From an uncultured Lachnospiraceae bacterium (lineage in GTDB: Bacteria; Bacillota; Clostridia; Lachnospirales; Lachnospiraceae), in assembly GCA_945913255.1 (NCBI GenBank), contig CAMEDC010000004.1:24520-88519 (forward strand): a stretch of DNA of 64,000 nt. Reading direction: 5' to 3'. The notes below the pieces were generated by a model, which worked only from the letters and a program-made list of their open reading frames with translations, ran no database searches and had not been told where the DNA came from. How positions within the stretch are numbered: the first letter of the stretch is position 1; every line of letters begins with the position of its first letter. Of the stretch, positions 1 to 64,000 are shown piece after piece. Position numbers and translations under genes: made by a program.

Positions 1-12
1 TAGGATTTTTGT

Positions 13-1425
13 TTATTGATTTTCGGAAGTCAGCTTATTGATATATTCCTGCGCATTCCTCGCTCTGCTGCTGTCAGGAAATAATTCAATCACTTTATTG
101 TAAGTCGCAATGGCGTTCTCATTGTCACCGCTCCTGCGGTATGCCTGTCCCAGATAATACAGGGCATCCTCCGAAGAAGAATCATAATAAACCGCCTTGT
201 TGAACCCTTCGATTGCAGCCGCAAAATCCTCCTGGGTATAAGCCTGCTGAGCTTCCGTATAATAGGTCTGCGCCAGTTCCGGACCTATCGTAGAAAGCAA
301 AGTCTGGTACAATCTCCGGAAACTCTCAGAAGTCTCATCTATATTCACAGACTGCGCGATTGACTCCAGATCTGCTGCAGTTGCTTGAATGTCCTGATTC
401 TCAAGATAGACAGATGCTGCGGTCAGCAGACTGTCAAACGCCTGCAGTGTGCCGTCGGCTCCGACGAAGCCTTCCACTTCCTGCTGCAGCTTTGTAATTT
501 CCGCATTCAGTTTTTCCGTCTCCGTTTCCAGTTCCTGAATCCGGGCGGTTTTTACATCCGACTCATTGCTGATTGTCGTAATTGTCTTCTGTGCCTCATT
601 CTTTGCGTTGGACTGTGCTGCCGGAACCATCAGGAAATAGGTTGCCGCAAGACCGATAACCAGACCGATTCCGATATTCACCAGAGTGGATACTCCGCCT
701 CCCTTGGGTTCCTTTACATTCAGAGGCTGAATAATAATCTCGTTATCACTCTGATAACGAACTGCCTCATCCTTTTTCCGCTTCGGCAGCTGTTTCGCAG
801 ACTCATCGGGAACCAGCATCAGTTCCACTTCCTTCAGATAACGGAGCGTCTGTGTATTATTCCGGTCAATGTCCATGCACTTTCGAAGTTCTCTCTCTGC
901 GCGCTCCCATTCCTCACTGTCCATATAGAGCAATGCCAGCAACTGATGTGCGCGGATAAATCTTGGGTTCAACGAAAGCACTTTTTTTAGCTGTATGACT
1001 GCCAGGTCTTTGCTGTCCTGCATGCAGTAAACAAGTGCCTGATTATATTTTTTAATCGTCTGATTGATGGAATCCAGTCGGGCGGAGTTGGATTGCAGCC
1101 TGCTGATATAGTCATCCGCAATATTTTTTTCAGGCCGCAGATTTTTACTGATAACCCACTCACTGAGCGCCGCAACTACCTCTCCCATTTCAAAATAAAC
1201 AAGCCCCAGCAGATTTCTGGCTTCAATATGATTCTTATTAAATTTCAAACTCTGGCGCAGGCTGGTGACAGCCCCCGTCAAATCTCGTACACTTGCCTTT
1301 TCCAGTCCCTCATTATAGTACATGTTGGAGACATACATGATTTTCTTGTATAGGGAAACATCCGCTCCGCAGGCGGTGCAAAAATCATGTTCTGACAATT
1401 GACATCCACAATTATAGCAAAACAT
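13..1425 (-). CDS. Zinc-ribbon / TPR-repeat membrane protein
   Basis: 470-aa ORF. N-terminal CxxC...CxxC zinc ribbon (MFCYNCGC...CTACG). TPR-like repeats lie on both sides of one hydrophobic helix (VNIGIGLVIGLAATYFLMV) and a coiled-coil stretch. GAGGTG RBS 6 nt upstream of the ATG. Confidence 0.8.
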   Translation of the reverse strand: MFCYNCGCQLSEHDFCTACGADVSLYKKIMYVSNMYYNEGLEKASVRDLTGAVTSLRQSLKFNKNHIEARNLLGLVYFEMGEVVAALSEWVISKNLRPEKNIADDYISRLQSNSARLDSINQTIKKYNQALVYCMQDSKDLAVIQLKKVLSLNPRFIRAHQLLALLYMDSEEWERAERELRKCMDIDRNNTQTLRYLKEVELMLVPDESAKQLPKRKKDEAVRYQSDNEIIIQPLNVKEPKGGGVSTLVNIGIGLVIGLAATYFLMVPAAQSNAKNEAQKTITTISNESDVKTARIQELETETEKLNAEITKLQQEVEGFVGADGTLQAFDSLLTAASVYLENQDIQATAADLESIAQSVNIDETSESFRRLYQTLLSTIGPELAQTYYTEAQQAYTQEDFAAAIEGFNKAVYYDSSSEDALYYLGQAYRRSGDNENAIATYNKVIELFPDSSRARNAQEYINKLTSENQ

Positions 1426-1566
1426 TACTGCACCTCTTCAGATTTCTGTTCCGATTCTTTAATCATTTTTACAAGTAAATCCGCCATATCCGTCAAATCC
1501 TGATTATAGATGGCATCCTCTGCATCCTCCACCTCAAGGCTGGGATGAAATTTTTTCAATTCTTCC

Positions 1567-2964
1567 TCAAAGTTTATCATGTTCCAAAAGCTCCTTTATC
1601 TCACCTACCAGATAAAGGCTTCCCGCCGCATAAATGCGTTCGCCCTCTTTCCGGCTGTGCAGCAATCCTTGAAAAGCTGCAGTCACGTTATCGTACAATT
1701 CATATTGACAGTGTGGAAATTTTGCAAAAAGCTGTTCCAGTCTGGAAAGAGCTACTGCTCTCCCTGTCTGCATATGTGCAATGGCAAACCTGTCAAACAG
1801 ACCGGAACCGACAAGTTCCTCTGCCATCTGCTCATAGTCCTTATCCTTTACCACACTGAACAGGAGGCTCCTTGCCCCCTCATGACCATCCTTCTGAACC
1901 GTCTCAAGGAAAGCCCTGATGCCGTCTTCGTTATGGGCACCGTCCACATAGACCTCAGGAAGTACTTCCTCCATTCTTCCTGCCCAAAAGCATGTTTCCA
2001 CACCCTGTTTTATCTGGGCTTCGGTAATCCTCTTCTCTTTGTCCAGTACCTGAATGGCACGCACCGCAAGCGCTGCATTTTCCATCTGATACGCTGCTAT
2101 GGTGTGCAGAGTAAGAGGAATAAGGTCGCCACTTCCATAATACCCAGTGTACAGGGAAAAATCAATGCTTTTATTCTTAAAATTTGAGAATTGATAGTCG
2201 TTTTTCGACACAGGATATGCCGTAATTCCAAGTTCTGCGGCTTTGGTTTCAAACACTTCGGATGTCTCCTTGCAGGTATCCCAATAGACCACCGGTGCAC
2301 CTGAATGCATGATGCCCGCCTTTTCTCCTGCAATCTTTTCCACCGTATCCCCGAGATATTCCACATGATCCAAACTGATATGGGTAATCACAGCAAGTTC
2401 TTTTCCGGCCACGGAGTTGGTTGCATCCAGACGCCCTCCCAGCCCTGTCTCCAGGATACAGAAATCAGGGGCTTTCTCTGAAAACAACACCATGGCAATG
2501 AAGAAAAGATACTCAAAATAGGTGGGATGATATGCGGGATGTTCTGCCTCCGGTACCTTCCTGACCAGCTCTTTTGACTCTTTATTTTGCTCCGGTATAT
2601 TCTGATTCGGCTCCGGTGTCTCCCAGTCCAGCATATTATAAATATACAAAAAAGCCCTCAGAAAGTCTTCTTTGGAAATCATCTCTCCGTCCACGACAAA
2701 GCGCTCCCGGATATCCACCAGGTGGGGGGAGGTAAATAATGCCACATGATAGCCTGCTGCTCTCAAAATACTGCACATATAGGCGCATACAGACCCTTTT
2801 CCGTTTGTCCCCGCCACATGAATAATCTTCATTTTCCTGTCAGGATCGCCCAGACGGTGCAGAAATGCCTTTGTGTCCTCCATAGTATTTTTGGTTGTAA
2901 AGCGGGGGGTATCGTTTATATACCGCTCCGCCTCCTCAAACGTGTCTATCTGTTGCTTTCTCAA
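1567..2964 (-). CDS. folC: Folylpolyglutamate synthase / dihydrofolate synthase
   Basis: 465 aa. Mur-ligase-type P-loop HVAGTNGKGS. N-terminal region aligns by eye with Bacillus FolC. TTG start preceded by AGAGG. Confidence 0.9.
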   Translation of the reverse strand: MRKQQIDTFEEAERYINDTPRFTTKNTMEDTKAFLHRLGDPDRKMKIIHVAGTNGKGSVCAYMCSILRAAGYHVALFTSPHLVDIRERFVVDGEMISKEDFLRAFLYIYNMLDWETPEPNQNIPEQNKESKELVRKVPEAEHPAYHPTYFEYLFFIAMVLFSEKAPDFCILETGLGGRLDATNSVAGKELAVITHISLDHVEYLGDTVEKIAGEKAGIMHSGAPVVYWDTCKETSEVFETKAAELGITAYPVSKNDYQFSNFKNKSIDFSLYTGYYGSGDLIPLTLHTIAAYQMENAALAVRAIQVLDKEKRITEAQIKQGVETCFWAGRMEEVLPEVYVDGAHNEDGIRAFLETVQKDGHEGARSLLFSVVKDKDYEQMAEELVGSGLFDRFAIAHMQTGRAVALSRLEQLFAKFPHCQYELYDNVTAAFQGLLHSRKEGERIYAAGSLYLVGEIKELLEHDKL

Positions 2965-3029
2965 GCCAATCGCCTCTGTTTCTTTCTTCTCAATATTGTT
3001 TCTGTCTTGTTTTTTTCATATTACTCACA

Positions 3030-3135
3030 TTGTATCTTGTACATTTCGTTTTGTTCATCGTGCTCATTTCATTTTGTTCATTTCGTTTTGTTCATATTGC
3101 TCATTTCATATTGTTCATTCCATTTTGTTCATTGT
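3030..3135 (-). repeat. Degenerate tandem repeat (ATGAACAAAAYGAA-type units) in the folC upstream region
   Basis: The minus strand reads ATGAACAAAATGGA ATGAACAATATGAA ATGAGCAAT ATGAACAAAACGAA ATGAACAAAATGAA ATGAGCACG ATGAACAAAACGAA ATGTACAAG. There is also a higher-order period of about 37 nt. Confidence 0.7.
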
Positions 3136-3502
3136 GTCTAGATTTATTTAGATTCTTCTGCATCTTGTCTGGGATGCTTAATTACCATAACCATAATAGT
3201 CGAAACCGCCGCGTGCGTCAACCGAATTCAAGGATAGGAACTGGAGCAAAAATTGAGGATGGTAATATGACTGGAAATAGAATTCACTGCATAAATTGAA
3301 GGTTAGACGTAAATTGAAGTATTTGTGCATATTGAAGTTTAGAGAGGTGTCAGTTCGGGAAGCACCCCCAAGTTAGTAGAGAATCAAAAAATGTAGGTAA
3401 AAATTTCCGACGAAATTTCGCTGTTAATCACTGATCTTGTTGTTGAACTGGAAGACGGTTCCCTGGCTATCATTCTTAAGCTGACAAAGGCTCTGTCTGT
3501 TC

Positions 3503-3555
3503 AAAAAGCGGATTGTCTTTTGCAAAAAAACACTTTGCAGGACAATCCGCTTTTC
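3503..3555 (-). terminator. Rho-independent terminator after the LysM surface-protein gene
   Basis: Inverted repeat AAAAGCGGATTGTC ... GACAATCCGCTTTT. On the minus strand the stem is followed by TTTTTG. Confidence 0.7.
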
Positions 3556-3586
3556 TTATAAACATTCGATAAAATGTCAAATCAAA

Positions 3587-6544
3587 TTACTTAACTCTTA
3601 TCTTCTGTCCGGGATAAATATATTTCTGCTTTACAATCTCCGGATTCAGGGCACCCAGCCGCTCCAGTGTCAATCCATTCTTCCGTGCGATTCTGTACAG
3701 GAAATCTCCTTTTTGTACCGTATAATAGGATGCACTCGTATTAGAAGTTACTGTATTCTGGGCTGTTGTATTCTGGGAAGTGACTGTCTTGGTTATATAG
3801 CCAACAACTATCTTCTGGCCCGGATAAATCAGATTGGGATTCTTAATCTGAGGGTTCAAAGCCAGTAGTGCTGACAGTGTCAGATTGTTCTTACGCGCAA
3901 TTCTTCCCAGTGTGTCTCCCTTTACAACAATATATTCAACCGGTACTGTTACCTTTTCTTCTTTGCCAGAAGTCTCTGCAGAACTATCGTTATCTGAAGA
4001 ACTACCGGAATTGCTCTCGTTGCTAACTGTTTCACCACCTGTGTTTCCACCGCCTTCAGATACAGCCTTTTCCGCAAAAGCAAAATTGGAGAAATGAGTT
4101 ACGGTAAAGGTTACATGGCTTCCCGCACGATAATAAGGTACTGTTTCATCACTGGTTCCGTCGCCATCCTTATCATGGAGAATCACCAGTCTGGAAGCAT
4201 CGATTCCCGTAGGAACAGGCATGGTAATCGTCACAGGCATACGTAATGCTCCCGCTACTGCTGTCGCATTCGAGAGACCTGAAGCCGTCTTCATCAGGCT
4301 GATATCCAGCTGAACCGACTTGCTGTAGGACTTTCCAACCGTTATACCGCTTCCTGCCTTATCACCAATCACCAGTTGTACGCTGCTGTGATCGTCTACA
4401 TTGAATGCTGCGCCTGTCACTTTCACCGTACCGCTTATGCTTCCTGAAACAGCTGATGCAATTGTCGGATTATTAACTGTAATAGTTTTTTCCGATGCAT
4501 AATCGTTTTCCAAAGCGGAAAGCTTATCCAACAATGTAGTACTTACCGTACCGTCGGAAGTCTGCACTACGCCCGCAATACCTGGCGCACCATAGGTACT
4601 TACCAATGCATTTACTGTGTCCGTTGCACTGCTGGCAGCACCATCGCTCCAATTACTATTAATTGTTCCGAGGACATCTGCTGCCGTTACTACGGTGCCG
4701 ACTGCGTAGTCTGAAAACTTATCGGATTCAAAAGTTAAGGTACCTGCTGCCTTATCATAAGTTGCAGGAATTCTTTCATATATCCCATTATGCTCACGCA
4801 CTACCACATACTCTTTTGTTTCATCCAAATCAGTGCCGACCGTAAGCGTTACCTTTATTTTCTGAGGCAGTTCATCCTTAGAAGTTTCCCAGTAGTTGTC
4901 ACTGGATCCCTGTTTTACAATCTGCTTCAAGTCTACTTCCAGCCACTGGGATACCTGCAATCCCGAAGCAGCATCACTTGACTGCAGACTGCTCTTTTTG
5001 CTTTCATCGGTGAAATCCTTTACCGTCAGTTCCAGATTACCGGAATCAATAACGTTCTCTCCGCCTGTAATCGCCGCACCGGAAACACCGGCAGCGGAAA
5101 TTACCATCTTATCCTCCGTATAAGTAAATAGCGCACTCAGGTGCAGATTTGTAGACGGCATGGTAAAGGTAAACGTACTCACATTATTCACATCCGGCGC
5201 TAAGGTGGTATCATTTAATTTTCCCGCTGTAAACTGATACTTGTAGTCCGGTACAATCTTTACCGTCACCGTACTGCCCGGGATAATGGCTACACGACCG
5301 CCTCTGTCATCCTGCTGGTTGTTATTTGCACCGGGTAAATCCGTCGGTTCAATTCCCGACCAGTCTTCCGTTTTACCGGCAGCGACCGCATTTACTATTT
5401 CAACCTTTCCGTGCTCCACAAAAGCATCGTCACCCTGACTGTTATCATACGCCCAGATAACCGTACAGACCTTCTTATCTATCTGAATATGATATTGTCC
5501 CTTTCCTGTTACAGAATAAGGAGTATCACTCTTCATTACAGATGCACCCGGTATGTCGGGTGATTGAAGATTCCATGCCCCGGTGCTGTCCGTTACCTTG
5601 ATTTGAGCACTTGCTACACTGGGATCCAGACTAACCGAAGCAGAAGTAACTGTAGTCCAGCTGTTTCCTCCATCTGTAGAATATTCCACTGCTCCCGCCT
5701 TGATTGCATCGCCAGCACGATCTCCTTCCACTCTAAAGGAAATAGCATCCGCGGGCACAGAATCGTCGCCGTTTCCACCAGAAACAGCAACAAATTCCAC
5801 CTGCACCTGATATTCCTTAGAAGTATCCGAAACCGGAATTGTGTTTCCGTCTGTTCCGGTTGCAGCATCCTTACTCGCCTCAGATACCTGTTTGCCATCC
5901 AGATTCACACCGTAATTACCCACCTGAGAGTTTGCACCCGGTATTACTTTGATATTTACTTTTGTCGTACCCTCGGGGAATGCAATATTGCTGGTTGTAC
6001 TTGTTGATACTGTACCAGCACCCAGAGATCCGCCGCTTGCATTCAAAAAAGTATAGGTTACATCTCCGGTTGCAGAATCCCCATTACTAATATCCAGCCT
6101 TAATCCTCCATTGCTCGGAGACGGATTGGTTTGGGTTCCGCCGTTATTGTTTACGAACTTAACATTCAGTGTATAGGATACTCCGTTATCTAGAGTAAAA
6201 GTTCCACCAGCCTCACCGGTAATTCCGCCAAAATCGGTTTCCTCCGCAAATCCTCCACCGGATGAGGTCTCCGCTCTTGCGCCTTCGCCTGCTGTTGCTT
6301 TAACTGTAATATTCGACGCATCCTTAATATCGATGGCATCACCCGATGACACAGATGTCCATCCGCTGGCGGAACCTAACTTGTACGACACACCGTTACC
6401 TGTAACACCGGATTCATCGGTAACGTTGACCGTAAATGTTGTTCCGTCGCCTTGCGCTTCTGCCTTCAGATAATTGTTTCCGACTACCGAAGAAACAATC
6501 AGGACAAAGCAGAGCAGCCATGCAATTTTTTTCAAAGTTTTCAT
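3587..6544 (-). CDS. Secreted cell-wall-binding surface protein with two C-terminal LysM domains
   Basis: The ORF runs to 6610, but GGAGGA sits 7 nt upstream of the ATG at 6544 (MKTLKKIAWLLCFVLIVSS...AEA, a signal peptide). Two LysM repeats at the C-terminus (YIVVKGDTLGRIARKNNLTLSALLALNP..., YYTVQKGDFLYRIARKNGLTLERLGALNP...). The remainder is Ig-like/beta-rich. Confidence 0.85.
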   Translation of the reverse strand: MKTLKKIAWLLCFVLIVSSVVGNNYLKAEAQGDGTTFTVNVTDESGVTGNGVSYKLGSASGWTSVSSGDAIDIKDASNITVKATAGEGARAETSSGGGFAEETDFGGITGEAGGTFTLDNGVSYTLNVKFVNNNGGTQTNPSPSNGGLRLDISNGDSATGDVTYTFLNASGGSLGAGTVSTSTTSNIAFPEGTTKVNIKVIPGANSQVGNYGVNLDGKQVSEASKDAATGTDGNTIPVSDTSKEYQVQVEFVAVSGGNGDDSVPADAISFRVEGDRAGDAIKAGAVEYSTDGGNSWTTVTSASVSLDPSVASAQIKVTDSTGAWNLQSPDIPGASVMKSDTPYSVTGKGQYHIQIDKKVCTVIWAYDNSQGDDAFVEHGKVEIVNAVAAGKTEDWSGIEPTDLPGANNNQQDDRGGRVAIIPGSTVTVKIVPDYKYQFTAGKLNDTTLAPDVNNVSTFTFTMPSTNLHLSALFTYTEDKMVISAAGVSGAAITGGENVIDSGNLELTVKDFTDESKKSSLQSSDAASGLQVSQWLEVDLKQIVKQGSSDNYWETSKDELPQKIKVTLTVGTDLDETKEYVVVREHNGIYERIPATYDKAAGTLTFESDKFSDYAVGTVVTAADVLGTINSNWSDGAASSATDTVNALVSTYGAPGIAGVVQTSDGTVSTTLLDKLSALENDYASEKTITVNNPTIASAVSGSISGTVKVTGAAFNVDDHSSVQLVIGDKAGSGITVGKSYSKSVQLDISLMKTASGLSNATAVAGALRMPVTITMPVPTGIDASRLVILHDKDGDGTSDETVPYYRAGSHVTFTVTHFSNFAFAEKAVSEGGGNTGGETVSNESNSGSSSDNDSSAETSGKEEKVTVPVEYIVVKGDTLGRIARKNNLTLSALLALNPQIKNPNLIYPGQKIVVGYITKTVTSQNTTAQNTVTSNTSASYYTVQKGDFLYRIARKNGLTLERLGALNPEIVKQKYIYPGQKIRVK

Positions 6545-6594
6545 GTTGCTTCCTCCTCGCTTTATTTTGGTATTTCTATATTCATGCATTCCGG

Positions 6595-7596
6595 CTAATT
6601 CTTTACCCATCCTGCATAAAGCGTAACTTGTTTCATGGTACTCCAGTCAAATTCGTCACCCTTTTTCTCATAAAACTCCGTACCATGCAGTCTCGTTTCA
6701 AGGCTTCCGCCGTCCGGCTCGGTGTACCAGCCGGTAAAGGTATACCCATCCCGCACCGGGACAGGATATGCACATAAGTAAACATAACAGCCCGAACCCA
6801 TGGGCCCTGCCGCATCATACGTCACGGTCTCTTCCCCTTCAATACTGCCGCCGTTTGCATCCAGGGTCAGAAGATACGGCCATTCACTGACGCCGTCACG
6901 ACGCCATGCCGCATGCACTTCAATATAGCGGCTCCCGTTTTCCGGTTTGATAAAGCAGACATTGCCTGCATTTAAACTTTCCCCGACCATCCCCATACTC
7001 GGAGCAGATTTACTGGTTTTATCATAGTAAACAACCCAACCCAGAAACAAATATCCATCTGCCGGTTCGTATTCCGGCAAAGTGAATTCTATCCCTTGCG
7101 CCAGTTGAGATTCGAAGACAAAGCCTTCCTCCAGAATCCGTTCAAAAAACTCATTATCGGTTCCGTAGGTATCGTTATACACCACATAGTAAGAGGTCCC
7201 GTCCTCAACCGGGTAAATCGGCAGTGATTCGTAGCTGCTGTTTTCCGACGCATCAGCCAAATTGCTTTCCGAAGAGGCCGATACCTCCGCTTCCGCGTCT
7301 TTTACTCCCTGACCATCCGCAGGTTTTGGTTCTTTTATTGCTTCCGGTTCTCCAGCCGGAGAAGTATCATCCTTTTCCCACAGAACTGTTTCCGCAGATA
7401 CAGGTATGCGGAAGTCATATGCCCCGGCAGCCACATAGGCTGCAACGGTAAACACCGCCGCCAAGTATAACATCTTTTTCCGGGATGCCTTATCCTTCCT
7501 TTTTCCACTATCTGCATCCTTACCACCGCCCTGCAGGTACTCATCGGGAAGTGCCTCAAATTCCTGTCCTGTATTGTATTCCATATCCTTTTTCAT
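6595..7596 (-). CDS. Membrane-anchored protein with Listeria-Bacteroides-type repeats
   Basis: 333 aa. One TM helix (MLYLAAVFTVAAYVAAGAY), an acidic linker, then two repeats carrying the GY(L/T)F(L/T)GW signature (DGYLFLGWVVYYD, DGYTFTGWYTEPDGG). Confidence 0.8.
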   Translation of the reverse strand: MKKDMEYNTGQEFEALPDEYLQGGGKDADSGKRKDKASRKKMLYLAAVFTVAAYVAAGAYDFRIPVSAETVLWEKDDTSPAGEPEAIKEPKPADGQGVKDAEAEVSASSESNLADASENSSYESLPIYPVEDGTSYYVVYNDTYGTDNEFFERILEEGFVFESQLAQGIEFTLPEYEPADGYLFLGWVVYYDKTSKSAPSMGMVGESLNAGNVCFIKPENGSRYIEVHAAWRRDGVSEWPYLLTLDANGGSIEGEETVTYDAAGPMGSGCYVYLCAYPVPVRDGYTFTGWYTEPDGGSLETRLHGTEFYEKKGDEFDWSTMKQVTLYAGWVKN

Positions 7597-7607
7597 AGGC
7601 AGAATAC

Positions 7608-8504
7608 CTACTTATTATGTACATCGAGCTGCGGGAACGGGCATTCCACGCCAAGCTTTCTGAATCCCAACAGCAAGTCACGGTTAAGCGTTCTGGCTGC
7701 CGAGAAAATATTCTTCTCCGAGACCTCTACCACGAAACGCAGCAGGATACCGGAAGCCTCCAAAGCCTGTACTCCGAGGTATTTCGGCGCATTCTGCATC
7801 ACATCCGTATGCGCCTGATAGATTTCTTCCAATAGTTTCGGAAGCGCCTCCTCCAGCCTTTCGATATCTGTCTCATAGGGAATGGAAATATCACTCACTG
7901 CCCTGGACAGATTGTCGGAGCGGTTTAATATATTTTTCATTTCAGAATTATTAATGATTTTGACATTGTCTCCTGTATCTGTAATGCAGGTGGTTCTGAT
8001 ACCGATTGAAGTAACCGTTCCCCGGAAACCGTTTACTTCCACGATATCTCCCACATTATATTGATTTTCCAACAGCATAAAAGTTCCCGTCACCACATCT
8101 GCAATCAGGCTCTCCGCACTGAATCCTACAATCAACGCCAAAATGCCGACACTGGCAACAATTGTTCCGATATTCACCCCGAGAATGGTAAGTCCCCAGC
8201 ACAAAATCACGATAAAAGCCACATATTTTGCCAGACTGGATGCCAGGGACAAGACGGAACGCGCCCTGTGGCTCTTGGGCTTTCTCGCGTTCATCACAAA
8301 CACGACCGCATTCTCCACCAGAAGCACTCCGCTTACCATCACCACCAGCTTTACAAACGATGCACCGTTGATGGAAAACTGAGCTGCCACATCTTCCATA
8401 TGAAACAGTCCGGTGGCAAATCCCAGTATGACAGCCACCACAAGCACTACCCCATATATCACTATTTTTTTCATGCCTTTTTTCTCTTCCGTGCTCTTCT
8501 CCAT
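7608..8504 (-). CDS. Small-conductance mechanosensitive channel (MscS family)
   Basis: 298 aa. N-terminal TM helices followed by the MscS beta-domain signature (YNVGDIVEVNGFRGTVTSIGIRTTCITDTGDNVKIINNSEM). Confidence 0.9.
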   Translation of the reverse strand: MEKSTEEKKGMKKIVIYGVVLVVAVILGFATGLFHMEDVAAQFSINGASFVKLVVMVSGVLLVENAVVFVMNARKPKSHRARSVLSLASSLAKYVAFIVILCWGLTILGVNIGTIVASVGILALIVGFSAESLIADVVTGTFMLLENQYNVGDIVEVNGFRGTVTSIGIRTTCITDTGDNVKIINNSEMKNILNRSDNLSRAVSDISIPYETDIERLEEALPKLLEEIYQAHTDVMQNAPKYLGVQALEASGILLRFVVEVSEKNIFSAARTLNRDLLLGFRKLGVECPFPQLDVHNK

Positions 8505-8563
8505 TCCTTCATTCTCCTCCCTGTTGTACCCTTATTTTTTGGTACCTGTACCTCCGCAGGCTT

Positions 8564-9643
8564 TTATTTTTTAACTCCTGTACCTCCGCAAGCCGTACAA
8601 GCCTTTCCTCCATGACACAAAATACAATCATCCGACACAACACCCTTGCCGTTGCAGATACTGCAGGCTTTTCCTCCCGCTCCGCCGCATACTTCACAGG
8701 ACATGCCGCCTGCTCCGCCACAGTGTCTGCAGGTTTCTCCGCTGGTGGCATCCTTTCCGCTGCCATGACAGCCGGGACAGCTCTGCCGCCCGCTTCCGCC
8801 GCATACACCGCAGCTTTCCCAAAGGCTGCCGCCACACATCTTGCAGGGAAGTGTTCCTCCTCCGCACTCGGGACAAATTCCTGTTCCTCCGCAATCGGGG
8901 CAAGGTTGCTTATCTTCCTGCGTCCCAGTTGCTTCCGACACTTTGCCATTCCCGGTTTGTCCGGAAGAAGACGATGTCTCCTCAGATGGTTTCTGTTCAC
9001 CAGGTTCCAGAACAAAACTGTCCTGCACCTCACCTCCTGCTTCTATCTGCAGCGTGACTGTCAGCTGCTTTTCTGATAGTTCCTCCTTCACAGCGGCTTG
9101 CACCATCTCCATTTTTTCCGGCAGTTCTGATTTCTCATCCTGTTCCACAAAATCAACCGTTATGGTTTTCCCCTCTGTCAGATATCCCTCGTCAACAGAT
9201 ACCGTCACAATCTGCCTGACAGCATCTTCCAGACTTAAGTCCGTCATCGAAAGCTTGGAAAATGCATCTTCTGCATCCTGATTTAAACAGGAAACACCTA
9301 CAACCCTGTCTTCCCCATCCAAATACAATTCCAACTGAGGATTGATGGTGATTCTGACAACTGATACATACTCAGGATCAGGGCTGACAGCCGATGTATC
9401 CTCAGGCAGTTCTTCCATACCCTCTGTCCCATTTGAGCTGCTTTCGTCTTTGACCGCACCATTCGATATTTCCTTCCCCTCCGGCTCTTCCGAAATATTC
9501 TGTTTTTCTTCAGCGACACTTCCTGTAATTTCCTCTTTTCCGCAGCCCACCATTAACAGCATCAGGCAAATCATCAACAGAAATACACGAAACACAGGAA
9601 AACTCAAATTACATCGTTCTGACAATTTTTTTATTCTTCTCAA
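8564..9643 (-). CDS. Lipoprotein with C-terminal array of ten CxxCxG (DnaJ-zinc-finger-like) repeats
   Basis: 359 aa. TTG start 8 nt after AGGTGA. Lipobox LLMVGC. Acidic linker and a middle beta-rich domain. The last ~115 aa contain CPDC, CPEC, CKMC, CGVC, CPGC, CRHC, CEVC, CSIC, CILC and CTAC, each followed by G-rich residues. Confidence 0.8.
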   Translation of the reverse strand: MRRIKKLSERCNLSFPVFRVFLLMICLMLLMVGCGKEEITGSVAEEKQNISEEPEGKEISNGAVKDESSSNGTEGMEELPEDTSAVSPDPEYVSVVRITINPQLELYLDGEDRVVGVSCLNQDAEDAFSKLSMTDLSLEDAVRQIVTVSVDEGYLTEGKTITVDFVEQDEKSELPEKMEMVQAAVKEELSEKQLTVTLQIEAGGEVQDSFVLEPGEQKPSEETSSSSGQTGNGKVSEATGTQEDKQPCPDCGGTGICPECGGGTLPCKMCGGSLWESCGVCGGSGRQSCPGCHGSGKDATSGETCRHCGGAGGMSCEVCGGAGGKACSICNGKGVVSDDCILCHGGKACTACGGTGVKK

Positions 9644-9713
9644 GCTGCCTCACCTTCTGTCATCCTCTGATAATGTACCAACTTTATCATAAATAGCACC
9701 TGTTTTGGAGTTT

Positions 9714-9746
9714 ACAAATGTCTCATTTCCACACACAAATGTATCA
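9714..9746 (-). promoter_or_regulatory. Two copies of the ACAAATGT(C/A)TCA motif upstream of the lipoprotein operon
   Basis: ACAAATGTCTCA at 9714-9725 and ACAAATGTATCA at 9735-9746, 70-100 nt upstream of the lipoprotein start. The same 12-mer recurs twice at 11242-11278. Confidence 0.4.
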
Positions 9747-11180
9747 TTCCGATTTTTTCCAGCCATAATAAAACTGCATCAGTCCGATTCTTGACTTGGT
9801 CCCCGTCTTTTCATTCAGGTTGGCAATATATCGGTATAATGCCGCTCTTGACAAAAAGAGTTTGTCTGCAATGTCCTGGACATTTTCATCTGAGGACAAC
9901 AGAATTTTGAGAATTCCCTGCTCTCTTGGTGTCAACGAAAAAGCCTCTGAGAAGCTTGCGAATTTTTCTTCATCGCTCTCTTGCTCTTTTTGCACCATTG
10001 CCTCGTCCAGTTCTTCTGAAAGCTTTATCTGACCGGAATAGATGAAGATGGCAAGACTGATTAATACAAACAGAATCAGCGCAGTCACAATTAACACCAG
10101 TTCATTCCGGGATACCAGCAATGTTACCGAAGGAATGCTTGTTATCACAGAAAACAAATTGTTTGTCGCACGTCCGATTCCCGCCCAAAATGCGGGAATT
10201 TTCATATATCCGGCCAAATCCATAAACACTGTGGTAAAATATACCACAAAAAACCCTGCTGAGAGATAAAACACAGTCAAACCGGCCAGGTACGGTCCTC
10301 CCAGTTCTATCACCACCACACAGGCAGTGGACAAGAGCGTAATCGAATACATAATCATATTCATATAACGCCTGTTTTTTATATCAAACAAAACGCCGGC
10401 CGTAAGACCGCTGACCGCAAGGAGCAATCTGGGCCATTGCCCGATATCTATATTTCCCTCTGCATGGACAAGTGTCACCGCATTATCCAACGAAGCAAAA
10501 ATACATGTCATAAGTGCTACAATGATTAACATGGTAATTCCCGCAATGACCGGCTTTTTAAACGGGCACTTCTGCTTCTCTTCTTTCTGTTTCTCTTCTT
10601 TCTCCTCTTCCTGCAGATTATCCAGAATAGTTAAATCTCTATTTATTTTTCCACAGGCAAAAACCAGCATTGCAAATCCAAGAGAAAGAATGACTGATTC
10701 AGTCATGTCATTGTCAACCAAATTATTATTGAGAAACTGCAGAAAAATACCCAGTGCATAGGCTGTTCCCGCTATTTTCGCCAAATGTCTGCTCTGCCCA
10801 AAGGCAACAGCAGCAAGATAGTGTATACAGCTTCCCAATATTCCCAACTGGACAAAAGCGATGCTTCCGGCTGCCAGGATCGAAGCATAAGAGCTATGCT
10901 GCTGTATCACAAAAATACTGATAGGTCCCGAAACCACAAACACAAACAGCAAAATTTCCATGGCCTGTTTACTCAGGAATCGATTCAAAACCGGATACAA
11001 CAGGAATCCAATCACGCTGATTCCCAGAATGTACCCTTGTGCAATCACGACACCATCCGCATTTGTTACATAGGACATCATATTGTCAAACAGATATTCT
11101 GTCCCTAAAAAAACAAAAGAGAAGAACGCCAGTGCAACAACAGCACTTATTGTTTTTCCATTCATCCATTCCTTTTTCAT
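9744..11180 (-). CDS. Polytopic membrane protein fused to a C-terminal LuxR-type HTH (one-component regulator)
   Basis: 478 aa. About 12 hydrophobic helices in a 6+6 arrangement split by a charged loop (EEEKEEKQKEEKQK). The C-terminal ~60 aa is LuxR/FixJ-type HTH (LTPREQGILKILLSSDENVQDIADKLFLSRAALYRYIANL). Confidence 0.85.
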   Translation of the reverse strand: MKKEWMNGKTISAVVALAFFSFVFLGTEYLFDNMMSYVTNADGVVIAQGYILGISVIGFLLYPVLNRFLSKQAMEILLFVFVVSGPISIFVIQQHSSYASILAAGSIAFVQLGILGSCIHYLAAVAFGQSRHLAKIAGTAYALGIFLQFLNNNLVDNDMTESVILSLGFAMLVFACGKINRDLTILDNLQEEEKEEKQKEEKQKCPFKKPVIAGITMLIIVALMTCIFASLDNAVTLVHAEGNIDIGQWPRLLLAVSGLTAGVLFDIKNRRYMNMIMYSITLLSTACVVVIELGGPYLAGLTVFYLSAGFFVVYFTTVFMDLAGYMKIPAFWAGIGRATNNLFSVITSIPSVTLLVSRNELVLIVTALILFVLISLAIFIYSGQIKLSEELDEAMVQKEQESDEEKFASFSEAFSLTPREQGILKILLSSDENVQDIADKLFLSRAALYRYIANLNEKTGTKSRIGLMQFYYGWKKSE

Positions 11181-11241
11181 TCGTCAGTCATTCCTCGCCA
11201 GTATTGTCACAGTACTTTTTTCCTGCATAAATCAAGTATAA

Positions 11242-11278
11242 ACAAATGTCTCAGAGAATCAAGTTGACAAATGTCTCA
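11242..11278 (-). promoter_or_regulatory. Two perfect copies of ACAAATGTCTCA in the promoter region of the LuxR-type gene
   Basis: Copies at 11242-11253 and 11267-11278. On the minus strand they bracket a candidate TTGATT-16-TATACT promoter. Confidence 0.4.
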
Positions 11279-11310
11279 TTCTCCTGACATTTTTTGGCAA
11301 AACACAAAAA

Positions 11311-11366
11311 AGCCATCCCTGTAGTGCTATGCTACAATCAGATAACACTGCATATCGCGGATGGCT
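11311..11366 (-). terminator. Possible terminator after valS
   Basis: AGCCATCC / GGATGGCT arms with a long (~40 nt) loop. On the minus strand the stem is followed by a TTTTTT run. Confidence 0.4.
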
Positions 11367-11422
11367 TTCTCTTATTCTTTAATTTCTTTTATAATTTCTC
11401 TTTCATAACCTTCACAATGATT

Positions 11423-14083
11423 CTATTGCAGCTGTGCAAGTCTCTCGTTTACCTGCTCCATCATCTGCGTGTACTTCGCCAGCTTCTCCTTTTCCTCGGC
11501 AATCTTTGTCTCAGGTGCCTTGGAAATGAATTTCTCATTGGACAGCATACCGTTGACACGTGCAAGTTCTCCCTCCAGCCTCTTCTGCTCTTTCTTCAGA
11601 CGCTCGATTTCCTGTGCAATGTCAACTAGTTCTGCAAAAGGAATGTACAGAGTTGCACCGGGGATTACCACTGATACCGCATCCTGTGCAATACCACTCT
11701 TGTCCTTCTGCATGGTTACATCACTTGCATAGGCAAGGGAAGCAAAAAACAGGCGGCCCTCTGTAAAGGTATCCAGAATTGCCTGATCCTCACTGACAAC
11801 GAATACGCTTGCCTTACGGCTGGGAGCTACGTTCATCTCCGTTCTGATATTGCGGATACCGCGAACTGCCTCCTTGATGATTTCAATGTCCTTCTCTTCC
11901 TTTGCGAAGCAACGTGACTCATCATACTCGGGCCACTTGCTGATCATGATGGACTCTTCCTCGCTCTGCAGCGTACAGAAAATTTCCTCCGTAATAAAAG
12001 GCATATAGGGATGAAGCAATTTCAAAGCATCAATCAGCACAGTCTTTAAGGTCCAGAGTGCCGCATTCTGGCTCACCGCATCATCGGAATTGTACAGACG
12101 GGGTTTTACCATCTCAATGTACCAGTCACAGAACTCATCCCAGATAAAGTCATAAACCTTTTGAACTGCGATACCCAGTTCAAAGTTCTCCATGTTTTCA
12201 GTGGCATCCTTTACCAGCGTATTCAATTTTGACAGAATCCATTTGTCTACCGGCTGCAAGTCACCATCCGCCGGAACGGTTACCTCCTTGCCTTCCATAT
12301 TCATCATGATAAAGCGGGAAGCATTCCAAACCTTATTCGCAAAATTACGGCTGTTTTCCACTCTCTCATAGTAGAAACGCATATCATTTCCGGGTGCATT
12401 TCCGGTAATCAGAGTCAGTCTCAACGCATCTGCACCATACTGGTCGATAATCTCCAGCGGGTCGATACCGTTGCCCAGAGACTTGGACATCTTGCGTCCC
12501 TGGCTGTCGCGTACAAGCCCATGGAACAATACTGTCTTAAAAGGTTTTTCTCCCATCTGCTCATAGCCGGAGAAAATCATTCTGATGACCCAGAAGAAAA
12601 TGATATCATAACCGGTTACCAGTACATCCGTAGGATAGAAGTATTTCAAATCCTCTGTCTGTTCAGGCCATCCAAGGGTTTCAAAGGGCCATAATGCGGA
12701 AGAAAACCAGGTATCCAGTGTATCGGGATCCTGCGTCAGATGCTCGCAGCCGCACTTCGGACATTTGCCCGGCATCTCTTTTGCAACAACCACTTCACCG
12801 CACTTGTCGCAATAATATGCCGGAATTCTGTGTCCCCACCAGAGCTGACGGCTGATACACCAGTCACGGATATTATCCGTCCAGTTGAAATAAGTCTTCT
12901 CCATGCGCTCGGGAATCAGTTTAATTTCACCTTTTTTTACTGCTTCCACAGCGGGCTTAATCAGCTCATCCATTTTCACGAACCACTGTTCCTTCACAAG
13001 CGGCTCAATGGTTGTCTTACAGCGGTCATGGGTTCCTACGTTATGCGTATAATCCTCAATCTTGACAAGCAGCCCCAGTTCCTCCAGCTCCACAACGATT
13101 GCCTTTCTGGCTTCATAACGATCCATTCCGGCAAACTTTCCGCCATTTTCATTGATGGTGGCGTCATCATTCATTACATTGATAATAGGAAGGTTGTGAC
13201 GCTTTCCAACCTCGAAATCGTTCGGGTCATGGGCAGGCGTAATTTTTACGACACCTGTGCCAAACTCTCTGTCAACATACGTGTCAGTTACAATGGGTAT
13301 CACACGATTCATAATCGGGAGCATTACGCTTCTTCCAATCAAATGCTGATACCTCTCGTCATCCGGATGGATTGCAACAGCAGTATCTCCCAGCATGGTC
13401 TCGGGACGTGTGGTCGCAAAAGTCAGGAATTCCGTTGTGCTCGGCGTTCCGTCCTCGTTCATCAGAGGATACTTGATATGCCAGAAATGTCCGGCCTGTT
13501 CCTGATACTCTACCTCTGCATCGGAAATAGAGGTATTACATACAGGGCACCAGTTGATAATGCGGGAACCCTTGTATATATATCCTTTCTCATGCATTTT
13601 TACAAAGACTTCGGTAACTGCCTTATTACAGCCCTCGTCCATGGTAAAGCGCTCTCTGTCCCAGTCACAGGAAGAGCCCATCTTTTTCAGCTGGCTGGTA
13701 ATACGTCCGCCGTACTCCTTCTTCCACTCCCAGGCTCTCTCCAGAAACTTCTCACGACCCAGGTCATGCTTGTCAATTCCTTCTTCCTTCAGCTTCTCAA
13801 TAATCTTGACTTCAGTTGCAATGGAAGCATGATCGGTTCCCGGCTGCCATAAGGCATTATAGCCCTGCATTCTCTTGAAACGAATCAGGATATCCTGCAT
13901 GGTATTGTCAAGCGCATGCCCCATATGCAGCTGTCCCGTGATATTTGGGGGTGGAATCACAATGGTGAAAGGTTTCTTGGATGGATCCACCTCCGCATGA
14001 AAATACTTCTTGTCAAGCCACTTCTGATACAGTCTGTCTTCTATGCCCTTCGGGTCATAGGTTTTTGCTAGTTCTTTGCTCAT
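11423..14083 (-). CDS. valS: Valine--tRNA ligase
   Basis: The ORF extends to 14206, but AAGGAG precedes the ATG at 14083 ([19 protein letters not shown]...). Class I HIGH motif (LHMGHAL) and KMSKS (KMSKSLGN). C-terminal coiled coil. Confidence 0.95.
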
Positions 14084-14206
14084 AGATACTCCTTTCTTTT
14101 CCTCGCTGCACGCTGCCGCCTCGAAGCGAAGCTTCTCGGTGCCGCGGCGCTCGTCAAATTGTGCTGTGCGTAAACGCCCGCACAGCTTTCCTCGCTGCAC
14201 GCACAA

Positions 14207-14490
14207 ACGCCCTCTGCGAATCTTTCGATTCGCAAAGGGCGTCTAATTTACGCGGTACCACCTTTGTTCACAGATAGCCTTACGACTACTGCCTCAAGCG
14301 ACTTCCATCAAAGTCCTATCCGATAACGGGGATAAAGCGTGAAGCCCTACTTCGGTTCAGGCTCCCGGCTTGGAAGCTACCTTCTGTATTCCTTCCTTCA
14401 AGCAGCCTCTCAGCACCCTCCACAGGCAGCCGCTCTCTCTTTTAAGGGGTGATACATACTCCTCTTCGTCACAGCCTTATGTCTTTTGAT
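14207..14490 (-). promoter_or_regulatory. T-box riboswitch leader of valS
   Basis: The minus strand carries the conserved T-box sequence AAAGGTGGTACCGCG (14252-14266). This is followed by a 16-bp terminator stem, ACGCCCTTTGCGAATC-GAAA-GATTCGCAGAGGGCGT (14208-14245). Stem-I-like AGAGAG and GGTGCTGAGAG elements lie upstream. Candidate specifier is GUA (Val) in ...CCGAAGUAGGG... Confidence 0.85.
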
Positions 14491-14496
14491 ATTTGA

Positions 14497-14525
14497 AATA
14501 TAGTCTATTGTACGCAATTTGTCAA
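14497..14525 (-). promoter_or_regulatory. Sigma-A-type promoter for the valS T-box leader
   Basis: Minus strand TTGACA (14520-14525), 17-nt spacer, TATATT (14497-14502). Confidence 0.6.
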
Positions 14526-14581
14526 GAGATTATTATATTTCTGAATCAACAAATCGTACCAATTTGATTATACAGACACTT

Positions 14582-16717
14582 TTATTGGTTCACTAAGGTG
14601 AATTTCACGGTCTTCTTTCCGGTCAGTTCCTCTGTCCTCTTATCCGGCTGTCCGAAACCGACGCTGACTGCATACCTGCTGCCACCGGATACTTTTTCGC
14701 CTTCCTCATTGATTACGGTAAACGCATCCTTATCCATCGGCACTGAAATCTCAGTGCGTTCGCCTGCCTTTACTGCCACACGTGCAAAACCGCAAAGTTT
14801 ACCATGCGGAGTCGCATCCTCGGAGTCCAAAGCTCTGATATACACCTGTACGACTTCCTGAATATCCTTGTCGCCTGTATTTTCAATCACTGCTTTCAGC
14901 TGGGACAATTCCCCTTCAGACAACTTTACTTCCGCATCCCGGCATACTTCCTGCCCATTCAGTGTCACGCTCTCCAGTTCGGCATTTCCGTAAGTCAGTC
15001 CGTATCCGAAAGGATACAGAGGCTCCGTATTCAGATAACGATAAGTCCTCCCCTTCATGGAATAGTCTTCAAAATTAGGCAGGTCTTTCGTATCATGATA
15101 AAATGTCACCGGTAATTTACCGGAAGGAGACAGTTCACCCAAAAGTATATCTGCAATCACTCTGCCGCCCCTCGCACCCGGATACCACGCCTGCAAAATT
15201 GCGGCACAGTGTTCTTCTGCATAACGTAAATCCATGGCACTGCCGGTCATGTTAATCAGAACAACAGGCTTTCCTGTCTCTACCATGGTCTCCAGAAGTC
15301 TTCTCTGCGGTTCAGGAAGAAGTAAATCAACCTTATCACCGGAGGCATAACTGTTTCCGGTATCTCCTTCTTCTCCTTCCAATGTCTCATCCAGTCCGAG
15401 ACATACAATCACCACATCGCTGTATTCAGCCACCACCTGTGCCTCGCTGATGCGGTCAGGACCGGCCGACAAGCTTTCCACCTTATCCTTGTAGAGATGG
15501 CAGCCTTCAGAATAGTACACTCTCACATCGTCTCCAAGGGCATCCTGAATTCCCTCAAGAACCGTAATATATCTGGAAGAAGTACCATGATAATTTCCGA
15601 TCAGAGCAGCTCTGCTGTTCGCGTTCGGTCCCACCACGCCTACGCTCTTCAGCTGTTTTTTATGTAACGGCAGGATACCGTCATTCTTCAGAAGCACAAC
15701 AGACTCTGCAGTTGCCCTGTCAGCCAGTCGAAGATGCTCTTTGCATTCTACCTTATCCAGACCGATTTTATCGTATTCGGTTTCATCAAACATACCCAGC
15801 AGAATTCTCGTGGTAAACAGTCTTTCTGCTGCTCTGGTCAGATCGTCCTCTGTAATCAGCCCCTGTTCCAATGCCTTGAGCAGGTGCAGATAGGTATTAC
15901 CGCAGTTTACATCACAACCGTTCTTTATTGCAAGGGCTGCCGATTCTTCCGCTGTATCCGTCACCATATGCTGTGTATGGAAATCCCGGAGTGCCCAGCA
16001 GTCAGATACAAAATGTCCTTCAAATCCCCAGTCTTCCCTCAAAATCTTCTGCAATGTCTCGCTGCCGCAGCAGGGTTCGCCGTTGGTTCTGTTGTATGCG
16101 CCCATGACAGCTTCCACTTCCGCATCCTTTACCAGCTTTTCGAAAGCCGGCAGGTATGTCTCAGCCATATCCTTTTTTGTAGCTCTCGCATCAAACTTAT
16201 GCCGCAGAGCCTCAGGACCTGAATGAACCGCAAAATGCTTGGCACAGGCAGCTGCCTTCAGATACTCGCCGTCACCCTGCAGTCCTTCCACATATGACTT
16301 GCCTAATTCCCCTGTCAGATAAGGGTCTTCTCCATATGTCTCATGACCTCTTCCCCATCTGGGATCACGGAAAATATTCACATTGGGTGACCAGAAAGTC
16401 AGCCCCTTGTATATGTCTCTGTCTCCGTGCTTGCTGTACTCATTGTATTTAGCGCGGCCCTCGGTAGCAATGACATCTCCAATCTCATGCATCATCTCAG
16501 TATCAAATGCTGCTGCCATACCGATTGCCTGGGGAAATACAGTTGCCACACCGGCTCTTGCCACGCCATGCAATGCCTCATTCCACCAGTTGTACGCCGG
16601 AACTCCCAGTCTTTCAATCGCAGAAGCCCCATACTTCAGCTGCTCCGCTTTTTCCTCTACCGTCATCTGAGCGACCAGCTCTTTCGCCCTTTTTCTCGCC
16701 GTCTCTCTGTCCCTCAT
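14582..16717 (-). CDS. Glycoside hydrolase family 3 (beta-glucosidase / beta-xylosidase type)
   Basis: The ORF extends to 16771, but GGAGGG precedes the ATG at 16717. GH3 hallmarks are present: AKHF, WGFEGHFVSDC (catalytic Asp region), a central alpha/beta sandwich and a C-terminal Fn3-like domain. Confidence 0.9.
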   Translation of the reverse strand: MRDRETARKRAKELVAQMTVEEKAEQLKYGASAIERLGVPAYNWWNEALHGVARAGVATVFPQAIGMAAAFDTEMMHEIGDVIATEGRAKYNEYSKHGDRDIYKGLTFWSPNVNIFRDPRWGRGHETYGEDPYLTGELGKSYVEGLQGDGEYLKAAACAKHFAVHSGPEALRHKFDARATKKDMAETYLPAFEKLVKDAEVEAVMGAYNRTNGEPCCGSETLQKILREDWGFEGHFVSDCWALRDFHTQHMVTDTAEESAALAIKNGCDVNCGNTYLHLLKALEQGLITEDDLTRAAERLFTTRILLGMFDETEYDKIGLDKVECKEHLRLADRATAESVVLLKNDGILPLHKKQLKSVGVVGPNANSRAALIGNYHGTSSRYITVLEGIQDALGDDVRVYYSEGCHLYKDKVESLSAGPDRISEAQVVAEYSDVVIVCLGLDETLEGEEGDTGNSYASGDKVDLLLPEPQRRLLETMVETGKPVVLINMTGSAMDLRYAEEHCAAILQAWYPGARGGRVIADILLGELSPSGKLPVTFYHDTKDLPNFEDYSMKGRTYRYLNTEPLYPFGYGLTYGNAELESVTLNGQEVCRDAEVKLSEGELSQLKAVIENTGDKDIQEVVQVYIRALDSEDATPHGKLCGFARVAVKAGERTEISVPMDKDAFTVINEEGEKVSGGSRYAVSVGFGQPDKRTEELTGKKTVKFTLVNQ

Positions 16718-16821
16718 GCCTAACCCTCCGAACTTCACCATTTTTCGATAGTCTTTCTTATGGTTCAGCATAACACAGTCTTTTACCGAATTCTTCTCAT
16801 TTCATGCGAATCTGCTGTCAA

Positions 16822-19800
16822 CTATTGCTTTTTGGAATTTTCCTTTCCCTTTCTTCTTAATGTATACCCGGTGCCAAGTAAAATCAGTATCACCGTCGGA
16901 ATCATCCACATATACCCATGACCGCCCTCCGGCTCTTTTACCAGATTCTGTGTGATGACATCCGTTCCTCCCTGGGCGTAGGAATCTACCAGAAGAACCG
17001 CACCCTTTTCCACAACGAGGGCATATTCCGAACTGCTGTCGACAAACATGCTGACAACGTTTTCCTCCATTGTGAACTCAACCTGTTCCGTACATACATT
17101 TCCCGCTTCATCGGTATACACACGCACAATCTGATATTCAATCGGCTCCCCATCCACAGAACGGTATTCTGCCGGAATCTCGAAGGATACCTTAATGGGT
17201 GAATCTATACCGACCTTTACCTCTTCACTGTCACCAATTTTCTTAAACAGGCTCATTTGCAGGAAAGAAATTGTTCTCTTATCTTCCGGTATCGCATCAA
17301 GTACAGCCTGTTGATACTTCACCGAAACCTTCTCATCCTCTATCCTTGCCACTTCAGCACGCAGGCTCACGGTTTCTCCGTCAAGTACAGCCTGCTTCTC
17401 CTTGTCTGTTAAGACAGCCTTCACAATCGATGCCATCTCTTCTTCGGCGATAACCGTATTCATAACACCTGTTTCAGAAAATCCCGATACACTTTGAGAT
17501 GGAAGCTTGTTTTCAGCAATAGTCTCTCCAAAGGAATCCGTTCCGGCCACCACAATATTACCTGTTTCAAGTGCCTGATGAATAAGCTCCTCTATACGGT
17601 TTTCACTGGAAGGCTCCTCTTCTCCGGTTGTTTCTTCTGCTTTCTTCTCATCCGCTTCTGTTCCGGCTGACGGTTTTTTCGTCACTGTCACAGTATCTGT
17701 ATTCACAGGTTTTACAACTGTCTCTTCCACTGCCGGAACATCATCTTCCTCCTCATCGTCGGTATTATTCGTGTTTGTGCTTTCCGGATCTTTTTTCACA
17801 TAGCTGCTTCCGGGCAGATTCTGAATGACAGCACTTGATGTATCTGCATCATGGCTCATCTCTATTCTCCCCTCATTTGTAATGTCACCGCTCAATTTAT
17901 GAATTCCGGAAATTGTACCTGCTTTACCGTTCTCAAGAGGTCCCGCTACATTACCGCCGCTGATTGCTCCATTATTGACCGTACTGCCGTCCGCATCAGA
18001 AGCACCGTTTAAGCTGCCGTTGTTATTGTCAATCGTTCCGTTGTTCGCCAAGAAACCGGGCGCCTTACTGGAAATATCACCTGCATTGATAATCTTTCCG
18101 CCTTTATTATTTTCCAGAGTTCCGCCATTGACAATATTACCTTGATTTTGCAGGATTCCGCCTTCCTCGTTTGTCAGGGTTCCACCTTCTTCAATGCGGA
18201 TATTTCCCTTGTTCTCCAGACTTCCGCCGTCACCAATTACCACTTTGCTTCCCTCAGGAACCTCCAGTGTTACTCCCTCAGGTACGCTTACAGGACTGTT
18301 AATCACCACCGGTGATGTCACAGGGGTCACCGTAACAGGCTTTTCACCCTCCGCATTCTTCTCCTGTGCCGCCTCCAGTGCCTCCTCCAGTGTAGAATAA
18401 TACTCTGTCTTAGGATTGCCGTTTTCGTCCTCATAGGTAATGGATGACTCTGCTCCGGGAAGCCCTGCTTCCGGAAGTTTACCGGTGTAACCGTTCAGAT
18501 TCGAAACTTCCGCACGGTCTACCTGACCTTCATTATTGGTGCTGCCGCCGGTCTGGTTCAAATCACCAATGGTACCGTTTTCGCCATTGTTCATTTCACC
18601 GCCGCTCTGCTCCACATCATGAATGTTTCCGCTGTTGTCAATAGTGGCATTGTCTTTATTCTCGAGCTTGCCCGTTACATCTCCATCGTTGTCAAAACTT
18701 CCGTTTTCACGGTTTACCACATTCGTTAAATCACCCGTGTTATTTAAATTGCCTGTGTTGTCCACATTGCCCTCGACTCTGCCCTCGTTGGACATATCTC
18801 CGGCATTTTCCACATCACCCTCAATATAGCTGTTCTCACCCTTGTTGGTCAGGCTGCCGCCTTCTTCATTCTTCAGGCTTCCGCCTTCCTCGTTCTTCAG
18901 ACTGCCGCTGTTGGTCAGGTTTCCGCCTGTCTTATTGGTCAGACTGCCACCCTCTTCATTTGTCAGACTTCCGCCTTCCTCAATCTTCAGATTGCCCCCA
19001 TTGCCAAGATTGCCGCTGTTTGTCAGCTTTCCACCGGACTGAATATCCAGTTCACCATCCTCCTCAATTTGGATGTTACCCTTATTGTCCAGGCTGCCGC
19101 CCTCGCCGATTGTTATCTGATTATCCGAGGGAATAGTCAATGTCACTCCCTCAGGTACACTTACAGGACTGTTAATCACCACCGGTGTTGTCACAGGGGT
19201 CACCGTAACAGGCTTTTCACCCTCCGCATTCTTCTCCTGTGCCGCCTCCAGTGCCTCCTCCAGTGTAGAATAATACTCTGTCTTAGGATTGCCGTTTTCG
19301 TCCTCATAGGTAATGGATGACTCTGCTCCGGGAAGCCCTGCTTCCGGAAGTTTACCGGTGTAACCGTTCAGGTCAGACACCTCCGCACGGTCTACACGTC
19401 CTTCATTATTAGTCTTTCCACCGGTCTGGTTCAAATCACCAATGGTTCCGTTTTCACCATTGTTCAACTTACCGCCGCTCTGATTCACTTCTTCGATGGT
19501 TCCGTTTTCACCGTTGTTCAGCTCACCACCACTCTGATTTACTTCTTCGATGCTTCCGCCTTCAACATTGTTCAGCTCACCGCCGCTCTGATTTACCTCT
19601 TCGATGCTTCCGCCTTCAACATTGTTCAGCTTACCGCCGCTCTGCTCCACATCATGAATGTTTCCGCTGTTGTCAGTAGTGGCATTGTCTTTATTCTCGA
19701 GCTTGCCCGTTACATCTCCATCATTGTCAAAACTTCCGTTTTCACGGTTTACCACATTCGTTAAATCACCTGTGTTATTTAAATTGCCGGTATTGTCCAC

Positions 19801-22800
19801 ATCTCCTTCGATTCTGCCCTCATTTGACATGTCTCCGGCATTTTCCACATCACCCTCAATATAGCTGTTCTCACCCTTATTGGTCAGGCTGCCGCCCTCT
19901 TCATTCTTCAGGCTTCCGCCTTCTTCATTGGTCAGACTGCCGCTGTTGGTCAGGTTTCCGCCTGTCTTGTTGGTCAGGCTGCCACCTTCTTCATTTGTCA
20001 GGCTTCCTTCATTGTCCAGATTGCCGCTGTTTGACAGCTTTCCACCGGACTGAATATCCAGTTCACCGCCCTCATCAATATGAATGTTACCCCGGTTATC
20101 CAGATCTCCGTTCTCACCGATTACAATCTTATTTCCTTCGGGAACCTCCAATGTCACGCCTTCCGGTATGGTTACAGGACTGTCAATCACAAAAGGCGAC
20201 TCAGTCAGTGTCACTGTCACAGGACTATTTCCATCAGAATTTTTCTCTCTTGCAGCTTCAAGCGCTTCCTCCAGCGAAGAGAAATATTCTGTCTTAGGAT
20301 TGCCGTTTTCATCCGAATAAGTTATGGATGCCTCCACTCCGTCAAGACCACTCTCAGGCTGCTTTCCGGAGTAATTATTCAAATCAGATATGGATGCATC
20401 GTCAATTCTGCCTTCATTGTTTGTCTTACCGCCGGTCTGCGTCAAATCACTGATTTTTCCGTCACTACCGTTATTTAAATCTCCACCGGTCTGCAGATAC
20501 TCGCTGATCTCTCCACCCTGATCATTGTCAAGTTCACCGCCGCTCTGCTTCACCTGGTTGATTTTCCCGCAGTTATCGGTCTTTGCGTTATCCTTATTCT
20601 CCAGCTGACCGTTGACATTTCCATCATTGTCGAAAGTGCCGTTCCCACGGTTCGTCACATTGTTATCAATGTTGCCGCTGTTATTCAGGTCGCCGGTATT
20701 ATCCACTTCACCGCTGATAATACCCTGATTTTCCATATCGCCCTGATTTTCTACATCGCCGCCGATATAACTGTTTTCTCCCTCATTTCGGAAGCTGCCG
20801 CTTTCATCATTGGTCACATCACCCAGGATATCTCCGGTATTTTCCATCTCCCCGGCATTCTCCACATCACCGTCAATTTCGCCGTTGTTCTTAAAGTCAC
20901 CGCCCTCTTTATTACTGACATTACCGGCAATATTTCCCTTGTTTTCCGTGGTTCCCTTGTTCTCAATGTCGCCTTCCACCGTTGTACCTTCATCAATCAT
21001 CAGGTTTGCGCCGGAATCTACCTTCATATCCGTCTGCAGAGCACCAATGCCGTCAGTTGAACTATCCGTTATCTCTGTTGTGCCGGGAGCCTTTACCTCC
21101 ACAGGCCCGCCGCTCACCTTGTTACCGCCCAGATCGAGGGTTATCTTCTTTCCGTTCTCATTTCCAATCTCCGTCACAGGCGTATCGGGATTTGCGGCAT
21201 CGGGAAGAGAGGTATCCTTCAATACCTCAATTGTGACATCCTCCGGTGATTGATTTGCATCCTTGATGGCGCTCGCAAGATCTCCGTAAAGCTTATCGCC
21301 GATTTTGGCCACAGCATCCCCTTCCATCGTGGTCGGATTCTTGCCTTCATAGCTTCCGCCGTCAAACTCTACGGAAGTGATGTTTCCGTCTTCGCTGTTC
21401 TTAACACTGCCTGATTCCTGCTTTAGGGAGCCAATGGTTCCACCGTTTGTGGTATCCCCATTGTTGATCAGTTCAGTAATCTCACCCTCATTGTTCAATT
21501 TTCCGCTGTTCTCCACCTTGGAAGCCTCGACGCCTTCCTCAATGGTCAAATCACCCTTGTTGTCAATGGGTACGGTTACAGAACCACTCTTTCCTTCCGA
21601 GGAATCTGTCAGTTTTGTATCTGTTGCATTCTCGGTAATCTCCATATCGGAAGGTTCCCCAATTTCATGACCGTTCAAATCAATAGTGATTCCGGGCTTG
21701 TCCACTACGATGGTTTCGCCGTTTTCACCCTTTATGTCATCCAGAAGCTTCAGTGTCGCATTGCCCTCAGTATCGTTCAAAGCCTCTTCCAGAGAAGGAT
21801 AATATGTCGTATTTGTGCTTCCGTCAGGATTCTGTGTAATAACCGCCACTTTTGCACCGGAATATTCCATATCATCAGCAGGCTGTCCCTTAAATTCACC
21901 ACCGCTGACATCTGCGGAATCGATTCCGCCGTTGGGGTTCTGATTATCCAGGGTACCGCCCGTCTGCTCCACATCACCAACGGTACCTGTTTCTCCGTTG
22001 GTAAAGGTACCGTTTTCCTGCTTTAATTGTCCACCAATGTCCCCGTTATTCTCCATGTCACCCGTATTGGTCACATTGCCGGGAGCAATCGTGCCGTTGT
22101 TGGTTGTCTTTCCGGCATTATCCAGATCGCCTGTCGCCGTCACGTCTTCTCCGAGAGTCAGATCACCATCCTTCTTCACATCAATATCACTGCCGATTTT
22201 ACCTTTTTCTCCGGTTTCCGGGCTGCCGGTATCCGTAAAGGTAACTTTGGAATCAGCAGGCGTACTTCCGCCTTCTCCTGTATCGGAACCGATCTGAATC
22301 TTTCCGCCGGTAATATCATTACCCTTTAAGTCAATATTGATCTCCTTGCCATTCGTATTGTCAATGACAAGAGCAGGTGTCTCAGGCAGTGTTACATCCT
22401 TCAAAAGTTCGATGTTCACATCTTCCTCTGATTGATTGGCATCCTCAATGGCGCTCTGTAAATCTCCGTAAAGCTTATCCCCTATTTTCGCCACAGCATT
22501 ATCAATCGGGGTAGACGGCTCGTCTCCCTCATAGCTTCCACGCTGTAAATCTACGTCGCCGATTCCGCCGGGTGCCGTTTCAGAATCATCCTGATTGACC
22601 GTTTTTCCACCGGTCTGAACAATCTGATTGGTAGTTGCACCCTCTTCATTGGTATAGGTTCCGTCCTTTTGTTCCACTGTTCCGGTTACTTCGCCCGCAT
22701 TGTCAAAATCACCGGTATTTTCCACATCCCCGGTCACAGTTCCGTCGTTGTCAATGTCACCGGCATTGTTCACATCTCCGGAAATGTTGCCTTTATTGTT

Positions 22801-25800
22801 CAGCTTACCCTTATCGCTGTTTGTCACATCACCACTGACGGAAATTCCCTCATCAATGGTAAGGTCGCCGTCATTGGTCACAGGGGCAGACACCGTTCCC
22901 TTCTCACCATCCGGTTTGCTGTCCGTAATGGTCAGACTGGTCCCTTCTCCGGTATGAATCGTAGAAGGTGTTGTCACATTATGTCCGTTCAAGTCAAGGA
23001 TAACAGGCGTTACAGGATTCTTAGCCGTAGTAAAATCAATCTCTTCCTCTGTAATATCCTTCAGCAGTTCAACAGTTACCGGACCATTCTCCATTCCTGC
23101 TGCATACTCCAGGGCATCATCCAGACTTACAAAGTAAACAGGTTCTCCGCCTCCGGGAGGTGTAATTTTAGCAACCTTTCCATCGGTTTCGTCCGCAGGA
23201 GTTGCACCATTTATCTTTTCGGGTGCTTTTCCCGTATATCCGCCTTTATCAATATCAGCATCCTCAATTGTACCGCCTTCCTGATTTTCCGTATTACCTC
23301 CGGTCTGAGTCAGCTTCTCAATCTTTCCGGCATTATTCGTATCGCCGCCCTCCTGATTCAGATTCTGAATATTACCATCCTCGCCATTGGACAGACTGCC
23401 GCCCTTCTGATCCACATCCTTCAGATTACCGTTGTTTTCCGTATCTCCCCGGTTGGTCAGTTTCTCAATGTTACCGTCCTTCTCGACTTTCAGTTTGCCG
23501 TCATTGTCCACATCTTTAGCGGTAATATCCTTTCCTACATCAAGAGAACCATCCTCTTCTACCTTCAACGGGGTCTTTACGATGCCCTTTCCCGTGTCAG
23601 CATCTTCACCGTTTTCAGGTTCATTTTTCAGAGTAACTCCCGAATCGGAACCGGCGGGAGTTTCCCCTCCGTCCTGACCAATCTGAATTCCCTTCTCAGG
23701 GTCTGATCCATCCCCCAACTCATGGTTATTCAGGTTGATAACAACAGGTACATCCGGATCAAGCACAACAGGTGTATCATCGCCCAGTCTGTCATCCGGA
23801 ATATCCTTCAGAATCGTAATTTCAAAGGGACTCGGCACATCAGGGTCTGAAGGATCCTGCTCATTGGCATCCTTCACCGCATCTTCAAATTTTCCATAAT
23901 AGGTCACAGGAGTGGTATTGCTCTTTGCCACTGCGCCGTCCGGAATCTGCGGAGCAGCCTCTTCTGCGGGAGTATAGCTTCCACCCTCCATCTCTACCTT
24001 CGTCTTTACTTCATTATTATTGTGGAAGTCGCCGTCCTTCTGAATCACATTGTTCATGGTTCCATCATTGGTCGTATCGCCTTCATTGGTAAAGACACCG
24101 GTAACGTTGCCGTCATTGTCAAAAGTACCTTTATTATTGACCGGTCCACTGACAACTGCATTGGGTTCTACCTGCACCTTTCCATCCTCTTCATTGGTAA
24201 GTTCACCGCTTACCTTGACGTATTCGCCAATGGTGAGTTCGCCGTTATTATCAATCGAGGCAGAAATTTCACTGATACAGGTAGCAGAACCCTTGCCGTT
24301 GACAAAGGAAACCTTACCGCTTGTTGTCACTGTACCGCTGGAAAGATTGCAGCCGTTCAAATCTACCGTTATGGCATATCCATTCTGATTGTTCAAGTCT
24401 ATGGTAGTATTACGGTTATCCACAGTGGAAAGAACCAAGATCGTCGCATCACCCTCAGACGCATTGGCAATATCCACTGCGTCTCTGAAATCTACATAGT
24501 ACTCGTTTCCGTTCATAATGGTATTATAGCCGGTCAGTCCTTCCGGCGCATTCTCCAGTACATGCTCCACAAAGTAGCCGTGCTCCAACTTTGCAGTTCC
24601 GATGGAACCATAGTTTTCAAATTTACTCTTCTCATAGGTCTCACTGTCCTGCTGTGTCATAGCAAGAACAGTCCCATGGTTATTTGTTATACCGAGATTT
24701 AACAATTCGCCCACAACAATCTCGTTCGTGAGTTCACCACGGTTCTCTATAGACAGCTTATTTGCTCCATTCGGTGTTCCCTGGGAATCCAGCAAGGTTA
24801 CCACTGCACCATCCTCAATCAACAGCGTGGAATCACCGTCCTCCGCAGAGCTGCCTACAGTGTGACCATTCAGGTCAATGCTGTATGCTGTAATTCCTTT
24901 GAGAGCATCTATCTCAATATCTTCAAAATCCTTCTGCAACTGAATCACAGAATTATTTCCATAGTTAGCCGCATATTCAATAGCAGCTGCTATCGATTCA
25001 AAATAACCGATTGTACCATCATCCAGTTTAATTGTGGCTGCTGCATCGGACACTTCCGTTTCCGTGGTGGATACCAGTTTTTCCGTGCCGACCGTAACGA
25101 TAATATCATCCGTCACAGCTGCAATGGTAAATACACCGTCCTCTCCCACAAGTAATTTACCGTTTGCCTTCACTGCCTTCAGTTTATACGCAGGTTTTAC
25201 CGCCACAGTAAATTGGTATTCTTTTCCGTCATAGATATTGTTGACTGCATAATACGAGCCATCCTCATCCTCGCCCGGAACAAAGTCAAAATTCTCATCC
25301 GGTGTGATGGTGTACTTTTCGTCATCTACTCGCAGTGTAACAGTATGCGCCGGAAGAAGCTCCCAGCCTGCATAGTAAGTCACGCGACCCACCTGAGCAG
25401 TATCTACCTCCGTGACAGCATCACCCAAAAGTTCTTCCTTGTCGAACCAGCCAAGGAAAGTATAGTTTTCCCTTGTAATCCGGGTACTGTCGGGCAGGGT
25501 AACATTGCTGCCACCGTGCTGATACTGTTCCGCAGGTGCAAAGTTCTCTGCATAGCTGCCGCCGTTTGTCTTCAGCGTAATTGTATATTTATTGGCAATC
25601 CATTTTGCATATACCACAACCTCATCAGCCGTATTGGAAGCTGAAATCTCCGTAACGGCTCTTCCGGTTCCGCGAGGTGCCGTATACCAGCCGCCGAAGG
25701 TATAACCCGTTTTCTCCGCTTCCGGCAGCGTAGTTGCAACTCCCTTGACACCCTTTTCGGGAGCAGTTGTCACAAAGGTTCCCGTAAACGCAGTACCTGT

Positions 25801-28800
25801 GGTAGAACCATTTACCTCTTTGTATGTGATGGTATAATTCAGATTTGCAGCCTGTTCCTCTGCTTCTGTCTCAATCTCTTCCGGTGTCTTCCCGGCTCCC
25901 TCCTCTGTAGTAGAACTTACATAACCCAATACAAAGGTGATGGAACCGCCGCCAACCTCACTGGGAATCAGCGTAAAGGTATACTGGTTATTTTCATCAA
26001 ACACAGCATTTGTTAAGGTACGTTTTAATATTCCATCGGAATAAATAGAAACAACATTGGCTTCCTTTCCTGTGCGATTGGTAATTGTCACCTCATAAGA
26101 GGTATCTGCACTGTACTCGGAATCTTCCCCGCCGGTTCCGGGATCATCGGGATCGGTTCCCTCGCCGGGCGTATCCGGGTCAGTGGGTTTTACGGAAACC
26201 TGAACATCGGCATCCGGTTCCGTACCCGGTGTATCTCCGCCGGATGTACCTCCGTCCGGGTCATTCACGTCGGGAAGGACATTAAAGTCAACCGGCTTCG
26301 CTTCCCAGTGGGCATACAATGTAGCAGCATCCAGGTACCGGGTTGCACTCATATTCTCGGAGAGACAGCCATCTGCACAAATCATCTGTATACCGCCATC
26401 TGCTTCCGTATAATATCCCAGGAAATTGTAGCCTTCCTTCTGCGGAATTGTAATTCCCGAAACGCCATTTACCGGGTTCGTGCAATCTTCCTCTGCATAA
26501 AATCCTGCAGAGTACTTTTCATAAATTACAGCTGTTCCTGACGTTGTTGCTTCCTGATTGTCCAAAGTGATTTCGTAAATGCCGTATGTATATACCGCAT
26601 TTACGGTTGTGTTTTCTGTAATGCCGTTAATCACCGCAGGATTCCACCCGGCGAAGGTATATCCCGTTCTGGCAGGATTCTGAACCGTTTCTCCTGCAAC
26701 CTGGCTTGCAGTTCCTGCCGTTACCGTGCTGCCATATGACACATGCTTATACTGCGTGCGCAGCGAAGTATCATCACAGCCGGGTGCACGATAAGTTACA
26801 ATAATATATCTGCCGTTTTCAACCTCTACGTTGATTGAATCACTCTCTGTATGGTTTTCATCTGCAGCATATTTGAATTCATAGGTTCCGGCAGTAAGTC
26901 CGGTAATTTCGCCTGCTTCCAGCTGTGCATCAGTCACCGTATTCCACGCAATCTGCCCGCTCTTTCGATATTTCAGAGTCGGACGGTTTGCCTGTGCAGT
27001 AAGGATAATGGAACCATCCGTTCCGCCATAATAAGTTGTCGCGGAACCTTCAATTCCGCTGGGAGGCGCATACTGTGCCGTAGTTACCTTTAATTCTGCC
27101 ACATTGGATACAGCCACGATTTCCTGCCCGGTAATATTTCTGGTGGAAGTCACCACACAATATACATGATAACCACCATACTGAAGTCCCTCCATGCTCT
27201 CTCCCTGTCTGATTTCGAAGGGATTCACATCCAAGCCGCTGATTCTCAGGGTTGCCTTGTTGGCACCGGAAATGGTAATGGGCGTTCCGGAAGGCGCAAA
27301 GGGTGTATCGCTCTCCGCCTTAATCTTGCCGTACAATGCATCATATACAGTATCGCCTCTGCCGAAGGTACCGTTCTGCAGTGCCACACCATCCTGGTTC
27401 TGATAGGTCCAGGAAAGTTCATTGTCCAGCTCAATCTCATAATAAGGTGCAATGTACCACTGATAGCTTGCTACATGGTTCTTGCTGGTTTCCGCGTGCG
27501 CCGTAAACACAGCTCTCTCACCATAGGAAATGGTATCCTGAGGAACCGTAATGGAAACGGAGGTCGCCGTCACAGGCGGCAGTTCATACCCTATCGCCGT
27601 GATGGTGATATCACCGTTAATATACCGTCTGTTGATTTCCAAAAAAGCCTTTTTCCTGTTGTCATAAACACTGTAGGAATAACCCGTATCCTTGGTGAGC
27701 TTTGTAACAGCACCACTCTCCGCATCCGTAACCGTCACCTCAATGTCATCCGGTAGCAGATACCGGTCATCCTCACCTTCCATAGACAAAGTACACGCAA
27801 ATCCGCTGGCATAACCTGCCGCTTCCTGCGCAGTATCACCCTGTTTAATCCTTTCCGTCGTAGCTCCCGGTGTATTGTTGATAATCACAATGTTTCCCAG
27901 TGCCTCCGGCACCAACAGATTACTACTGCCGTTTACCTTCTGCACGGAACAGTTATTGGTCACCGATTTATCCGGCTGAGGAATCCAGTTGGCATAGAGT
28001 GTAACACTCTCCGTAAATTCTTTTCCTGTACTTCCCGCACAGTTTTTATTCTCATCTTCTGCACCCACAGACCAATGCTTAAATTTATAACCGGAACGGG
28101 TAGGAGGCTGAATCGTTTCATTCCCGGTAGACTTCTTTATAGTAATGGTTCCGTCAGTATTCACCGTAATACTCTTCTGATCACTTGTCTTCTTCATCGA
28201 CGACGTACCGTCTGAAAAACACCCTGAACCTGCTTCCAGCGTAGCAATAATATTATTCATAGTGTTGACATCTGACAAACCCATTTTTGTGGTTCTGGTG
28301 ATATATTGGCCCACTGGGATATCCTCTGTAATTTCCCATGAAAAGGACAAACCTGAATCACCTTTAAATTTTTTATCATATGTGGTTGGTGCAAAAATAT
28401 GGGCATCTCTGTATGAATACCCACCATACCAAAACGAGAAAAGTTTATCAACACCAAATGCAAAGCCGTCTGTATATAGACGAAACTGTTGATCCGGCAC
28501 TGCATTCGGATAAGCCCTATCCGCATTTGTCTTACAATCTGATCTCGATGTCATATTTAAGTAGGACACTCCGCCGGCCGTATCTTTGGGCTCTACTGTT
28601 GCCCAGTCATCCCCGGCAATCATGACATCTGCACTGGCGCCAAAATACAGTTTATCCGTATACGCCGAAGTTCCCCGGTTTTCAAAAATATAGGTCACAT
28701 CTACAAGACTGTCTTCCAAAGTGCAGACCAATGCTACATAGATATTGGTACCGGACAGCTGTTTAAAGATATCATCGCCTTCAGTGGATACCATGCTGGC

Positions 28801-31800
28801 AAAGTTATTCGTAGTAGGTGAAAAACTGCCACTTCTTTCTGAGGGACTTAGTTCTCCCGTCTTAAACAGGTGACCAAAACCACTGTACCCAAATGTAACC
28901 ATACAACCGGGGTCACTATACGGATAACCTTGCATTTCCAGGTTTCCGTTTTTATATTGATAATACACGTTATCACTATGGCTGCTCGTCTTGTCCAGCA
29001 CCCACTTCGCGTAGTAAGTCTTTGTACCGCCTTCCGTATAAGTATGTACAGTAACAGGGGAACCCGTACAATTCATATTCGTATACCACCCCGCAAACCG
29101 AATGGCATCACTTCCCTTGTAGGTGGTTATTTCTGCTGGCAAGGCAACATTTTCATATACAGCCTGTGTATAAACTCCTGTTGCTGTTTTCTCCCACAAA
29201 GGATCTATAATATCTCCGCCCCTGGTCTTCAGGATTATCGTATTGGGCGGATTATCCTCCAGGGAATCTGCCTTCACCGTCACGGAAATAGGACCGGTAA
29301 TTTTCTCTCTGCTAATCCGGATGCTTCCCAACTTATTATCTGCATCATAGGTATAGCTGTAATTGAAATTTTCATTCTCCGGCTCGTTCAACAACTTGAT
29401 TATAACATTCGTCCCTCTGGTCGGTATCTCGTAGCCTTCCGCCGCCATTACTACCGCTCTGTAGTCTTCCTGTGCTTCATAAGTACCGTTCTCCAATACA
29501 TCTACCCGAATGGATGCCATCACATTCTCGGAAAGCTCTCCATCCACGCCAACGTCATAGATATTATTTTCATTGCTGTCAGCATAACTGTAGGTATTGG
29601 CTCCCTCCAGATCATAGTGGACCGAAACATAATTCAGTTCTGCCTCGTAGTTTTCTTTGGTAATCTCCGCTGCAGAGATGGTTTCATTTTCATCCTCGTA
29701 CACATAGTATACGGTATATACTTTCCCGGCATCTGCAGGATCTGCATCTTCGGAAAGGTCATACAGATTCTCCAGAGGAGTACGGTACACGGCAAGGTCA
29801 TCTGCCCGCTCCAGTGTGATATAGTTCACACCATCACAGGATGCAGCCAGTGCCTCGGCACCGGTAATCGCTTCTCCGATTTCCGCCTTTTCTCCATCCA
29901 CTCTCACGGTGACGGTTGCATACAAGCCGGATTCCGGTTCCTCGAGTTCGGATATGGTATAACTCTTATCAGAATGCCGAAGTGTTATACGCTTCAAGGT
30001 GCCATCGTTGCTTTGAATCAACACATCGGCGTTCGTTCCGTCGAAGGTAATACCGGAGGCAAGACCGGTAAAGGTAATCGTATGTCCTGCTCCGTCAAAA
30101 ACAAGACCGGCAGGAAGCTTTTTAACAGGAGACCATTCACTCTGCACCGTAATGTCATCCATGATTTTCACACTGAAATTCAAATCCGCTACGGTCATAT
30201 CGGCCGCCTGTCCCATTCCGGTAATGCCGTCCATGGGGTTCGCATCATCACTGTTGACCAGAATGGTAGAAATGGTATTTTCATCTAAAACACTTCCGTC
30301 AACATAGTAACCGTTCATCAAATCACGATAACGTAACAGCTGTTCTTCATTGTAAACGGTAAAGTAGGATACTGCCCTGGAAGTGCCCTGATAATAATGC
30401 AGAATGGTATCCTTTTTTTCACCGGAAGTAATTACAACGGTATAGATGGAAAAGTGCTCCGCCGTAATGGCCGCACTGTCTTCTGCGGCATCTGCTTCAT
30501 GGTTAATCTCTTCCGCCTCAGTGTGATCATCTGACACGTAAAAGACAGTCAGTTCCTTGTCCTCCTGTTGTTCCACCTCCGTCACGCCAACATTCTTGAA
30601 AGTCACGGAAACCTGTCCACAGGTGGTATCGGGCTCGATTTCATTTCCTTCCTCATCCACGATTGTAATATCAAAGGAGTAGGACTGTTCCACAACGGTT
30701 ACCACATCATCCGCAGTGGTTTCCTCTTTCTTTTCCGTGACAAGCTGTTCAATTTCGGAAACCTCTGCTTCATCGGTAATCATTTCCACATGCAGCAAAG
30801 CGCCGGCAGGGAACACTCCGGCGGGTGCAGAAACCGTTATTTCAATTCCGTTTCTCACAACAGTCTGTTCAAAAGCCACCTCCGCAGGCAACACCGTCGG
30901 GGTGGGCGAAGGAACAACTGTGGGGGACACTGTGGGCGTTGCCTCAGGGGATGCAGAGGGAGTTGCCTCAGGAGTTGCAGAGGTCGATACCCCGGGTGTT
31001 GTCCCGGGAGTTGCAGTCGGTGATACCTCGGGCGTTGTCCCGGGAGTTGCAGTTGGTGATACCTCGGGCGTTGTCCCGGGAGCTGCAGTCGGTAATACCT
31101 CGGGCGTTGTCCCGGGAGCTACAGAGGGAACTGCTTCCGCTGATGCTGTAGGAGTTGCTTCCGGCGTCACCTCAGGCACTTCCTCCCCGCTTCCATCACA
31201 TGCTGAACAGCTATGTGTACAGGGCTGTCCCTCTACCGCTTCCCGGTAGCCGCAAGTCTCATCATGTGTATGCTGGCAATTCAGTTCACGTGTCACACAG
31301 CCACTTTCCTCGGAACAGGAATGGGAACATACCAGATTCTGAACCTCGCTGTAGCACTCTTCCGTATGGACATGCCCTTCAGCGACAGCTTCAGTACCTT
31401 CTTCCGTTTCGACAGCCTCAGTGCTTCCCTCTTCCAAACCGCACACCAATACGGATTCTGTTTCATAGCAGCTGTCATCATGGACATGAACGCATACTGT
31501 GTTAGTAATATAGCACTCATCCCCATGGACATGCTGACAAGGCTGTGCCTCCACAGCCTCAACATATCCGCAGCTCGCATCATGGCAGGTATGGTTTTCA
31601 CAGACTGCTTCCGTCTGAGTCCCACTGCCGGACGCCAGTGCAGGAACATATACGCAGTTCACCACCAGGCAGACTACCATCAGCCCCGAAAGAATCCTTG
31701 CCGGTTTCTCATGTACCTGAAAGTGAATCAGCGTATAAAGAATTGCATTGTACACAAACAGGAAAACAAACAGAAAAGCAAGTATCGGATAGCGCAGCAC

Positions 31801-31929
31801 CCGATATTTTTTTCCAACCCCCGCCAATGCATGAATCGTTGTGCTCTTCGCATTTCTCAGAGGCTCTAATGCTTCATACACCTGATTGAATTTTTCTCTT
31901 TTGTTTCCCTTCATTTTCATAATTTCCAC
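16822..31929 (-). CDS. Giant (5,035-aa) modular cell-surface protein
   Basis: Uninterrupted 15,108-nt frame. GTG at 31929, or more likely ATG at 31920 after GAGAGAGTGGA. N-terminal hydrophobic segments end ...PALA-SG. Then a Cys/His-rich cluster, a Pro/Thr linker, at least 6 Listeria-Bacteroides-type repeats (GYTFAGW, GYNFLGYYT, GYTFGGWYT, YTFLGWF, IRFAGWYT, YKFKHWS), ten Asn/Gly-rich modules, and a C-terminal hydrophobic helix plus RRKGKENSKKQ tail. Confidence 0.9.
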   Translation of the reverse strand: MEIMKMKGNKREKFNQVYEALEPLRNAKSTTIHALAGVGKKYRVLRYPILAFLFVFLFVYNAILYTLIHFQVHEKPARILSGLMVVCLVVNCVYVPALASGSGTQTEAVCENHTCHDASCGYVEAVEAQPCQHVHGDECYITNTVCVHVHDDSCYETESVLVCGLEEGSTEAVETEEGTEAVAEGHVHTEECYSEVQNLVCSHSCSEESGCVTRELNCQHTHDETCGYREAVEGQPCTHSCSACDGSGEEVPEVTPEATPTASAEAVPSVAPGTTPEVLPTAAPGTTPEVSPTATPGTTPEVSPTATPGTTPGVSTSATPEATPSASPEATPTVSPTVVPSPTPTVLPAEVAFEQTVVRNGIEITVSAPAGVFPAGALLHVEMITDEAEVSEIEQLVTEKKEETTADDVVTVVEQSYSFDITIVDEEGNEIEPDTTCGQVSVTFKNVGVTEVEQQEDKELTVFYVSDDHTEAEEINHEADAAEDSAAITAEHFSIYTVVITSGEKKDTILHYYQGTSRAVSYFTVYNEEQLLRYRDLMNGYYVDGSVLDENTISTILVNSDDANPMDGITGMGQAADMTVADLNFSVKIMDDITVQSEWSPVKKLPAGLVFDGAGHTITFTGLASGITFDGTNADVLIQSNDGTLKRITLRHSDKSYTISELEEPESGLYATVTVRVDGEKAEIGEAITGAEALAASCDGVNYITLERADDLAVYRTPLENLYDLSEDADPADAGKVYTVYYVYEDENETISAAEITKENYEAELNYVSVHYDLEGANTYSYADSNENNIYDVGVDGELSENVMASIRVDVLENGTYEAQEDYRAVVMAAEGYEIPTRGTNVIIKLLNEPENENFNYSYTYDADNKLGSIRISREKITGPISVTVKADSLEDNPPNTIILKTRGGDIIDPLWEKTATGVYTQAVYENVALPAEITTYKGSDAIRFAGWYTNMNCTGSPVTVHTYTEGGTKTYYAKWVLDKTSSHSDNVYYQYKNGNLEMQGYPYSDPGCMVTFGYSGFGHLFKTGELSPSERSGSFSPTTNNFASMVSTEGDDIFKQLSGTNIYVALVCTLEDSLVDVTYIFENRGTSAYTDKLYFGASADVMIAGDDWATVEPKDTAGGVSYLNMTSRSDCKTNADRAYPNAVPDQQFRLYTDGFAFGVDKLFSFWYGGYSYRDAHIFAPTTYDKKFKGDSGLSFSWEITEDIPVGQYITRTTKMGLSDVNTMNNIIATLEAGSGCFSDGTSSMKKTSDQKSITVNTDGTITIKKSTGNETIQPPTRSGYKFKHWSVGAEDENKNCAGSTGKEFTESVTLYANWIPQPDKSVTNNCSVQKVNGSSNLLVPEALGNIVIINNTPGATTERIKQGDTAQEAAGYASGFACTLSMEGEDDRYLLPDDIEVTVTDAESGAVTKLTKDTGYSYSVYDNRKKAFLEINRRYINGDITITAIGYELPPVTATSVSITVPQDTISYGERAVFTAHAETSKNHVASYQWYIAPYYEIELDNELSWTYQNQDGVALQNGTFGRGDTVYDALYGKIKAESDTPFAPSGTPITISGANKATLRISGLDVNPFEIRQGESMEGLQYGGYHVYCVVTSTRNITGQEIVAVSNVAELKVTTAQYAPPSGIEGSATTYYGGTDGSIILTAQANRPTLKYRKSGQIAWNTVTDAQLEAGEITGLTAGTYEFKYAADENHTESDSINVEVENGRYIIVTYRAPGCDDTSLRTQYKHVSYGSTVTAGTASQVAGETVQNPARTGYTFAGWNPAVINGITENTTVNAVYTYGIYEITLDNQEATTSGTAVIYEKYSAGFYAEEDCTNPVNGVSGITIPQKEGYNFLGYYTEADGGIQMICADGCLSENMSATRYLDAATLYAHWEAKPVDFNVLPDVNDPDGGTSGGDTPGTEPDADVQVSVKPTDPDTPGEGTDPDDPGTGGEDSEYSADTSYEVTITNRTGKEANVVSIYSDGILKRTLTNAVFDENNQYTFTLIPSEVGGGSITFVLGYVSSTTEEGAGKTPEEIETEAEEQAANLNYTITYKEVNGSTTGTAFTGTFVTTAPEKGVKGVATTLPEAEKTGYTFGGWYTAPRGTGRAVTEISASNTADEVVVYAKWIANKYTITLKTNGGSYAENFAPAEQYQHGGSNVTLPDSTRITRENYTFLGWFDKEELLGDAVTEVDTAQVGRVTYYAGWELLPAHTVTLRVDDEKYTITPDENFDFVPGEDEDGSYYAVNNIYDGKEYQFTVAVKPAYKLKAVKANGKLLVGEDGVFTIAAVTDDIIVTVGTEKLVSTTETEVSDAAATIKLDDGTIGYFESIAAAIEYAANYGNNSVIQLQKDFEDIEIDALKGITAYSIDLNGHTVGSSAEDGDSTLLIEDGAVVTLLDSQGTPNGANKLSIENRGELTNEIVVGELLNLGITNNHGTVLAMTQQDSETYEKSKFENYGSIGTAKLEHGYFVEHVLENAPEGLTGYNTIMNGNEYYVDFRDAVDIANASEGDATILVLSTVDNRNTTIDLNNQNGYAITVDLNGCNLSSGTVTTSGKVSFVNGKGSATCISEISASIDNNGELTIGEYVKVSGELTNEEDGKVQVEPNAVVSGPVNNKGTFDNDGNVTGVFTNEGDTTNDGTMNNVIQKDGDFHNNNEVKTKVEMEGGSYTPAEEAAPQIPDGAVAKSNTTPVTYYGKFEDAVKDANEQDPSDPDVPSPFEITILKDIPDDRLGDDTPVVLDPDVPVVINLNNHELGDGSDPEKGIQIGQDGGETPAGSDSGVTLKNEPENGEDADTGKGIVKTPLKVEEDGSLDVGKDITAKDVDNDGKLKVEKDGNIEKLTNRGDTENNGNLKDVDQKGGSLSNGEDGNIQNLNQEGGDTNNAGKIEKLTQTGGNTENQEGGTIEDADIDKGGYTGKAPEKINGATPADETDGKVAKITPPGGGEPVYFVSLDDALEYAAGMENGPVTVELLKDITEEEIDFTTAKNPVTPVILDLNGHNVTTPSTIHTGEGTSLTITDSKPDGEKGTVSAPVTNDGDLTIDEGISVSGDVTNSDKGKLNNKGNISGDVNNAGDIDNDGTVTGDVENTGDFDNAGEVTGTVEQKDGTYTNEEGATTNQIVQTGGKTVNQDDSETAPGGIGDVDLQRGSYEGDEPSTPIDNAVAKIGDKLYGDLQSAIEDANQSEEDVNIELLKDVTLPETPALVIDNTNGKEINIDLKGNDITGGKIQIGSDTGEGGSTPADSKVTFTDTGSPETGEKGKIGSDIDVKKDGDLTLGEDVTATGDLDNAGKTTNNGTIAPGNVTNTGDMENNGDIGGQLKQENGTFTNGETGTVGDVEQTGGTLDNQNPNGGIDSADVSGGEFKGQPADDMEYSGAKVAVITQNPDGSTNTTYYPSLEEALNDTEGNATLKLLDDIKGENGETIVVDKPGITIDLNGHEIGEPSDMEITENATDTKLTDSSEGKSGSVTVPIDNKGDLTIEEGVEASKVENSGKLNNEGEITELINNGDTTNGGTIGSLKQESGSVKNSEDGNITSVEFDGGSYEGKNPTTMEGDAVAKIGDKLYGDLASAIKDANQSPEDVTIEVLKDTSLPDAANPDTPVTEIGNENGKKITLDLGGNKVSGGPVEVKAPGTTEITDSSTDGIGALQTDMKVDSGANLMIDEGTTVEGDIENKGTTENKGNIAGNVSNKEGGDFKNNGEIDGDVENAGEMENTGDILGDVTNDESGSFRNEGENSYIGGDVENQGDMENQGIISGEVDNTGDLNNSGNIDNNVTNRGNGTFDNDGNVNGQLENKDNAKTDNCGKINQVKQSGGELDNDQGGEISEYLQTGGDLNNGSDGKISDLTQTGGKTNNEGRIDDASISDLNNYSGKQPESGLDGVEASITYSDENGNPKTEYFSSLEEALEAAREKNSDGNSPVTVTLTESPFVIDSPVTIPEGVTLEVPEGNKIVIGENGDLDNRGNIHIDEGGELDIQSGGKLSNSGNLDNEGSLTNEEGGSLTNKTGGNLTNSGSLTNEEGGSLKNEEGGSLTNKGENSYIEGDVENAGDMSNEGRIEGDVDNTGNLNNTGDLTNVVNRENGSFDNDGDVTGKLENKDNATTDNSGNIHDVEQSGGKLNNVEGGSIEEVNQSGGELNNVEGGSIEEVNQSGGELNNGENGTIEEVNQSGGKLNNGENGTIGDLNQTGGKTNNEGRVDRAEVSDLNGYTGKLPEAGLPGAESSITYEDENGNPKTEYYSTLEEALEAAQEKNAEGEKPVTVTPVTTPVVINSPVSVPEGVTLTIPSDNQITIGEGGSLDNKGNIQIEEDGELDIQSGGKLTNSGNLGNGGNLKIEEGGSLTNEEGGSLTNKTGGNLTNSGSLKNEEGGSLKNEEGGSLTNKGENSYIEGDVENAGDMSNEGRVEGNVDNTGNLNNTGDLTNVVNRENGSFDNDGDVTGKLENKDNATIDNSGNIHDVEQSGGEMNNGENGTIGDLNQTGGSTNNEGQVDRAEVSNLNGYTGKLPEAGLPGAESSITYEDENGNPKTEYYSTLEEALEAAQEKNAEGEKPVTVTPVTSPVVINSPVSVPEGVTLEVPEGSKVVIGDGGSLENKGNIRIEEGGTLTNEEGGILQNQGNIVNGGTLENNKGGKIINAGDISSKAPGFLANNGTIDNNNGSLNGASDADGSTVNNGAISGGNVAGPLENGKAGTISGIHKLSGDITNEGRIEMSHDADTSSAVIQNLPGSSYVKKDPESTNTNNTDDEEEDDVPAVEETVVKPVNTDTVTVTKKPSAGTEADEKKAEETTGEEEPSSENRIEELIHQALETGNIVVAGTDSFGETIAENKLPSQSVSGFSETGVMNTVIAEEEMASIVKAVLTDKEKQAVLDGETVSLRAEVARIEDEKVSVKYQQAVLDAIPEDKRTISFLQMSLFKKIGDSEEVKVGIDSPIKVSFEIPAEYRSVDGEPIEYQIVRVYTDEAGNVCTEQVEFTMEENVVSMFVDSSSEYALVVEKGAVLLVDSYAQGGTDVITQNLVKEPEGGHGYMWMIPTVILILLGTGYTLRRKGKENSKKQ
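18190..20340 (-). repeat. Near-identical tandem coding modules (~0.87-1.04 kb) inside the giant gene
   Basis: Long identical strings recur at offsets of 873 nt (18338 vs 19211) and 1,011-1,035 nt (19284 vs 20295; 18623 vs 19658). The plus-strand shadow ORFs 18623-18829 and 19658-19864 translate almost identically. Confidence 0.9.
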
Positions 31930-32071
31930 TCTCTCATTCCTTAGTTGGTAGTCGAGGCGACAGCCGCTTGTTTTTTTGTACTACTATATCATAAGTACCG
32001 TAACCAAACCGTAACCGAAAGTGGCTAAAAAGACCTTTTTAAAGGAATTTAAGAGAAAAAATTATAAAATT

Positions 32072-35044
32072 TTACAAATTTTTACATTTTAAGACAGAAC
32101 GAATGCAATCTAATGAAGAGCTAAGTTCCGGGCCCAGATATGACTCCGGCAGTTCTGAGGATGCTTTGTGTATACGAATCCGCTCCAAAACAGCACCGGC
32201 CTCAAGTGCACCGATTGTCAGGCTCTGTACGCCTTCTTCAAAGGACAGTTCCGCTGAGGTTACCCGAATCTGATCCAGAACGCCTCTGCACCAACGCCCA
32301 TCCCTATGATCTCCGGCATGAAAGTCGGATGGAATCAGCGTAAGTACTTTCGTTTCCCCACAGGAAGTCTCCACTCTCATCCGCATTGCACGGCAGTTTA
32401 CCGCAGAATTGGTCGGTGCCGTCAGGAACTCCACCCGATACCTTCCAGACTCCGGGATGAAGAACCGGTACGTCAGTTCCGGGGCGTCCTCGCCTTCCGC
32501 AAAATCTGCTGTCGAAGGGAATACCTTCACAGCATTTTCATACTTTCCGTATCCGTCAAGCACCCGGAATGCTCCCTTTTCCGTATCCTTCCGGTTGCAG
32601 AAGCCTGTCGCTGCAATCACAATGCCATCTTTTGCAGGCAGCCAGACGCTTTCCGTCAAGACATCATCATCCGATTGTTCCCTGTTTTGCATCTGTTCCG
32701 CCCCAAACTCCGACGCTCCTGCCTGTATTTTCAATCTCGCGGCTTTCACCTCCACAGCGACACTGGTTTCTCCATCCGTCACAAGAAGTCTGACTGACTG
32801 CGCCTTAGCAGGCAGCTTTTCTCTGTTGCAGCTGATTTCTATCCGCTGTATATCTTTAATAACACCTGTTTTTGGGTTGACTTCCAACCATTCAGGCCAC
32901 TCGCCGTCTTCCGGCTCTACCCGGAATTCCAGCGTTCCGATTCCGTCATTGCAGGCCTCAAGCAAAACCTTTCCGCAGCCTTCGAACAGAAAGTCACTGA
33001 CCTCTATCACTTCCGGACTTCCGTAGTTTTTCACATATACCTGCTCCTCGTCAGCCCTGGATACACTGAGTCTCGGTTTTCCCACAGGTTCCACGCTACA
33101 GACAACGGGATATCTGCTGCCATCCTCATTCCATTTCGTAAAGCCGATGTGTGGAGCCAGCTGCATTCCACTCCATTTTCCTGACTTGAAAGCAGCGAAA
33201 TCTTCTGCAAGTTTTCTGTCCTTTTCGATACATTCCCTCACCAGGGCACCGTATCTGTTTGCTGCCTGCCTTCCCTGCTTTGCATAGTGGTGATTTTTCG
33301 CCGCATAGAGATGCATTTTCAACAGATTCAGGAATGCCGTTGCCGAAAAGTGAACCATGCTGTAGTAGCCATCCCTTTCCTCGTCCGGAAGCTCCTCCAT
33401 CACTTTCTCCGACAGTCCTTCCACTTCCAGCGCCTTTTCCAGCATCCTGTCTGCTTCCAGATAATGGCAGGGATGATAGATAGTCTCATTCAGGGACTCC
33501 GGGCGGCGCAAATGTGCCAGATCAATATAATCTGTGAACACTGCCGCCGCAGCCTGCTGTACCTCCATCGCCGCCTCCGGGAAATTCGTCTCTGCCCACT
33601 TTTCCGTAAACTCCCTGTAGCTATCCGGATTGCTGCTGCCCCACTTGTCGAAATCGTAGGCAAGTGCCATGAAATAAGTCAATGGCACTTCGTGCAGCTT
33701 CAAATCCCCCACATTCACAATCCACAGATCGCGGATTCCATACTCGTAGGCAGTGCACATCTGCTCCCAGGTCTTCGACAAAGGAGTAGAATCCAGCCAC
33801 TCGTAAGAAATCGGGCCGCCATGATAGTCAAAGTGATAGTACATGCCGAAGCCACCCTTATGATTTCGTATTTCCTCTGTGGGCAGCGTTCTCATATGAC
33901 CGAAGTTGTCTTCACAGAGCATACAGATTACCCCGTCAAGCTCCTCCCAGTCCTTCAGACCGGCTGTATTCTCATCCCCGTAAAAGTAAGCTTCCACCTC
34001 TTTGTAGAGGGCAAGCATCCGGGGAACCTTTGTCAAATCCTCATTCACATACTTTTTGATCAGTCCGTTCTGTTTTCTGATAATGTCTTTTAAGAGATTC
34101 ACGTTCTCCTCGACCGTGGCATTATCTCCCAGCATGGAGCTGTCCCTCTCACCCCTCATGCCGATGGTGATTACATTTTCATAACGCCCGCTACGTTTCA
34201 GGGAATCTTCCCAGTAATTCAGTAATCCCTGCTCATTTGTGTAAAAATTCCACTCGTTACCGTAACGTGTTCCCTCGCCTCGCACCTTATCCCATTCCTC
34301 GCTGGCACGCAGGCAGGGCTCATGGTGGGAATATCCCATGACGACACCGTATAAATCCGCAAGTTCTTCGTTCGCACTGCCCGGTCCATCCAGCGGAAAG
34401 GAAGCGGTCCACATGGCAGGCCACATATAATTTCCCTTCATGCGAAGCAGAAATTCAAAAACGTATTTATAAGCATTGGCATTAAAATCACCGAAATGGG
34501 AAGTCACCCAGGTACCGAAGCAGGGCCACTCATCATTGATGAAAAATCCGCGGTACCTGACAGACGGCTCTTTGGAAACCATCTCGATATCACTTTTGAT
34601 TTCCACATCGGGACGCTTCGCAGGCGCCGCATCTCCCCAGTAGACAAGGGGAGTCACACCGAGATATTCCGAGAGAGTAAACATGCCGTAAATGGTTCCC
34701 CTCTTGTCACTGCCGCAAATCACAAGAGCCTGCTTCACACCGTCAAAAGGATTTTCCACCAGTCTAAGGCAGAACACTTCTCTCTTTCCCCGGATTTTGT
34801 CTACATCAATCAAGCCCCGGGCTGTCAGTGCTTCCAAAAGCGCACTATGTCCCAGAGTGGCACAGAAAATCATTCTGTCAAAGACTGTTCCATCTTGAAA
34901 TGCCATCTCCGACAAAAGCTTTGGCTTTTCTCCTGTTACCAGACAGATGTCCTCCGCTACCGTGTCCGCAATTCTCTTTACGCCTTCAAAGGCACTGCCT
35001 TCCACCAGAATCGGTGCCACCATTCCGTTTTTCAAAAGCTTCAT
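32072..35044 (-). CDS. Glycoside hydrolase, GH115-like (xylan alpha-glucuronidase family)
   Basis: 990 aa with no signal peptide. N-terminal and catalytic-region motifs resemble GH115 as I remember it (YRGFFINDEWP, MGYSHHEPC, GMRGERD). AGGAGG RBS. The family assignment is from memory, not a search. Confidence 0.65.
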   Translation of the reverse strand: MKLLKNGMVAPILVEGSAFEGVKRIADTVAEDICLVTGEKPKLLSEMAFQDGTVFDRMIFCATLGHSALLEALTARGLIDVDKIRGKREVFCLRLVENPFDGVKQALVICGSDKRGTIYGMFTLSEYLGVTPLVYWGDAAPAKRPDVEIKSDIEMVSKEPSVRYRGFFINDEWPCFGTWVTSHFGDFNANAYKYVFEFLLRMKGNYMWPAMWTASFPLDGPGSANEELADLYGVVMGYSHHEPCLRASEEWDKVRGEGTRYGNEWNFYTNEQGLLNYWEDSLKRSGRYENVITIGMRGERDSSMLGDNATVEENVNLLKDIIRKQNGLIKKYVNEDLTKVPRMLALYKEVEAYFYGDENTAGLKDWEELDGVICMLCEDNFGHMRTLPTEEIRNHKGGFGMYYHFDYHGGPISYEWLDSTPLSKTWEQMCTAYEYGIRDLWIVNVGDLKLHEVPLTYFMALAYDFDKWGSSNPDSYREFTEKWAETNFPEAAMEVQQAAAAVFTDYIDLAHLRRPESLNETIYHPCHYLEADRMLEKALEVEGLSEKVMEELPDEERDGYYSMVHFSATAFLNLLKMHLYAAKNHHYAKQGRQAANRYGALVRECIEKDRKLAEDFAAFKSGKWSGMQLAPHIGFTKWNEDGSRYPVVCSVEPVGKPRLSVSRADEEQVYVKNYGSPEVIEVSDFLFEGCGKVLLEACNDGIGTLEFRVEPEDGEWPEWLEVNPKTGVIKDIQRIEISCNREKLPAKAQSVRLLVTDGETSVAVEVKAARLKIQAGASEFGAEQMQNREQSDDDVLTESVWLPAKDGIVIAATGFCNRKDTEKGAFRVLDGYGKYENAVKVFPSTADFAEGEDAPELTYRFFIPESGRYRVEFLTAPTNSAVNCRAMRMRVETSCGETKVLTLIPSDFHAGDHRDGRWCRGVLDQIRVTSAELSFEEGVQSLTIGALEAGAVLERIRIHKASSELPESYLGPELSSSLDCIRSVLKCKNL

Positions 35045-35125
35045 TCCTCTGCTCCTCCTGCCCCTGTATCCATGCTGTTTTTCCGATATTTCCCCTGCCT
35101 GTATGAATCATCCGGTTATCTTCCC

Positions 35126-36823
35126 TTACTCTACATACCCGAAGCCCAGGATGGTAAATTCTTTGTCCTCATCTCCGGGTCTCATGGCAATTTCCACATG
35201 ATGCCGTTTTTTCTCAAGTCCTCTGAAACAAATCAGGGCATTACAGTGATTCCACCCAACTTCATGGGGGTCAAAGGTTCTCGTCTTTTCACCGTCCACA
35301 AACACCTCTGCGCACCCCACCGCAGGGGAACCGGAGTCCTTTTCCACAATCAGAAGTGCACTGCAGGTAAGTTCCATCACAAAGGGTCTGTCACCCTTCA
35401 CATGCATCCAGTTTTCCGTAAACTCCGGTGTGCAGAAGGAGTTTCTGTCACGCTCCACCGACTGCAAATTCGTATCTTTTTCAGAGAAATCACCGCAGTC
35501 AATGAAAATATCTTCCCTCACACAGCTTCTGTCAAAGACCTGTAAATCTGTGAATTCATCTCCGTAGGGTGCCTTGATCTTTCGAATATCCGGTTCCTCC
35601 TCATCCGGTTTGTCACTATCAAGAGTCCGGAACAGATGAACCAGACAATCTGCCATCACACGGTGTCCGTTCGTGTTCGGATGATAAATATCATAAAAGA
35701 ACTGCCCCTTGCTGATGACGCGTCCCTGTCCGGGCTTCTGATAAAACTGCTCAACTACACAATCCTTTATACTTACCATGGGAAGATTGTATGCTTCTCC
35801 TACCTTGCGCAGCCGATCCTGCAGATTCATATCATTGGTAAAAACAGAAAACAGCAATACCACTGCCGGTTTCTTCTCTTCCTGAAGCATTCTGCGAACC
35901 AGGCAGTCGTAGCTCTCTCCCCCGGTCTCGTCCCCTTCGTCATTTACGGCAAATTCCACAATGCACACATCCGGTATCACAGTACCTTCCTGACACACTT
36001 CTTTTTTGTATCTGACCATGCCGAGTTCGGAAGAAGTTCCTCCCACACCAGCCTTGACATAATGTATATTCTCGTCTGTTCCTTTTCCCGCCAGTGCACA
36101 GAATCCCTCGAACGCCTTATAAGCATAACACATGGTATTGATAGGAATTGCCCACGCTCCCTGCGTAATGGAGCCGCCGATAAAAGCAACCGTTACATCC
36201 TCTCCGCGTCTTGCTTTCTCAAGTGCTCTTTTCAGGCGCAAATTATTTCCTTTCTGCATCAGAGACTTTTCCAGCATTTTTTCATATTCGGGACAGTCAA
36301 AATTTACCTCACCGTCTTCCTCAGGTTCCGGTGCATCAAACCCATCCTGGAGATACAGTCTGACGGAAACTACCGCAAGGCTGTCTGCCTTCTGAAATTC
36401 AAACCGCATCTGCCCCGGTACTGCGTCAGCATCCTTCCACTCAATATCGGAAAGCTTCACCATATATTCCATACCGTCAGCCCGAATCGGTACACGATGG
36501 CAGGTTCCGGGGATTCCCTCCATCCTGCCGTACATCTGCAGGACAAAGTCCACGGTTTCCTTGGGATTTTCGCTCTCTACGGATACCCCGATGGAATAAA
36601 CCAGTTTGCGGAAACCGGACGCACTCGTCAGCAGTTCCAGTATCTGCTCATCCGAAATTGCTCCCGTAATTCTGGCAAAGCTGCTCAATCTGCCGTCATT
36701 CAGATAAATGGTCTGCACGCCTGTTCCATCCGGCTGCGGAGAACCAGCCACCTGCTTTTTTCTCATAATATAAAAACTTTTCCTCTTTTCTTCCGGGTCC
36801 CTTGGTGCCTTTGGTCCAATCAT
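35126..36823 (-). CDS. SGNH/GDSL-family hydrolase (carbohydrate esterase-like) with N-terminal extra domain
   Basis: The ORF extends to 36841 (GTG), but GGGAGG precedes the ATG at 36823. SGNH blocks: VAFIGGSITQG (block I), VEFAVNDE (block III), DIYHPNTNGH (block V). Confidence 0.8.
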   Translation of the reverse strand: MIGPKAPRDPEEKRKSFYIMRKKQVAGSPQPDGTGVQTIYLNDGRLSSFARITGAISDEQILELLTSASGFRKLVYSIGVSVESENPKETVDFVLQMYGRMEGIPGTCHRVPIRADGMEYMVKLSDIEWKDADAVPGQMRFEFQKADSLAVVSVRLYLQDGFDAPEPEEDGEVNFDCPEYEKMLEKSLMQKGNNLRLKRALEKARRGEDVTVAFIGGSITQGAWAIPINTMCYAYKAFEGFCALAGKGTDENIHYVKAGVGGTSSELGMVRYKKEVCQEGTVIPDVCIVEFAVNDEGDETGGESYDCLVRRMLQEEKKPAVVLLFSVFTNDMNLQDRLRKVGEAYNLPMVSIKDCVVEQFYQKPGQGRVISKGQFFYDIYHPNTNGHRVMADCLVHLFRTLDSDKPDEEEPDIRKIKAPYGDEFTDLQVFDRSCVREDIFIDCGDFSEKDTNLQSVERDRNSFCTPEFTENWMHVKGDRPFVMELTCSALLIVEKDSGSPAVGCAEVFVDGEKTRTFDPHEVGWNHCNALICFRGLEKKRHHVEIAMRPGDEDKEFTILGFGYVE

Positions 36824-37127
36824 CACTGCAATACCTCCCACCTGTTCTATTCTGCCACACCAGTACGAAACAACAACTTCAGTTTAACTCACTTTGTTTC
36901 TCCGAATCTTCCTAAAACTTGTGGATTCCTTTGCAATTATTGCTAATTGAATGTTGTACACCAAAGTGGCATGGTGTATAAGTTCTATTCTGGTACTTTT
37001 TATCGTGCCAGTTTTGCTATACACTGTCACTAACGCTGACACAAAAGACAACAGCGCTGTTCCACAACGGAAGGAATGAAATATACTTTTCTGTGGAAAT
37101 ATGAAAATGAAAAAGAGGAGAATCATT

Positions 37128-38060
37128 ATGGAAAAGAAAAAAAGCTATGGCCTATTGATTGTAGGCGCAATCTTATTAATCGCAGGTGTTATTTTTTCAG
37201 TATATGCGTATAACACCAGCTATCAGGAGTCTGTTGCCATTGGCACAAAGCTCACTGAAGTGAAAGAACAGGTGAAAGCCGTTGAGGGCGATACCGCTAC
37301 CGGTGACCTGGAAGCCTTAAAAGCACAACAATCTGATTTATCCGCTGATAAGCTCTCCCATGAGCGTCCCTATTCCTATGGTCTGACGATTGTCTTTCTT
37401 GCCATTCTGCTGACTGCAAAGGGAATCTACAATGCAGTTGTGGGTGTTTACAAAGAATCAAAAACCGATATCACACGTCTGGCACAGGCAGGTCTTTTAG
37501 CTGCTCTCTGCTATATTGGTTTTGCTTTCTTTAAAATTGATATTCCCGTGGGTACCGAAAAAACCGCTTTCCACTTCGGAAATGTCTTCTGCGTACTGGC
37601 TGCCCTTCTTCTTGGCGGTTACTGGGGAGGTCTTGCCGGTGCCATCGGCATGACAATCGGCGATCTGACAACCTCCTATGTCACCAGCGCTCCCAAGACC
37701 TTTTTGCTGAAGCTGTGCATTGGCCTGATTGTCGGATTTGTGGCTCACAAAATTTTCAAACTCAGCCGTGACCACTCCGCCAAATATGTAACAGGTGTTA
37801 CGATTCTTTCCTGTGTCTGCGGGATGGCTTTCAACATTGTTGCTGATCCTCTTGTAGGATACTTCTACAAAATGTATCTTCTGGGCGTGCCTCAGGATTT
37901 GTCGAAAGCACTGGCAAAAATCAGTGCACTCACTACAAGCGTCAACGCCGTTGTTGCCGTAATCGCAGCATCCATCTTCTATCTGGCTCTTCGTCCCGCT
38001 TTAAAGAAAGCCGGGTTATTTGTAAATGTGACATCTGCTCCCGAGGCAAAACAGGATTAA
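37128..38060 (+). CDS. ECF-transporter S-component-like membrane protein (putative vitamin B6 uptake) with N-terminal 2-TM extension
   Basis: AGAGGAGA precedes the ATG at 37128. The C-terminal ~190 aa has a 6-TM S-component-like pattern (FHFGNVFCVLAALLLGGYWGGLAGAIGMTIGDL). It lies immediately upstream of pdxK. The N-terminal ~120 aa add two TM helices and a coiled loop. Confidence 0.6.
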   Translation: MEKKKSYGLLIVGAILLIAGVIFSVYAYNTSYQESVAIGTKLTEVKEQVKAVEGDTATGDLEALKAQQSDLSADKLSHERPYSYGLTIVFLAILLTAKGIYNAVVGVYKESKTDITRLAQAGLLAALCYIGFAFFKIDIPVGTEKTAFHFGNVFCVLAALLLGGYWGGLAGAIGMTIGDLTTSYVTSAPKTFLLKLCIGLIVGFVAHKIFKLSRDHSAKYVTGVTILSCVCGMAFNIVADPLVGYFYKMYLLGVPQDLSKALAKISALTTSVNAVVAVIAASIFYLALRPALKKAGLFVNVTSAPEAKQD

Positions 38061-38090
38061 ACTGAAGGAAAACCATCAAGCGAGGAAATT

Positions 38091-38939
38091 ATGCATCAGA
38101 TTCAGACTTCAAATACAAGGCGGGGGAATATCCCCCGCCTTGCCATGATTAACGATATTGCCGGATTCGGCCGCTGCTCCACCACGGTCTCTCTGCCGGT
38201 CATCAGTACTCTCGGGGTTCAGGTGTGCCCTGTTCCCACTTCCATCCTCTCCAATCATCTCGGCTTCCCACTCTGCCATTTTGACGACTATACGCCGCAT
38301 ATGCGGGATTATATCAATGTATGGAAGCAGCTGGGGATTTCTTTTGACGGTTTGTACTGCGGATTTCTGGGAAGCGTTGAACAACTTTCTATCGTAGAAG
38401 AATTTCTGACTCTGTTTCAGCCTGGTCTGTTTCTGCTGGATCCTGTCATGGGCGACCACGGGAAAACCTATTCCACTGTGACAGAAGCACACTGCAAGGG
38501 TCTGAAAGCACTGGCAGCAAAAGCAGATATTCTGACACCGAATCTCACGGAAGCCTGCCTTCTGACAGATACTACCTATCAGGACAGCTGGACGGTGGAA
38601 GAACTGGACTGTCTTTTACGTAAACTGACTGCACTCTGCCCCGGAAGTAAGATTGTTATCACCGGAATTTTACAGGGGGAATCTTTTTTGAATCTGATTT
38701 CAGACAATGAAAAAAAGACCACCTGCCAGACTCCCCGGACAGGTGCTTCCCGCCCGGGTACAGGTGATCTTTTCGCCTCTATTCTGGCTGCCGATGCCTT
38801 ATGCGGCAGAAATTTCTCATCCTCCGTCAGACATGCTTCTGATTTTGTTGCACTCTGCATTCAAAACAGCGAAGAAGCCGGCACTCCCATTCAGGAGGGC
38901 GTTCTCTTTGAAAACTGTCTGCGGGAACTTATTCTGTAA
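38091..38939 (+). CDS. pdxK: Pyridoxal/pyridoxamine kinase
   Basis: 282 aa, ribokinase-like fold. N-terminal IPRLAMINDIAGFGRCSTTVSLPVIS and anion-hole motif GTGDLFAS. Confidence 0.85.
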   Translation: MHQIQTSNTRRGNIPRLAMINDIAGFGRCSTTVSLPVISTLGVQVCPVPTSILSNHLGFPLCHFDDYTPHMRDYINVWKQLGISFDGLYCGFLGSVEQLSIVEEFLTLFQPGLFLLDPVMGDHGKTYSTVTEAHCKGLKALAAKADILTPNLTEACLLTDTTYQDSWTVEELDCLLRKLTALCPGSKIVITGILQGESFLNLISDNEKKTTCQTPRTGASRPGTGDLFASILAADALCGRNFSSSVRHASDFVALCIQNSEEAGTPIQEGVLFENCLRELIL

Positions 38940-39894
38940 ACTCCAGACTGATATTTCCCATAGAACCGGTGATATCTATCACTTTATCCGCATCGTTGTC
39001 AATGGTTCTCTCACTGGCAAAACCACCATAGCTGTCCTTACCGATGCTGATATTTCCCATGGCTCCTTCCACCTCATAATTAAACTCTTTCTGGCTGCCC
39101 TCGATCTCCATCTCAATATTTCCCATGGCACATTCAATCATGGCCTCCTTCCGAATGTTACCATCCGCAATCAGCTCTCCCATGCCTACCTCAGCCTCCA
39201 GCTTCTCTGCGTCAAACTCCTTCAACTCCATCTGTCCCATGCCAACAGATACGTTCAGACGTTTCGCATAAATGCTGCTTACGGTAATCTTTCCTGCGCC
39301 GGCCGAAAGGTTTGCCTCATCTGCGTACAGATTCTTCAGTTTCATGCTGCCTGCGCCAAGTTCAATATCCACCTTTTGAAACTCTTTCCCTTCCGGAATA
39401 TAAAATGTAATCACACATTCTCCAATGTCGTTTAAACGCCGCGAAGACGGGGTCTCGAGTACATAAAGCACCTTATCTTCCACATACGCCTGAAATTTTC
39501 CGGCCTTTTCCACTTCAATATAAAAGCAGTCATCCCCGGAAGCAACCGTTTCAAAGGTACATCCGCCCACTTCGATATCCAGACTGTCGATATCGTTTCC
39601 AAGGCTGTACTTCTCCACGTTTCCCTTCAGAATATCATATTTATTGTTAAAGCTTATGGCATCTTCAATGACATAATTTGCGTTGCCTATGTTATTTTTC
39701 AGTTCATCGGCAACGGTGACTCCCCAGTCATTCCATCCGTTCAGTTTCACATTTACTTTTCCATTCGTCACATTCTCAACCACTTCATTGATGGCTTCCC
39801 TTCCTTTTATACTGCCCGCCAGGGATGCCAGTACAATACCCAGCACACACATGATCAATGCCGTAATGGCACAGATTTTCATAAATTTTTTCAT
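38929..39894 (-). CDS. DUF4097 ('toastrack') domain membrane-anchored protein
   Basis: 321 aa. N-terminal TM helix, then repetitive beta-strand units ending in G-x-G-x-I/L (GAGSMKL, GAGKITV, GMGQMEL, GMGELIA, AMGNIEM, GSMGNISL). Last gene of the PadR module. Confidence 0.8.
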   Translation of the reverse strand: MKKFMKICAITALIMCVLGIVLASLAGSIKGREAINEVVENVTNGKVNVKLNGWNDWGVTVADELKNNIGNANYVIEDAISFNNKYDILKGNVEKYSLGNDIDSLDIEVGGCTFETVASGDDCFYIEVEKAGKFQAYVEDKVLYVLETPSSRRLNDIGECVITFYIPEGKEFQKVDIELGAGSMKLKNLYADEANLSAGAGKITVSSIYAKRLNVSVGMGQMELKEFDAEKLEAEVGMGELIADGNIRKEAMIECAMGNIEMEIEGSQKEFNYEVEGAMGNISIGKDSYGGFASERTIDNDADKVIDITGSMGNISLEFTE

Positions 39895-39976
39895 GCTTTG
39901 TTCTCCAATCTATGATTCGTTTTCCGCGCTCTCGTTCAAGGCAAATTGCTGCTTTGAACAATCCGGTTTTGTCTCT

Positions 39977-40621
39977 CTATGCTATCGCCTTTTTGTGCGG
40001 GTGAAACAACCAGCAGATTCCCCGGAAAACAGCAGGAGTAACAATTCCCGCCATGGCTACTGTCAACATCAGGAACAATACTCCCAGTCCGCCGCAGATG
40101 AGTCCGCCTCCCATCAGTGCGACACTGACAAGCGGCTCCACCACAAAACACATACAGCCCAAAACCACCAGGAACACAAGAACTGCAAACAAAGCCACTG
40201 CCGCCACGCCAAAACCGAAAATCACTGCAAACCAGGCTACGATCACGCCGAACAGGGTTCCGATGATTCCCAATGCCACCGGTACGATAACAGGCGCTGC
40301 ACACACACACGCCAGGACAATCAATACAATTGCCCATGCAGGCATACCGCTCTTTGAAGTGCTTTTTTCCCTGCTTTCCTCAACCCGGCTCTGCTGTCTT
40401 GTCTCCACTCTTGTCTCCACAATACCGCTCTCAAACAGACCGCTCTTAATATTCTCCGCAACCCTTGCGGGACTCCCCAGCGCACGAATTACCTCCTGCT
40501 CATTCTCCGCTCCCGCGTCGTCGAAATAACTATTGTAATACTGCAGGGCTTCTTCCCTTTCAGTAGGAGAAATACCCTGGAGCAGCCTTTCCAGCTGCCT
40601 CATAAATTCTGCTCTATCCAT
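39977..40621 (-). CDS. DUF1700-family membrane protein (PadR-associated helical sensor)
   Basis: 214 aa. N-terminal helical domain MDRAEFMRQLERLLQGISPTEREEALQYYNSYFDDAG...GSPARVAENI is typical of DUF1700. The C-terminal part is multi-TM. Confidence 0.8.
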   Translation of the reverse strand: MDRAEFMRQLERLLQGISPTEREEALQYYNSYFDDAGAENEQEVIRALGSPARVAENIKSGLFESGIVETRVETRQQSRVEESREKSTSKSGMPAWAIVLIVLACVCAAPVIVPVALGIIGTLFGVIVAWFAVIFGFGVAAVALFAVLVFLVVLGCMCFVVEPLVSVALMGGGLICGGLGVLFLMLTVAMAGIVTPAVFRGICWLFHPHKKAIA

Positions 40622-40651
40622 GTGATTCCTTCGCTTTCCTTTCCCTCATTC

Positions 40652-40984
40652 TCAAATAACCTGTTTCTCTTTTTGGCCTTCAAACAACCCTGTTATCTTT
40701 TCTGAATACTGTCGCCACTCATGTTCATACATGCTAAGCTGTACCGTTCCTCTCTCGGTAAGCTTATAGTAACGTCTGTTTCTTCCGGCGCATTCCCTGT
40801 CATAGACTTCCAGGCATTCATCCTTCTGCAGCCTTCTCAGCACAGGGTAAAGCGTTGATTCCGACAACTCGATTACCTGTCGGACGTCCTGTGTAATTTT
40901 ATACCCATAGGTTCCCTCCGGTTCCTTTGCAACAACCGCCAGAACAATAGCATCCAGAAGAGCTGCTCCTGTATTAAAAACCAT
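40652..40984 (-). CDS. PadR-family transcriptional regulator
   Basis: 110 aa winged-helix protein (YGYKITQDVRQVIELSESTLYPVLRRLQKDECLEVYD). AAGGGAG RBS. Confidence 0.9.
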   Translation of the reverse strand: MVFNTGAALLDAIVLAVVAKEPEGTYGYKITQDVRQVIELSESTLYPVLRRLQKDECLEVYDRECAGRNRRYYKLTERGTVQLSMYEHEWRQYSEKITGLFEGQKEKQVI

Positions 40985-41007
40985 GCAATCGCTCCCTTCT
41001 TCCTATA

Positions 41008-41071
41008 ATATTATACGGCGTATAATATCATTTGTTGTAGATACTATACGCCATATAATATTGTATGTCAA
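41008..41071 (-). promoter_or_regulatory. Promoter with two palindromic operators for the PadR-DUF1700-DUF4097 operon
   Basis: Minus strand TTGACA (41066-41071), 17 nt, TATAGT (41043-41048). Near-palindrome CATATAATATTGTATG (41052-41067) sits in the spacer. Perfect inverted repeat ATATTATAC-GGC-GTATAATAT (41008-41028) sits just downstream of the -10. Confidence 0.55.
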
Positions 41072-41161
41072 TATATTATTTGTCTTTTATCAATCTTTTT
41101 ACAAAATTTCCGTTTTTCTGACATGCCTTTTCTGCTGCCGGAGCATTTTTCCCATCGCGGC

Positions 41162-42475
41162 TCAGCACTCTGTTTTCCAGAAGAAGGCACTATAGGCAGG
41201 CAGAACAGAACCACCGCCGAAATCATGCTTTTCACCTGTGATCAAGTCTGTCGCCGTACCGCATCCCGCATCGAAATGTGCCGTAAAGTCGGAAGCGTCC
41301 GCATTGACTGCCACAAGCACTCTCTCATGCTCCGATTTTCTCTCGAATATGCACTGCCTGTTTGTCAGAAGTACCGAACGAAAAGCACCGTAGTTTAATG
41401 CCTCGGAAGCTTTCTTTGCAGTACTCAATGCCGCAATCCAGTCCGTCAGTTCATTCCACTTCGGACTTTCAAAGCAGGGACGCAGAGCCGGATCTCCCTG
41501 ACCTTTCTCTGCCTTCTCTCCCCATTCACTTCCGTAATAGATGCAGGGAATACCGGGTATGCCAAAAGCAAGTGCATATATCAGCGGAAGATGCTTTTCA
41601 TTGGCAAGAATGCTCGCCACTCTGGTTACATCATGATTATCCACAAAGGACAGCAGGTGCTTTCCTTTATATAATGTCCAGTTTTCAGGTCCGAACTGCC
41701 GCATCAGCGAGTGATTGATTTCAAATAGATTCATACTGTTAAAACTGCTGTACAAACCCTTGTAGCACTCATAATTGGTGGCGGAATGCAGCATGTTGTC
41801 ATTCATCAGGCGGTTGTAATCCCCGTGCAGCATCTCTCCCAACAGGAAGAAATCTTCCTTCAGTCCCTCCGTAAAGCCGCGAAGTCTGCGCACGAAATCC
41901 TCATCCAGACTATACGCCACATCCAGGCGAAGACCGTCTATATCAAAGGCTTCCACCCAATATTTTACACTCTCCAACAGGTATTTCACTACTTCTTCAT
42001 TGCGAAGATTCAGCTTCACAAGATCATAATTTCCTTCCCATCCTTCATACCACAAGCCGTCATTATAGTTGGAATTGCCATCAAAGGCAATGCGGTAAAA
42101 CCAGTTGACGTACGGAGAATTTTCTCTGTTCCTTAATACATCCTGAAAAGGTCCGAACCCTCTTCCCACGTGATTGAATACACCATCCAGCACAACACGA
42201 ATTCCGTTCTCATGCAAAGCTTTACACACCTGTGCAAAATCCTCATTGGTTCCGAGCCTTACATCCACATTCCGGTAATCCCTTGTGTTATAGCCATGGG
42301 TGTCCGATTCGAACAACGGTGAAAAATACACTGCGTTCACTCCCAGCTTACGCATATGCGGAATCCAGTCCATCACCTTCAAAATCCTGTGCTCAGGCTT
42401 CCCGTCGTTTTCAAAGGGTGCCCCACAGAATCCCAGCGGATAAATCTGATAAAATACACTTTCATATGCCCACAT
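41162..42475 (-). CDS. GH13 alpha-amylase-family glycosidase (cytoplasmic)
   Basis: 437 aa with no signal peptide. GH13 conserved regions: DGVFNHVG, DGLRLDVA, LLGEMLHGD, FVDNHDV. AGGAGG RBS. Confidence 0.9.
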   Translation of the reverse strand: MWAYESVFYQIYPLGFCGAPFENDGKPEHRILKVMDWIPHMRKLGVNAVYFSPLFESDTHGYNTRDYRNVDVRLGTNEDFAQVCKALHENGIRVVLDGVFNHVGRGFGPFQDVLRNRENSPYVNWFYRIAFDGNSNYNDGLWYEGWEGNYDLVKLNLRNEEVVKYLLESVKYWVEAFDIDGLRLDVAYSLDEDFVRRLRGFTEGLKEDFFLLGEMLHGDYNRLMNDNMLHSATNYECYKGLYSSFNSMNLFEINHSLMRQFGPENWTLYKGKHLLSFVDNHDVTRVASILANEKHLPLIYALAFGIPGIPCIYYGSEWGEKAEKGQGDPALRPCFESPKWNELTDWIAALSTAKKASEALNYGAFRSVLLTNRQCIFERKSEHERVLVAVNADASDFTAHFDAGCGTATDLITGEKHDFGGGSVLPAYSAFFWKTEC

Positions 42476-42545
42476 TTTCGTTTCCTCCTGTTTCTTCAGT
42501 CATTGACCAGTTCAGTACCATGAACCTGTTCTTGCATTTTTTCTC

Positions 42546-42655
42546 TGTGGATAAGTTGGATACGCTTGTCGCTTTCTTCGTGGAAAAGCACGAAAAATCC
42601 ACCAAATCCACAGAGTTATCCACATATACACACATGTCATTTTCCCTTTTCCACG
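42546..42655. promoter_or_regulatory. Cluster of six DnaA-box motifs (two perfect)
   Basis: TGTGGATAA at 42546-42554 is the reverse complement of TTATCCACA. TTATCCACA at 42616-42624. 7/9 matches: CGTGGAAAA 42579-42587, AAATCCACC 42595-42603, AAATCCACA 42604-42612, TTTTCCACG 42647-42655. Confidence 0.6.
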
Positions 42656-42672
42656 ATGTCATTTCCTTCAAA

Positions 42673-45447
42673 TCAAAGCCATTCATTCCAAAAACGTTCC
42701 ACCCGTTTTCCTACGGTATCCAAAGTCACCGTCTCAAAGTTCTCCCATTCTCTGGGAAACATCCTGCGATAAGCAAACTGTAGAAATCTCTCATCCAGCA
42801 GAGCAATGACTCCTACATCCTCCACGGTCCGTATTACACGCCCCGCTGCCTGCAATACTTTATTCATACCGGGATACCGATAAGAATAGTCAAATCCGTT
42901 ATCTCCCGTATCGTCAAAATATGCCTTCAGGATTTCTCTCTCGCTGCATACCTGCGGAAGTCCGGTGCCTACGATAATGGCCCCAATCAGGCTGTCGTTT
43001 TTCAGGTCGATTCCTTCTCCAAAGATACCTCCCAGTACGCAGAACCCAATCAGAATACTCTCTTCCTCCTCCACTTCCATGGCAATACCGGCACTCCAGT
43101 CGATTTCCTCATTTCCCCTGAATCTGCTCAGGAATTCTTCTCTGTCCGCTTCACTCATGTACTCACTCTGCAGGATGCACTCTCTGCCTTCTCCCGCAAA
43201 ATTCTCCGTGTATTTCTCGTAAATAATACGCAAAAACGCGTAGGAGGGACAGAAAACCATATAATTTCCGTGGCGGTTCTTTACAATTTCCTCAATATAT
43301 TTTGCTATGTTTATATACTCATCCTCAGAGCGCCTGGTATACTTGCTTGTTACATCGTTTGCAATCAGCAGAGCTCGCTTTTCAGGGCGAAAAACAGACT
43401 GTGCATAGACCTCATAATCCTCTTCCTCGCCTCCCAATAGTTTTTTATAATATTGTATCGGCAGAAAAGTAGCGGAAAACAAGATAGTGCTCCGGCCCCG
43501 CATCATACAGCTTTTCAGATTCTCCCCCGGATTGACACAAAACAATTTGACAAAAAAGCTTCCATCTTCACATACCTGCGTATATTTCACATAGTTTTCA
43601 TCCAGAAGCTCATACATATCCAGGAAATGGCTCACTTCAAAATAGAAGTCCAGTAATTGTTCCCGCACAGGCGGCTGTTCTTCCTCCTGTTCCGTCAGAT
43701 ATTCATCCATGGCTCCATGAAGCCGCATCAAAGGCTGCATCAAATCATCAATACTCTCAACCAGGCAGTACTCCGTGCATTCTCTCTTCATGGCAAGCAT
43801 TTCCTGATTACACTTTTCCAGATGGTAAATGATTTTGTCCGCATAACCTTCCCGCACCAGAATACTTCTCCCATCACGCCGATTTTTGCGTTCTCCGGTG
43901 TTTCTTTTCCTTTTTCCGGTCTCTTCCGCTCTGGAAAAATAAGCAGTACTGGTTTGGTCAATATCATTGATCCCATGGTAGTCCAAGGACATCCCATAGG
44001 AATCCAAGGACATTCCCTGCGACGTCTCCGTCATTCCCAGCGTCATATCCAAAGAGATTTGTCCCGAAATATCATCATTCTTCCCCTTCTCCGATATTTC
44101 TGACAGCACTGTCTGTTTCAGCTCTTTTCTCAGTTCCAAAAACTGTTCCTTCCAGAGAACGGCACTGTACATTTTCCGACCACGTTCCAAAAGATTATGA
44201 GCCTCATCAATCAGGAAAATATAGTTGCCTCCGGTTCCATCACCAAAAAAACGTTTCAGGTAGATGTGAGGGTCGAAGAGATAATTATAATCACAGATAA
44301 TACCGTCTGCAAAAAGGGACATATCCAGACACATTTCAAACGGACAAACCTGATGCTTTTCGGCATATTCCTCTATCTTCTCACGACTGAAGCTCTCTTC
44401 GGAGGTCAGCAAATCATACACCGCACCGTTAATTCGGTCATAATGCCCCTTTGCATAAGGGCAGGCATCCGGATTACATTCCGTCTCTCCCGTAAAGCAT
44501 ATTTTTTCCTTTGCTGTAAGGATTACGCTTCGAAATCGAAGCCCCTTATTTCGCAAAATGCCAAGCGTATCCTCCGCCACTGTCCTCGTAATCGTTTTTG
44601 CAGTCAGGTAAAAAAGTTTTTCTCCCATTCCCCTGCCCATGGCCTGAATAGCAGGATAGATTGTGGATATGGTCTTACCCACTCCGGTAGGAGCTTCCAG
44701 AAAAAGTTTGCGTTTATGATAAATGGTTCTATAGACATCCGTGACAAGCTCTTTTTGTCCTTCTCTGTAAGGGAATGGAAATTCCAACCCGTCAATGGAT
44801 GCCTGTCTGATTCCACGCCATCGCCAGGAATCATCCGCCCATTTTCGATACATACCAATCAGCTCCTGAAACCATTCTTCCAATTCCTGAAAGGTATAGT
44901 CCTCATAAAAATAGCGCAGTTCTTCATTCAGGATATTACAATAAGTAAGCCTCACCCGTACTTCTGCCAGTTCTTCCTTTAAACTGTACATATAGGCATA
45001 GCACTTTGCCTGCGCTATGTGAAGCGGCATCGGCCCCCTCATCCTGGCAAGTTCCCGATAAGTTCCTTTGATTTCATCAATCATGACCTGGCCTTCATGA
45101 TGTATGATTCCATCTGCTCTGCCCTCCACAGTCAGAAGATATCCTTCTGTCTGCAGGGAATACTTAAGCGGAACTTCCGCCTGATATTCCGAACCCATAC
45201 GGCGCTGAATCATACGATGAATCTTTCCACCCTCCTGCATCGCATTATCCGGGGCAGCCTGATGACGGTTGTCAATATCACCGTGTCTTAATATAAATTC
45301 AACCAGATTTCTGACCGAGATACGGATTTCACCAAGAGGTAAGTCCACCCGGGTATCCGTATTATCCGCAGCGTGATGTTCCGTCTGACTGACATTTTTC
45401 TCCATCCCGTCGTCTGTTTTTTTCGAAGTATTACTCTTATTATTCAT
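42673..45447 (-). CDS. PD-(D/E)xK nuclease domain fused to an XPD/DinG-family Fe-S DNA helicase
   Basis: The ORF extends to 45501, but GGAGAGAG precedes the ATG at 45447. N-terminal RecB/Cas4-like motifs (GKIHRMIQ, DGIIHHEG..IDEIKG, QAKCYAYMY). Helicase motifs: I APTGVGKT, II DEAH (LIDEAHNL), Cys cluster CFTGETECNPDACPYAKGH...CPFEMC, V GGIFGEGIDL, VI QAAGRVIR. Confidence 0.85.
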   Translation of the reverse strand: MNNKSNTSKKTDDGMEKNVSQTEHHAADNTDTRVDLPLGEIRISVRNLVEFILRHGDIDNRHQAAPDNAMQEGGKIHRMIQRRMGSEYQAEVPLKYSLQTEGYLLTVEGRADGIIHHEGQVMIDEIKGTYRELARMRGPMPLHIAQAKCYAYMYSLKEELAEVRVRLTYCNILNEELRYFYEDYTFQELEEWFQELIGMYRKWADDSWRWRGIRQASIDGLEFPFPYREGQKELVTDVYRTIYHKRKLFLEAPTGVGKTISTIYPAIQAMGRGMGEKLFYLTAKTITRTVAEDTLGILRNKGLRFRSVILTAKEKICFTGETECNPDACPYAKGHYDRINGAVYDLLTSEESFSREKIEEYAEKHQVCPFEMCLDMSLFADGIICDYNYLFDPHIYLKRFFGDGTGGNYIFLIDEAHNLLERGRKMYSAVLWKEQFLELRKELKQTVLSEISEKGKNDDISGQISLDMTLGMTETSQGMSLDSYGMSLDYHGINDIDQTSTAYFSRAEETGKRKRNTGERKNRRDGRSILVREGYADKIIYHLEKCNQEMLAMKRECTEYCLVESIDDLMQPLMRLHGAMDEYLTEQEEEQPPVREQLLDFYFEVSHFLDMYELLDENYVKYTQVCEDGSFFVKLFCVNPGENLKSCMMRGRSTILFSATFLPIQYYKKLLGGEEEDYEVYAQSVFRPEKRALLIANDVTSKYTRRSEDEYINIAKYIEEIVKNRHGNYMVFCPSYAFLRIIYEKYTENFAGEGRECILQSEYMSEADREEFLSRFRGNEEIDWSAGIAMEVEEEESILIGFCVLGGIFGEGIDLKNDSLIGAIIVGTGLPQVCSEREILKAYFDDTGDNGFDYSYRYPGMNKVLQAAGRVIRTVEDVGVIALLDERFLQFAYRRMFPREWENFETVTLDTVGKRVERFWNEWL

Positions 45448-45516
45448 AACTCTCTCCGGATGATTTCTGCTTTTATATATCCATCTCTGCCATCTTCTCA
45501 AGACTTTTCAACAAAA

Positions 45517-45557
45517 GACTCCCTATGAAGATAGTACTCTATCTCACATAGGGAGTC
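45517..45557 (-). terminator. Rho-independent terminator after the HPr-like gene
   Basis: GACTCCCTATG ... CATAGGGAGTC, 11-bp arms. On the minus strand the stem is followed by TTTTGTTG. Confidence 0.7.
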
Positions 45558-45586
45558 AATTTTGTTTTTATTTTCTTACCCGTGTA

Positions 45587-45811
45587 CTAGGAAGCAATCG
45601 CGTACTTTTTCAGCAATTCCTCAAACTCGGCATTATAGCCGTTGTAGGAAACAGTCAGCGGCTTTCCGAAATCAAGACCATAAACGCCCAGGAAAGACTT
45701 TGCATCCACTACATATCTGTTATAGGAAATATCAATGTCAAAATCGCATCTGGAGGTTATGTCAACAAAATGCTGGACTTCATCGGGAGTCAAACGAATT
45801 GTCTTAATCAT
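45587..45811 (-). CDS. HPr-fold small protein lacking the His15 phospho-site
   Basis: 74 aa. TSRCDFDIDISYNRYVVDAKSFLGV aligns by eye with HPr [25 protein letters not shown], so the Ser46-like Ser is kept. The GIHARP His15 region is replaced by RLTPDE. Confidence 0.65.
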   Translation of the reverse strand: MIKTIRLTPDEVQHFVDITSRCDFDIDISYNRYVVDAKSFLGVYGLDFGKPLTVSYNGYNAEFEELLKKYAIAS

Positions 45812-45865
45812 TTTAAACCATCCTTTCTCAAAGAAAAAAGGCCCAAAAGCTACCTTTAATCTACT

Positions 45866-45893
45866 ATTATATGCAGATTACGCCAAATGTAAA
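45866..45893 (-). promoter_or_regulatory. Candidate promoter for the HPr-like gene
   Basis: Minus strand TTTACA (45888-45893), 16 nt, TATAAT (45866-45871). Confidence 0.5.
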
Positions 45894-46040
45894 GCATTTT
45901 ACAACGACGAACTTTTTACCTTTTTTTCTCCTGAAAAATGTCTTTCTTACATTTTGTGCATACATATTTTTCCAGCAGGCTGTTTTTTGTCTGTTTTATA
46001 CAAATGGTACTTTAGTACGCTATCGTGAAGCACTGCGAAT

Positions 46041-46808
46041 TTATGGTTTTTGCTGAAATTCTACCATATATTCTTGGAACCTGAGAGGCAGCATATTTCT
46101 CTGTAAGGTAAGATTTTTCCTCTCCTTTATCGCTATCGTACGGCAAAACTGTCTGAATAGTTCCTGATATGCTTTCTCCTCTTCCGACACTTGAAGTTCC
46201 GATGGCTCTCCTGCTTCCTCCCCACGAAGCAGGTACCACTGTCTTCCTGCCGGATGAATTCCGAAAAAATTTCTCCTTTCATCATATATCACAAAGTTTT
46301 CCAGTGGAAGCCTGTCCGCAAAATGCGGCATCAGAAAAGTTACCATATTATTCTTCGGTCCGATTTTCGAGTACAGTACTCGATTCTCCAGCTCCTGAAA
46401 TCTCACGAATCCCTGCAGATGAGCACACTCCCTGCCTGCATTCCGAGCCAGTGCAAAAGCTTTGTGTACATAATCATTTGTCAGATTGTCAAAAAGATGC
46501 CCACGGTCACAGTTCCGCGCCAGTCCGTCTGCCACCGTCCGGTAAACCGCCTGCGCCTTTTCCATATCCTCCGATGCAAGCGCCATACAAAGTTCTTTAT
46601 AGTCATCCTCCCCAAATCTTCGCTTCAGAGTCTTTATTACTTTCAAAACTTTATCCGTACACGAAACAACCGGTACATCCTCGGCAAAAAGAATAGGATC
46701 ATCCGACAGGGACAGCATGGTTTCCGCATGATTCCTCTTTTCCTCATAGGCCAGATAAATCGCCGTAAATATACTTTCCAATGAATCCTCACATCTGTAG
46801 ACTATCAT
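46041..46808 (-). CDS. Conserved partner protein of the putative DNA modification/repair radical-SAM enzyme (DUF4130-like)
   Basis: 255 aa. N-terminus MIVYRCEDSLESIFTAIYLAYEE is typical of the family I recall as TIGR03915/DUF4130. Starts 10 nt after the radical-SAM gene stop, with an AAGGAG RBS. Confidence 0.7.
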   Translation of the reverse strand: MIVYRCEDSLESIFTAIYLAYEEKRNHAETMLSLSDDPILFAEDVPVVSCTDKVLKVIKTLKRRFGEDDYKELCMALASEDMEKAQAVYRTVADGLARNCDRGHLFDNLTNDYVHKAFALARNAGRECAHLQGFVRFQELENRVLYSKIGPKNNMVTFLMPHFADRLPLENFVIYDERRNFFGIHPAGRQWYLLRGEEAGEPSELQVSEEEKAYQELFRQFCRTIAIKERKNLTLQRNMLPLRFQEYMVEFQQKP

Positions 46809-46818
46809 CTCCCGCTCC

Positions 46819-48171
46819 TTATATCTGCCCCACCGCAGTCTGTAACCGCTCCATGGGCTTCACCTCTCCCGTAAAGCTCCCGTCGTCAAAAAGGGACATC
46901 TGCCTGTAGGTCATGCCGTCGCTTCCGAACTGCACCCTCTCCTTTTCCTCCGTAAGATTTCTGACTATATAATCCTCGTCCAGCTTGACCGGGTACATCA
47001 TTCTGCCGTTACAGGTGATGAAAAATAAGGCTCTCTTCAGCACAACTCCAATTTTCTTTAAATCGGAAAAGGTCAGTTTCGCGCTTCTCCTTGCCGCTGC
47101 AATTCTCTGGGCACTCTTTACACCGATACCCGGCACACGTAGCAGCTGTTCCATCGGGGCGCGGTTTATCTCTACCGGAAAGCACTCCAGGTGCCGTACT
47201 GCCCAGTCCTCCTTAGGATCCAGCAGGACATTAAAAAAAGGATGTTTTTCGTCGAGCAGTTCCTCCGCCCGAAATCCATAAAACCGCAGCAGCCAATCCG
47301 CCTGATAAAGACGGTGTTCCCTGAGAAGAGGCGGTCCTCCCGGCAATGCCGGCAGATTCTTATCCCCCGTAACATTAACAAAGGCTGAATAGAACACTCT
47401 TTTCAAATCAAACTTCTTATAAAGTCCCTCGGCAACATTGAGAATCTGATAGTCCGTTTCGGGTGTGGCACCGATAATCATCTGCGTAGACTGCCCTCCT
47501 GACACAAAGCGCGGCGCATTCCGATACAATACAATATCGTTTTTATTTTCTTTTATTCCGTTCTGAATCTGCCTCATAGGCGTCAGAATCGTCTTTCTAT
47601 GCTTATTGGGTGCGAGTGCTTTCAGCCCCTCCGCCGTAGGCAGTTCCAGATTGATGCTCATCCTGTCCACCAGAAAACCTGTCTGCGCAATCAGCTCCGG
47701 CGCTGCCCCGGGAATCGCTTTCACATGAATATATCCGTTAAAATGGTATTTGTTCCGTAGCAGCCATATTGTCCGGAAAATCATCTCCATTGTAAAGGAA
47801 GGACTCTGAAGAATACCGGAGCTCAAGAATAAACCTTCAATATAGTTTCTCCGGTAGAACTCCATTGTCAGCGTACAGATTTCTTCCGGAGAAAAAGTTG
47901 CCCTCGGAATATCATTCGAGCAACGGTTCTGGCAGTACTTGCAGTCATAAATGCACTCGTTCGTCATCAGAATTTTCAACAGGGAAATACAGCGTCCGTC
48001 GCTGGCAAAGCTGTGACAAATACCCGCAGCCACACAGTTTCCGATACTTTTACCATCGCCTTTTCTCTCTACACCGCTGGATGTGCATGCTACGTCATAT
48101 TTTGCCGCATTCGTAAGCACAGTAAGTTTATCCATTATAGATTGTTGATTTCCTGTTGCAAGATATTCCAT
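46819..48171 (-). CDS. Putative DNA modification/repair radical-SAM protein
   Basis: 450 aa. CxxxCxxC radical-SAM cluster motif (CIYDCKYCQN). C-terminal helix-hairpin-helix-like LLRVPGIGVKSAQRI. Paired with the downstream partner, as in the family I recall as TIGR03916. Confidence 0.8.
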   Translation of the reverse strand: MEYLATGNQQSIMDKLTVLTNAAKYDVACTSSGVERKGDGKSIGNCVAAGICHSFASDGRCISLLKILMTNECIYDCKYCQNRCSNDIPRATFSPEEICTLTMEFYRRNYIEGLFLSSGILQSPSFTMEMIFRTIWLLRNKYHFNGYIHVKAIPGAAPELIAQTGFLVDRMSINLELPTAEGLKALAPNKHRKTILTPMRQIQNGIKENKNDIVLYRNAPRFVSGGQSTQMIIGATPETDYQILNVAEGLYKKFDLKRVFYSAFVNVTGDKNLPALPGGPPLLREHRLYQADWLLRFYGFRAEELLDEKHPFFNVLLDPKEDWAVRHLECFPVEINRAPMEQLLRVPGIGVKSAQRIAAARRSAKLTFSDLKKIGVVLKRALFFITCNGRMMYPVKLDEDYIVRNLTEEKERVQFGSDGMTYRQMSLFDDGSFTGEVKPMERLQTAVGQI

Positions 48172-48189
48172 CTTCCATGCTCCTCTTCA

Positions 48190-48238
48190 GAACATTTGTT
48201 CTATGTTTAGAATAGCACATATGTTCTCTTAATGCAAG
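48190..48238 (-). promoter_or_regulatory. SOS (LexA-box) controlled promoter of the radical-SAM operon
   Basis: Minus strand TTGCAT (48233-48238), 17 nt, TATTCT (48210-48215). LexA-type boxes are AGAACATTTGTTCT (48190-48203, over the expected start site) and AGCACATATGTTCT (48215-48228, inside the spacer). The Firmicutes consensus core is GAAC-N4-GTTC. Confidence 0.7.
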
Positions 48239-48325
48239 CAAAAAAACTATTGCAAAATCTCACAAAAAGCGGTTAAATGGTATAGGATGTTATACGAATC
48301 AGTATCAATAGAAAGCAGGTAACTT

Positions 48326-49336
48326 ATGTCAAACATTACATTACCGAAAAATTACAAATCCGAATTGAACCTTTACGATACACAGATTGCCATCAAAACG
48401 GTAAAGGATTTTTTCCAGACGCTGCTTGCAGAGCGACTTCATCTGCTTCGCGTTTCCGCACCGCTTTTTGTCTCACCGGAGTCCGGTCTGAATGACAACT
48501 TAAACGGCGTGGAGCGACCCGTTACCTTCGACATCAAATGCGAAAATGACAGAGAAGCTGAAATTGTGCAGTCTCTGGCAAAGTGGAAGCGTTATGCACT
48601 GAAGAAATACGGCTTTTCCGTCGGCGAAGGTCTTTATACCGATATGAGTGCCATCCGTCGGGATGAGGAGGTCGACAATATCCACTCCATCTACGTGGAT
48701 CAGTGGGACTGGGAGAAAATTATCTCCAAAGAAGACCGCAACCTGGATACTTTGAAGGACACTGTGCGCACTGTATATAAAGTTCTGCGCAAAACGGAAA
48801 AATACATGTCCATTCATTACGACTATATTGAGGAGATTCTGCCTCACGACATTTTCTTCATCACAACCTCGGAGCTGGCGGAAATGTTCCCGGACTATAC
48901 TCCGAAGGAGCGTGAGTATTACATAGCCAAGGCAAAGGGTGCTGTCTGCATCATGCAGATTGGAGATTGTCTGGAAAACGGAGAACCCCATGACGGACGT
49001 GCCCCGGATTATGATGACTGGTCCCTGAACGCAGATATTATTGTATATTATCCTGTTCTTGATATTGCGTTGGAGCTGTCCAGCATGGGTATCCGTGTGG
49101 ATGCAAAAGCACTGAAAGAACAGTTGGATAAGGCAGGATGTCCCGAAAGAGCAGAGCTGGATTTCCATAAAGCAATTCTGAACGACGAGTTGCCCTTCAC
49201 CATCGGCGGTGGTATCGGACAGTCCCGTATCTGCATGTTCTTCCTCAGAAAAGCTCATATTGGAGAGGTGCAATGCTCCCTGTGGCCGGAAAATGTCATG
49301 AAGGAAGCAAAAGAAAAGGGCCTGCAACTATTATAA
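48326..49336 (+). CDS. asnA: Aspartate--ammonia ligase (asparagine synthetase A)
   Basis: 336 aa with AsnA-type N-terminus and class-II synthetase-like core (SIYVDQWDWEK, GGGIGQSR). Confidence 0.9.
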   Translation: MSNITLPKNYKSELNLYDTQIAIKTVKDFFQTLLAERLHLLRVSAPLFVSPESGLNDNLNGVERPVTFDIKCENDREAEIVQSLAKWKRYALKKYGFSVGEGLYTDMSAIRRDEEVDNIHSIYVDQWDWEKIISKEDRNLDTLKDTVRTVYKVLRKTEKYMSIHYDYIEEILPHDIFFITTSELAEMFPDYTPKEREYYIAKAKGAVCIMQIGDCLENGEPHDGRAPDYDDWSLNADIIVYYPVLDIALELSSMGIRVDAKALKEQLDKAGCPERAELDFHKAILNDELPFTIGGGIGQSRICMFFLRKAHIGEVQCSLWPENVMKEAKEKGLQLL

Positions 49337-49353
49337 GCTGCAAGGCCTTTTTT
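49319..49353 (+). terminator. Terminator after asnA (shared convergent region)
   Basis: GGCCTGCA ... TGCAAGGCC stem with a one-base bulge, followed by TTTTTT. The left arm overlaps the last asnA codons. Confidence 0.45.
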
Positions 49354-49374
49354 AGTACTCTCATTGTCTTTTTC

Positions 49375-50193
49375 TTACTTTTCGTACTTTTTCCCCATAA
49401 CAGACATGGGAATAAACAATCCTCCCAGAACTACCAGAAGTTCCACAAACAATCCGATTAATCTCCATATCTCATAAGGCACAAAAAGTCTCACCGCAAA
49501 ATAAACAGCCGGCCATAGAATCGGAGTCAAAAAGCAGAATGCTCTGCCGGCTTTTAGAATATGCGGCCAGTTTTTATTATTAAAATGCACTCCCGCCATA
49601 TTCATCCGAAAAAAACCGTCGCTGTAATAATTAATTTTCTCCGTATCATAATAGGAAGGTAACTTCTCCCGAATGAGGAAGAAAAACCAGATGCCGAAAA
49701 TGAGCGGTAAAATAGCAATCAAAAGCACATCCAGAGAAATTTGTTCATCTGTAATTCCCACACGCTCTCCCTGCAAATAAAGCAGTAACACTTCAATCCA
49801 GGCAACCGAAGCACCCACCGCATATAATAGCGCATGTTTCTTTTTATTTTTCTGATGTATACTGCAATTTTCAACGACTGCATCCGTCGTCTCCGCAACC
49901 AGACATTTGATTTCTTCTTCTGTCATATCATTAGAAGCTGGCTGCACTGCATCCCTTTCCCCGTGCAACAATTCTGTCACAGTTACCGAAAGCGCATCTG
50001 CCAATGGTTCCAATACTGCAATATCCGGCATACTAAGCCCTCTTTCCCACTTGCTTACCGCCTTATTGGAAAGGTACAGTTTTTCCGCCAGTTGTTTCTG
50101 CGTCATCCCCTTTTCGCGGCGCATTGCAGCAATAAAATTACCAAATTTCTCAGCATCAATTCCCGTTTTTTCCGTTCTGTCGTTCTCAGTCAT
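49375..50193 (-). CDS. XRE-family HTH regulator with C-terminal transmembrane domain
   Basis: 272 aa. N-terminal Cro/C1-type HTH (KGMTQKQLAEKLYLSNKAVSKWERG), then about 4 hydrophobic helices. Confidence 0.85.
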   Translation of the reverse strand: MTENDRTEKTGIDAEKFGNFIAAMRREKGMTQKQLAEKLYLSNKAVSKWERGLSMPDIAVLEPLADALSVTVTELLHGERDAVQPASNDMTEEEIKCLVAETTDAVVENCSIHQKNKKKHALLYAVGASVAWIEVLLLYLQGERVGITDEQISLDVLLIAILPLIFGIWFFFLIREKLPSYYDTEKINYYSDGFFRMNMAGVHFNNKNWPHILKAGRAFCFLTPILWPAVYFAVRLFVPYEIWRLIGLFVELLVVLGGLFIPMSVMGKKYEK

Positions 50194-50316
50194 ACATTGG
50201 CTCTCTCCTTCTCCCTCGTCTAATCAAAAAGGATATACTTTTCTGTTTTAAAATGCAATCCACCATCAGTAGACTTCAGAAGCAAAGCAATTTGGAACAT
50301 ACATCCGGCTGTCGAT

Positions 50317-52299
50317 TTACCGGTACACCGCAAATTTTTCATTTCGAAAAGTCTGTTCATATCCATGTTCTTCCATAAAGGATGCCAACAGCTCCCATTT
50401 TCCATCCGACAGAATTGCCTGCTGCTCCTTTTCGGAAACATTCCACTTTTTCAGTGCTTCCTCACCGCCCTCTTCGTACAGTGCATAACTGTTTCCCAAA
50501 ATAATAACGGGTGTTTCCTCATTCAGATTCTGCAATTCCTGCTCCATGGTGTCCCTGCTGTAAGAATCCAAATCGCTCCAGGGATTAAAAGCAGACGGCA
50601 TTTGCAGATAATAAGACAGAGCCGGAACTTTTCCGTACAGGATAACTTCCTCCCCCTGCAGATTATTTTCCGCTGCATAGGCACTGAGTTCTGTCATGCA
50701 TTCCGCCTTGTCGGAACTCATCCTGATATTTTTCAAAACCGCATTATTCGTGACATAAGCATTTGCATCCTGAACCCCTGTGGCTTCCGCAAAGACAAAA
50801 TGAATGCCAAAACCGCCAAACTGTACGACACACAAAAGCAAGAACGCCGCCAGAGCCGTCTTTGCCGGGAAAGCAGATATTGTAACACGTGCTATTTTTT
50901 TCTCTTTTACCTGTCTGAAAAACTTTCCAATCTCCCACAGAGTATAAGGTGCAGCTACAAACAGATTATTCATACTGGGATAAACACCATTGTTGCTGCC
51001 CAGGGAGGTCAGAAGAATCACCAGAATCAGCATACCGCTGATTAACTTCTCTTCTTTTGCACCGTTTCTGTCAAAAATCCGAATCACGGCAATCATCATG
51101 GTCAGCATCAAAAACAGTATTCCGGGGCGAAGCATGGAATCATAGCTGTAAAAATCGAAGGAACAGAAATTCCGGGCATAGAGCCAGACAACCATGGCAA
51201 CACTAATCGCAATCATCAGAATCCGTACCGTTACATGAATAACGTTTCCCGCGATTCCGGCAGCCACAGAAATTTTTGTCGAAAACCGATTGTTTTCTTT
51301 CCGGCTATCTTCCGTTGCTTTCAGCCTCATCAGACCGCTCTCCAGTAATTCCGAAACAACAAACAAAAGCATTCCGCATACCACTATGATACCGATACGC
51401 AGAAACCAATAGAGGTTTTCCACATAAGTGCCAATCACTCCCATCACCATGGAAGTTGCCTTATAGTCCGTGGCATTGTCCGTCATGGCAAACAGCCTTG
51501 TGATGCCCGTCACATATTCACCCAGTCCGTAACGAATCGCAATATAGCCAAGTAATACCGCCAGAGCCGACAGGTAACCCAGCAGACACCATCCCGTATG
51601 GCTCAGGGTTCTGCGCCAGAAGCCTGTATGCTGCAGCGCCTCTGCTGCTTTTCCCTTCTCTGTTTTCCCTTCTGTCGTGTTTTCTTCCGCTTCTTTTCTT
51701 CCCCCTATGGGTTTCTTCCTGTCTTCCAGCCAGATGATAATATCATACGCCCAGACTGCCACAATCATTGCTGCCTCGGACAGATTGGGGAAACGCACCA
51801 GCACATTTGCGCCCAGGCACAGTCCCGCCGCAACAAGGTATCCATTTCGCTCCTTCGTCAAACCGGTATACAAAAAGATTACCGCCCCCAGGAACAGCAG
51901 ATATGTCAGATAATTATACAAAAGTGCAGTAGGGCACCAGCACAGGCTGATGGCAATCATCTCTCCGATAAAAGCTGTCCATACGGACATATGAAGCCGC
52001 CTGGTGCAGAACCAGTAGCTAAGCAGCGCCAGCGCACTGACGAAAAGACCGGTATATAAATTCATTCCGAAAAGACTGCCCGCCCCCGGAAGCTTTGTCA
52101 GTAGATTTCCAACCGCATTCGACAGGTATGTGGAAAACAACCACATGGGATCCATATGTTCCATTCCCATATACGTGAAATTGGCATAGTTATACCCCGT
52201 GTCCCAAAGATCCAACCCCCAGTTGATATGACGCAGCGGATAGAATGCCAGTATCACTATCATGAAGTTTTCTATTACACCTGTTCTCTTTTTCTCCAT
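50317..52299 (-). CDS. Large polytopic membrane protein, possibly GT-C-type glycosyltransferase
   Basis: 660 aa. At least 12 TM helices followed by a soluble C-terminal domain of about 170 aa. The overall layout resembles PMT/ArnT-like GT-C enzymes. The function is an architecture-based guess. Confidence 0.6.
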   Translation of the reverse strand: MEKKRTGVIENFMIVILAFYPLRHINWGLDLWDTGYNYANFTYMGMEHMDPMWLFSTYLSNAVGNLLTKLPGAGSLFGMNLYTGLFVSALALLSYWFCTRRLHMSVWTAFIGEMIAISLCWCPTALLYNYLTYLLFLGAVIFLYTGLTKERNGYLVAAGLCLGANVLVRFPNLSEAAMIVAVWAYDIIIWLEDRKKPIGGRKEAEENTTEGKTEKGKAAEALQHTGFWRRTLSHTGWCLLGYLSALAVLLGYIAIRYGLGEYVTGITRLFAMTDNATDYKATSMVMGVIGTYVENLYWFLRIGIIVVCGMLLFVVSELLESGLMRLKATEDSRKENNRFSTKISVAAGIAGNVIHVTVRILMIAISVAMVVWLYARNFCSFDFYSYDSMLRPGILFLMLTMMIAVIRIFDRNGAKEEKLISGMLILVILLTSLGSNNGVYPSMNNLFVAAPYTLWEIGKFFRQVKEKKIARVTISAFPAKTALAAFLLLCVVQFGGFGIHFVFAEATGVQDANAYVTNNAVLKNIRMSSDKAECMTELSAYAAENNLQGEEVILYGKVPALSYYLQMPSAFNPWSDLDSYSRDTMEQELQNLNEETPVIILGNSYALYEEGGEEALKKWNVSEKEQQAILSDGKWELLASFMEEHGYEQTFRNEKFAVYR

Positions 52300-52401
52300 C
52301 CGTTTCCGTATCTATCCTTTCCCATACGAATTTCCGCACTTTACCGCATTGCATTCTCCTATGCAATTCCTTCGGGCTCTGATGTTTGCACTCTTCCTAC
52401 T

Positions 52402-53526
52402 TCAGTTTTCATGAACGAAAACAGCGTCTGCCTTTGCAATACTTTCCTTAAGCTTCCGATAAATCCCCAGTTTTCCCAGTATTCCGTCTGTCAGTTTGAA
52501 AATCCCTGCTCTCAACATGTCCACCAGAATCCCGCAGACAAACACCGCAACTACCGCAATCAAAACCCAAAGCAACAGTTGTAGAACATTTGAAATGCAA
52601 TCCGCTCCGAGCCATTTCTGCCAGGAATACCGGAGCCCTATATTCTCATGTAGCAGATACACTCCCAGTGCATGAGATGCCACCTTGCTGATTATGGCTG
52701 CAACTCTTTGATTCACCTTCAGTCCGATAAATGCAGCTGCCAGACCTATTGCTGCCAGGAAAGGTAAAATGTGATTATACTCCATACACATCTTCAGCAT
52801 TGTATCAAACCTGCCCGTATGAAGATAGACCTGTCGCAGTCCCATGGTAACGCCAAATATGCCCAAACATCCAATCACATACAAAAGAACACATCTTTCC
52901 TTTTTCTCCAGAAAAGGCACGCCGAATTTTCTGACATAAGCCGCCGACACAAATACGCACAGATACCATAAACAGTCATAGCCCTGCCCGTCCATCTCAA
53001 AGCGAACCGGCATGACACTCTTTATGACACTGAACACAGTCAATAGAGACAGAATTGTCACCTGCATCTGCGCCTTTGTCATTTTCTGTATTGCCAGGCT
53101 TATAAAGGGCAAAAGAAGGTATAGGAAAACATACGCCGTCATGAACCAGTAATGTCCCATAGAAACAGGAAACAGCAGTGTCAGAAAATAGTGCGTATCC
53201 ACTGTCACTCCTGAGACAACTCCGGTTAACGCCCCAATCAGACCGAATACCACCGAGTAAAACCACACCTGCAACCATAAATTGAGCAATCTGCTCAGTT
53301 TAAAAGAAGAGGTACTTAAGAAGTATCCGCTGATAAACATGTAGACATTCACGGCTACAATGCAGAACGCTTCCAACAGCCAGGCAGCGATCCCGACACT
53401 TCCCAACTGCTCCCCTGACAAATCTGCCAGCAGTCCGCCCTTGCCTAAATAATGCAGTACCCCAACCATCATCATCGCCACACAGCGCAGCAAATCCAAA
53501 CCAGATAACCGTTTCGCTTTATCCAA
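52402..53526 (-). CDS. Acyltransferase family 3 (membrane O-acyltransferase)
   Basis: 374 aa, about 10 TM helices. N-terminal GLDLLRCVAMMMVGVLH motif. TTG start 7 nt after AAGGAG. Confidence 0.85.
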   Translation of the reverse strand: MDKAKRLSGLDLLRCVAMMMVGVLHYLGKGGLLADLSGEQLGSVGIAAWLLEAFCIVAVNVYMFISGYFLSTSSFKLSRLLNLWLQVWFYSVVFGLIGALTGVVSGVTVDTHYFLTLLFPVSMGHYWFMTAYVFLYLLLPFISLAIQKMTKAQMQVTILSLLTVFSVIKSVMPVRFEMDGQGYDCLWYLCVFVSAAYVRKFGVPFLEKKERCVLLYVIGCLGIFGVTMGLRQVYLHTGRFDTMLKMCMEYNHILPFLAAIGLAAAFIGLKVNQRVAAIISKVASHALGVYLLHENIGLRYSWQKWLGADCISNVLQLLLWVLIAVVAVFVCGILVDMLRAGIFKLTDGILGKLGIYRKLKESIAKADAVFVHEN

Positions 53527-53620
53527 AATGAGTCTCCTTTAAATACTTGGTTTTATGTCGCCTTTTCTCTTGTATTCTCTCATTATATTTCATTCCTTTC
53601 AATTTTGCTATACAATTTTA

Positions 53621-53652
53621 TAAAAAGGAACTGCACATCACTGTGCAGTTCC
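53621..53652 (-). terminator. Rho-independent terminator after the fused DUF1700-DUF4097 gene
   Basis: GGAACTGCACA-tcac-TGTGCAGTTCC. On the minus strand the stem is followed by TTTTTAT. Confidence 0.7.
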
Positions 53653-53676
53653 CCTGAGTTTAACATTTCTTCCTCA

Positions 53677-54891
53677 TTACTTACAATTCACACTGACATC
53701 GCCGCTTCCGGTGCTCACCTTTACCTTACAGGAAGCATCTCCGTAAGCATAAGAGCTTTCTCTTCCTCCACACTGATTTACGCCGCTTCCATAGATTTCA
53801 ATATCGCCGCTCCCGGTAGTAACGTGAATCTCTGCTCCGGGTACTGCCGTTATCCCCAGCTCCACATCGCCGCTTCCGGTTCCCAATCTGATTGCCTTCG
53901 CTTTTGCCGCTCCCGCAATTGATATATCACCGCTTCCGGTTTTCACTGTATACTCCTCTGCCTCTGCATGCAGCTCCACATCGCCGCTTCCGGTTCCCAC
54001 TGACACTGACTTCCCCTTCAGCAATCCGGCACAGACGTCACCGCTACCGGTTTTGATAACACAGCTTTCCGCATCTACTTTTTCCAGTTCTACATCACCG
54101 CTGCTTGTCTGTATATTCAGCCTGCCTGCCTTTGCTACTCTGAGCAAAAAATCACCGCTTGTTGTCCCTGCCTCAAGCGCATCTGTCTCCAAATTTTCCG
54201 CTTCCAGATCACCACTGTTTGTATTCAGTTGAAGTTCTCCCACATGAAGGCTACGCACTTCAATATCTCCGCTTAATGTGCGTACCTGCACGGACGGAAT
54301 TCCTTTGGGGACTTCCAATGTCATGCTGATATCTCCCCCGCGCATTCTTGCATTCTGAAAGGATAAAATGGTTCTACCAAACAGAACCAATCGTTTTGAC
54401 CCTGCTGTCTCCGTTTCCTCTTTTCTCTTTACTCCCACATAGAAGATACCATCCCTTTCATACTGGTAAAAGCGGTAAATTTGTTTCAGCGTTTCATCAT
54501 CGTTCTCATAATGCACATATAGTCTGCCGTCCTCAGATTCCTTCACTGCAACATCCGCTACCATGCCATCCAGAACAATCGCCTTGTAAGCACCGCTATA
54601 AACCTGCTCCGATGCCGTTTCCTGTTCTGCTCCCGCAGGAATCATCTCCTGTTTATAATCTTCCTCGGAAAACTCCTGAATCATCTCTTCAATATTGCCC
54701 AGTTCCTCAATGATTTCCTCCTCGGACTTTCCCATCGCCAGGCCTTCCGCAAAATGTTGCTCATAATCCTCCAAAATCTCTTCCTGAAGTCCCTGGTTAA
54801 ACTGCTCCAGCTTTTCCTGCAACTTTTTCATATATTCTTCCTTCTTCATCATTCTCTCCTGTTCTGCTGTTGGGTAACAGCTGTTATTCAT
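53677..54891 (-). CDS. Fused DUF1700-like helical domain + DUF4097 ('toastrack') protein, no TM segment
   Basis: 404 aa. The N-terminus (EEILEDYEQHFAEGLAMGKSEEEIIEELGNIEEMIQEF) is DUF1700-like. The C-terminal half has at least 10 (T/S)GSGD(V/I) beta-repeat units. No hydrophobic helix is seen. The start is uncertain (54891, overlapping the PadR stop, or 54849-54852). Confidence 0.8.
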   Translation of the reverse strand: MNNSCYPTAEQERMMKKEEYMKKLQEKLEQFNQGLQEEILEDYEQHFAEGLAMGKSEEEIIEELGNIEEMIQEFSEEDYKQEMIPAGAEQETASEQVYSGAYKAIVLDGMVADVAVKESEDGRLYVHYENDDETLKQIYRFYQYERDGIFYVGVKRKEETETAGSKRLVLFGRTILSFQNARMRGGDISMTLEVPKGIPSVQVRTLSGDIEVRSLHVGELQLNTNSGDLEAENLETDALEAGTTSGDFLLRVAKAGRLNIQTSSGDVELEKVDAESCVIKTGSGDVCAGLLKGKSVSVGTGSGDVELHAEAEEYTVKTGSGDISIAGAAKAKAIRLGTGSGDVELGITAVPGAEIHVTTGSGDIEIYGSGVNQCGGRESSYAYGDASCKVKVSTGSGDVSVNCK

Positions 54892-55198
54892 TTATGAGTC
54901 TGCTCACTGCGTTGCTGAAATCTTCCCATTCCTGTTTGATTGCTTCCTGATACTGCCTGCCCTTATCTGTCAGTTTGTAATACTTTCTGGCAGGACCGGA
55001 TTCCGATTCCACCAGATAAGTCGTCACATAATCCTCTTCTTTCAGTTTCCGCAGAATCGGATACAACGTTCCCCCCGCAATTGACATTTCCAGGGAGATA
55101 CGTTCTGTCAGTTCATATCCGTACTTATCTCCGTTTACAAGCTGAGAGAGAACACACAGTTCAAGCGCCCCTTTCTTAAATTGCGTATTCATGCGCAT
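54884..55198 (-). CDS. PadR-family transcriptional regulator (second copy)
   Basis: 104 aa (KYGYELTERISLEMSIAGGTLYPILRKLKEEDYVTTY). Likely start at the ATG at 55192, given AAGGAGA upstream. Confidence 0.9.
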   Translation of the reverse strand: MRMNTQFKKGALELCVLSQLVNGDKYGYELTERISLEMSIAGGTLYPILRKLKEEDYVTTYLVESESGPARKYYKLTDKGRQYQEAIKQEWEDFSNAVSRLINE

Positions 55199-55277
55199 TC
55201 TCCTTTCTCTTGATTTCCTCTTCTACCAGTAAAGTTTCCCAAAACCACCAGTCACGCTCCTTGTACTGTACACTCAT
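55176..55277 (-). CDS. Candidate 33-aa Trp-rich leader mini-ORF upstream of and overlapping PadR
   Basis: Perfect AGGAGG lies 9 nt upstream of the ATG at 55277. Peptide is MSVQYKERDWWFWETLLVEEEIKRKENAHEYAI. The stop overlaps the PadR start region in another frame. Confidence 0.35.
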   Translation of the reverse strand: MSVQYKERDWWFWETLLVEEEIKRKENAHEYAI

Positions 55278-55409
55278 TTTACGTATCCTCCTCTCCTGTT
55301 TCCTGTTGATTTCTTTTCCGGGCTTATTCTTTTCCGACCTTGTACCCAATCCTCTTTTTTCTATATGGCTTTTGATCAATATCTTTCTTTGTTGAGTTGA
55401 TTGTATCAC

Positions 55410-55442
55410 ATGCTATTATATATTGCAATATACTATTTTAAA
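55410..55442 (-). promoter_or_regulatory. Promoter with palindromic operator for the second PadR module
   Basis: Minus strand TTGCAA (55433-55438), 17 nt, TACAAT (55410-55415). The perfect 14-nt palindrome TATATTGCAATATA (55429-55442) is centred on the -35. Confidence 0.55.
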
Positions 55443-55844
55443 AAAGGTACCTTTTACTTGCATCACATACACCAACTTCTATATTCTCTTCCAATTTCTC
55501 ACCGTATTTTACAAAGTACTGTCTAGAATTATTTTTTCTATTCTTGACCAGCATATTTTCCCAATTTTCCAAGAAGAATAACAAAATAAATTCCGAAATG
55601 CTGGTCATATTCCAAAAATAAATGAACCAGCCAGTATGTATTACATACATCCGTACTTTCCTGAGCTTACGAGGGCAGAAACATACATGCAAGATTTCCT
55701 TTCAGGAACAACTCACCAGTATTTTGCCCCAAAATGTATGTCTTCCTTTATCTAAATATGCAAAATATACTGGCTGCTCCTATAGAAATAGCAAATTCAC
55801 CAGCATTTATAAAATTGATGACTTAACATGCGCCGCAGGGCACA

Positions 55845-55888
55845 ACAAAAAATACCCCTGCCTGCTCACCCGGAACAGACAGGGGTAT
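55845..55888 (-). terminator. Rho-independent terminator after gltD
   Basis: AATACCCCTG ... CAGGGGTATT arms. On the minus strand the stem is followed by a T-run. Confidence 0.7.
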
Positions 55889-55989
55889 TTTATAGACAGG
55901 GGGATATTATATAGAATTACTGGAAAATGTTTATTCTCGAATCATCCTCAACGCGTATCTTCATCACGCATCCTCAACATGGCTCCGAC

Positions 55990-57483
55990 TTATTGCACCA
56001 CCAGATTCGAATATCCCATCAGGCTCTCGTCGACTTCTCTTGCCGCTTCTCTGCCCTCACGGATTGCCCATACAACTAATGACTGGCCTCTGTGCATATC
56101 TCCGGTGACAAAAACATTTTCCCTGCTGGTACGGTACTTTCCTGCTTCCGTCTTTACATTGGTGCGCTCATTCAGTTCCACACCGAATGCGTCCGAAATA
56201 TACTTCTGTGTTCCCAGGAATCCCGCTGCAATCAGAACGATGTCTGCCGGGAGTTCCTGTTCGCTTCCGGGTATCTCCTTCATGTTCATACGCCCTGTTG
56301 ACGCATCCTTTTCCCAAGCCAGCTTCACAATCTTTACAGCCTTCAGATTGCCGTTCTTATCCTTGACAAATTCCTTCACCGTAGACTCATAGATGCGGGG
56401 ATCGTGTCCGTATACCGCGATGGCTTCCTCCTGGCCATAATCTGTCTTGCAGATTTTGGGCCACTCGGGCCAGGGATTGTTTTCCGCACGCTTGTCAGGT
56501 GCCTTGGGCATCATTTCAATCTGTGTTACGCTCTTTGCACCATGGCGGATAGAGGTACCCACACAGTCATTCCCCGTATCGCCGCCGCCGATGATTACCA
56601 CATGCTTATCCTTCGTGTCCACATATTGTTTATCCTCAAAACCGGAATCCAGCAGGCTCTTTGTATTTGCTTTCAGGAAATCCACTGCAAAGTAGATACC
56701 CTTTGCTTCCCTGCCGGGCGCTTTGATATCTCTGGGATTGGACGCACCGCAGGCCAGGATAACACGGTCAAAATCATGCAGAAGCTTTTCCGCCTTGATA
56801 TCTTTTCCGATGTCTGCACCGGTCACAAAGGTCACGCCCTCTTCTTCCATGATTTTGCGTTTTCTATCCACTATCTGCTTTTCCAGCTTCATATTTGGAA
56901 TGCCGTACATGAGCAGTCCGCCGATGCGGTCAGAACGCTCAAATACAGTGACGGAATGCCCTCTTTTATTCAGCTGGTCCGCCGCTGCCAGCCCGGAAGG
57001 ACCGCTTCCTACAATGGCAATGGTCTTACCCGTGCGTACCTTGGGCGGATTTGCCGCTGCAAAGCCTTCTTTATAGGCATTCTCAATAATGGCATACTCA
57101 TTCTCTTTGGTGGATACCGGATCCCCATTCAAGCCGCAGGTACATGCCGCCTCACACAAAGCAGGGCAGACTCTGGAAGTGAACTCCGGGAAATTGTTGG
57201 TCTTTTTCAGGCGGTTATATGCCTGCTCCCAGTTACCTGTAAACACCAGGTCATTCCATTCCGGAACAAGGTTATGCAGCGGACATCCGCTGGCCATGCC
57301 GCAAAGCATCATGCCCGACTGGCAAAAAGGCACACCGCACTCCATACACCTTGCGCCCTGCAGCTGCTGCTCTTCTTTCGGCAGATGCTCATGAAATTCG
57401 TTAAAATGCTTTATCCGCTTCTTAGGATCCTCGGCCTCGCTGACTACTCTTTTATATTCCATAAAACCGGTTGGTTTTCCCAT
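55990..57483 (-). CDS. gltD: Glutamate synthase (NADPH) small subunit
   Basis: 497 aa. N-terminal Fe-S Cys clusters. Two dinucleotide folds (IAIVGSGPSGLAAA, VVIIGGGDTGNDC). Sits directly downstream of gltB. Confidence 0.95.
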   Translation of the reverse strand: MGKPTGFMEYKRVVSEAEDPKKRIKHFNEFHEHLPKEEQQLQGARCMECGVPFCQSGMMLCGMASGCPLHNLVPEWNDLVFTGNWEQAYNRLKKTNNFPEFTSRVCPALCEAACTCGLNGDPVSTKENEYAIIENAYKEGFAAANPPKVRTGKTIAIVGSGPSGLAAADQLNKRGHSVTVFERSDRIGGLLMYGIPNMKLEKQIVDRKRKIMEEEGVTFVTGADIGKDIKAEKLLHDFDRVILACGASNPRDIKAPGREAKGIYFAVDFLKANTKSLLDSGFEDKQYVDTKDKHVVIIGGGDTGNDCVGTSIRHGAKSVTQIEMMPKAPDKRAENNPWPEWPKICKTDYGQEEAIAVYGHDPRIYESTVKEFVKDKNGNLKAVKIVKLAWEKDASTGRMNMKEIPGSEQELPADIVLIAAGFLGTQKYISDAFGVELNERTNVKTEAGKYRTSRENVFVTGDMHRGQSLVVWAIREGREAAREVDESLMGYSNLVVQ

Positions 57484-57497
57484 GCTTTCAATCCTCC

Positions 57498-60400
57498 TTA
57501 CTTCCTTGTATTTGCATAAAACGCTTCAATCTGTGCCTGTTCTGCGCTTAAGCCCTTTTCTTCCATCTGTACGATGGTCTTTAAGACTCTCTCGTAATCA
57601 TGAGGAATAATCTTTTTGAATTTCGGCAGATACTCTCCGAAATGCTCCAAAATCTCTTTCCCCTTCTCAGAGTTTGTCAGCGCAACATGTTCCTGAATCA
57701 TGCTCTTCAGTTCCAGCACATCATATTTGGAGGTAAGTTCGCTGGAGGATACCATCTCCTTGTTCAACCGCTTGTACAAATCATTTTCTTCATCCAGCAC
57801 ATAAGCTACACCGCCGCTCATACCTGCTGCGAAGTTCTTACCGGTGCGTCCCAGCACTACCACACGTCCGCCCGTCATATACTCACAGCCATGATCGCCG
57901 ACACCTTCCACAACCGCACTGGCACCGGAATTTCGTACGCAGAATCTCTCACCGGCCACACCGTTGATATAGGCCTTACCGCTGGTAGCACCGTAAAGTG
58001 CCACATTTCCGATAATAATATTCTCGGAAGCCTTAAAGGTACTTCCCGCAGGGGGGTACACAATCAGCTTTCCGCCGGAAAGTCCTTTTCCGAAATAATC
58101 GTTGGAATCGCCGACCAGTTCCAGCGTTAATCCCTTTGGAATAAATGCGCCGAAGGACTGTCCTCCTGCTCCCTTACAGAGTACGCGGTAGGTATCTTCC
58201 TCCACATTGTCACCCAGCTTTCTGGTAATCTCACTTCCCAGGATGGTGCCGAAAGCACGGTCCGTATTGGAAACATCCACCTCAATGCTCCGTTTCTGTC
58301 CGCTCTCTATTGCCTTCTTCAGCTGCTTTAACAGCACTTTTTCATCCAGTGTCTTCTCCAGTTCAAAATCATACACCTGTTTGGGATCAAAAGTCATTTT
58401 CTGCTTGGAGCCTTCATAAGGATTTGAAAGAATCTGGGTCAGGTCAATCTGTTTCTGGCTCTCTGACAGGTTTTCCTTTACCTTCAGAAGGTCGGTACGA
58501 CCAACTAACTCGTCAACCGTCCTGACACCCAGCGCTGCCATATACTCCCGCAGTTCTTCCGCGATAAACTTCATAAAGTTTTCCACGTATTCCGGCTTTC
58601 CCTTGAAATTCTTGCGAAGCTCGGGGTTCTGTGTCGCGACACCCACAGGGCAGGTATCCAGGTTGCAGACTCTCATCATAACACATCCCATGGTAACAAG
58701 CGGAGCCGTTGCAAAACCGAATTCCTCAGCCCCCAGGATAGCGGCAATTGCCACATCCCGACCACTCATGAGCTTTCCGTCCGTCTCAATGCGCACCTTG
58801 TTGCGCAGCCCATTCATAATCAGAGTCTGATGCGTCTCTGCAAGTCCCAACTCCCAGGGAAGTCCCGCATTATGGATGGAGTTTCTCGGTGCCGCACCGG
58901 TTCCGCCGTCATATCCGGACACCAGAATGACCTGCGCTCCGGCCTTGGCAACACCTGCCGCAACCGTTCCGACACCTGCCTCAGACACCAGCTTCACGGA
59001 AATGCGGGCATCTGTATTGGCATTCTTCAAATCATAAATCAGCTGTGCCAGATCCTCAATGGAATAAATATCATGATGAGGGGGCGGGGAAATCAAAGAC
59101 ACGCCGGGGGTTGAGTGACGGGTCTTCGCAATCCAGGGATAAACCTTTCCTCCGGGCAGATGACCACCCTCACCGGGTTTTGCACCCTGCGCCATCTTAA
59201 TCTGAATTTCCTTTGCACTGACAAGGTACCGGCTTGTGACACCGAAACGTCCGCTGGCCACCTGCTTGATGGCAGAGCAGCGGTCCAGACCGTCCGGACC
59301 TACCGTCAGTCTCTCCAGGTCTTCTCCACCTTCACCGGAATTGCTCTTACCGTGAAGTCTGTTCATGGCAATTGCCATTGTCTCGTGAGCTTCCTTGGAA
59401 ATGGAACCGTAGGACATGGCTCCTGTCTTAAATCTGGTAACAATGGATTCTACCGGCTCCACCTCTTCCAGAGGCACACCTTTTTTCGGATAGTTGAAAT
59501 CCATCAGGCCTCGCAAATTTTTGATAGAAGTCTCATCGTTCACCATGGCGGTATACTGCTTAAACATCTGATAGTCACCGCGCTTTGTGGACTCCTGCAA
59601 CATATGGATAGTAGCAGGATTGTAGAGATGCTCGTCACCACCGCTTCGCATCTTATGATGTCCCGGACTGTCGAGCGTCAAATCGTTGCCCAGTCCCAGG
59701 GGATCAAAGGCCATGGAATGCAGCTGGTCTACCTGCTTTTCAATATCCTTTAACGTAATACCACCCACGCGGCATACCGTATTGCTGAAATATTTGCTGA
59801 TGACATCCTTATCAATACCGATTGCCTCAAAAATCTGAGCACCCTGATAAGACTGTATAGTACTGATACCCATCTTGGATGCAATCTTGACGATACCATG
59901 CAATACAGCATGATTGTAGTCGTTCACTGCCGCATAATAATCCTTATCCAGCATATGATTGTCAATCAGTTCCTTAATGGATTCCTGCGCCAGATAAGGA
60001 TTGATTGCACAGGCTCCGTAACCCAGCAGCGTCGCAAAATGATGCACCTCTCTCGGTTCACCGGACTCCAGAATCAGCGCAACTCTGGTTCTCTTCTTGG
60101 TGCGCACAAGATATTGGTTCAAGGCGGATACTGCAAGCAGAGACGGAATGGGTACATGGTTTTCATCCACGCCTCTGTCGGAAAGAATCAGTATATTGAC
60201 GCCGTCCCTGTAGGCACGGTCTACTTCCACGAACAGTCTGTCGATGGCACGCTCCAGGCTGGTGTTCTTATAGTAAGTAATGGGAACTACCTCAACCTTG
60301 AAGCCTTCCGCTTTCATATTCTTGATTTTCAGCAAGTCCGTATTTGTCAGAATCGGATTGTTGACCCGCAGCACATTACAGTTCTTGGGGGTCTCCTGCA

Positions 60401-62045
60401 GGATATTACCTTCCGTTCCGATATAAACGGTTGTGGATGTGACAATCTCTTCACGAATCGCATCGATAGGCGGGTTGGTAACCTGCGCGAACAGCTGCTT
60501 AAAATAATGGAACAGCGGATGATAAGTCTTGCTCAGTACGGGTAACGGCGTATCCACACCCATTGCGGCAATCGCCTCTCCACCGTTTTTCGCCATGGGA
60601 AGAATGCTCTGCTTCAATTCATCATAGGTGTAGCCGAAGGCCTTCTGCATTCTCTGACGCTCCTCATAGGTGTACTCCGGCACACGCTGGTTGGGAATTG
60701 TCAAATCCTTCAGGAACACAAGATTGCTGTCCAGCCACTCGCCGTAAGGCTGTCTGGAAGCATACCTCTCCTTCAGCTCTTCATCATCAATCACCTTGCC
60801 CTGTACCGTGTCTACCAAAAGCATCTTGCCGGGGCGCAGTCTCTCTTTCACCTTGATCTTCGTGGGGTCAATATCCAGAACGCCCACCTCGGAGGAAAGA
60901 ATCAGGGTATTGTCTTCCGTAATCATATAGCGGGAAGGGCGAAGGCCGTTTCTGTCAAGCACCGCACCCATAATATCACCATCGGAAAACAGAATGGAGG
61001 CGGGACCGTCCCAGGGCTCCATCATGGTCGCATAATATTGGTAAAAATCTCGCTTGGTCTGAGACATGGCCTTATCATTTGCCCAGGGCTCCGGAATGGC
61101 AATCATCACTGCCAGAGGCAGCTCCATACCGCTCATCACCAGAAATTCCAGCGTATTATCCAGCATCGCAGAGTCGGAACCGGTCTTACTGATAGCCGGA
61201 AGTACTTTGTGCATCTGCCCTTTCAGATACTCGGATTCCATATTTTCCTCACGTGCCAGCATCTTGTCGGCATTGCCGCGGATTGTGTTAATCTCTCCGT
61301 TGTGTACCATAAGACGGTTGGGATGCGCTCTCTCCCAGCTGGGATTTGTGTTGGTAGAGAAACGGGAATGCACCATAGCGATGGCAGACTCAAAATCTTT
61401 ACTCTGTAAATCCGCATAGAAGGTTCTCAACTGTCCCACCAGAAACATACCCTTATAGACAATGGTACGGCTGGAAAAGGATACTACATAGGTATCTTCC
61501 GTAGACTGCTCAAAAAGCCGTCGCGCAATGTAAAGTTTACGGTCGAAGGCAAGTCCCTTTTCCACACCGGCAGGCTTCTTGACAAAGCCCTGCATGATAT
61601 GCGGCATACATTCAACAGCCTTATGTCCCAGGACATTCGGGAAGGTGGGCACTTCACGCCAGCCGAGGAACTCCAGTCCTTCCTTCTCCACAATAATCTC
61701 AAACATCTTTTTTGCCTGATTACGACGAAGTTCTTCCTGAGGGAAGAAAAACATTCCCACACCATACTCTCTCTCTTTCCCGATCTCAATGCCGAGAGGT
61801 TTCGTTACTCTTTCAAAAAATTTGTGGGGAATCTGAGTAAGAATACCGACACCGTCTCCGGTCTTTCCCTCTGCATCCTTACCAGCTCTATGCTCCAGAT
61901 TCTCAACGATTTTCAGCGCATTTTCCACGGTAGCGCGGCTCTTCTCACCATGAATATTCACACATGCACCTATGCCGCAGTTATCGTGCTCAAACGCTTC
62001 TCTGTAGAGAGGTGCCTGTGGAACGTCCTTCTTTACATCAAACAT
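57498..62045 (-). CDS. gltB: Glutamate synthase large subunit
   Basis: 1,515 aa. The Ntn amidotransferase begins at Cys (HDNCGIGA). Central FMN and 3Fe-4S domains and a C-terminal GXGXG beta-helix domain follow. AAAGGAG RBS. Confidence 0.95.
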   Translation of the reverse strand: MFDVKKDVPQAPLYREAFEHDNCGIGACVNIHGEKSRATVENALKIVENLEHRAGKDAEGKTGDGVGILTQIPHKFFERVTKPLGIEIGKEREYGVGMFFFPQEELRRNQAKKMFEIIVEKEGLEFLGWREVPTFPNVLGHKAVECMPHIMQGFVKKPAGVEKGLAFDRKLYIARRLFEQSTEDTYVVSFSSRTIVYKGMFLVGQLRTFYADLQSKDFESAIAMVHSRFSTNTNPSWERAHPNRLMVHNGEINTIRGNADKMLAREENMESEYLKGQMHKVLPAISKTGSDSAMLDNTLEFLVMSGMELPLAVMIAIPEPWANDKAMSQTKRDFYQYYATMMEPWDGPASILFSDGDIMGAVLDRNGLRPSRYMITEDNTLILSSEVGVLDIDPTKIKVKERLRPGKMLLVDTVQGKVIDDEELKERYASRQPYGEWLDSNLVFLKDLTIPNQRVPEYTYEERQRMQKAFGYTYDELKQSILPMAKNGGEAIAAMGVDTPLPVLSKTYHPLFHYFKQLFAQVTNPPIDAIREEIVTSTTVYIGTEGNILQETPKNCNVLRVNNPILTNTDLLKIKNMKAEGFKVEVVPITYYKNTSLERAIDRLFVEVDRAYRDGVNILILSDRGVDENHVPIPSLLAVSALNQYLVRTKKRTRVALILESGEPREVHHFATLLGYGACAINPYLAQESIKELIDNHMLDKDYYAAVNDYNHAVLHGIVKIASKMGISTIQSYQGAQIFEAIGIDKDVISKYFSNTVCRVGGITLKDIEKQVDQLHSMAFDPLGLGNDLTLDSPGHHKMRSGGDEHLYNPATIHMLQESTKRGDYQMFKQYTAMVNDETSIKNLRGLMDFNYPKKGVPLEEVEPVESIVTRFKTGAMSYGSISKEAHETMAIAMNRLHGKSNSGEGGEDLERLTVGPDGLDRCSAIKQVASGRFGVTSRYLVSAKEIQIKMAQGAKPGEGGHLPGGKVYPWIAKTRHSTPGVSLISPPPHHDIYSIEDLAQLIYDLKNANTDARISVKLVSEAGVGTVAAGVAKAGAQVILVSGYDGGTGAAPRNSIHNAGLPWELGLAETHQTLIMNGLRNKVRIETDGKLMSGRDVAIAAILGAEEFGFATAPLVTMGCVMMRVCNLDTCPVGVATQNPELRKNFKGKPEYVENFMKFIAEELREYMAALGVRTVDELVGRTDLLKVKENLSESQKQIDLTQILSNPYEGSKQKMTFDPKQVYDFELEKTLDEKVLLKQLKKAIESGQKRSIEVDVSNTDRAFGTILGSEITRKLGDNVEEDTYRVLCKGAGGQSFGAFIPKGLTLELVGDSNDYFGKGLSGGKLIVYPPAGSTFKASENIIIGNVALYGATSGKAYINGVAGERFCVRNSGASAVVEGVGDHGCEYMTGGRVVVLGRTGKNFAAGMSGGVAYVLDEENDLYKRLNKEMVSSSELTSKYDVLELKSMIQEHVALTNSEKGKEILEHFGEYLPKFKKIIPHDYERVLKTIVQMEEKGLSAEQAQIEAFYANTRK

Positions 62046-62130
62046 ATCTGTACTCCTTTCACGTAATCCGCTTCCCTGTCTTATGCAGACTTCCTATGCT
62101 GCCTGTTCGTACATAATCTCCTATCTGTAC

Positions 62131-62178
62131 AAAAAAAGGACGCAACGAGGCTTTCCTGCGCCTCATTGCGTCCTTTTT
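62131..62178 (-). terminator. Strong (bidirectional-looking) terminator after the GT2 gene
   Basis: AAAAAAAGGACGCAACGAGGC-tttcctgc-GCCTCATTGCGTCCTTTTT. The long GC-rich stem is flanked by A- and T-runs. Confidence 0.8.
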
Positions 62179-62287
62179 CTGTACTATACACCATTTGTTT
62201 CTATTTGTAAATAACTAATTTTTGGTAAATTGTCAGATTATTTGTCAATTCGATGTATTGCATTATATTTTCAGAATATATCAGAAA

Positions 62288-63274
62288 TTATTTCTTATAG
62301 AGTCTTCCCTTTACCCAGTGATAAATTCCGGTAAAGGCCTTGTTTTCCGCCATTTTACGCCGCATAGGTGCCAGTGTAAGTGCCATAATCATCTTATACT
62401 TTAAGAGTTCTTTTTTCGGAATATAAGTCGCCGTGATTCTTTTGTGTTCCTGCTTATCTCTCAGTAGATTTGCTTTGCTCTCGGAATATCCGCCGCCCTC
62501 ATAAACAGCAACCGGAAAATCAAGATATACCATCTTTGCACCAGCCTCATAAAAGCACCAGAGAAAATGCTCATAATCCGCACGAATCTTATATTGCAGC
62601 TCATAGGGTTTTTCTTTGCAAAGTACCGCACTGTAAAAACAGGACTGATGGCAGGGAATGTTGCGATAACAGGTAAAACCGGTAATTTCCGGGGGCGCTG
62701 CAATTACTACACTGTTTTTCTCACTGAGGGTATCCCCATACAGCACCAAATTCTCTTTACGCTCCTGTTTTCCACCGGCTTCTTTGCTTTCAATCGTTTC
62801 ACATGCTCCGACCTTTTGCGCCTTATATGCCCCGCTTTTTTGTACCGCTCGCTCCCCGTCAATGACTGCGGCAGTCCTCTCCAGCACCTTTTCATCCGCG
62901 AATAAATCTCCGCAGTTTAAAAACAGGATGTACTCTCCTTTGGCGTGGGAGACCGCCTGGTTCATGGCATCATAGATTCCCTTGTCCGGCTCGCAGAAAA
63001 AGCGTACTCGTGCAAAAGCACTTTCATATTCTGACTCCGACTGGCTACGTGGTTTGCATTCCTGAACTACCACCTCCGGCTGCCCATGCACTGTATTTTT
63101 CTGCGTGACAAAAGAACCGTCCCCCTGGCTCCACATCTCCACCGAGCCGTCCGTGCTGCCGCCGTCCTTTAGGATTACCTCATAGTCCGTATACGACTGG
63201 GCAAAGATGCTGTCCAGCGTTTTTTTCAGTTTTTCTCCCGGATTTAAAGATACTACAATAATAGAAAATTTCAT
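62288..63274 (-). CDS. Glycosyltransferase family 2
   Basis: 328 aa. The N-terminus FSIIVVSLNPGEKLKKTLDSIFAQSYTDYEVILKDGGSTDGS is typical of GT2. There is an ~70-aa insertion before the DxD-equivalent region. Confidence 0.85.
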   Translation of the reverse strand: MKFSIIVVSLNPGEKLKKTLDSIFAQSYTDYEVILKDGGSTDGSVEMWSQGDGSFVTQKNTVHGQPEVVVQECKPRSQSESEYESAFARVRFFCEPDKGIYDAMNQAVSHAKGEYILFLNCGDLFADEKVLERTAAVIDGERAVQKSGAYKAQKVGACETIESKEAGGKQERKENLVLYGDTLSEKNSVVIAAPPEITGFTCYRNIPCHQSCFYSAVLCKEKPYELQYKIRADYEHFLWCFYEAGAKMVYLDFPVAVYEGGGYSESKANLLRDKQEHKRITATYIPKKELLKYKMIMALTLAPMRRKMAENKAFTGIYHWVKGRLYKK

Positions 63275-63354
63275 TTTACCCCGTTTTCCCGCAAACGCTT
63301 CTCTTTCTACAAAGTTTTTTTCTACTAAATTTTCTTTAGAAAAATCTTCTCTCC

Positions 63355-63990
63355 CTATAAAATCCTCTTCTCTCTATTCATCAGAAACAGTCCTGCCACC
63401 CCCAGGCAAAGGAATACTACGCACACAGGCCAGCACATAAAGCCGGACACTGCAATCTGCGTATAATTCAGGCAATATACGAGAATATTGGCAAGCATAT
63501 GAATCGCGATGGGAACCCTGAGGTCACCATAATATTCATAGGCATATCCAATCATGCAACCGATTATGAGCGCATAAATACCTTGAATTGCATTCATATG
63601 ATACATGCCGAAAATCATTCCCGAGAGAAAAATTGACATCTTCACAGGCATACTTCTTCTCATGCAATTGTAGATTACCCCACGGAACAGCACCTCTTCC
63701 GCAAAGGGCGTTACAAGGCCATAGCACAACACCCCCATCAGCAGATTTGCGGAATACTGTTCCTCTGCCACCGATTGATAAGACTCGGAAAGACTAATCA
63801 GCCCGGACAGACTCATAAACAGGTTCAGCCCAATTACAGCACCCACTATGGCAACTGCCAGAAAGGCATAGGTTTTCACCGGATCACCCTTGATATGCAG
63901 CAGCTTCATGCTGTCATTTGCCTTACTGATGGTACGCTTTGCAATGTTTTTGATTGCCAGAGTACCTGCGATAAACCCGATAATCTGCAT
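63355..63990 (-). CDS. CPBP-family intramembrane metalloprotease (CAAX/Abi-like), possibly 5'-truncated by the window edge
   Basis: Motifs EEVLFRG, FGMYH and HMLAN within a multi-TM protein. The frame stays open from 63990 to the window end, so the true start may lie outside the window. Confidence 0.8.
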   Translation of the reverse strand: MQIIGFIAGTLAIKNIAKRTISKANDSMKLLHIKGDPVKTYAFLAVAIVGAVIGLNLFMSLSGLISLSESYQSVAEEQYSANLLMGVLCYGLVTPFAEEVLFRGVIYNCMRRSMPVKMSIFLSGMIFGMYHMNAIQGIYALIIGCMIGYAYEYYGDLRVPIAIHMLANILVYCLNYTQIAVSGFMCWPVCVVFLCLGVAGLFLMNREKRIL

Positions 63991-64000
63991 AACGGTTCCC

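Follow-up and report, generated by a model that had tools for sequence, protein, structure and literature searches.

Fibrillar adhesins were described as a functional class composed of an anchor, a repeated-domain stalk, and a distal adhesive domain, with Flg_new counted among the stalk domains (Monzon et al., bioRxiv 10.1101/2021.12.07.471604), and an adhesion role was proposed for giant Clostridia proteins carrying Listeria-Bacteroides repeats (bioRxiv 10.1101/2023.11.21.568195). The SRRP of Limosilactobacillus reuteri, whose binding region (PDB 5NXK/5NY0) was a beta-solenoid on a Gram-positive gut surface protein, displayed one solenoid together with serine-rich repeats, an LPXTG anchor, and an aSec signal (KxYKxGKxW). 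Bactofilin had a similar short-coil beta-helix pattern and was small, cytoplasmic, and polymer-forming; internalins (InlB-like) were composed of an N-terminal LRR plus an inter-repeat Ig-like region. GH94 cellobiose phosphorylases and GH116 beta-glucosidases (PDB 2CQS, 3RRS, 5BVU) harbored an N-terminal beta-supersandwich, which was accessory to a catalytic (alpha/alpha)6 domain and was no proven lectin. Repetitive giant surface proteins with a presumed adhesin role represent an already known principle; the locus presented here encodes a protein built mostly of a solenoid module undescribed in the domain databases.

The window (the whole 64,000-nt stretch of DNA analyzed) contained a giant ORF on the minus strand at 16822..31929, composed of 5,035 codons plus a stop with a mechanical start GTG at 31929, and its stop-free translation agreed with the single uninterrupted 15.1-kb frame of the initial annotation. 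The start codon was probably ATG at 31920 (aa 4) rather than this GTG, because the N-termini of homologues aligned to that position. Of the eight features that the initial annotation listed, seven were borne out in full. All features below lie on the same strand, and the neighboring genes and the homologues of this ORF indicated Clostridia, which are a Gram-positive group.

The encoded protein resembled the fibrillar adhesins in what its sequence predicts to be a secretion signal, a C-terminal anchor, a repetitive stalk including Flg_new, an unannotated distal N-terminal region, and an acidic Thr-rich composition, but it differed in three respects: (i) its anchor was a TM helix instead of LPXTG/sortase; (ii) half of its stalk consisted of tandem capped beta-solenoids instead of Ig-like domains; and (iii) a recognized distal adhesive domain was missing from the Pfam results, the sole candidate being a supersandwich identified by its fold. 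Compared to SRRP, it harbored ten narrower tandem solenoids, had neither Ser-rich regions (composition profile) nor LPXTG, and carried a leader matching no signal family; the SRRP structure was a non-significant match of the module (E = 0.49, TM 0.29). Compared to Bactofilin, the modules were located in a giant, presumably exported protein and had their own cap helix and D-L-N-G-H motif. Searching all four quarters of the protein gave no LRR family (E ≤ 0.01), and the RTX repeats, T1SS signal, beta-barrel translocator, and TPS families of RTX/T1SS and T5SS giant adhesins were not found with Pfam and NCBIfam. The likeness to GH94 and GH116 was at fold level, and the supersandwich of the giant protein was not followed by an (alpha/alpha)6 catalytic domain but sat between two Flg_new-type repeats of a structural protein.

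Co-linear orthologues, 3,877–5,293 aa in length and with 8–11 modules, were present in a handful of Lachnospiraceae MAGs; examples were MCQ2549514.1 (P0021; 5,293 aa), P0164 (4,634 aa), and ORFs in loci L001, L003, and L005. These Lachnospiraceae 'InlB B-repeat-containing' giants shared with the giant protein the order leader or signal peptide, optional Cys/His cluster, HFSIYTVV domain, conserved region, supersandwich, Flg_new, modules, and TM anchor, but they displayed variations in module number, leader type, Cys/His cluster, and Pro/Thr linker, and their identity to it was 43–82% over the N-terminal 2,290 aa, with values of 28–72% in the individual segments compared. The giant protein itself was missing from the searched collection of 15 billion proteins. 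In the animal gut, Lachnospiraceae count among the main organisms that degrade fiber and produce butyrate, and their means of attachment to plant particles, mucus, or other cells are poorly understood.

The protein began with a bipartite leader of ~96 aa (aa 4–99; 31633..31920), delimited from the sequence and an alignment with homologues. It started with a basic N-region and the motif G-K-K-Y-R-x-L-R-Y-P, after which a short basic loop separated hydrophobic segment 1 (aa 44–70) from hydrophobic segment 2 (aa 77–99). The two hydrophobic segments noticed initially, the second ending in PALA-SG, were thereby located, and PALA|SG was a probable signal-peptidase site (A-x-A). The bipartite leader was kept in 10 other proteins, while L003, L005, and P0018 had a short classical signal peptide in its place. 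The following Cys/His cluster (aa 106–245; 31195..31614), likewise anticipated near the N-terminus, contained 17 Cys and 12 His, with the HxHxxxC motif HxH[DGT][DE]xC occurring four times, and would probably bind metal; its identity was 73% in P0164 and 58% in P0004, and it was missing from P0002 and P0003. A word-indexed search with this cluster returned 5 short fragments only and missed P0164 and P0004, so the count is uninformative on rarity. For the leader, the Cys/His cluster, and the C-terminal domain, Pfam and NCBIfam gave no match with the limit relaxed to E ≤ 10. The next segment was a Pro/Thr-rich linker (aa 246–345; 30895..31194), which proved to be a repeat linker as annotated, with a 12-aa (36-nt) tandem repeat present in 4.1 copies at 30971–31118; PDB matches of this linker to circumsporozoite were a low-complexity artefact.

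A beta-rich domain ending in HFSIYTVV (aa 346–505; 30415..30894), having no Pfam match, showed 28–37% identity to N-terminal parts of P0006 and P0009, both unrelated to the giant protein elsewhere, and sequence comparison identifies it as a promiscuous domain at the N-terminus of surface proteins of Firmicutes. The initial annotation was right about this domain; its twofold recurrence in the LysM protein at 3587–6610 was unsupported by BLASTP (E = 9.8), the two proteins having only a short terminal motif in common (KFSDYAV, HFSNFAFA). BLASTP also gave no support for homology of the HFSIYTVV domain to the domain at the C-terminus of the giant protein. The conserved region at aa 506–900 (29230..30414) had no assigned family, with no Pfam match, and displayed 44–70% identity in orthologues over most of its length; reading aa 506–700 as a degenerate module head ('FDGAGHTITF') was ruled out by a head-profile score of ~0 bits. 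A weak Flg_new-like repeat (aa 901–977; 28999..29229) scored 22.5 bits, under the cut-off.

The segment at aa 978–1250 (28180..28998) was a variable beta-supersandwich domain according to an AF2 model of moderate quality (pLDDT 77, pTM 0.77) and Foldseek, in which its matches (E = 3e-5 to 1e-3, prob 1.0) were domains at the N-terminus of GH94 and GH116 enzymes and of a polysaccharide lyase, with TM 0.34–0.48, high rmsd, and sequence identity of 6–12%. It was the most diverged segment relative to the closest orthologue: its identity was 29–31% in P0164, P0021, and P0023, while its flanks were 64–82% identical in P0164, and the residues kept invariant were E-N-R, Asp, Trp, and Tyr. Since the conserved and co-linear N-terminal 2,290 aa thus held one hypervariable domain with invariant polar/aromatic residues, ligand recognition is suggested. 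The modeled fold makes this domain a candidate glycan- or ligand-binding head and may be taken as moderate independent evidence for glycan binding.

In the first part of the stalk (aa 1251–2292; 25054..28179), five Flg_new (InlB B-repeat) units were scattered among all-beta domains, which were conserved, and an acidic Pro/Gly/Asp linker. In Pfam, Flg_new PF09479 reached 106.8 bits (cut-off 27), with four strong stretches and one weak, and in NCBIfam TIGR02543 reached 73.1 bits (cut-off 20.95); these Listeria-Bacteroides repeats were the only above-cut-off family matches in the whole protein. A signature scan placed the units at aa 1280, 1756, 1833, 2075, and 2155, plus a weak one near aa 945, making about six, consistent with the at least six proposed earlier. 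The identity of aa 1300–1700 was 52–67% in orthologues.

The second part of the stalk (aa 2293–4719; 17773..25053), delimited by head profile, self-alignment, and AF2, consisted of ten tandem capped beta-solenoid modules of 169–337 aa each. From N to C they occupied 24547–25053, 23950–24546, 23185–23949, 22519–23184, 21853–22518, 21337–21852, 20338–21336, 19327–20337, 18454–19326, and 17773–18453, with heads at aa 2308, 2477, 2676, 2931, 3153, 3375, 3547, 3880, 4217, and 4508; the ten conserved heads reported initially were all located. A cap helix (Y-x-x-L-x-x-A-l-x-x-A) and a (D/N)-L-N-G-H strand were combined in each module with an N-x-G solenoid of short coils. Module 4, as modeled by AlphaFold2 (pLDDT 91.3, pTM 0.88), displayed a single helix as its cap and then strand pairs at a regular spacing of 16–18 residues, with coils of ~16 residues and two strands, and the solenoid array had hydrophobic periodicities of 6, 10, 12, 16, and 18 residues, which the control region did not have; model and periodicity together support the predicted beta-solenoid nature of the N-x-G runs. 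The only columns invariant over the ten modules were Ala, Asn, and Gly, arguing for structural residues (Asn-ladder/turn type) rather than catalytic ones. Modules 8–10 showed protein identity of 56–83% and DNA identity up to 94–96% over 139–300 nt, and on these sequence grounds they are recent duplicates.

No significant structural neighbor of module 4 was found by Foldseek in PDB (all E ≥ 0.07, TM ≤ 0.36), and nothing significant was found in the viral structure library. In PDB sequence searches, single sequences gave nothing beyond the circumsporozoite artefact, and searching with profiles (module, supersandwich domain, aa 1300–1700) likewise gave nothing. The sole Pfam signal of the modules was Bactofilin PF04519 (22–26.1 bits, E = 1e-5 to 2e-4), under the gathering threshold of 27.9. 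The pectate-lyase-like beta-helix (Pfam Beta_helix and related) did not match module 4 at E ≤ 10, with best Foldseek E of 0.07–3. As the initial annotation expected, these profile-HMM searches (Pfam, NCBIfam) assigned the modules above threshold to no characterized adhesin family.

The modules were followed by an acidic linker (aa 4720–4785; 17575..17772), recognized from the sequence, and by a C-terminal membrane-proximal domain (aa 4786–4990; 16960..17574) ending in SSEYALVV, delimited from the sequence and orthologue comparison, with 30% identity to the C-terminus of P0017; orthologues closed the same domain with (R/K)FSTYAI. The protein then ended in the C-terminal TM helix and basic tail noted earlier, identified here as a hydrophobic helix (~aa 5006–5023) plus RRKGKENSKKQ (16825..16923) that recurred in complete orthologues. 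The C-terminus read ...VKEPEGGHGYMWMIPTVILILLGTGYTLRRKGKENSKKQ and had no LPXTG, sorting-signal models (NCBIfam, E ≤ 10) did not match it, and LPXTG was found in the last 60 aa of 0 of the best 150 among 1,459 family representatives. A leader plus a C-terminal TM helix with basic tail, in place of LPXTG, argues for a C-terminally anchored surface fiber. Judged from sequence, a secretion signal and a cell-surface anchor are present, and the initial picture of a modular, exported, and membrane-anchored surface protein gains support from the A-x-A end of the leader and the recurrence of the C-terminal helix in orthologues.

From this architecture, we infer, with a probability of about 0.6, a Sec-exported, strongly acidic, C-terminally tethered giant surface fiber with a solenoid/Flg_new stalk and a ligand-binding N-terminal third. 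Export would proceed through Sec, with hydrophobic segment 2 acting as the signal and being cut after PALA; the C-terminal helix would tether the protein to the cytoplasmic membrane and leave the basic tail in the cytoplasm. Outward from the membrane, a small domain would be followed by the ten capped beta-solenoid modules and then by the Flg_new and other all-beta domains, and this stalk, roughly estimated at ~100 nm, would hold the N-terminal third (supersandwich, HFSIYTVV domain, and Cys/His cluster) off the cell. Ligand binding would most likely fall to the variable supersandwich, with a glycan as the most likely ligand; 'adhesin-like' is used here for a function predicted from architecture. 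One point counts against the export model: if both hydrophobic segments of the leader spanned the membrane, the protein body would be cytoplasmic.

A rather unlikely alternative is that of a non-adhesive coat or spacer, in which an acidic solenoid brush would exclude phages, host factors, or cells, or organize the envelope, with no specific ligand involved. The composition fits such a brush, as D+E amounted to 858 and K+R to 329 (net charge ~−529) and the solenoid array was rich in Asn, Gly, Asp, and Glu; moreover, no known adhesive domain was detected with Pfam and NCBIfam, and half of the protein was a repetitive stalk whose module number varied among orthologues. The tethered-fiber reading also draws on this variation, as surface-protein stalks typically differ in length as these module counts do. 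A coat or spacer would, however, account poorly for an N-terminal part that was non-repetitive, conserved, and co-linear apart from one hypervariable domain with its invariant residues, and for the similarity of that domain to accessory domains of carbohydrate enzymes.

The neighbors of the giant ORF in the window were GH115, GH3, and a GDSL esterase, the remaining window being mostly housekeeping genes, and these glycan-degrading neighbors had been taken as pointing to a glycan adhesin. That argument failed: next to the orthologues lay genes for a two-component system, an MFS transporter, a chemoreceptor, or FabH/ACP, and because GH115 and GH3 were not conserved beside them, the neighbors say little about glycan binding. 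The same hydrolases could speak for a surface-displayed polysaccharide-degrading enzyme with modules serving as pectate-lyase- or glycosidase-like catalytic domains on plant fiber, as could the pectate lyases, polygalacturonases, and PL6 lyases among the weak Foldseek matches of the module and the pairing of a supersandwich with catalytic domains in GH94 and GH116. This reading is improbable: besides the variable neighborhood and the non-significant level of all module matches, Pfam/NCBIfam enzyme families gave no match at E ≤ 10, the invariant Ala, Asn, and Gly left no catalytic candidate among the module columns, and the supersandwich had no (alpha/alpha)6 catalytic domain after it. Catalytic right-handed beta-helices also have wider coils than the ~16-residue, two-strand coils of the modules.

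It is very improbable that the ORF is a nonfunctional long frame, whether through misassembly or through pseudogene decay. The DNA stretches of modules 8–10 that were 90–96% identical over 139–300 nt may mislead short-read assemblers on module count, but the repeats were diverged, none being identical, and intact co-linear orthologues of 3,877, 4,027, 4,296, 4,634, and 5,293 aa lay on independent contigs (intact ORFs of 3,877–4,296 aa among them), making an artefact unlikely. The 5,035 sense codons contained no internal stop, and the frame is not a chance product because (61/64)^5035 is ~e^−241; its GC content was the same as that of the flanks. The ORF is a real 15-kb gene, and ten modules is the count in the present assembly. 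A contact-dependent effector or toxin-delivery filament of FHA/CdiA-like type, suggested by giant size, beta-helical structure, and weak Foldseek matches of the module to the HxuA two-partner-secretion domain and autotransporter passengers, is a highly unlikely reading, given that these matches were non-significant (E ≥ 0.1), that TPS domain, toxin domain, and immunity gene were all missing, that the C-terminus was a membrane anchor instead of a variable toxin tip, and that T5SS is inapplicable in a Gram-positive organism.

The giant gene represents, at full length and without interruption, a family that is usually fragmented in metagenome assemblies, and defining its module, unusual leader, and Cys/His tip would improve the annotation of the large unannotated surface proteome of gut Clostridia, with the variable supersandwich domain as an expressible target for ligand screening. 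A bolder and rather doubtful extension of the tethered-fiber reading would make the modules a new superfamily building a separate class of TM-anchored giant fibers in Clostridia, the leader a new export/targeting signal, the HxHxxxC tip a metal-binding one, the supersandwich a swappable lectin-like domain, and the Asp/Asn-rich coils ones that may fold or become stiffer with bound Ca2+, as a functional analogue of RTX in Gram-positive bacteria.

Homologues were named 'InlB B-repeat-containing protein' and 'hypothetical protein' only, and in this respect the initial statement that the protein had no characterized counterpart held. It was not, however, a one-off protein of a new type: besides belonging to a co-linear orthologue group, it shared its module with 1,459 representative proteins (clusters) matched by the module-head profile A1 at E ≤ 1e-3 (346 at E ≤ 1e-10). 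This number came from an exhaustive HMM search, while a word-indexed search with the same profile found one protein. The main module was thus present in >1,000 large proteins yet unseen by the Pfam/NCBIfam libraries used; many of the 1,459 clusters were 2,000–7,000 aa in length, and the few named ones were all Clostridia. Among the best 150 of the 1,459, the number of heads per protein had a median of 5 and a maximum of 14.

The giant protein encoded at 16822-31929 on the minus strand joined a sizeable, uncharacterised family as a new member, and the main module of that family was missing from Pfam and NCBIfam and had no significant PDB match. Its gene was returned by the ORF listing as a single frame of 5,035 codons with zero internal stops upon translation, as the initial annotation had read it, and displayed GC content (0.45-0.50) and strand skews in line with the remainder of the window; an assembly artefact was considered as a rival explanation. 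The frame opened mechanically at a GTG, from which residues are numbered here; the true start was more likely the ATG at 31920 (aa 4, MKMKGNK...), because this position aligned with the N-termini of homologues.

Searching exhaustively by HMM with the head profile (built on the start of the module) recovered 1,459 representative proteins (E<=1e-3), of which 346 passed E<=1e-10 and 33 passed E<=1e-30. The best 150 of these 1,459 matches had a median length of 2,575 aa (56 of at least 3,000 aa and 16 of at least 5,000 aa) and a median of 5 heads per protein (maximum 14), and none of these 150 carried LPXTG in its last 60 residues. About ten head-profile matches were co-linear orthologues: the closest, P0164 (4,634 aa), shared 64-82% identity across most of the N-terminal 2,290 aa, and P0017, P0018, P0019, P0021 (MCQ2549514.1), P0023, and P0028 shared 43-67% in most regions compared. 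Complete orthologues contained 8-11 modules followed by a C-terminal hydrophobic helix and then a basic tail, and the hydrophobic helix, basic tail, and ten modules described initially for the giant protein were all recovered. For the non-repetitive aa 345-1350, a 5.8-billion-cluster collection that did not include the window protein itself contained just four close relatives (57-64% identity), all of them fragments and one labelled 'hypothetical protein [Clostridiales bacterium]'. When 185,579 species-representative genomes were scanned with a profile of aa 1300-1700, five loci (56-72% identity) emerged, the window's own genome not being among the loci found; all five lay in Lachnospiraceae or 'uncultured Clostridium' MAGs, one from horse faeces. 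The few recorded names were 'InlB B-repeat-containing protein [Lachnospiraceae bacterium]' and 'hypothetical protein' of Clostridia, Ruminococcaceae, or Oscillospiraceae bacteria, and in two remoter members of the module family Pfam recognised the YDG domain alone. The proposal that the protein had no characterised counterpart held, homologues being called only 'InlB B-repeat-containing' or 'hypothetical'; the protein was not unique, given the 1,459 module-bearing representatives and about ten co-linear orthologues. At one orthologue-bearing locus in a Lachnospiraceae MAG (L005), a second giant ORF (152-6607, plus strand), which encodes at least 2,151 aa and includes a Flg_new repeat, lay immediately upstream of the orthologue in the same orientation, and therefore giant surface genes can occur in tandem.

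The sole family recognised in the giant protein by Pfam and NCBIfam was the Listeria-Bacteroides / InlB B-repeat (Flg_new), of which about six units were counted as initially described. A separate Pfam/NCBIfam scan gave no family match at E<=10 for the leader (signal-peptide families included), the Cys/His cluster, the HFSIYTVV domain, aa 506-1273, one complete module, or the C-terminal 262 aa, and sequence and profile searches of PDB found no relative. A sub-threshold Pfam bactofilin signal within the modules reflected their beta-helix-like repeat pattern. Of the eight features in the initial annotation, seven were confirmed outright, among them the Pro/Thr linker (aa 246-345, 30895-31194, minus strand), which contained a 36-nt tandem repeat. 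Plasmodium circumsporozoite matches to this linker in PDB (E=1e-17) were rejected as a low-complexity artefact, one that could mislead automated annotation.

The module array (aa 2293-4719, minus strand) comprised ten units of 169-337 aa, each composed of (i) a head with a short strand and then a helix of pattern Y-x-x-L-x-x-A-l-x-x-A, (ii) a strand with (D/N)-L-(N/K/G)-G-(H/N/C), a motif missing from modules 8-10, (iii) a variable number of short N-x-G / D-x-G repeats, and (iv) a conserved tail, G-x-i-x-x-a-x-l-x-G-G-x-Y-x-G-K. Hydrophobic autocorrelation in the array peaked at 6, 10, 12, 16, and 18 residues, with a flat control region. AlphaFold2, fed with an alignment of the ten paralogous modules, modelled module 4 (aa 2916-3137) at pLDDT 91.3 and pTM 0.88; a single capping helix was followed by two or three wider coils (about 22-25 residues) and these by regular strand pairs at 16-18-residue spacing. 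This model and the periodicity supported the expected beta-solenoid character of the N-x-G runs. Foldseek of the model against PDB gave no match below E=0.07 and TM of at most 0.36, the weak matches being nearly all beta-helix (SufD, HxuA TPS domain, Ag43, L. reuteri SRRP, pectate lyases, and putative Bacteroides adhesins), and a viral library yielded nothing significant. Because of the model, the insignificant Foldseek matches, and the lack of a family match, the module is predicted to be a beta-solenoid by general class, remote from solved structures and outside the curated families tested. The modules were also considered as catalytic beta-helix units; Ala, Asn, and Gly were the only residues at invariant columns of the ten-module alignment, which is consistent with a structural role in an Asn ladder and tight turns and not with a catalytic constellation. 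Modules 8-10 (17773-20337, minus strand) shared 56-83% protein identity and 90-96% DNA identity over 139-300 nt and are recent duplicates. Module 8 contained an internal tandem repeat of 54 nt (18 aa) in 3.8 copies (19442-19644), and modules 8-10 were the part of the assembly most worth a long-read check of module count.

The bipartite leader (31633-31920, minus strand; aa 4-99, about 100 aa) had the order basic region, G-K-K-Y-R-x-L-R-Y-P, hydrophobic segment 1 (aa 44-70), basic loop, and signal-like segment 2 (aa 77-99) ending A-x-A, and both hydrophobic segments described initially were located, the latter ending PALA|SG. The same leader of ~100 aa was present in several orthologues; L003 and L005 (both orthologue-bearing loci in Lachnospiraceae MAGs) and P0018 had an ordinary short Sec signal peptide in its place. 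This supports identifying the true signal peptide with segment 2, which comprises the n-region EKPAR, an h-region, and PALA|SG. Were both segments to cross the membrane, the protein body would be cytoplasmic, at odds with the C-terminal anchor, making the leader's apparent topology puzzling. The leader was also N-terminal in the otherwise different giant proteins P0141, P0042, and P0011, and thus behaved as a portable element. The Cys/His cluster (31195-31614, minus strand; aa 106-245), likewise recovered, contained 17 Cys, 12 His, and four HxH[DGT][DE]xC motifs. It was kept in P0164, P0014, and P0004, and HxHxxxC-type runs with 2-5 motif copies occurred near the N-termini of P0019, P0032, P0063, P0098, and P0145; the HxH[DGT][DE]xC motif was also found in short metagenomic fragments (P0179-P0183), and P0002 and P0003 had an acidic Gly/Ser/Glu linker instead of the cluster. 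Putative metal binding is a reasonable guess, no more.

Identity to P0164 was 73% in the Cys/His cluster, 82% in the HFSIYTVV domain, 70% at aa 505-900, 33% at aa 900-1300, 65% at aa 1300-1700, and 64% at aa 1700-2290. For the variable domain (aa 978-1250), orthologues fell into two classes, with 36-52% versus 29-31% identity to the window copy. AlphaFold2, with ten orthologous sequences as input, gave an all-beta model (pLDDT 77, pTM 0.77), for which Foldseek returned 35 PDB matches at E<=1e-3 (probability about 1.0, TMq 0.34-0.48), for the most part to multi-domain enzymes, namely GH94 cellobiose phosphorylases, GH116 beta-glucosidases, and one polysaccharide lyase; weaker matches included the YidC periplasmic domain. 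Proteins of these types have in common an N-terminal beta-supersandwich of galactose-mutarotase-like or carbohydrate-binding type, and this part is presumably what Foldseek matched. In the giant protein, the supersandwich domain was not followed by a catalytic domain. Despite the divergence, E1083-N-R1085, D1101, D1108, D1161, W1167, Y1171, D1191, and W1198 were invariant in the orthologue alignment, an acidic, basic, and aromatic mix that would be typical of sugar-binding sites. With moderate confidence, the modelled supersandwich domain is a candidate binding head and the best clue to the ligand.

In the proposed mechanism, the protein would be exported by Sec and cleaved after A99, as suggested by its sequence and by orthologues with a classical signal peptide; the C-terminal helix would act as a tether with the basic tail inside, in keeping with the positive-inside rule and with its recurrence in orthologues. 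The ten solenoid modules, Flg_new repeats, and other beta domains would form a stalk, the solenoid fold being predicted with high confidence for one module and rod-like behaviour being probable. As a rough estimate, a rise of about 0.48 nm per 16-residue coil would make the 2,430-aa array some 70 nm long, with a similar length contributed by the twenty or so small domains. The N-terminal third would be held distally, where the variable supersandwich domain may bind a ligand, probably a glycan. A long acidic surface brush of non-adhesive nature and a CdiA/FHA-like delivery filament were also considered. The protein was not an internalin, SRRP, pectate-lyase-like beta-helix, bactofilin, or RTX/T5SS adhesin, because the defining features of each were tested for and not found. 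By function, the protein fits the fibrillar-adhesin class. Flg_new is a known stalk domain of fibrillar adhesins (bioRxiv 10.1101/2021.12.07.471604), a probable adhesion role has been proposed for giant Clostridia proteins with Listeria-Bacteroides repeats (bioRxiv 10.1101/2023.11.21.568195), and giant surface genes have been reported for the Lachnospiraceae member Ca. Epulopiscium viviparus. The giant protein differed in having a TM helix as anchor instead of sortase attachment, in consisting for about half of its length of tandem, individually capped, narrow beta-solenoids in place of Ig-like domains, in lacking a recognised adhesive domain, and in its bipartite leader and HxHxxxC cluster. 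A giant, repetitive, probably adhesive surface protein is unsurprising in itself in a gut Firmicute; this one is of use for annotation and as a tractable target in ligand discovery.

The giant gene was flanked on one side by a GH115 gene (32072-35044, minus strand), with a GDSL esterase upstream, and downstream by a GH3 gene (14582-16771, minus strand); all four shared one strand, and a terminator scan of the gap separating the giant gene from GH3 detected no terminator-like site. Elsewhere the window was mostly housekeeping (ValRS, glutamate synthase, helicase, Mur ligase, and amylase). These glycan-degrading neighbours had been offered as a functional clue, which did not stand: orthologues were flanked by unrelated genes (histidine kinase and response regulator, MFS transporter, chemoreceptor, GNAT acetyltransferase, EamA, or ACP/FabH), so the association with glycan-degrading genes was peculiar to the window genome and cannot support a functional inference. 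About 10 kb downstream, a putative surface protein of 1,007 aa (3587-6610, minus strand) harbored a divergent InlB B-repeat and, at its C-terminus, two LysM domains, and its ORF overlapped by 16 nt that of a 333-aa putative surface Flg_new protein (6595-7596, minus strand). Two domains of the LysM protein ended in KFSDYAV and HFSNFAFA, sharing the terminal motif (H/K)FSx(Y/F) with the HFSIYTVV domain; BLAST found no similarity beyond this short motif, and thus the HFSIYTVV domain itself was upheld and its proposed recurrence in the LysM protein was not. An RsgI-like anti-sigma factor with central domain PF23750 (8564-9643, minus strand) adjoined a 478-aa protein with a C-terminal LuxR/GerE helix-turn-helix (9744-11180, minus strand); RsgI proteins of cellulolytic clostridia are sensors of extracellular polysaccharides. 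A 660-aa ORF (50317-52299, minus strand) had zero Pfam families at E<=1e-5, and a 404-aa protein (53677-54891, minus strand) with HAAS and DUF4097 'toastrack' domains and a weak DUF2807 match was likewise beta-rich and possibly envelope-associated.
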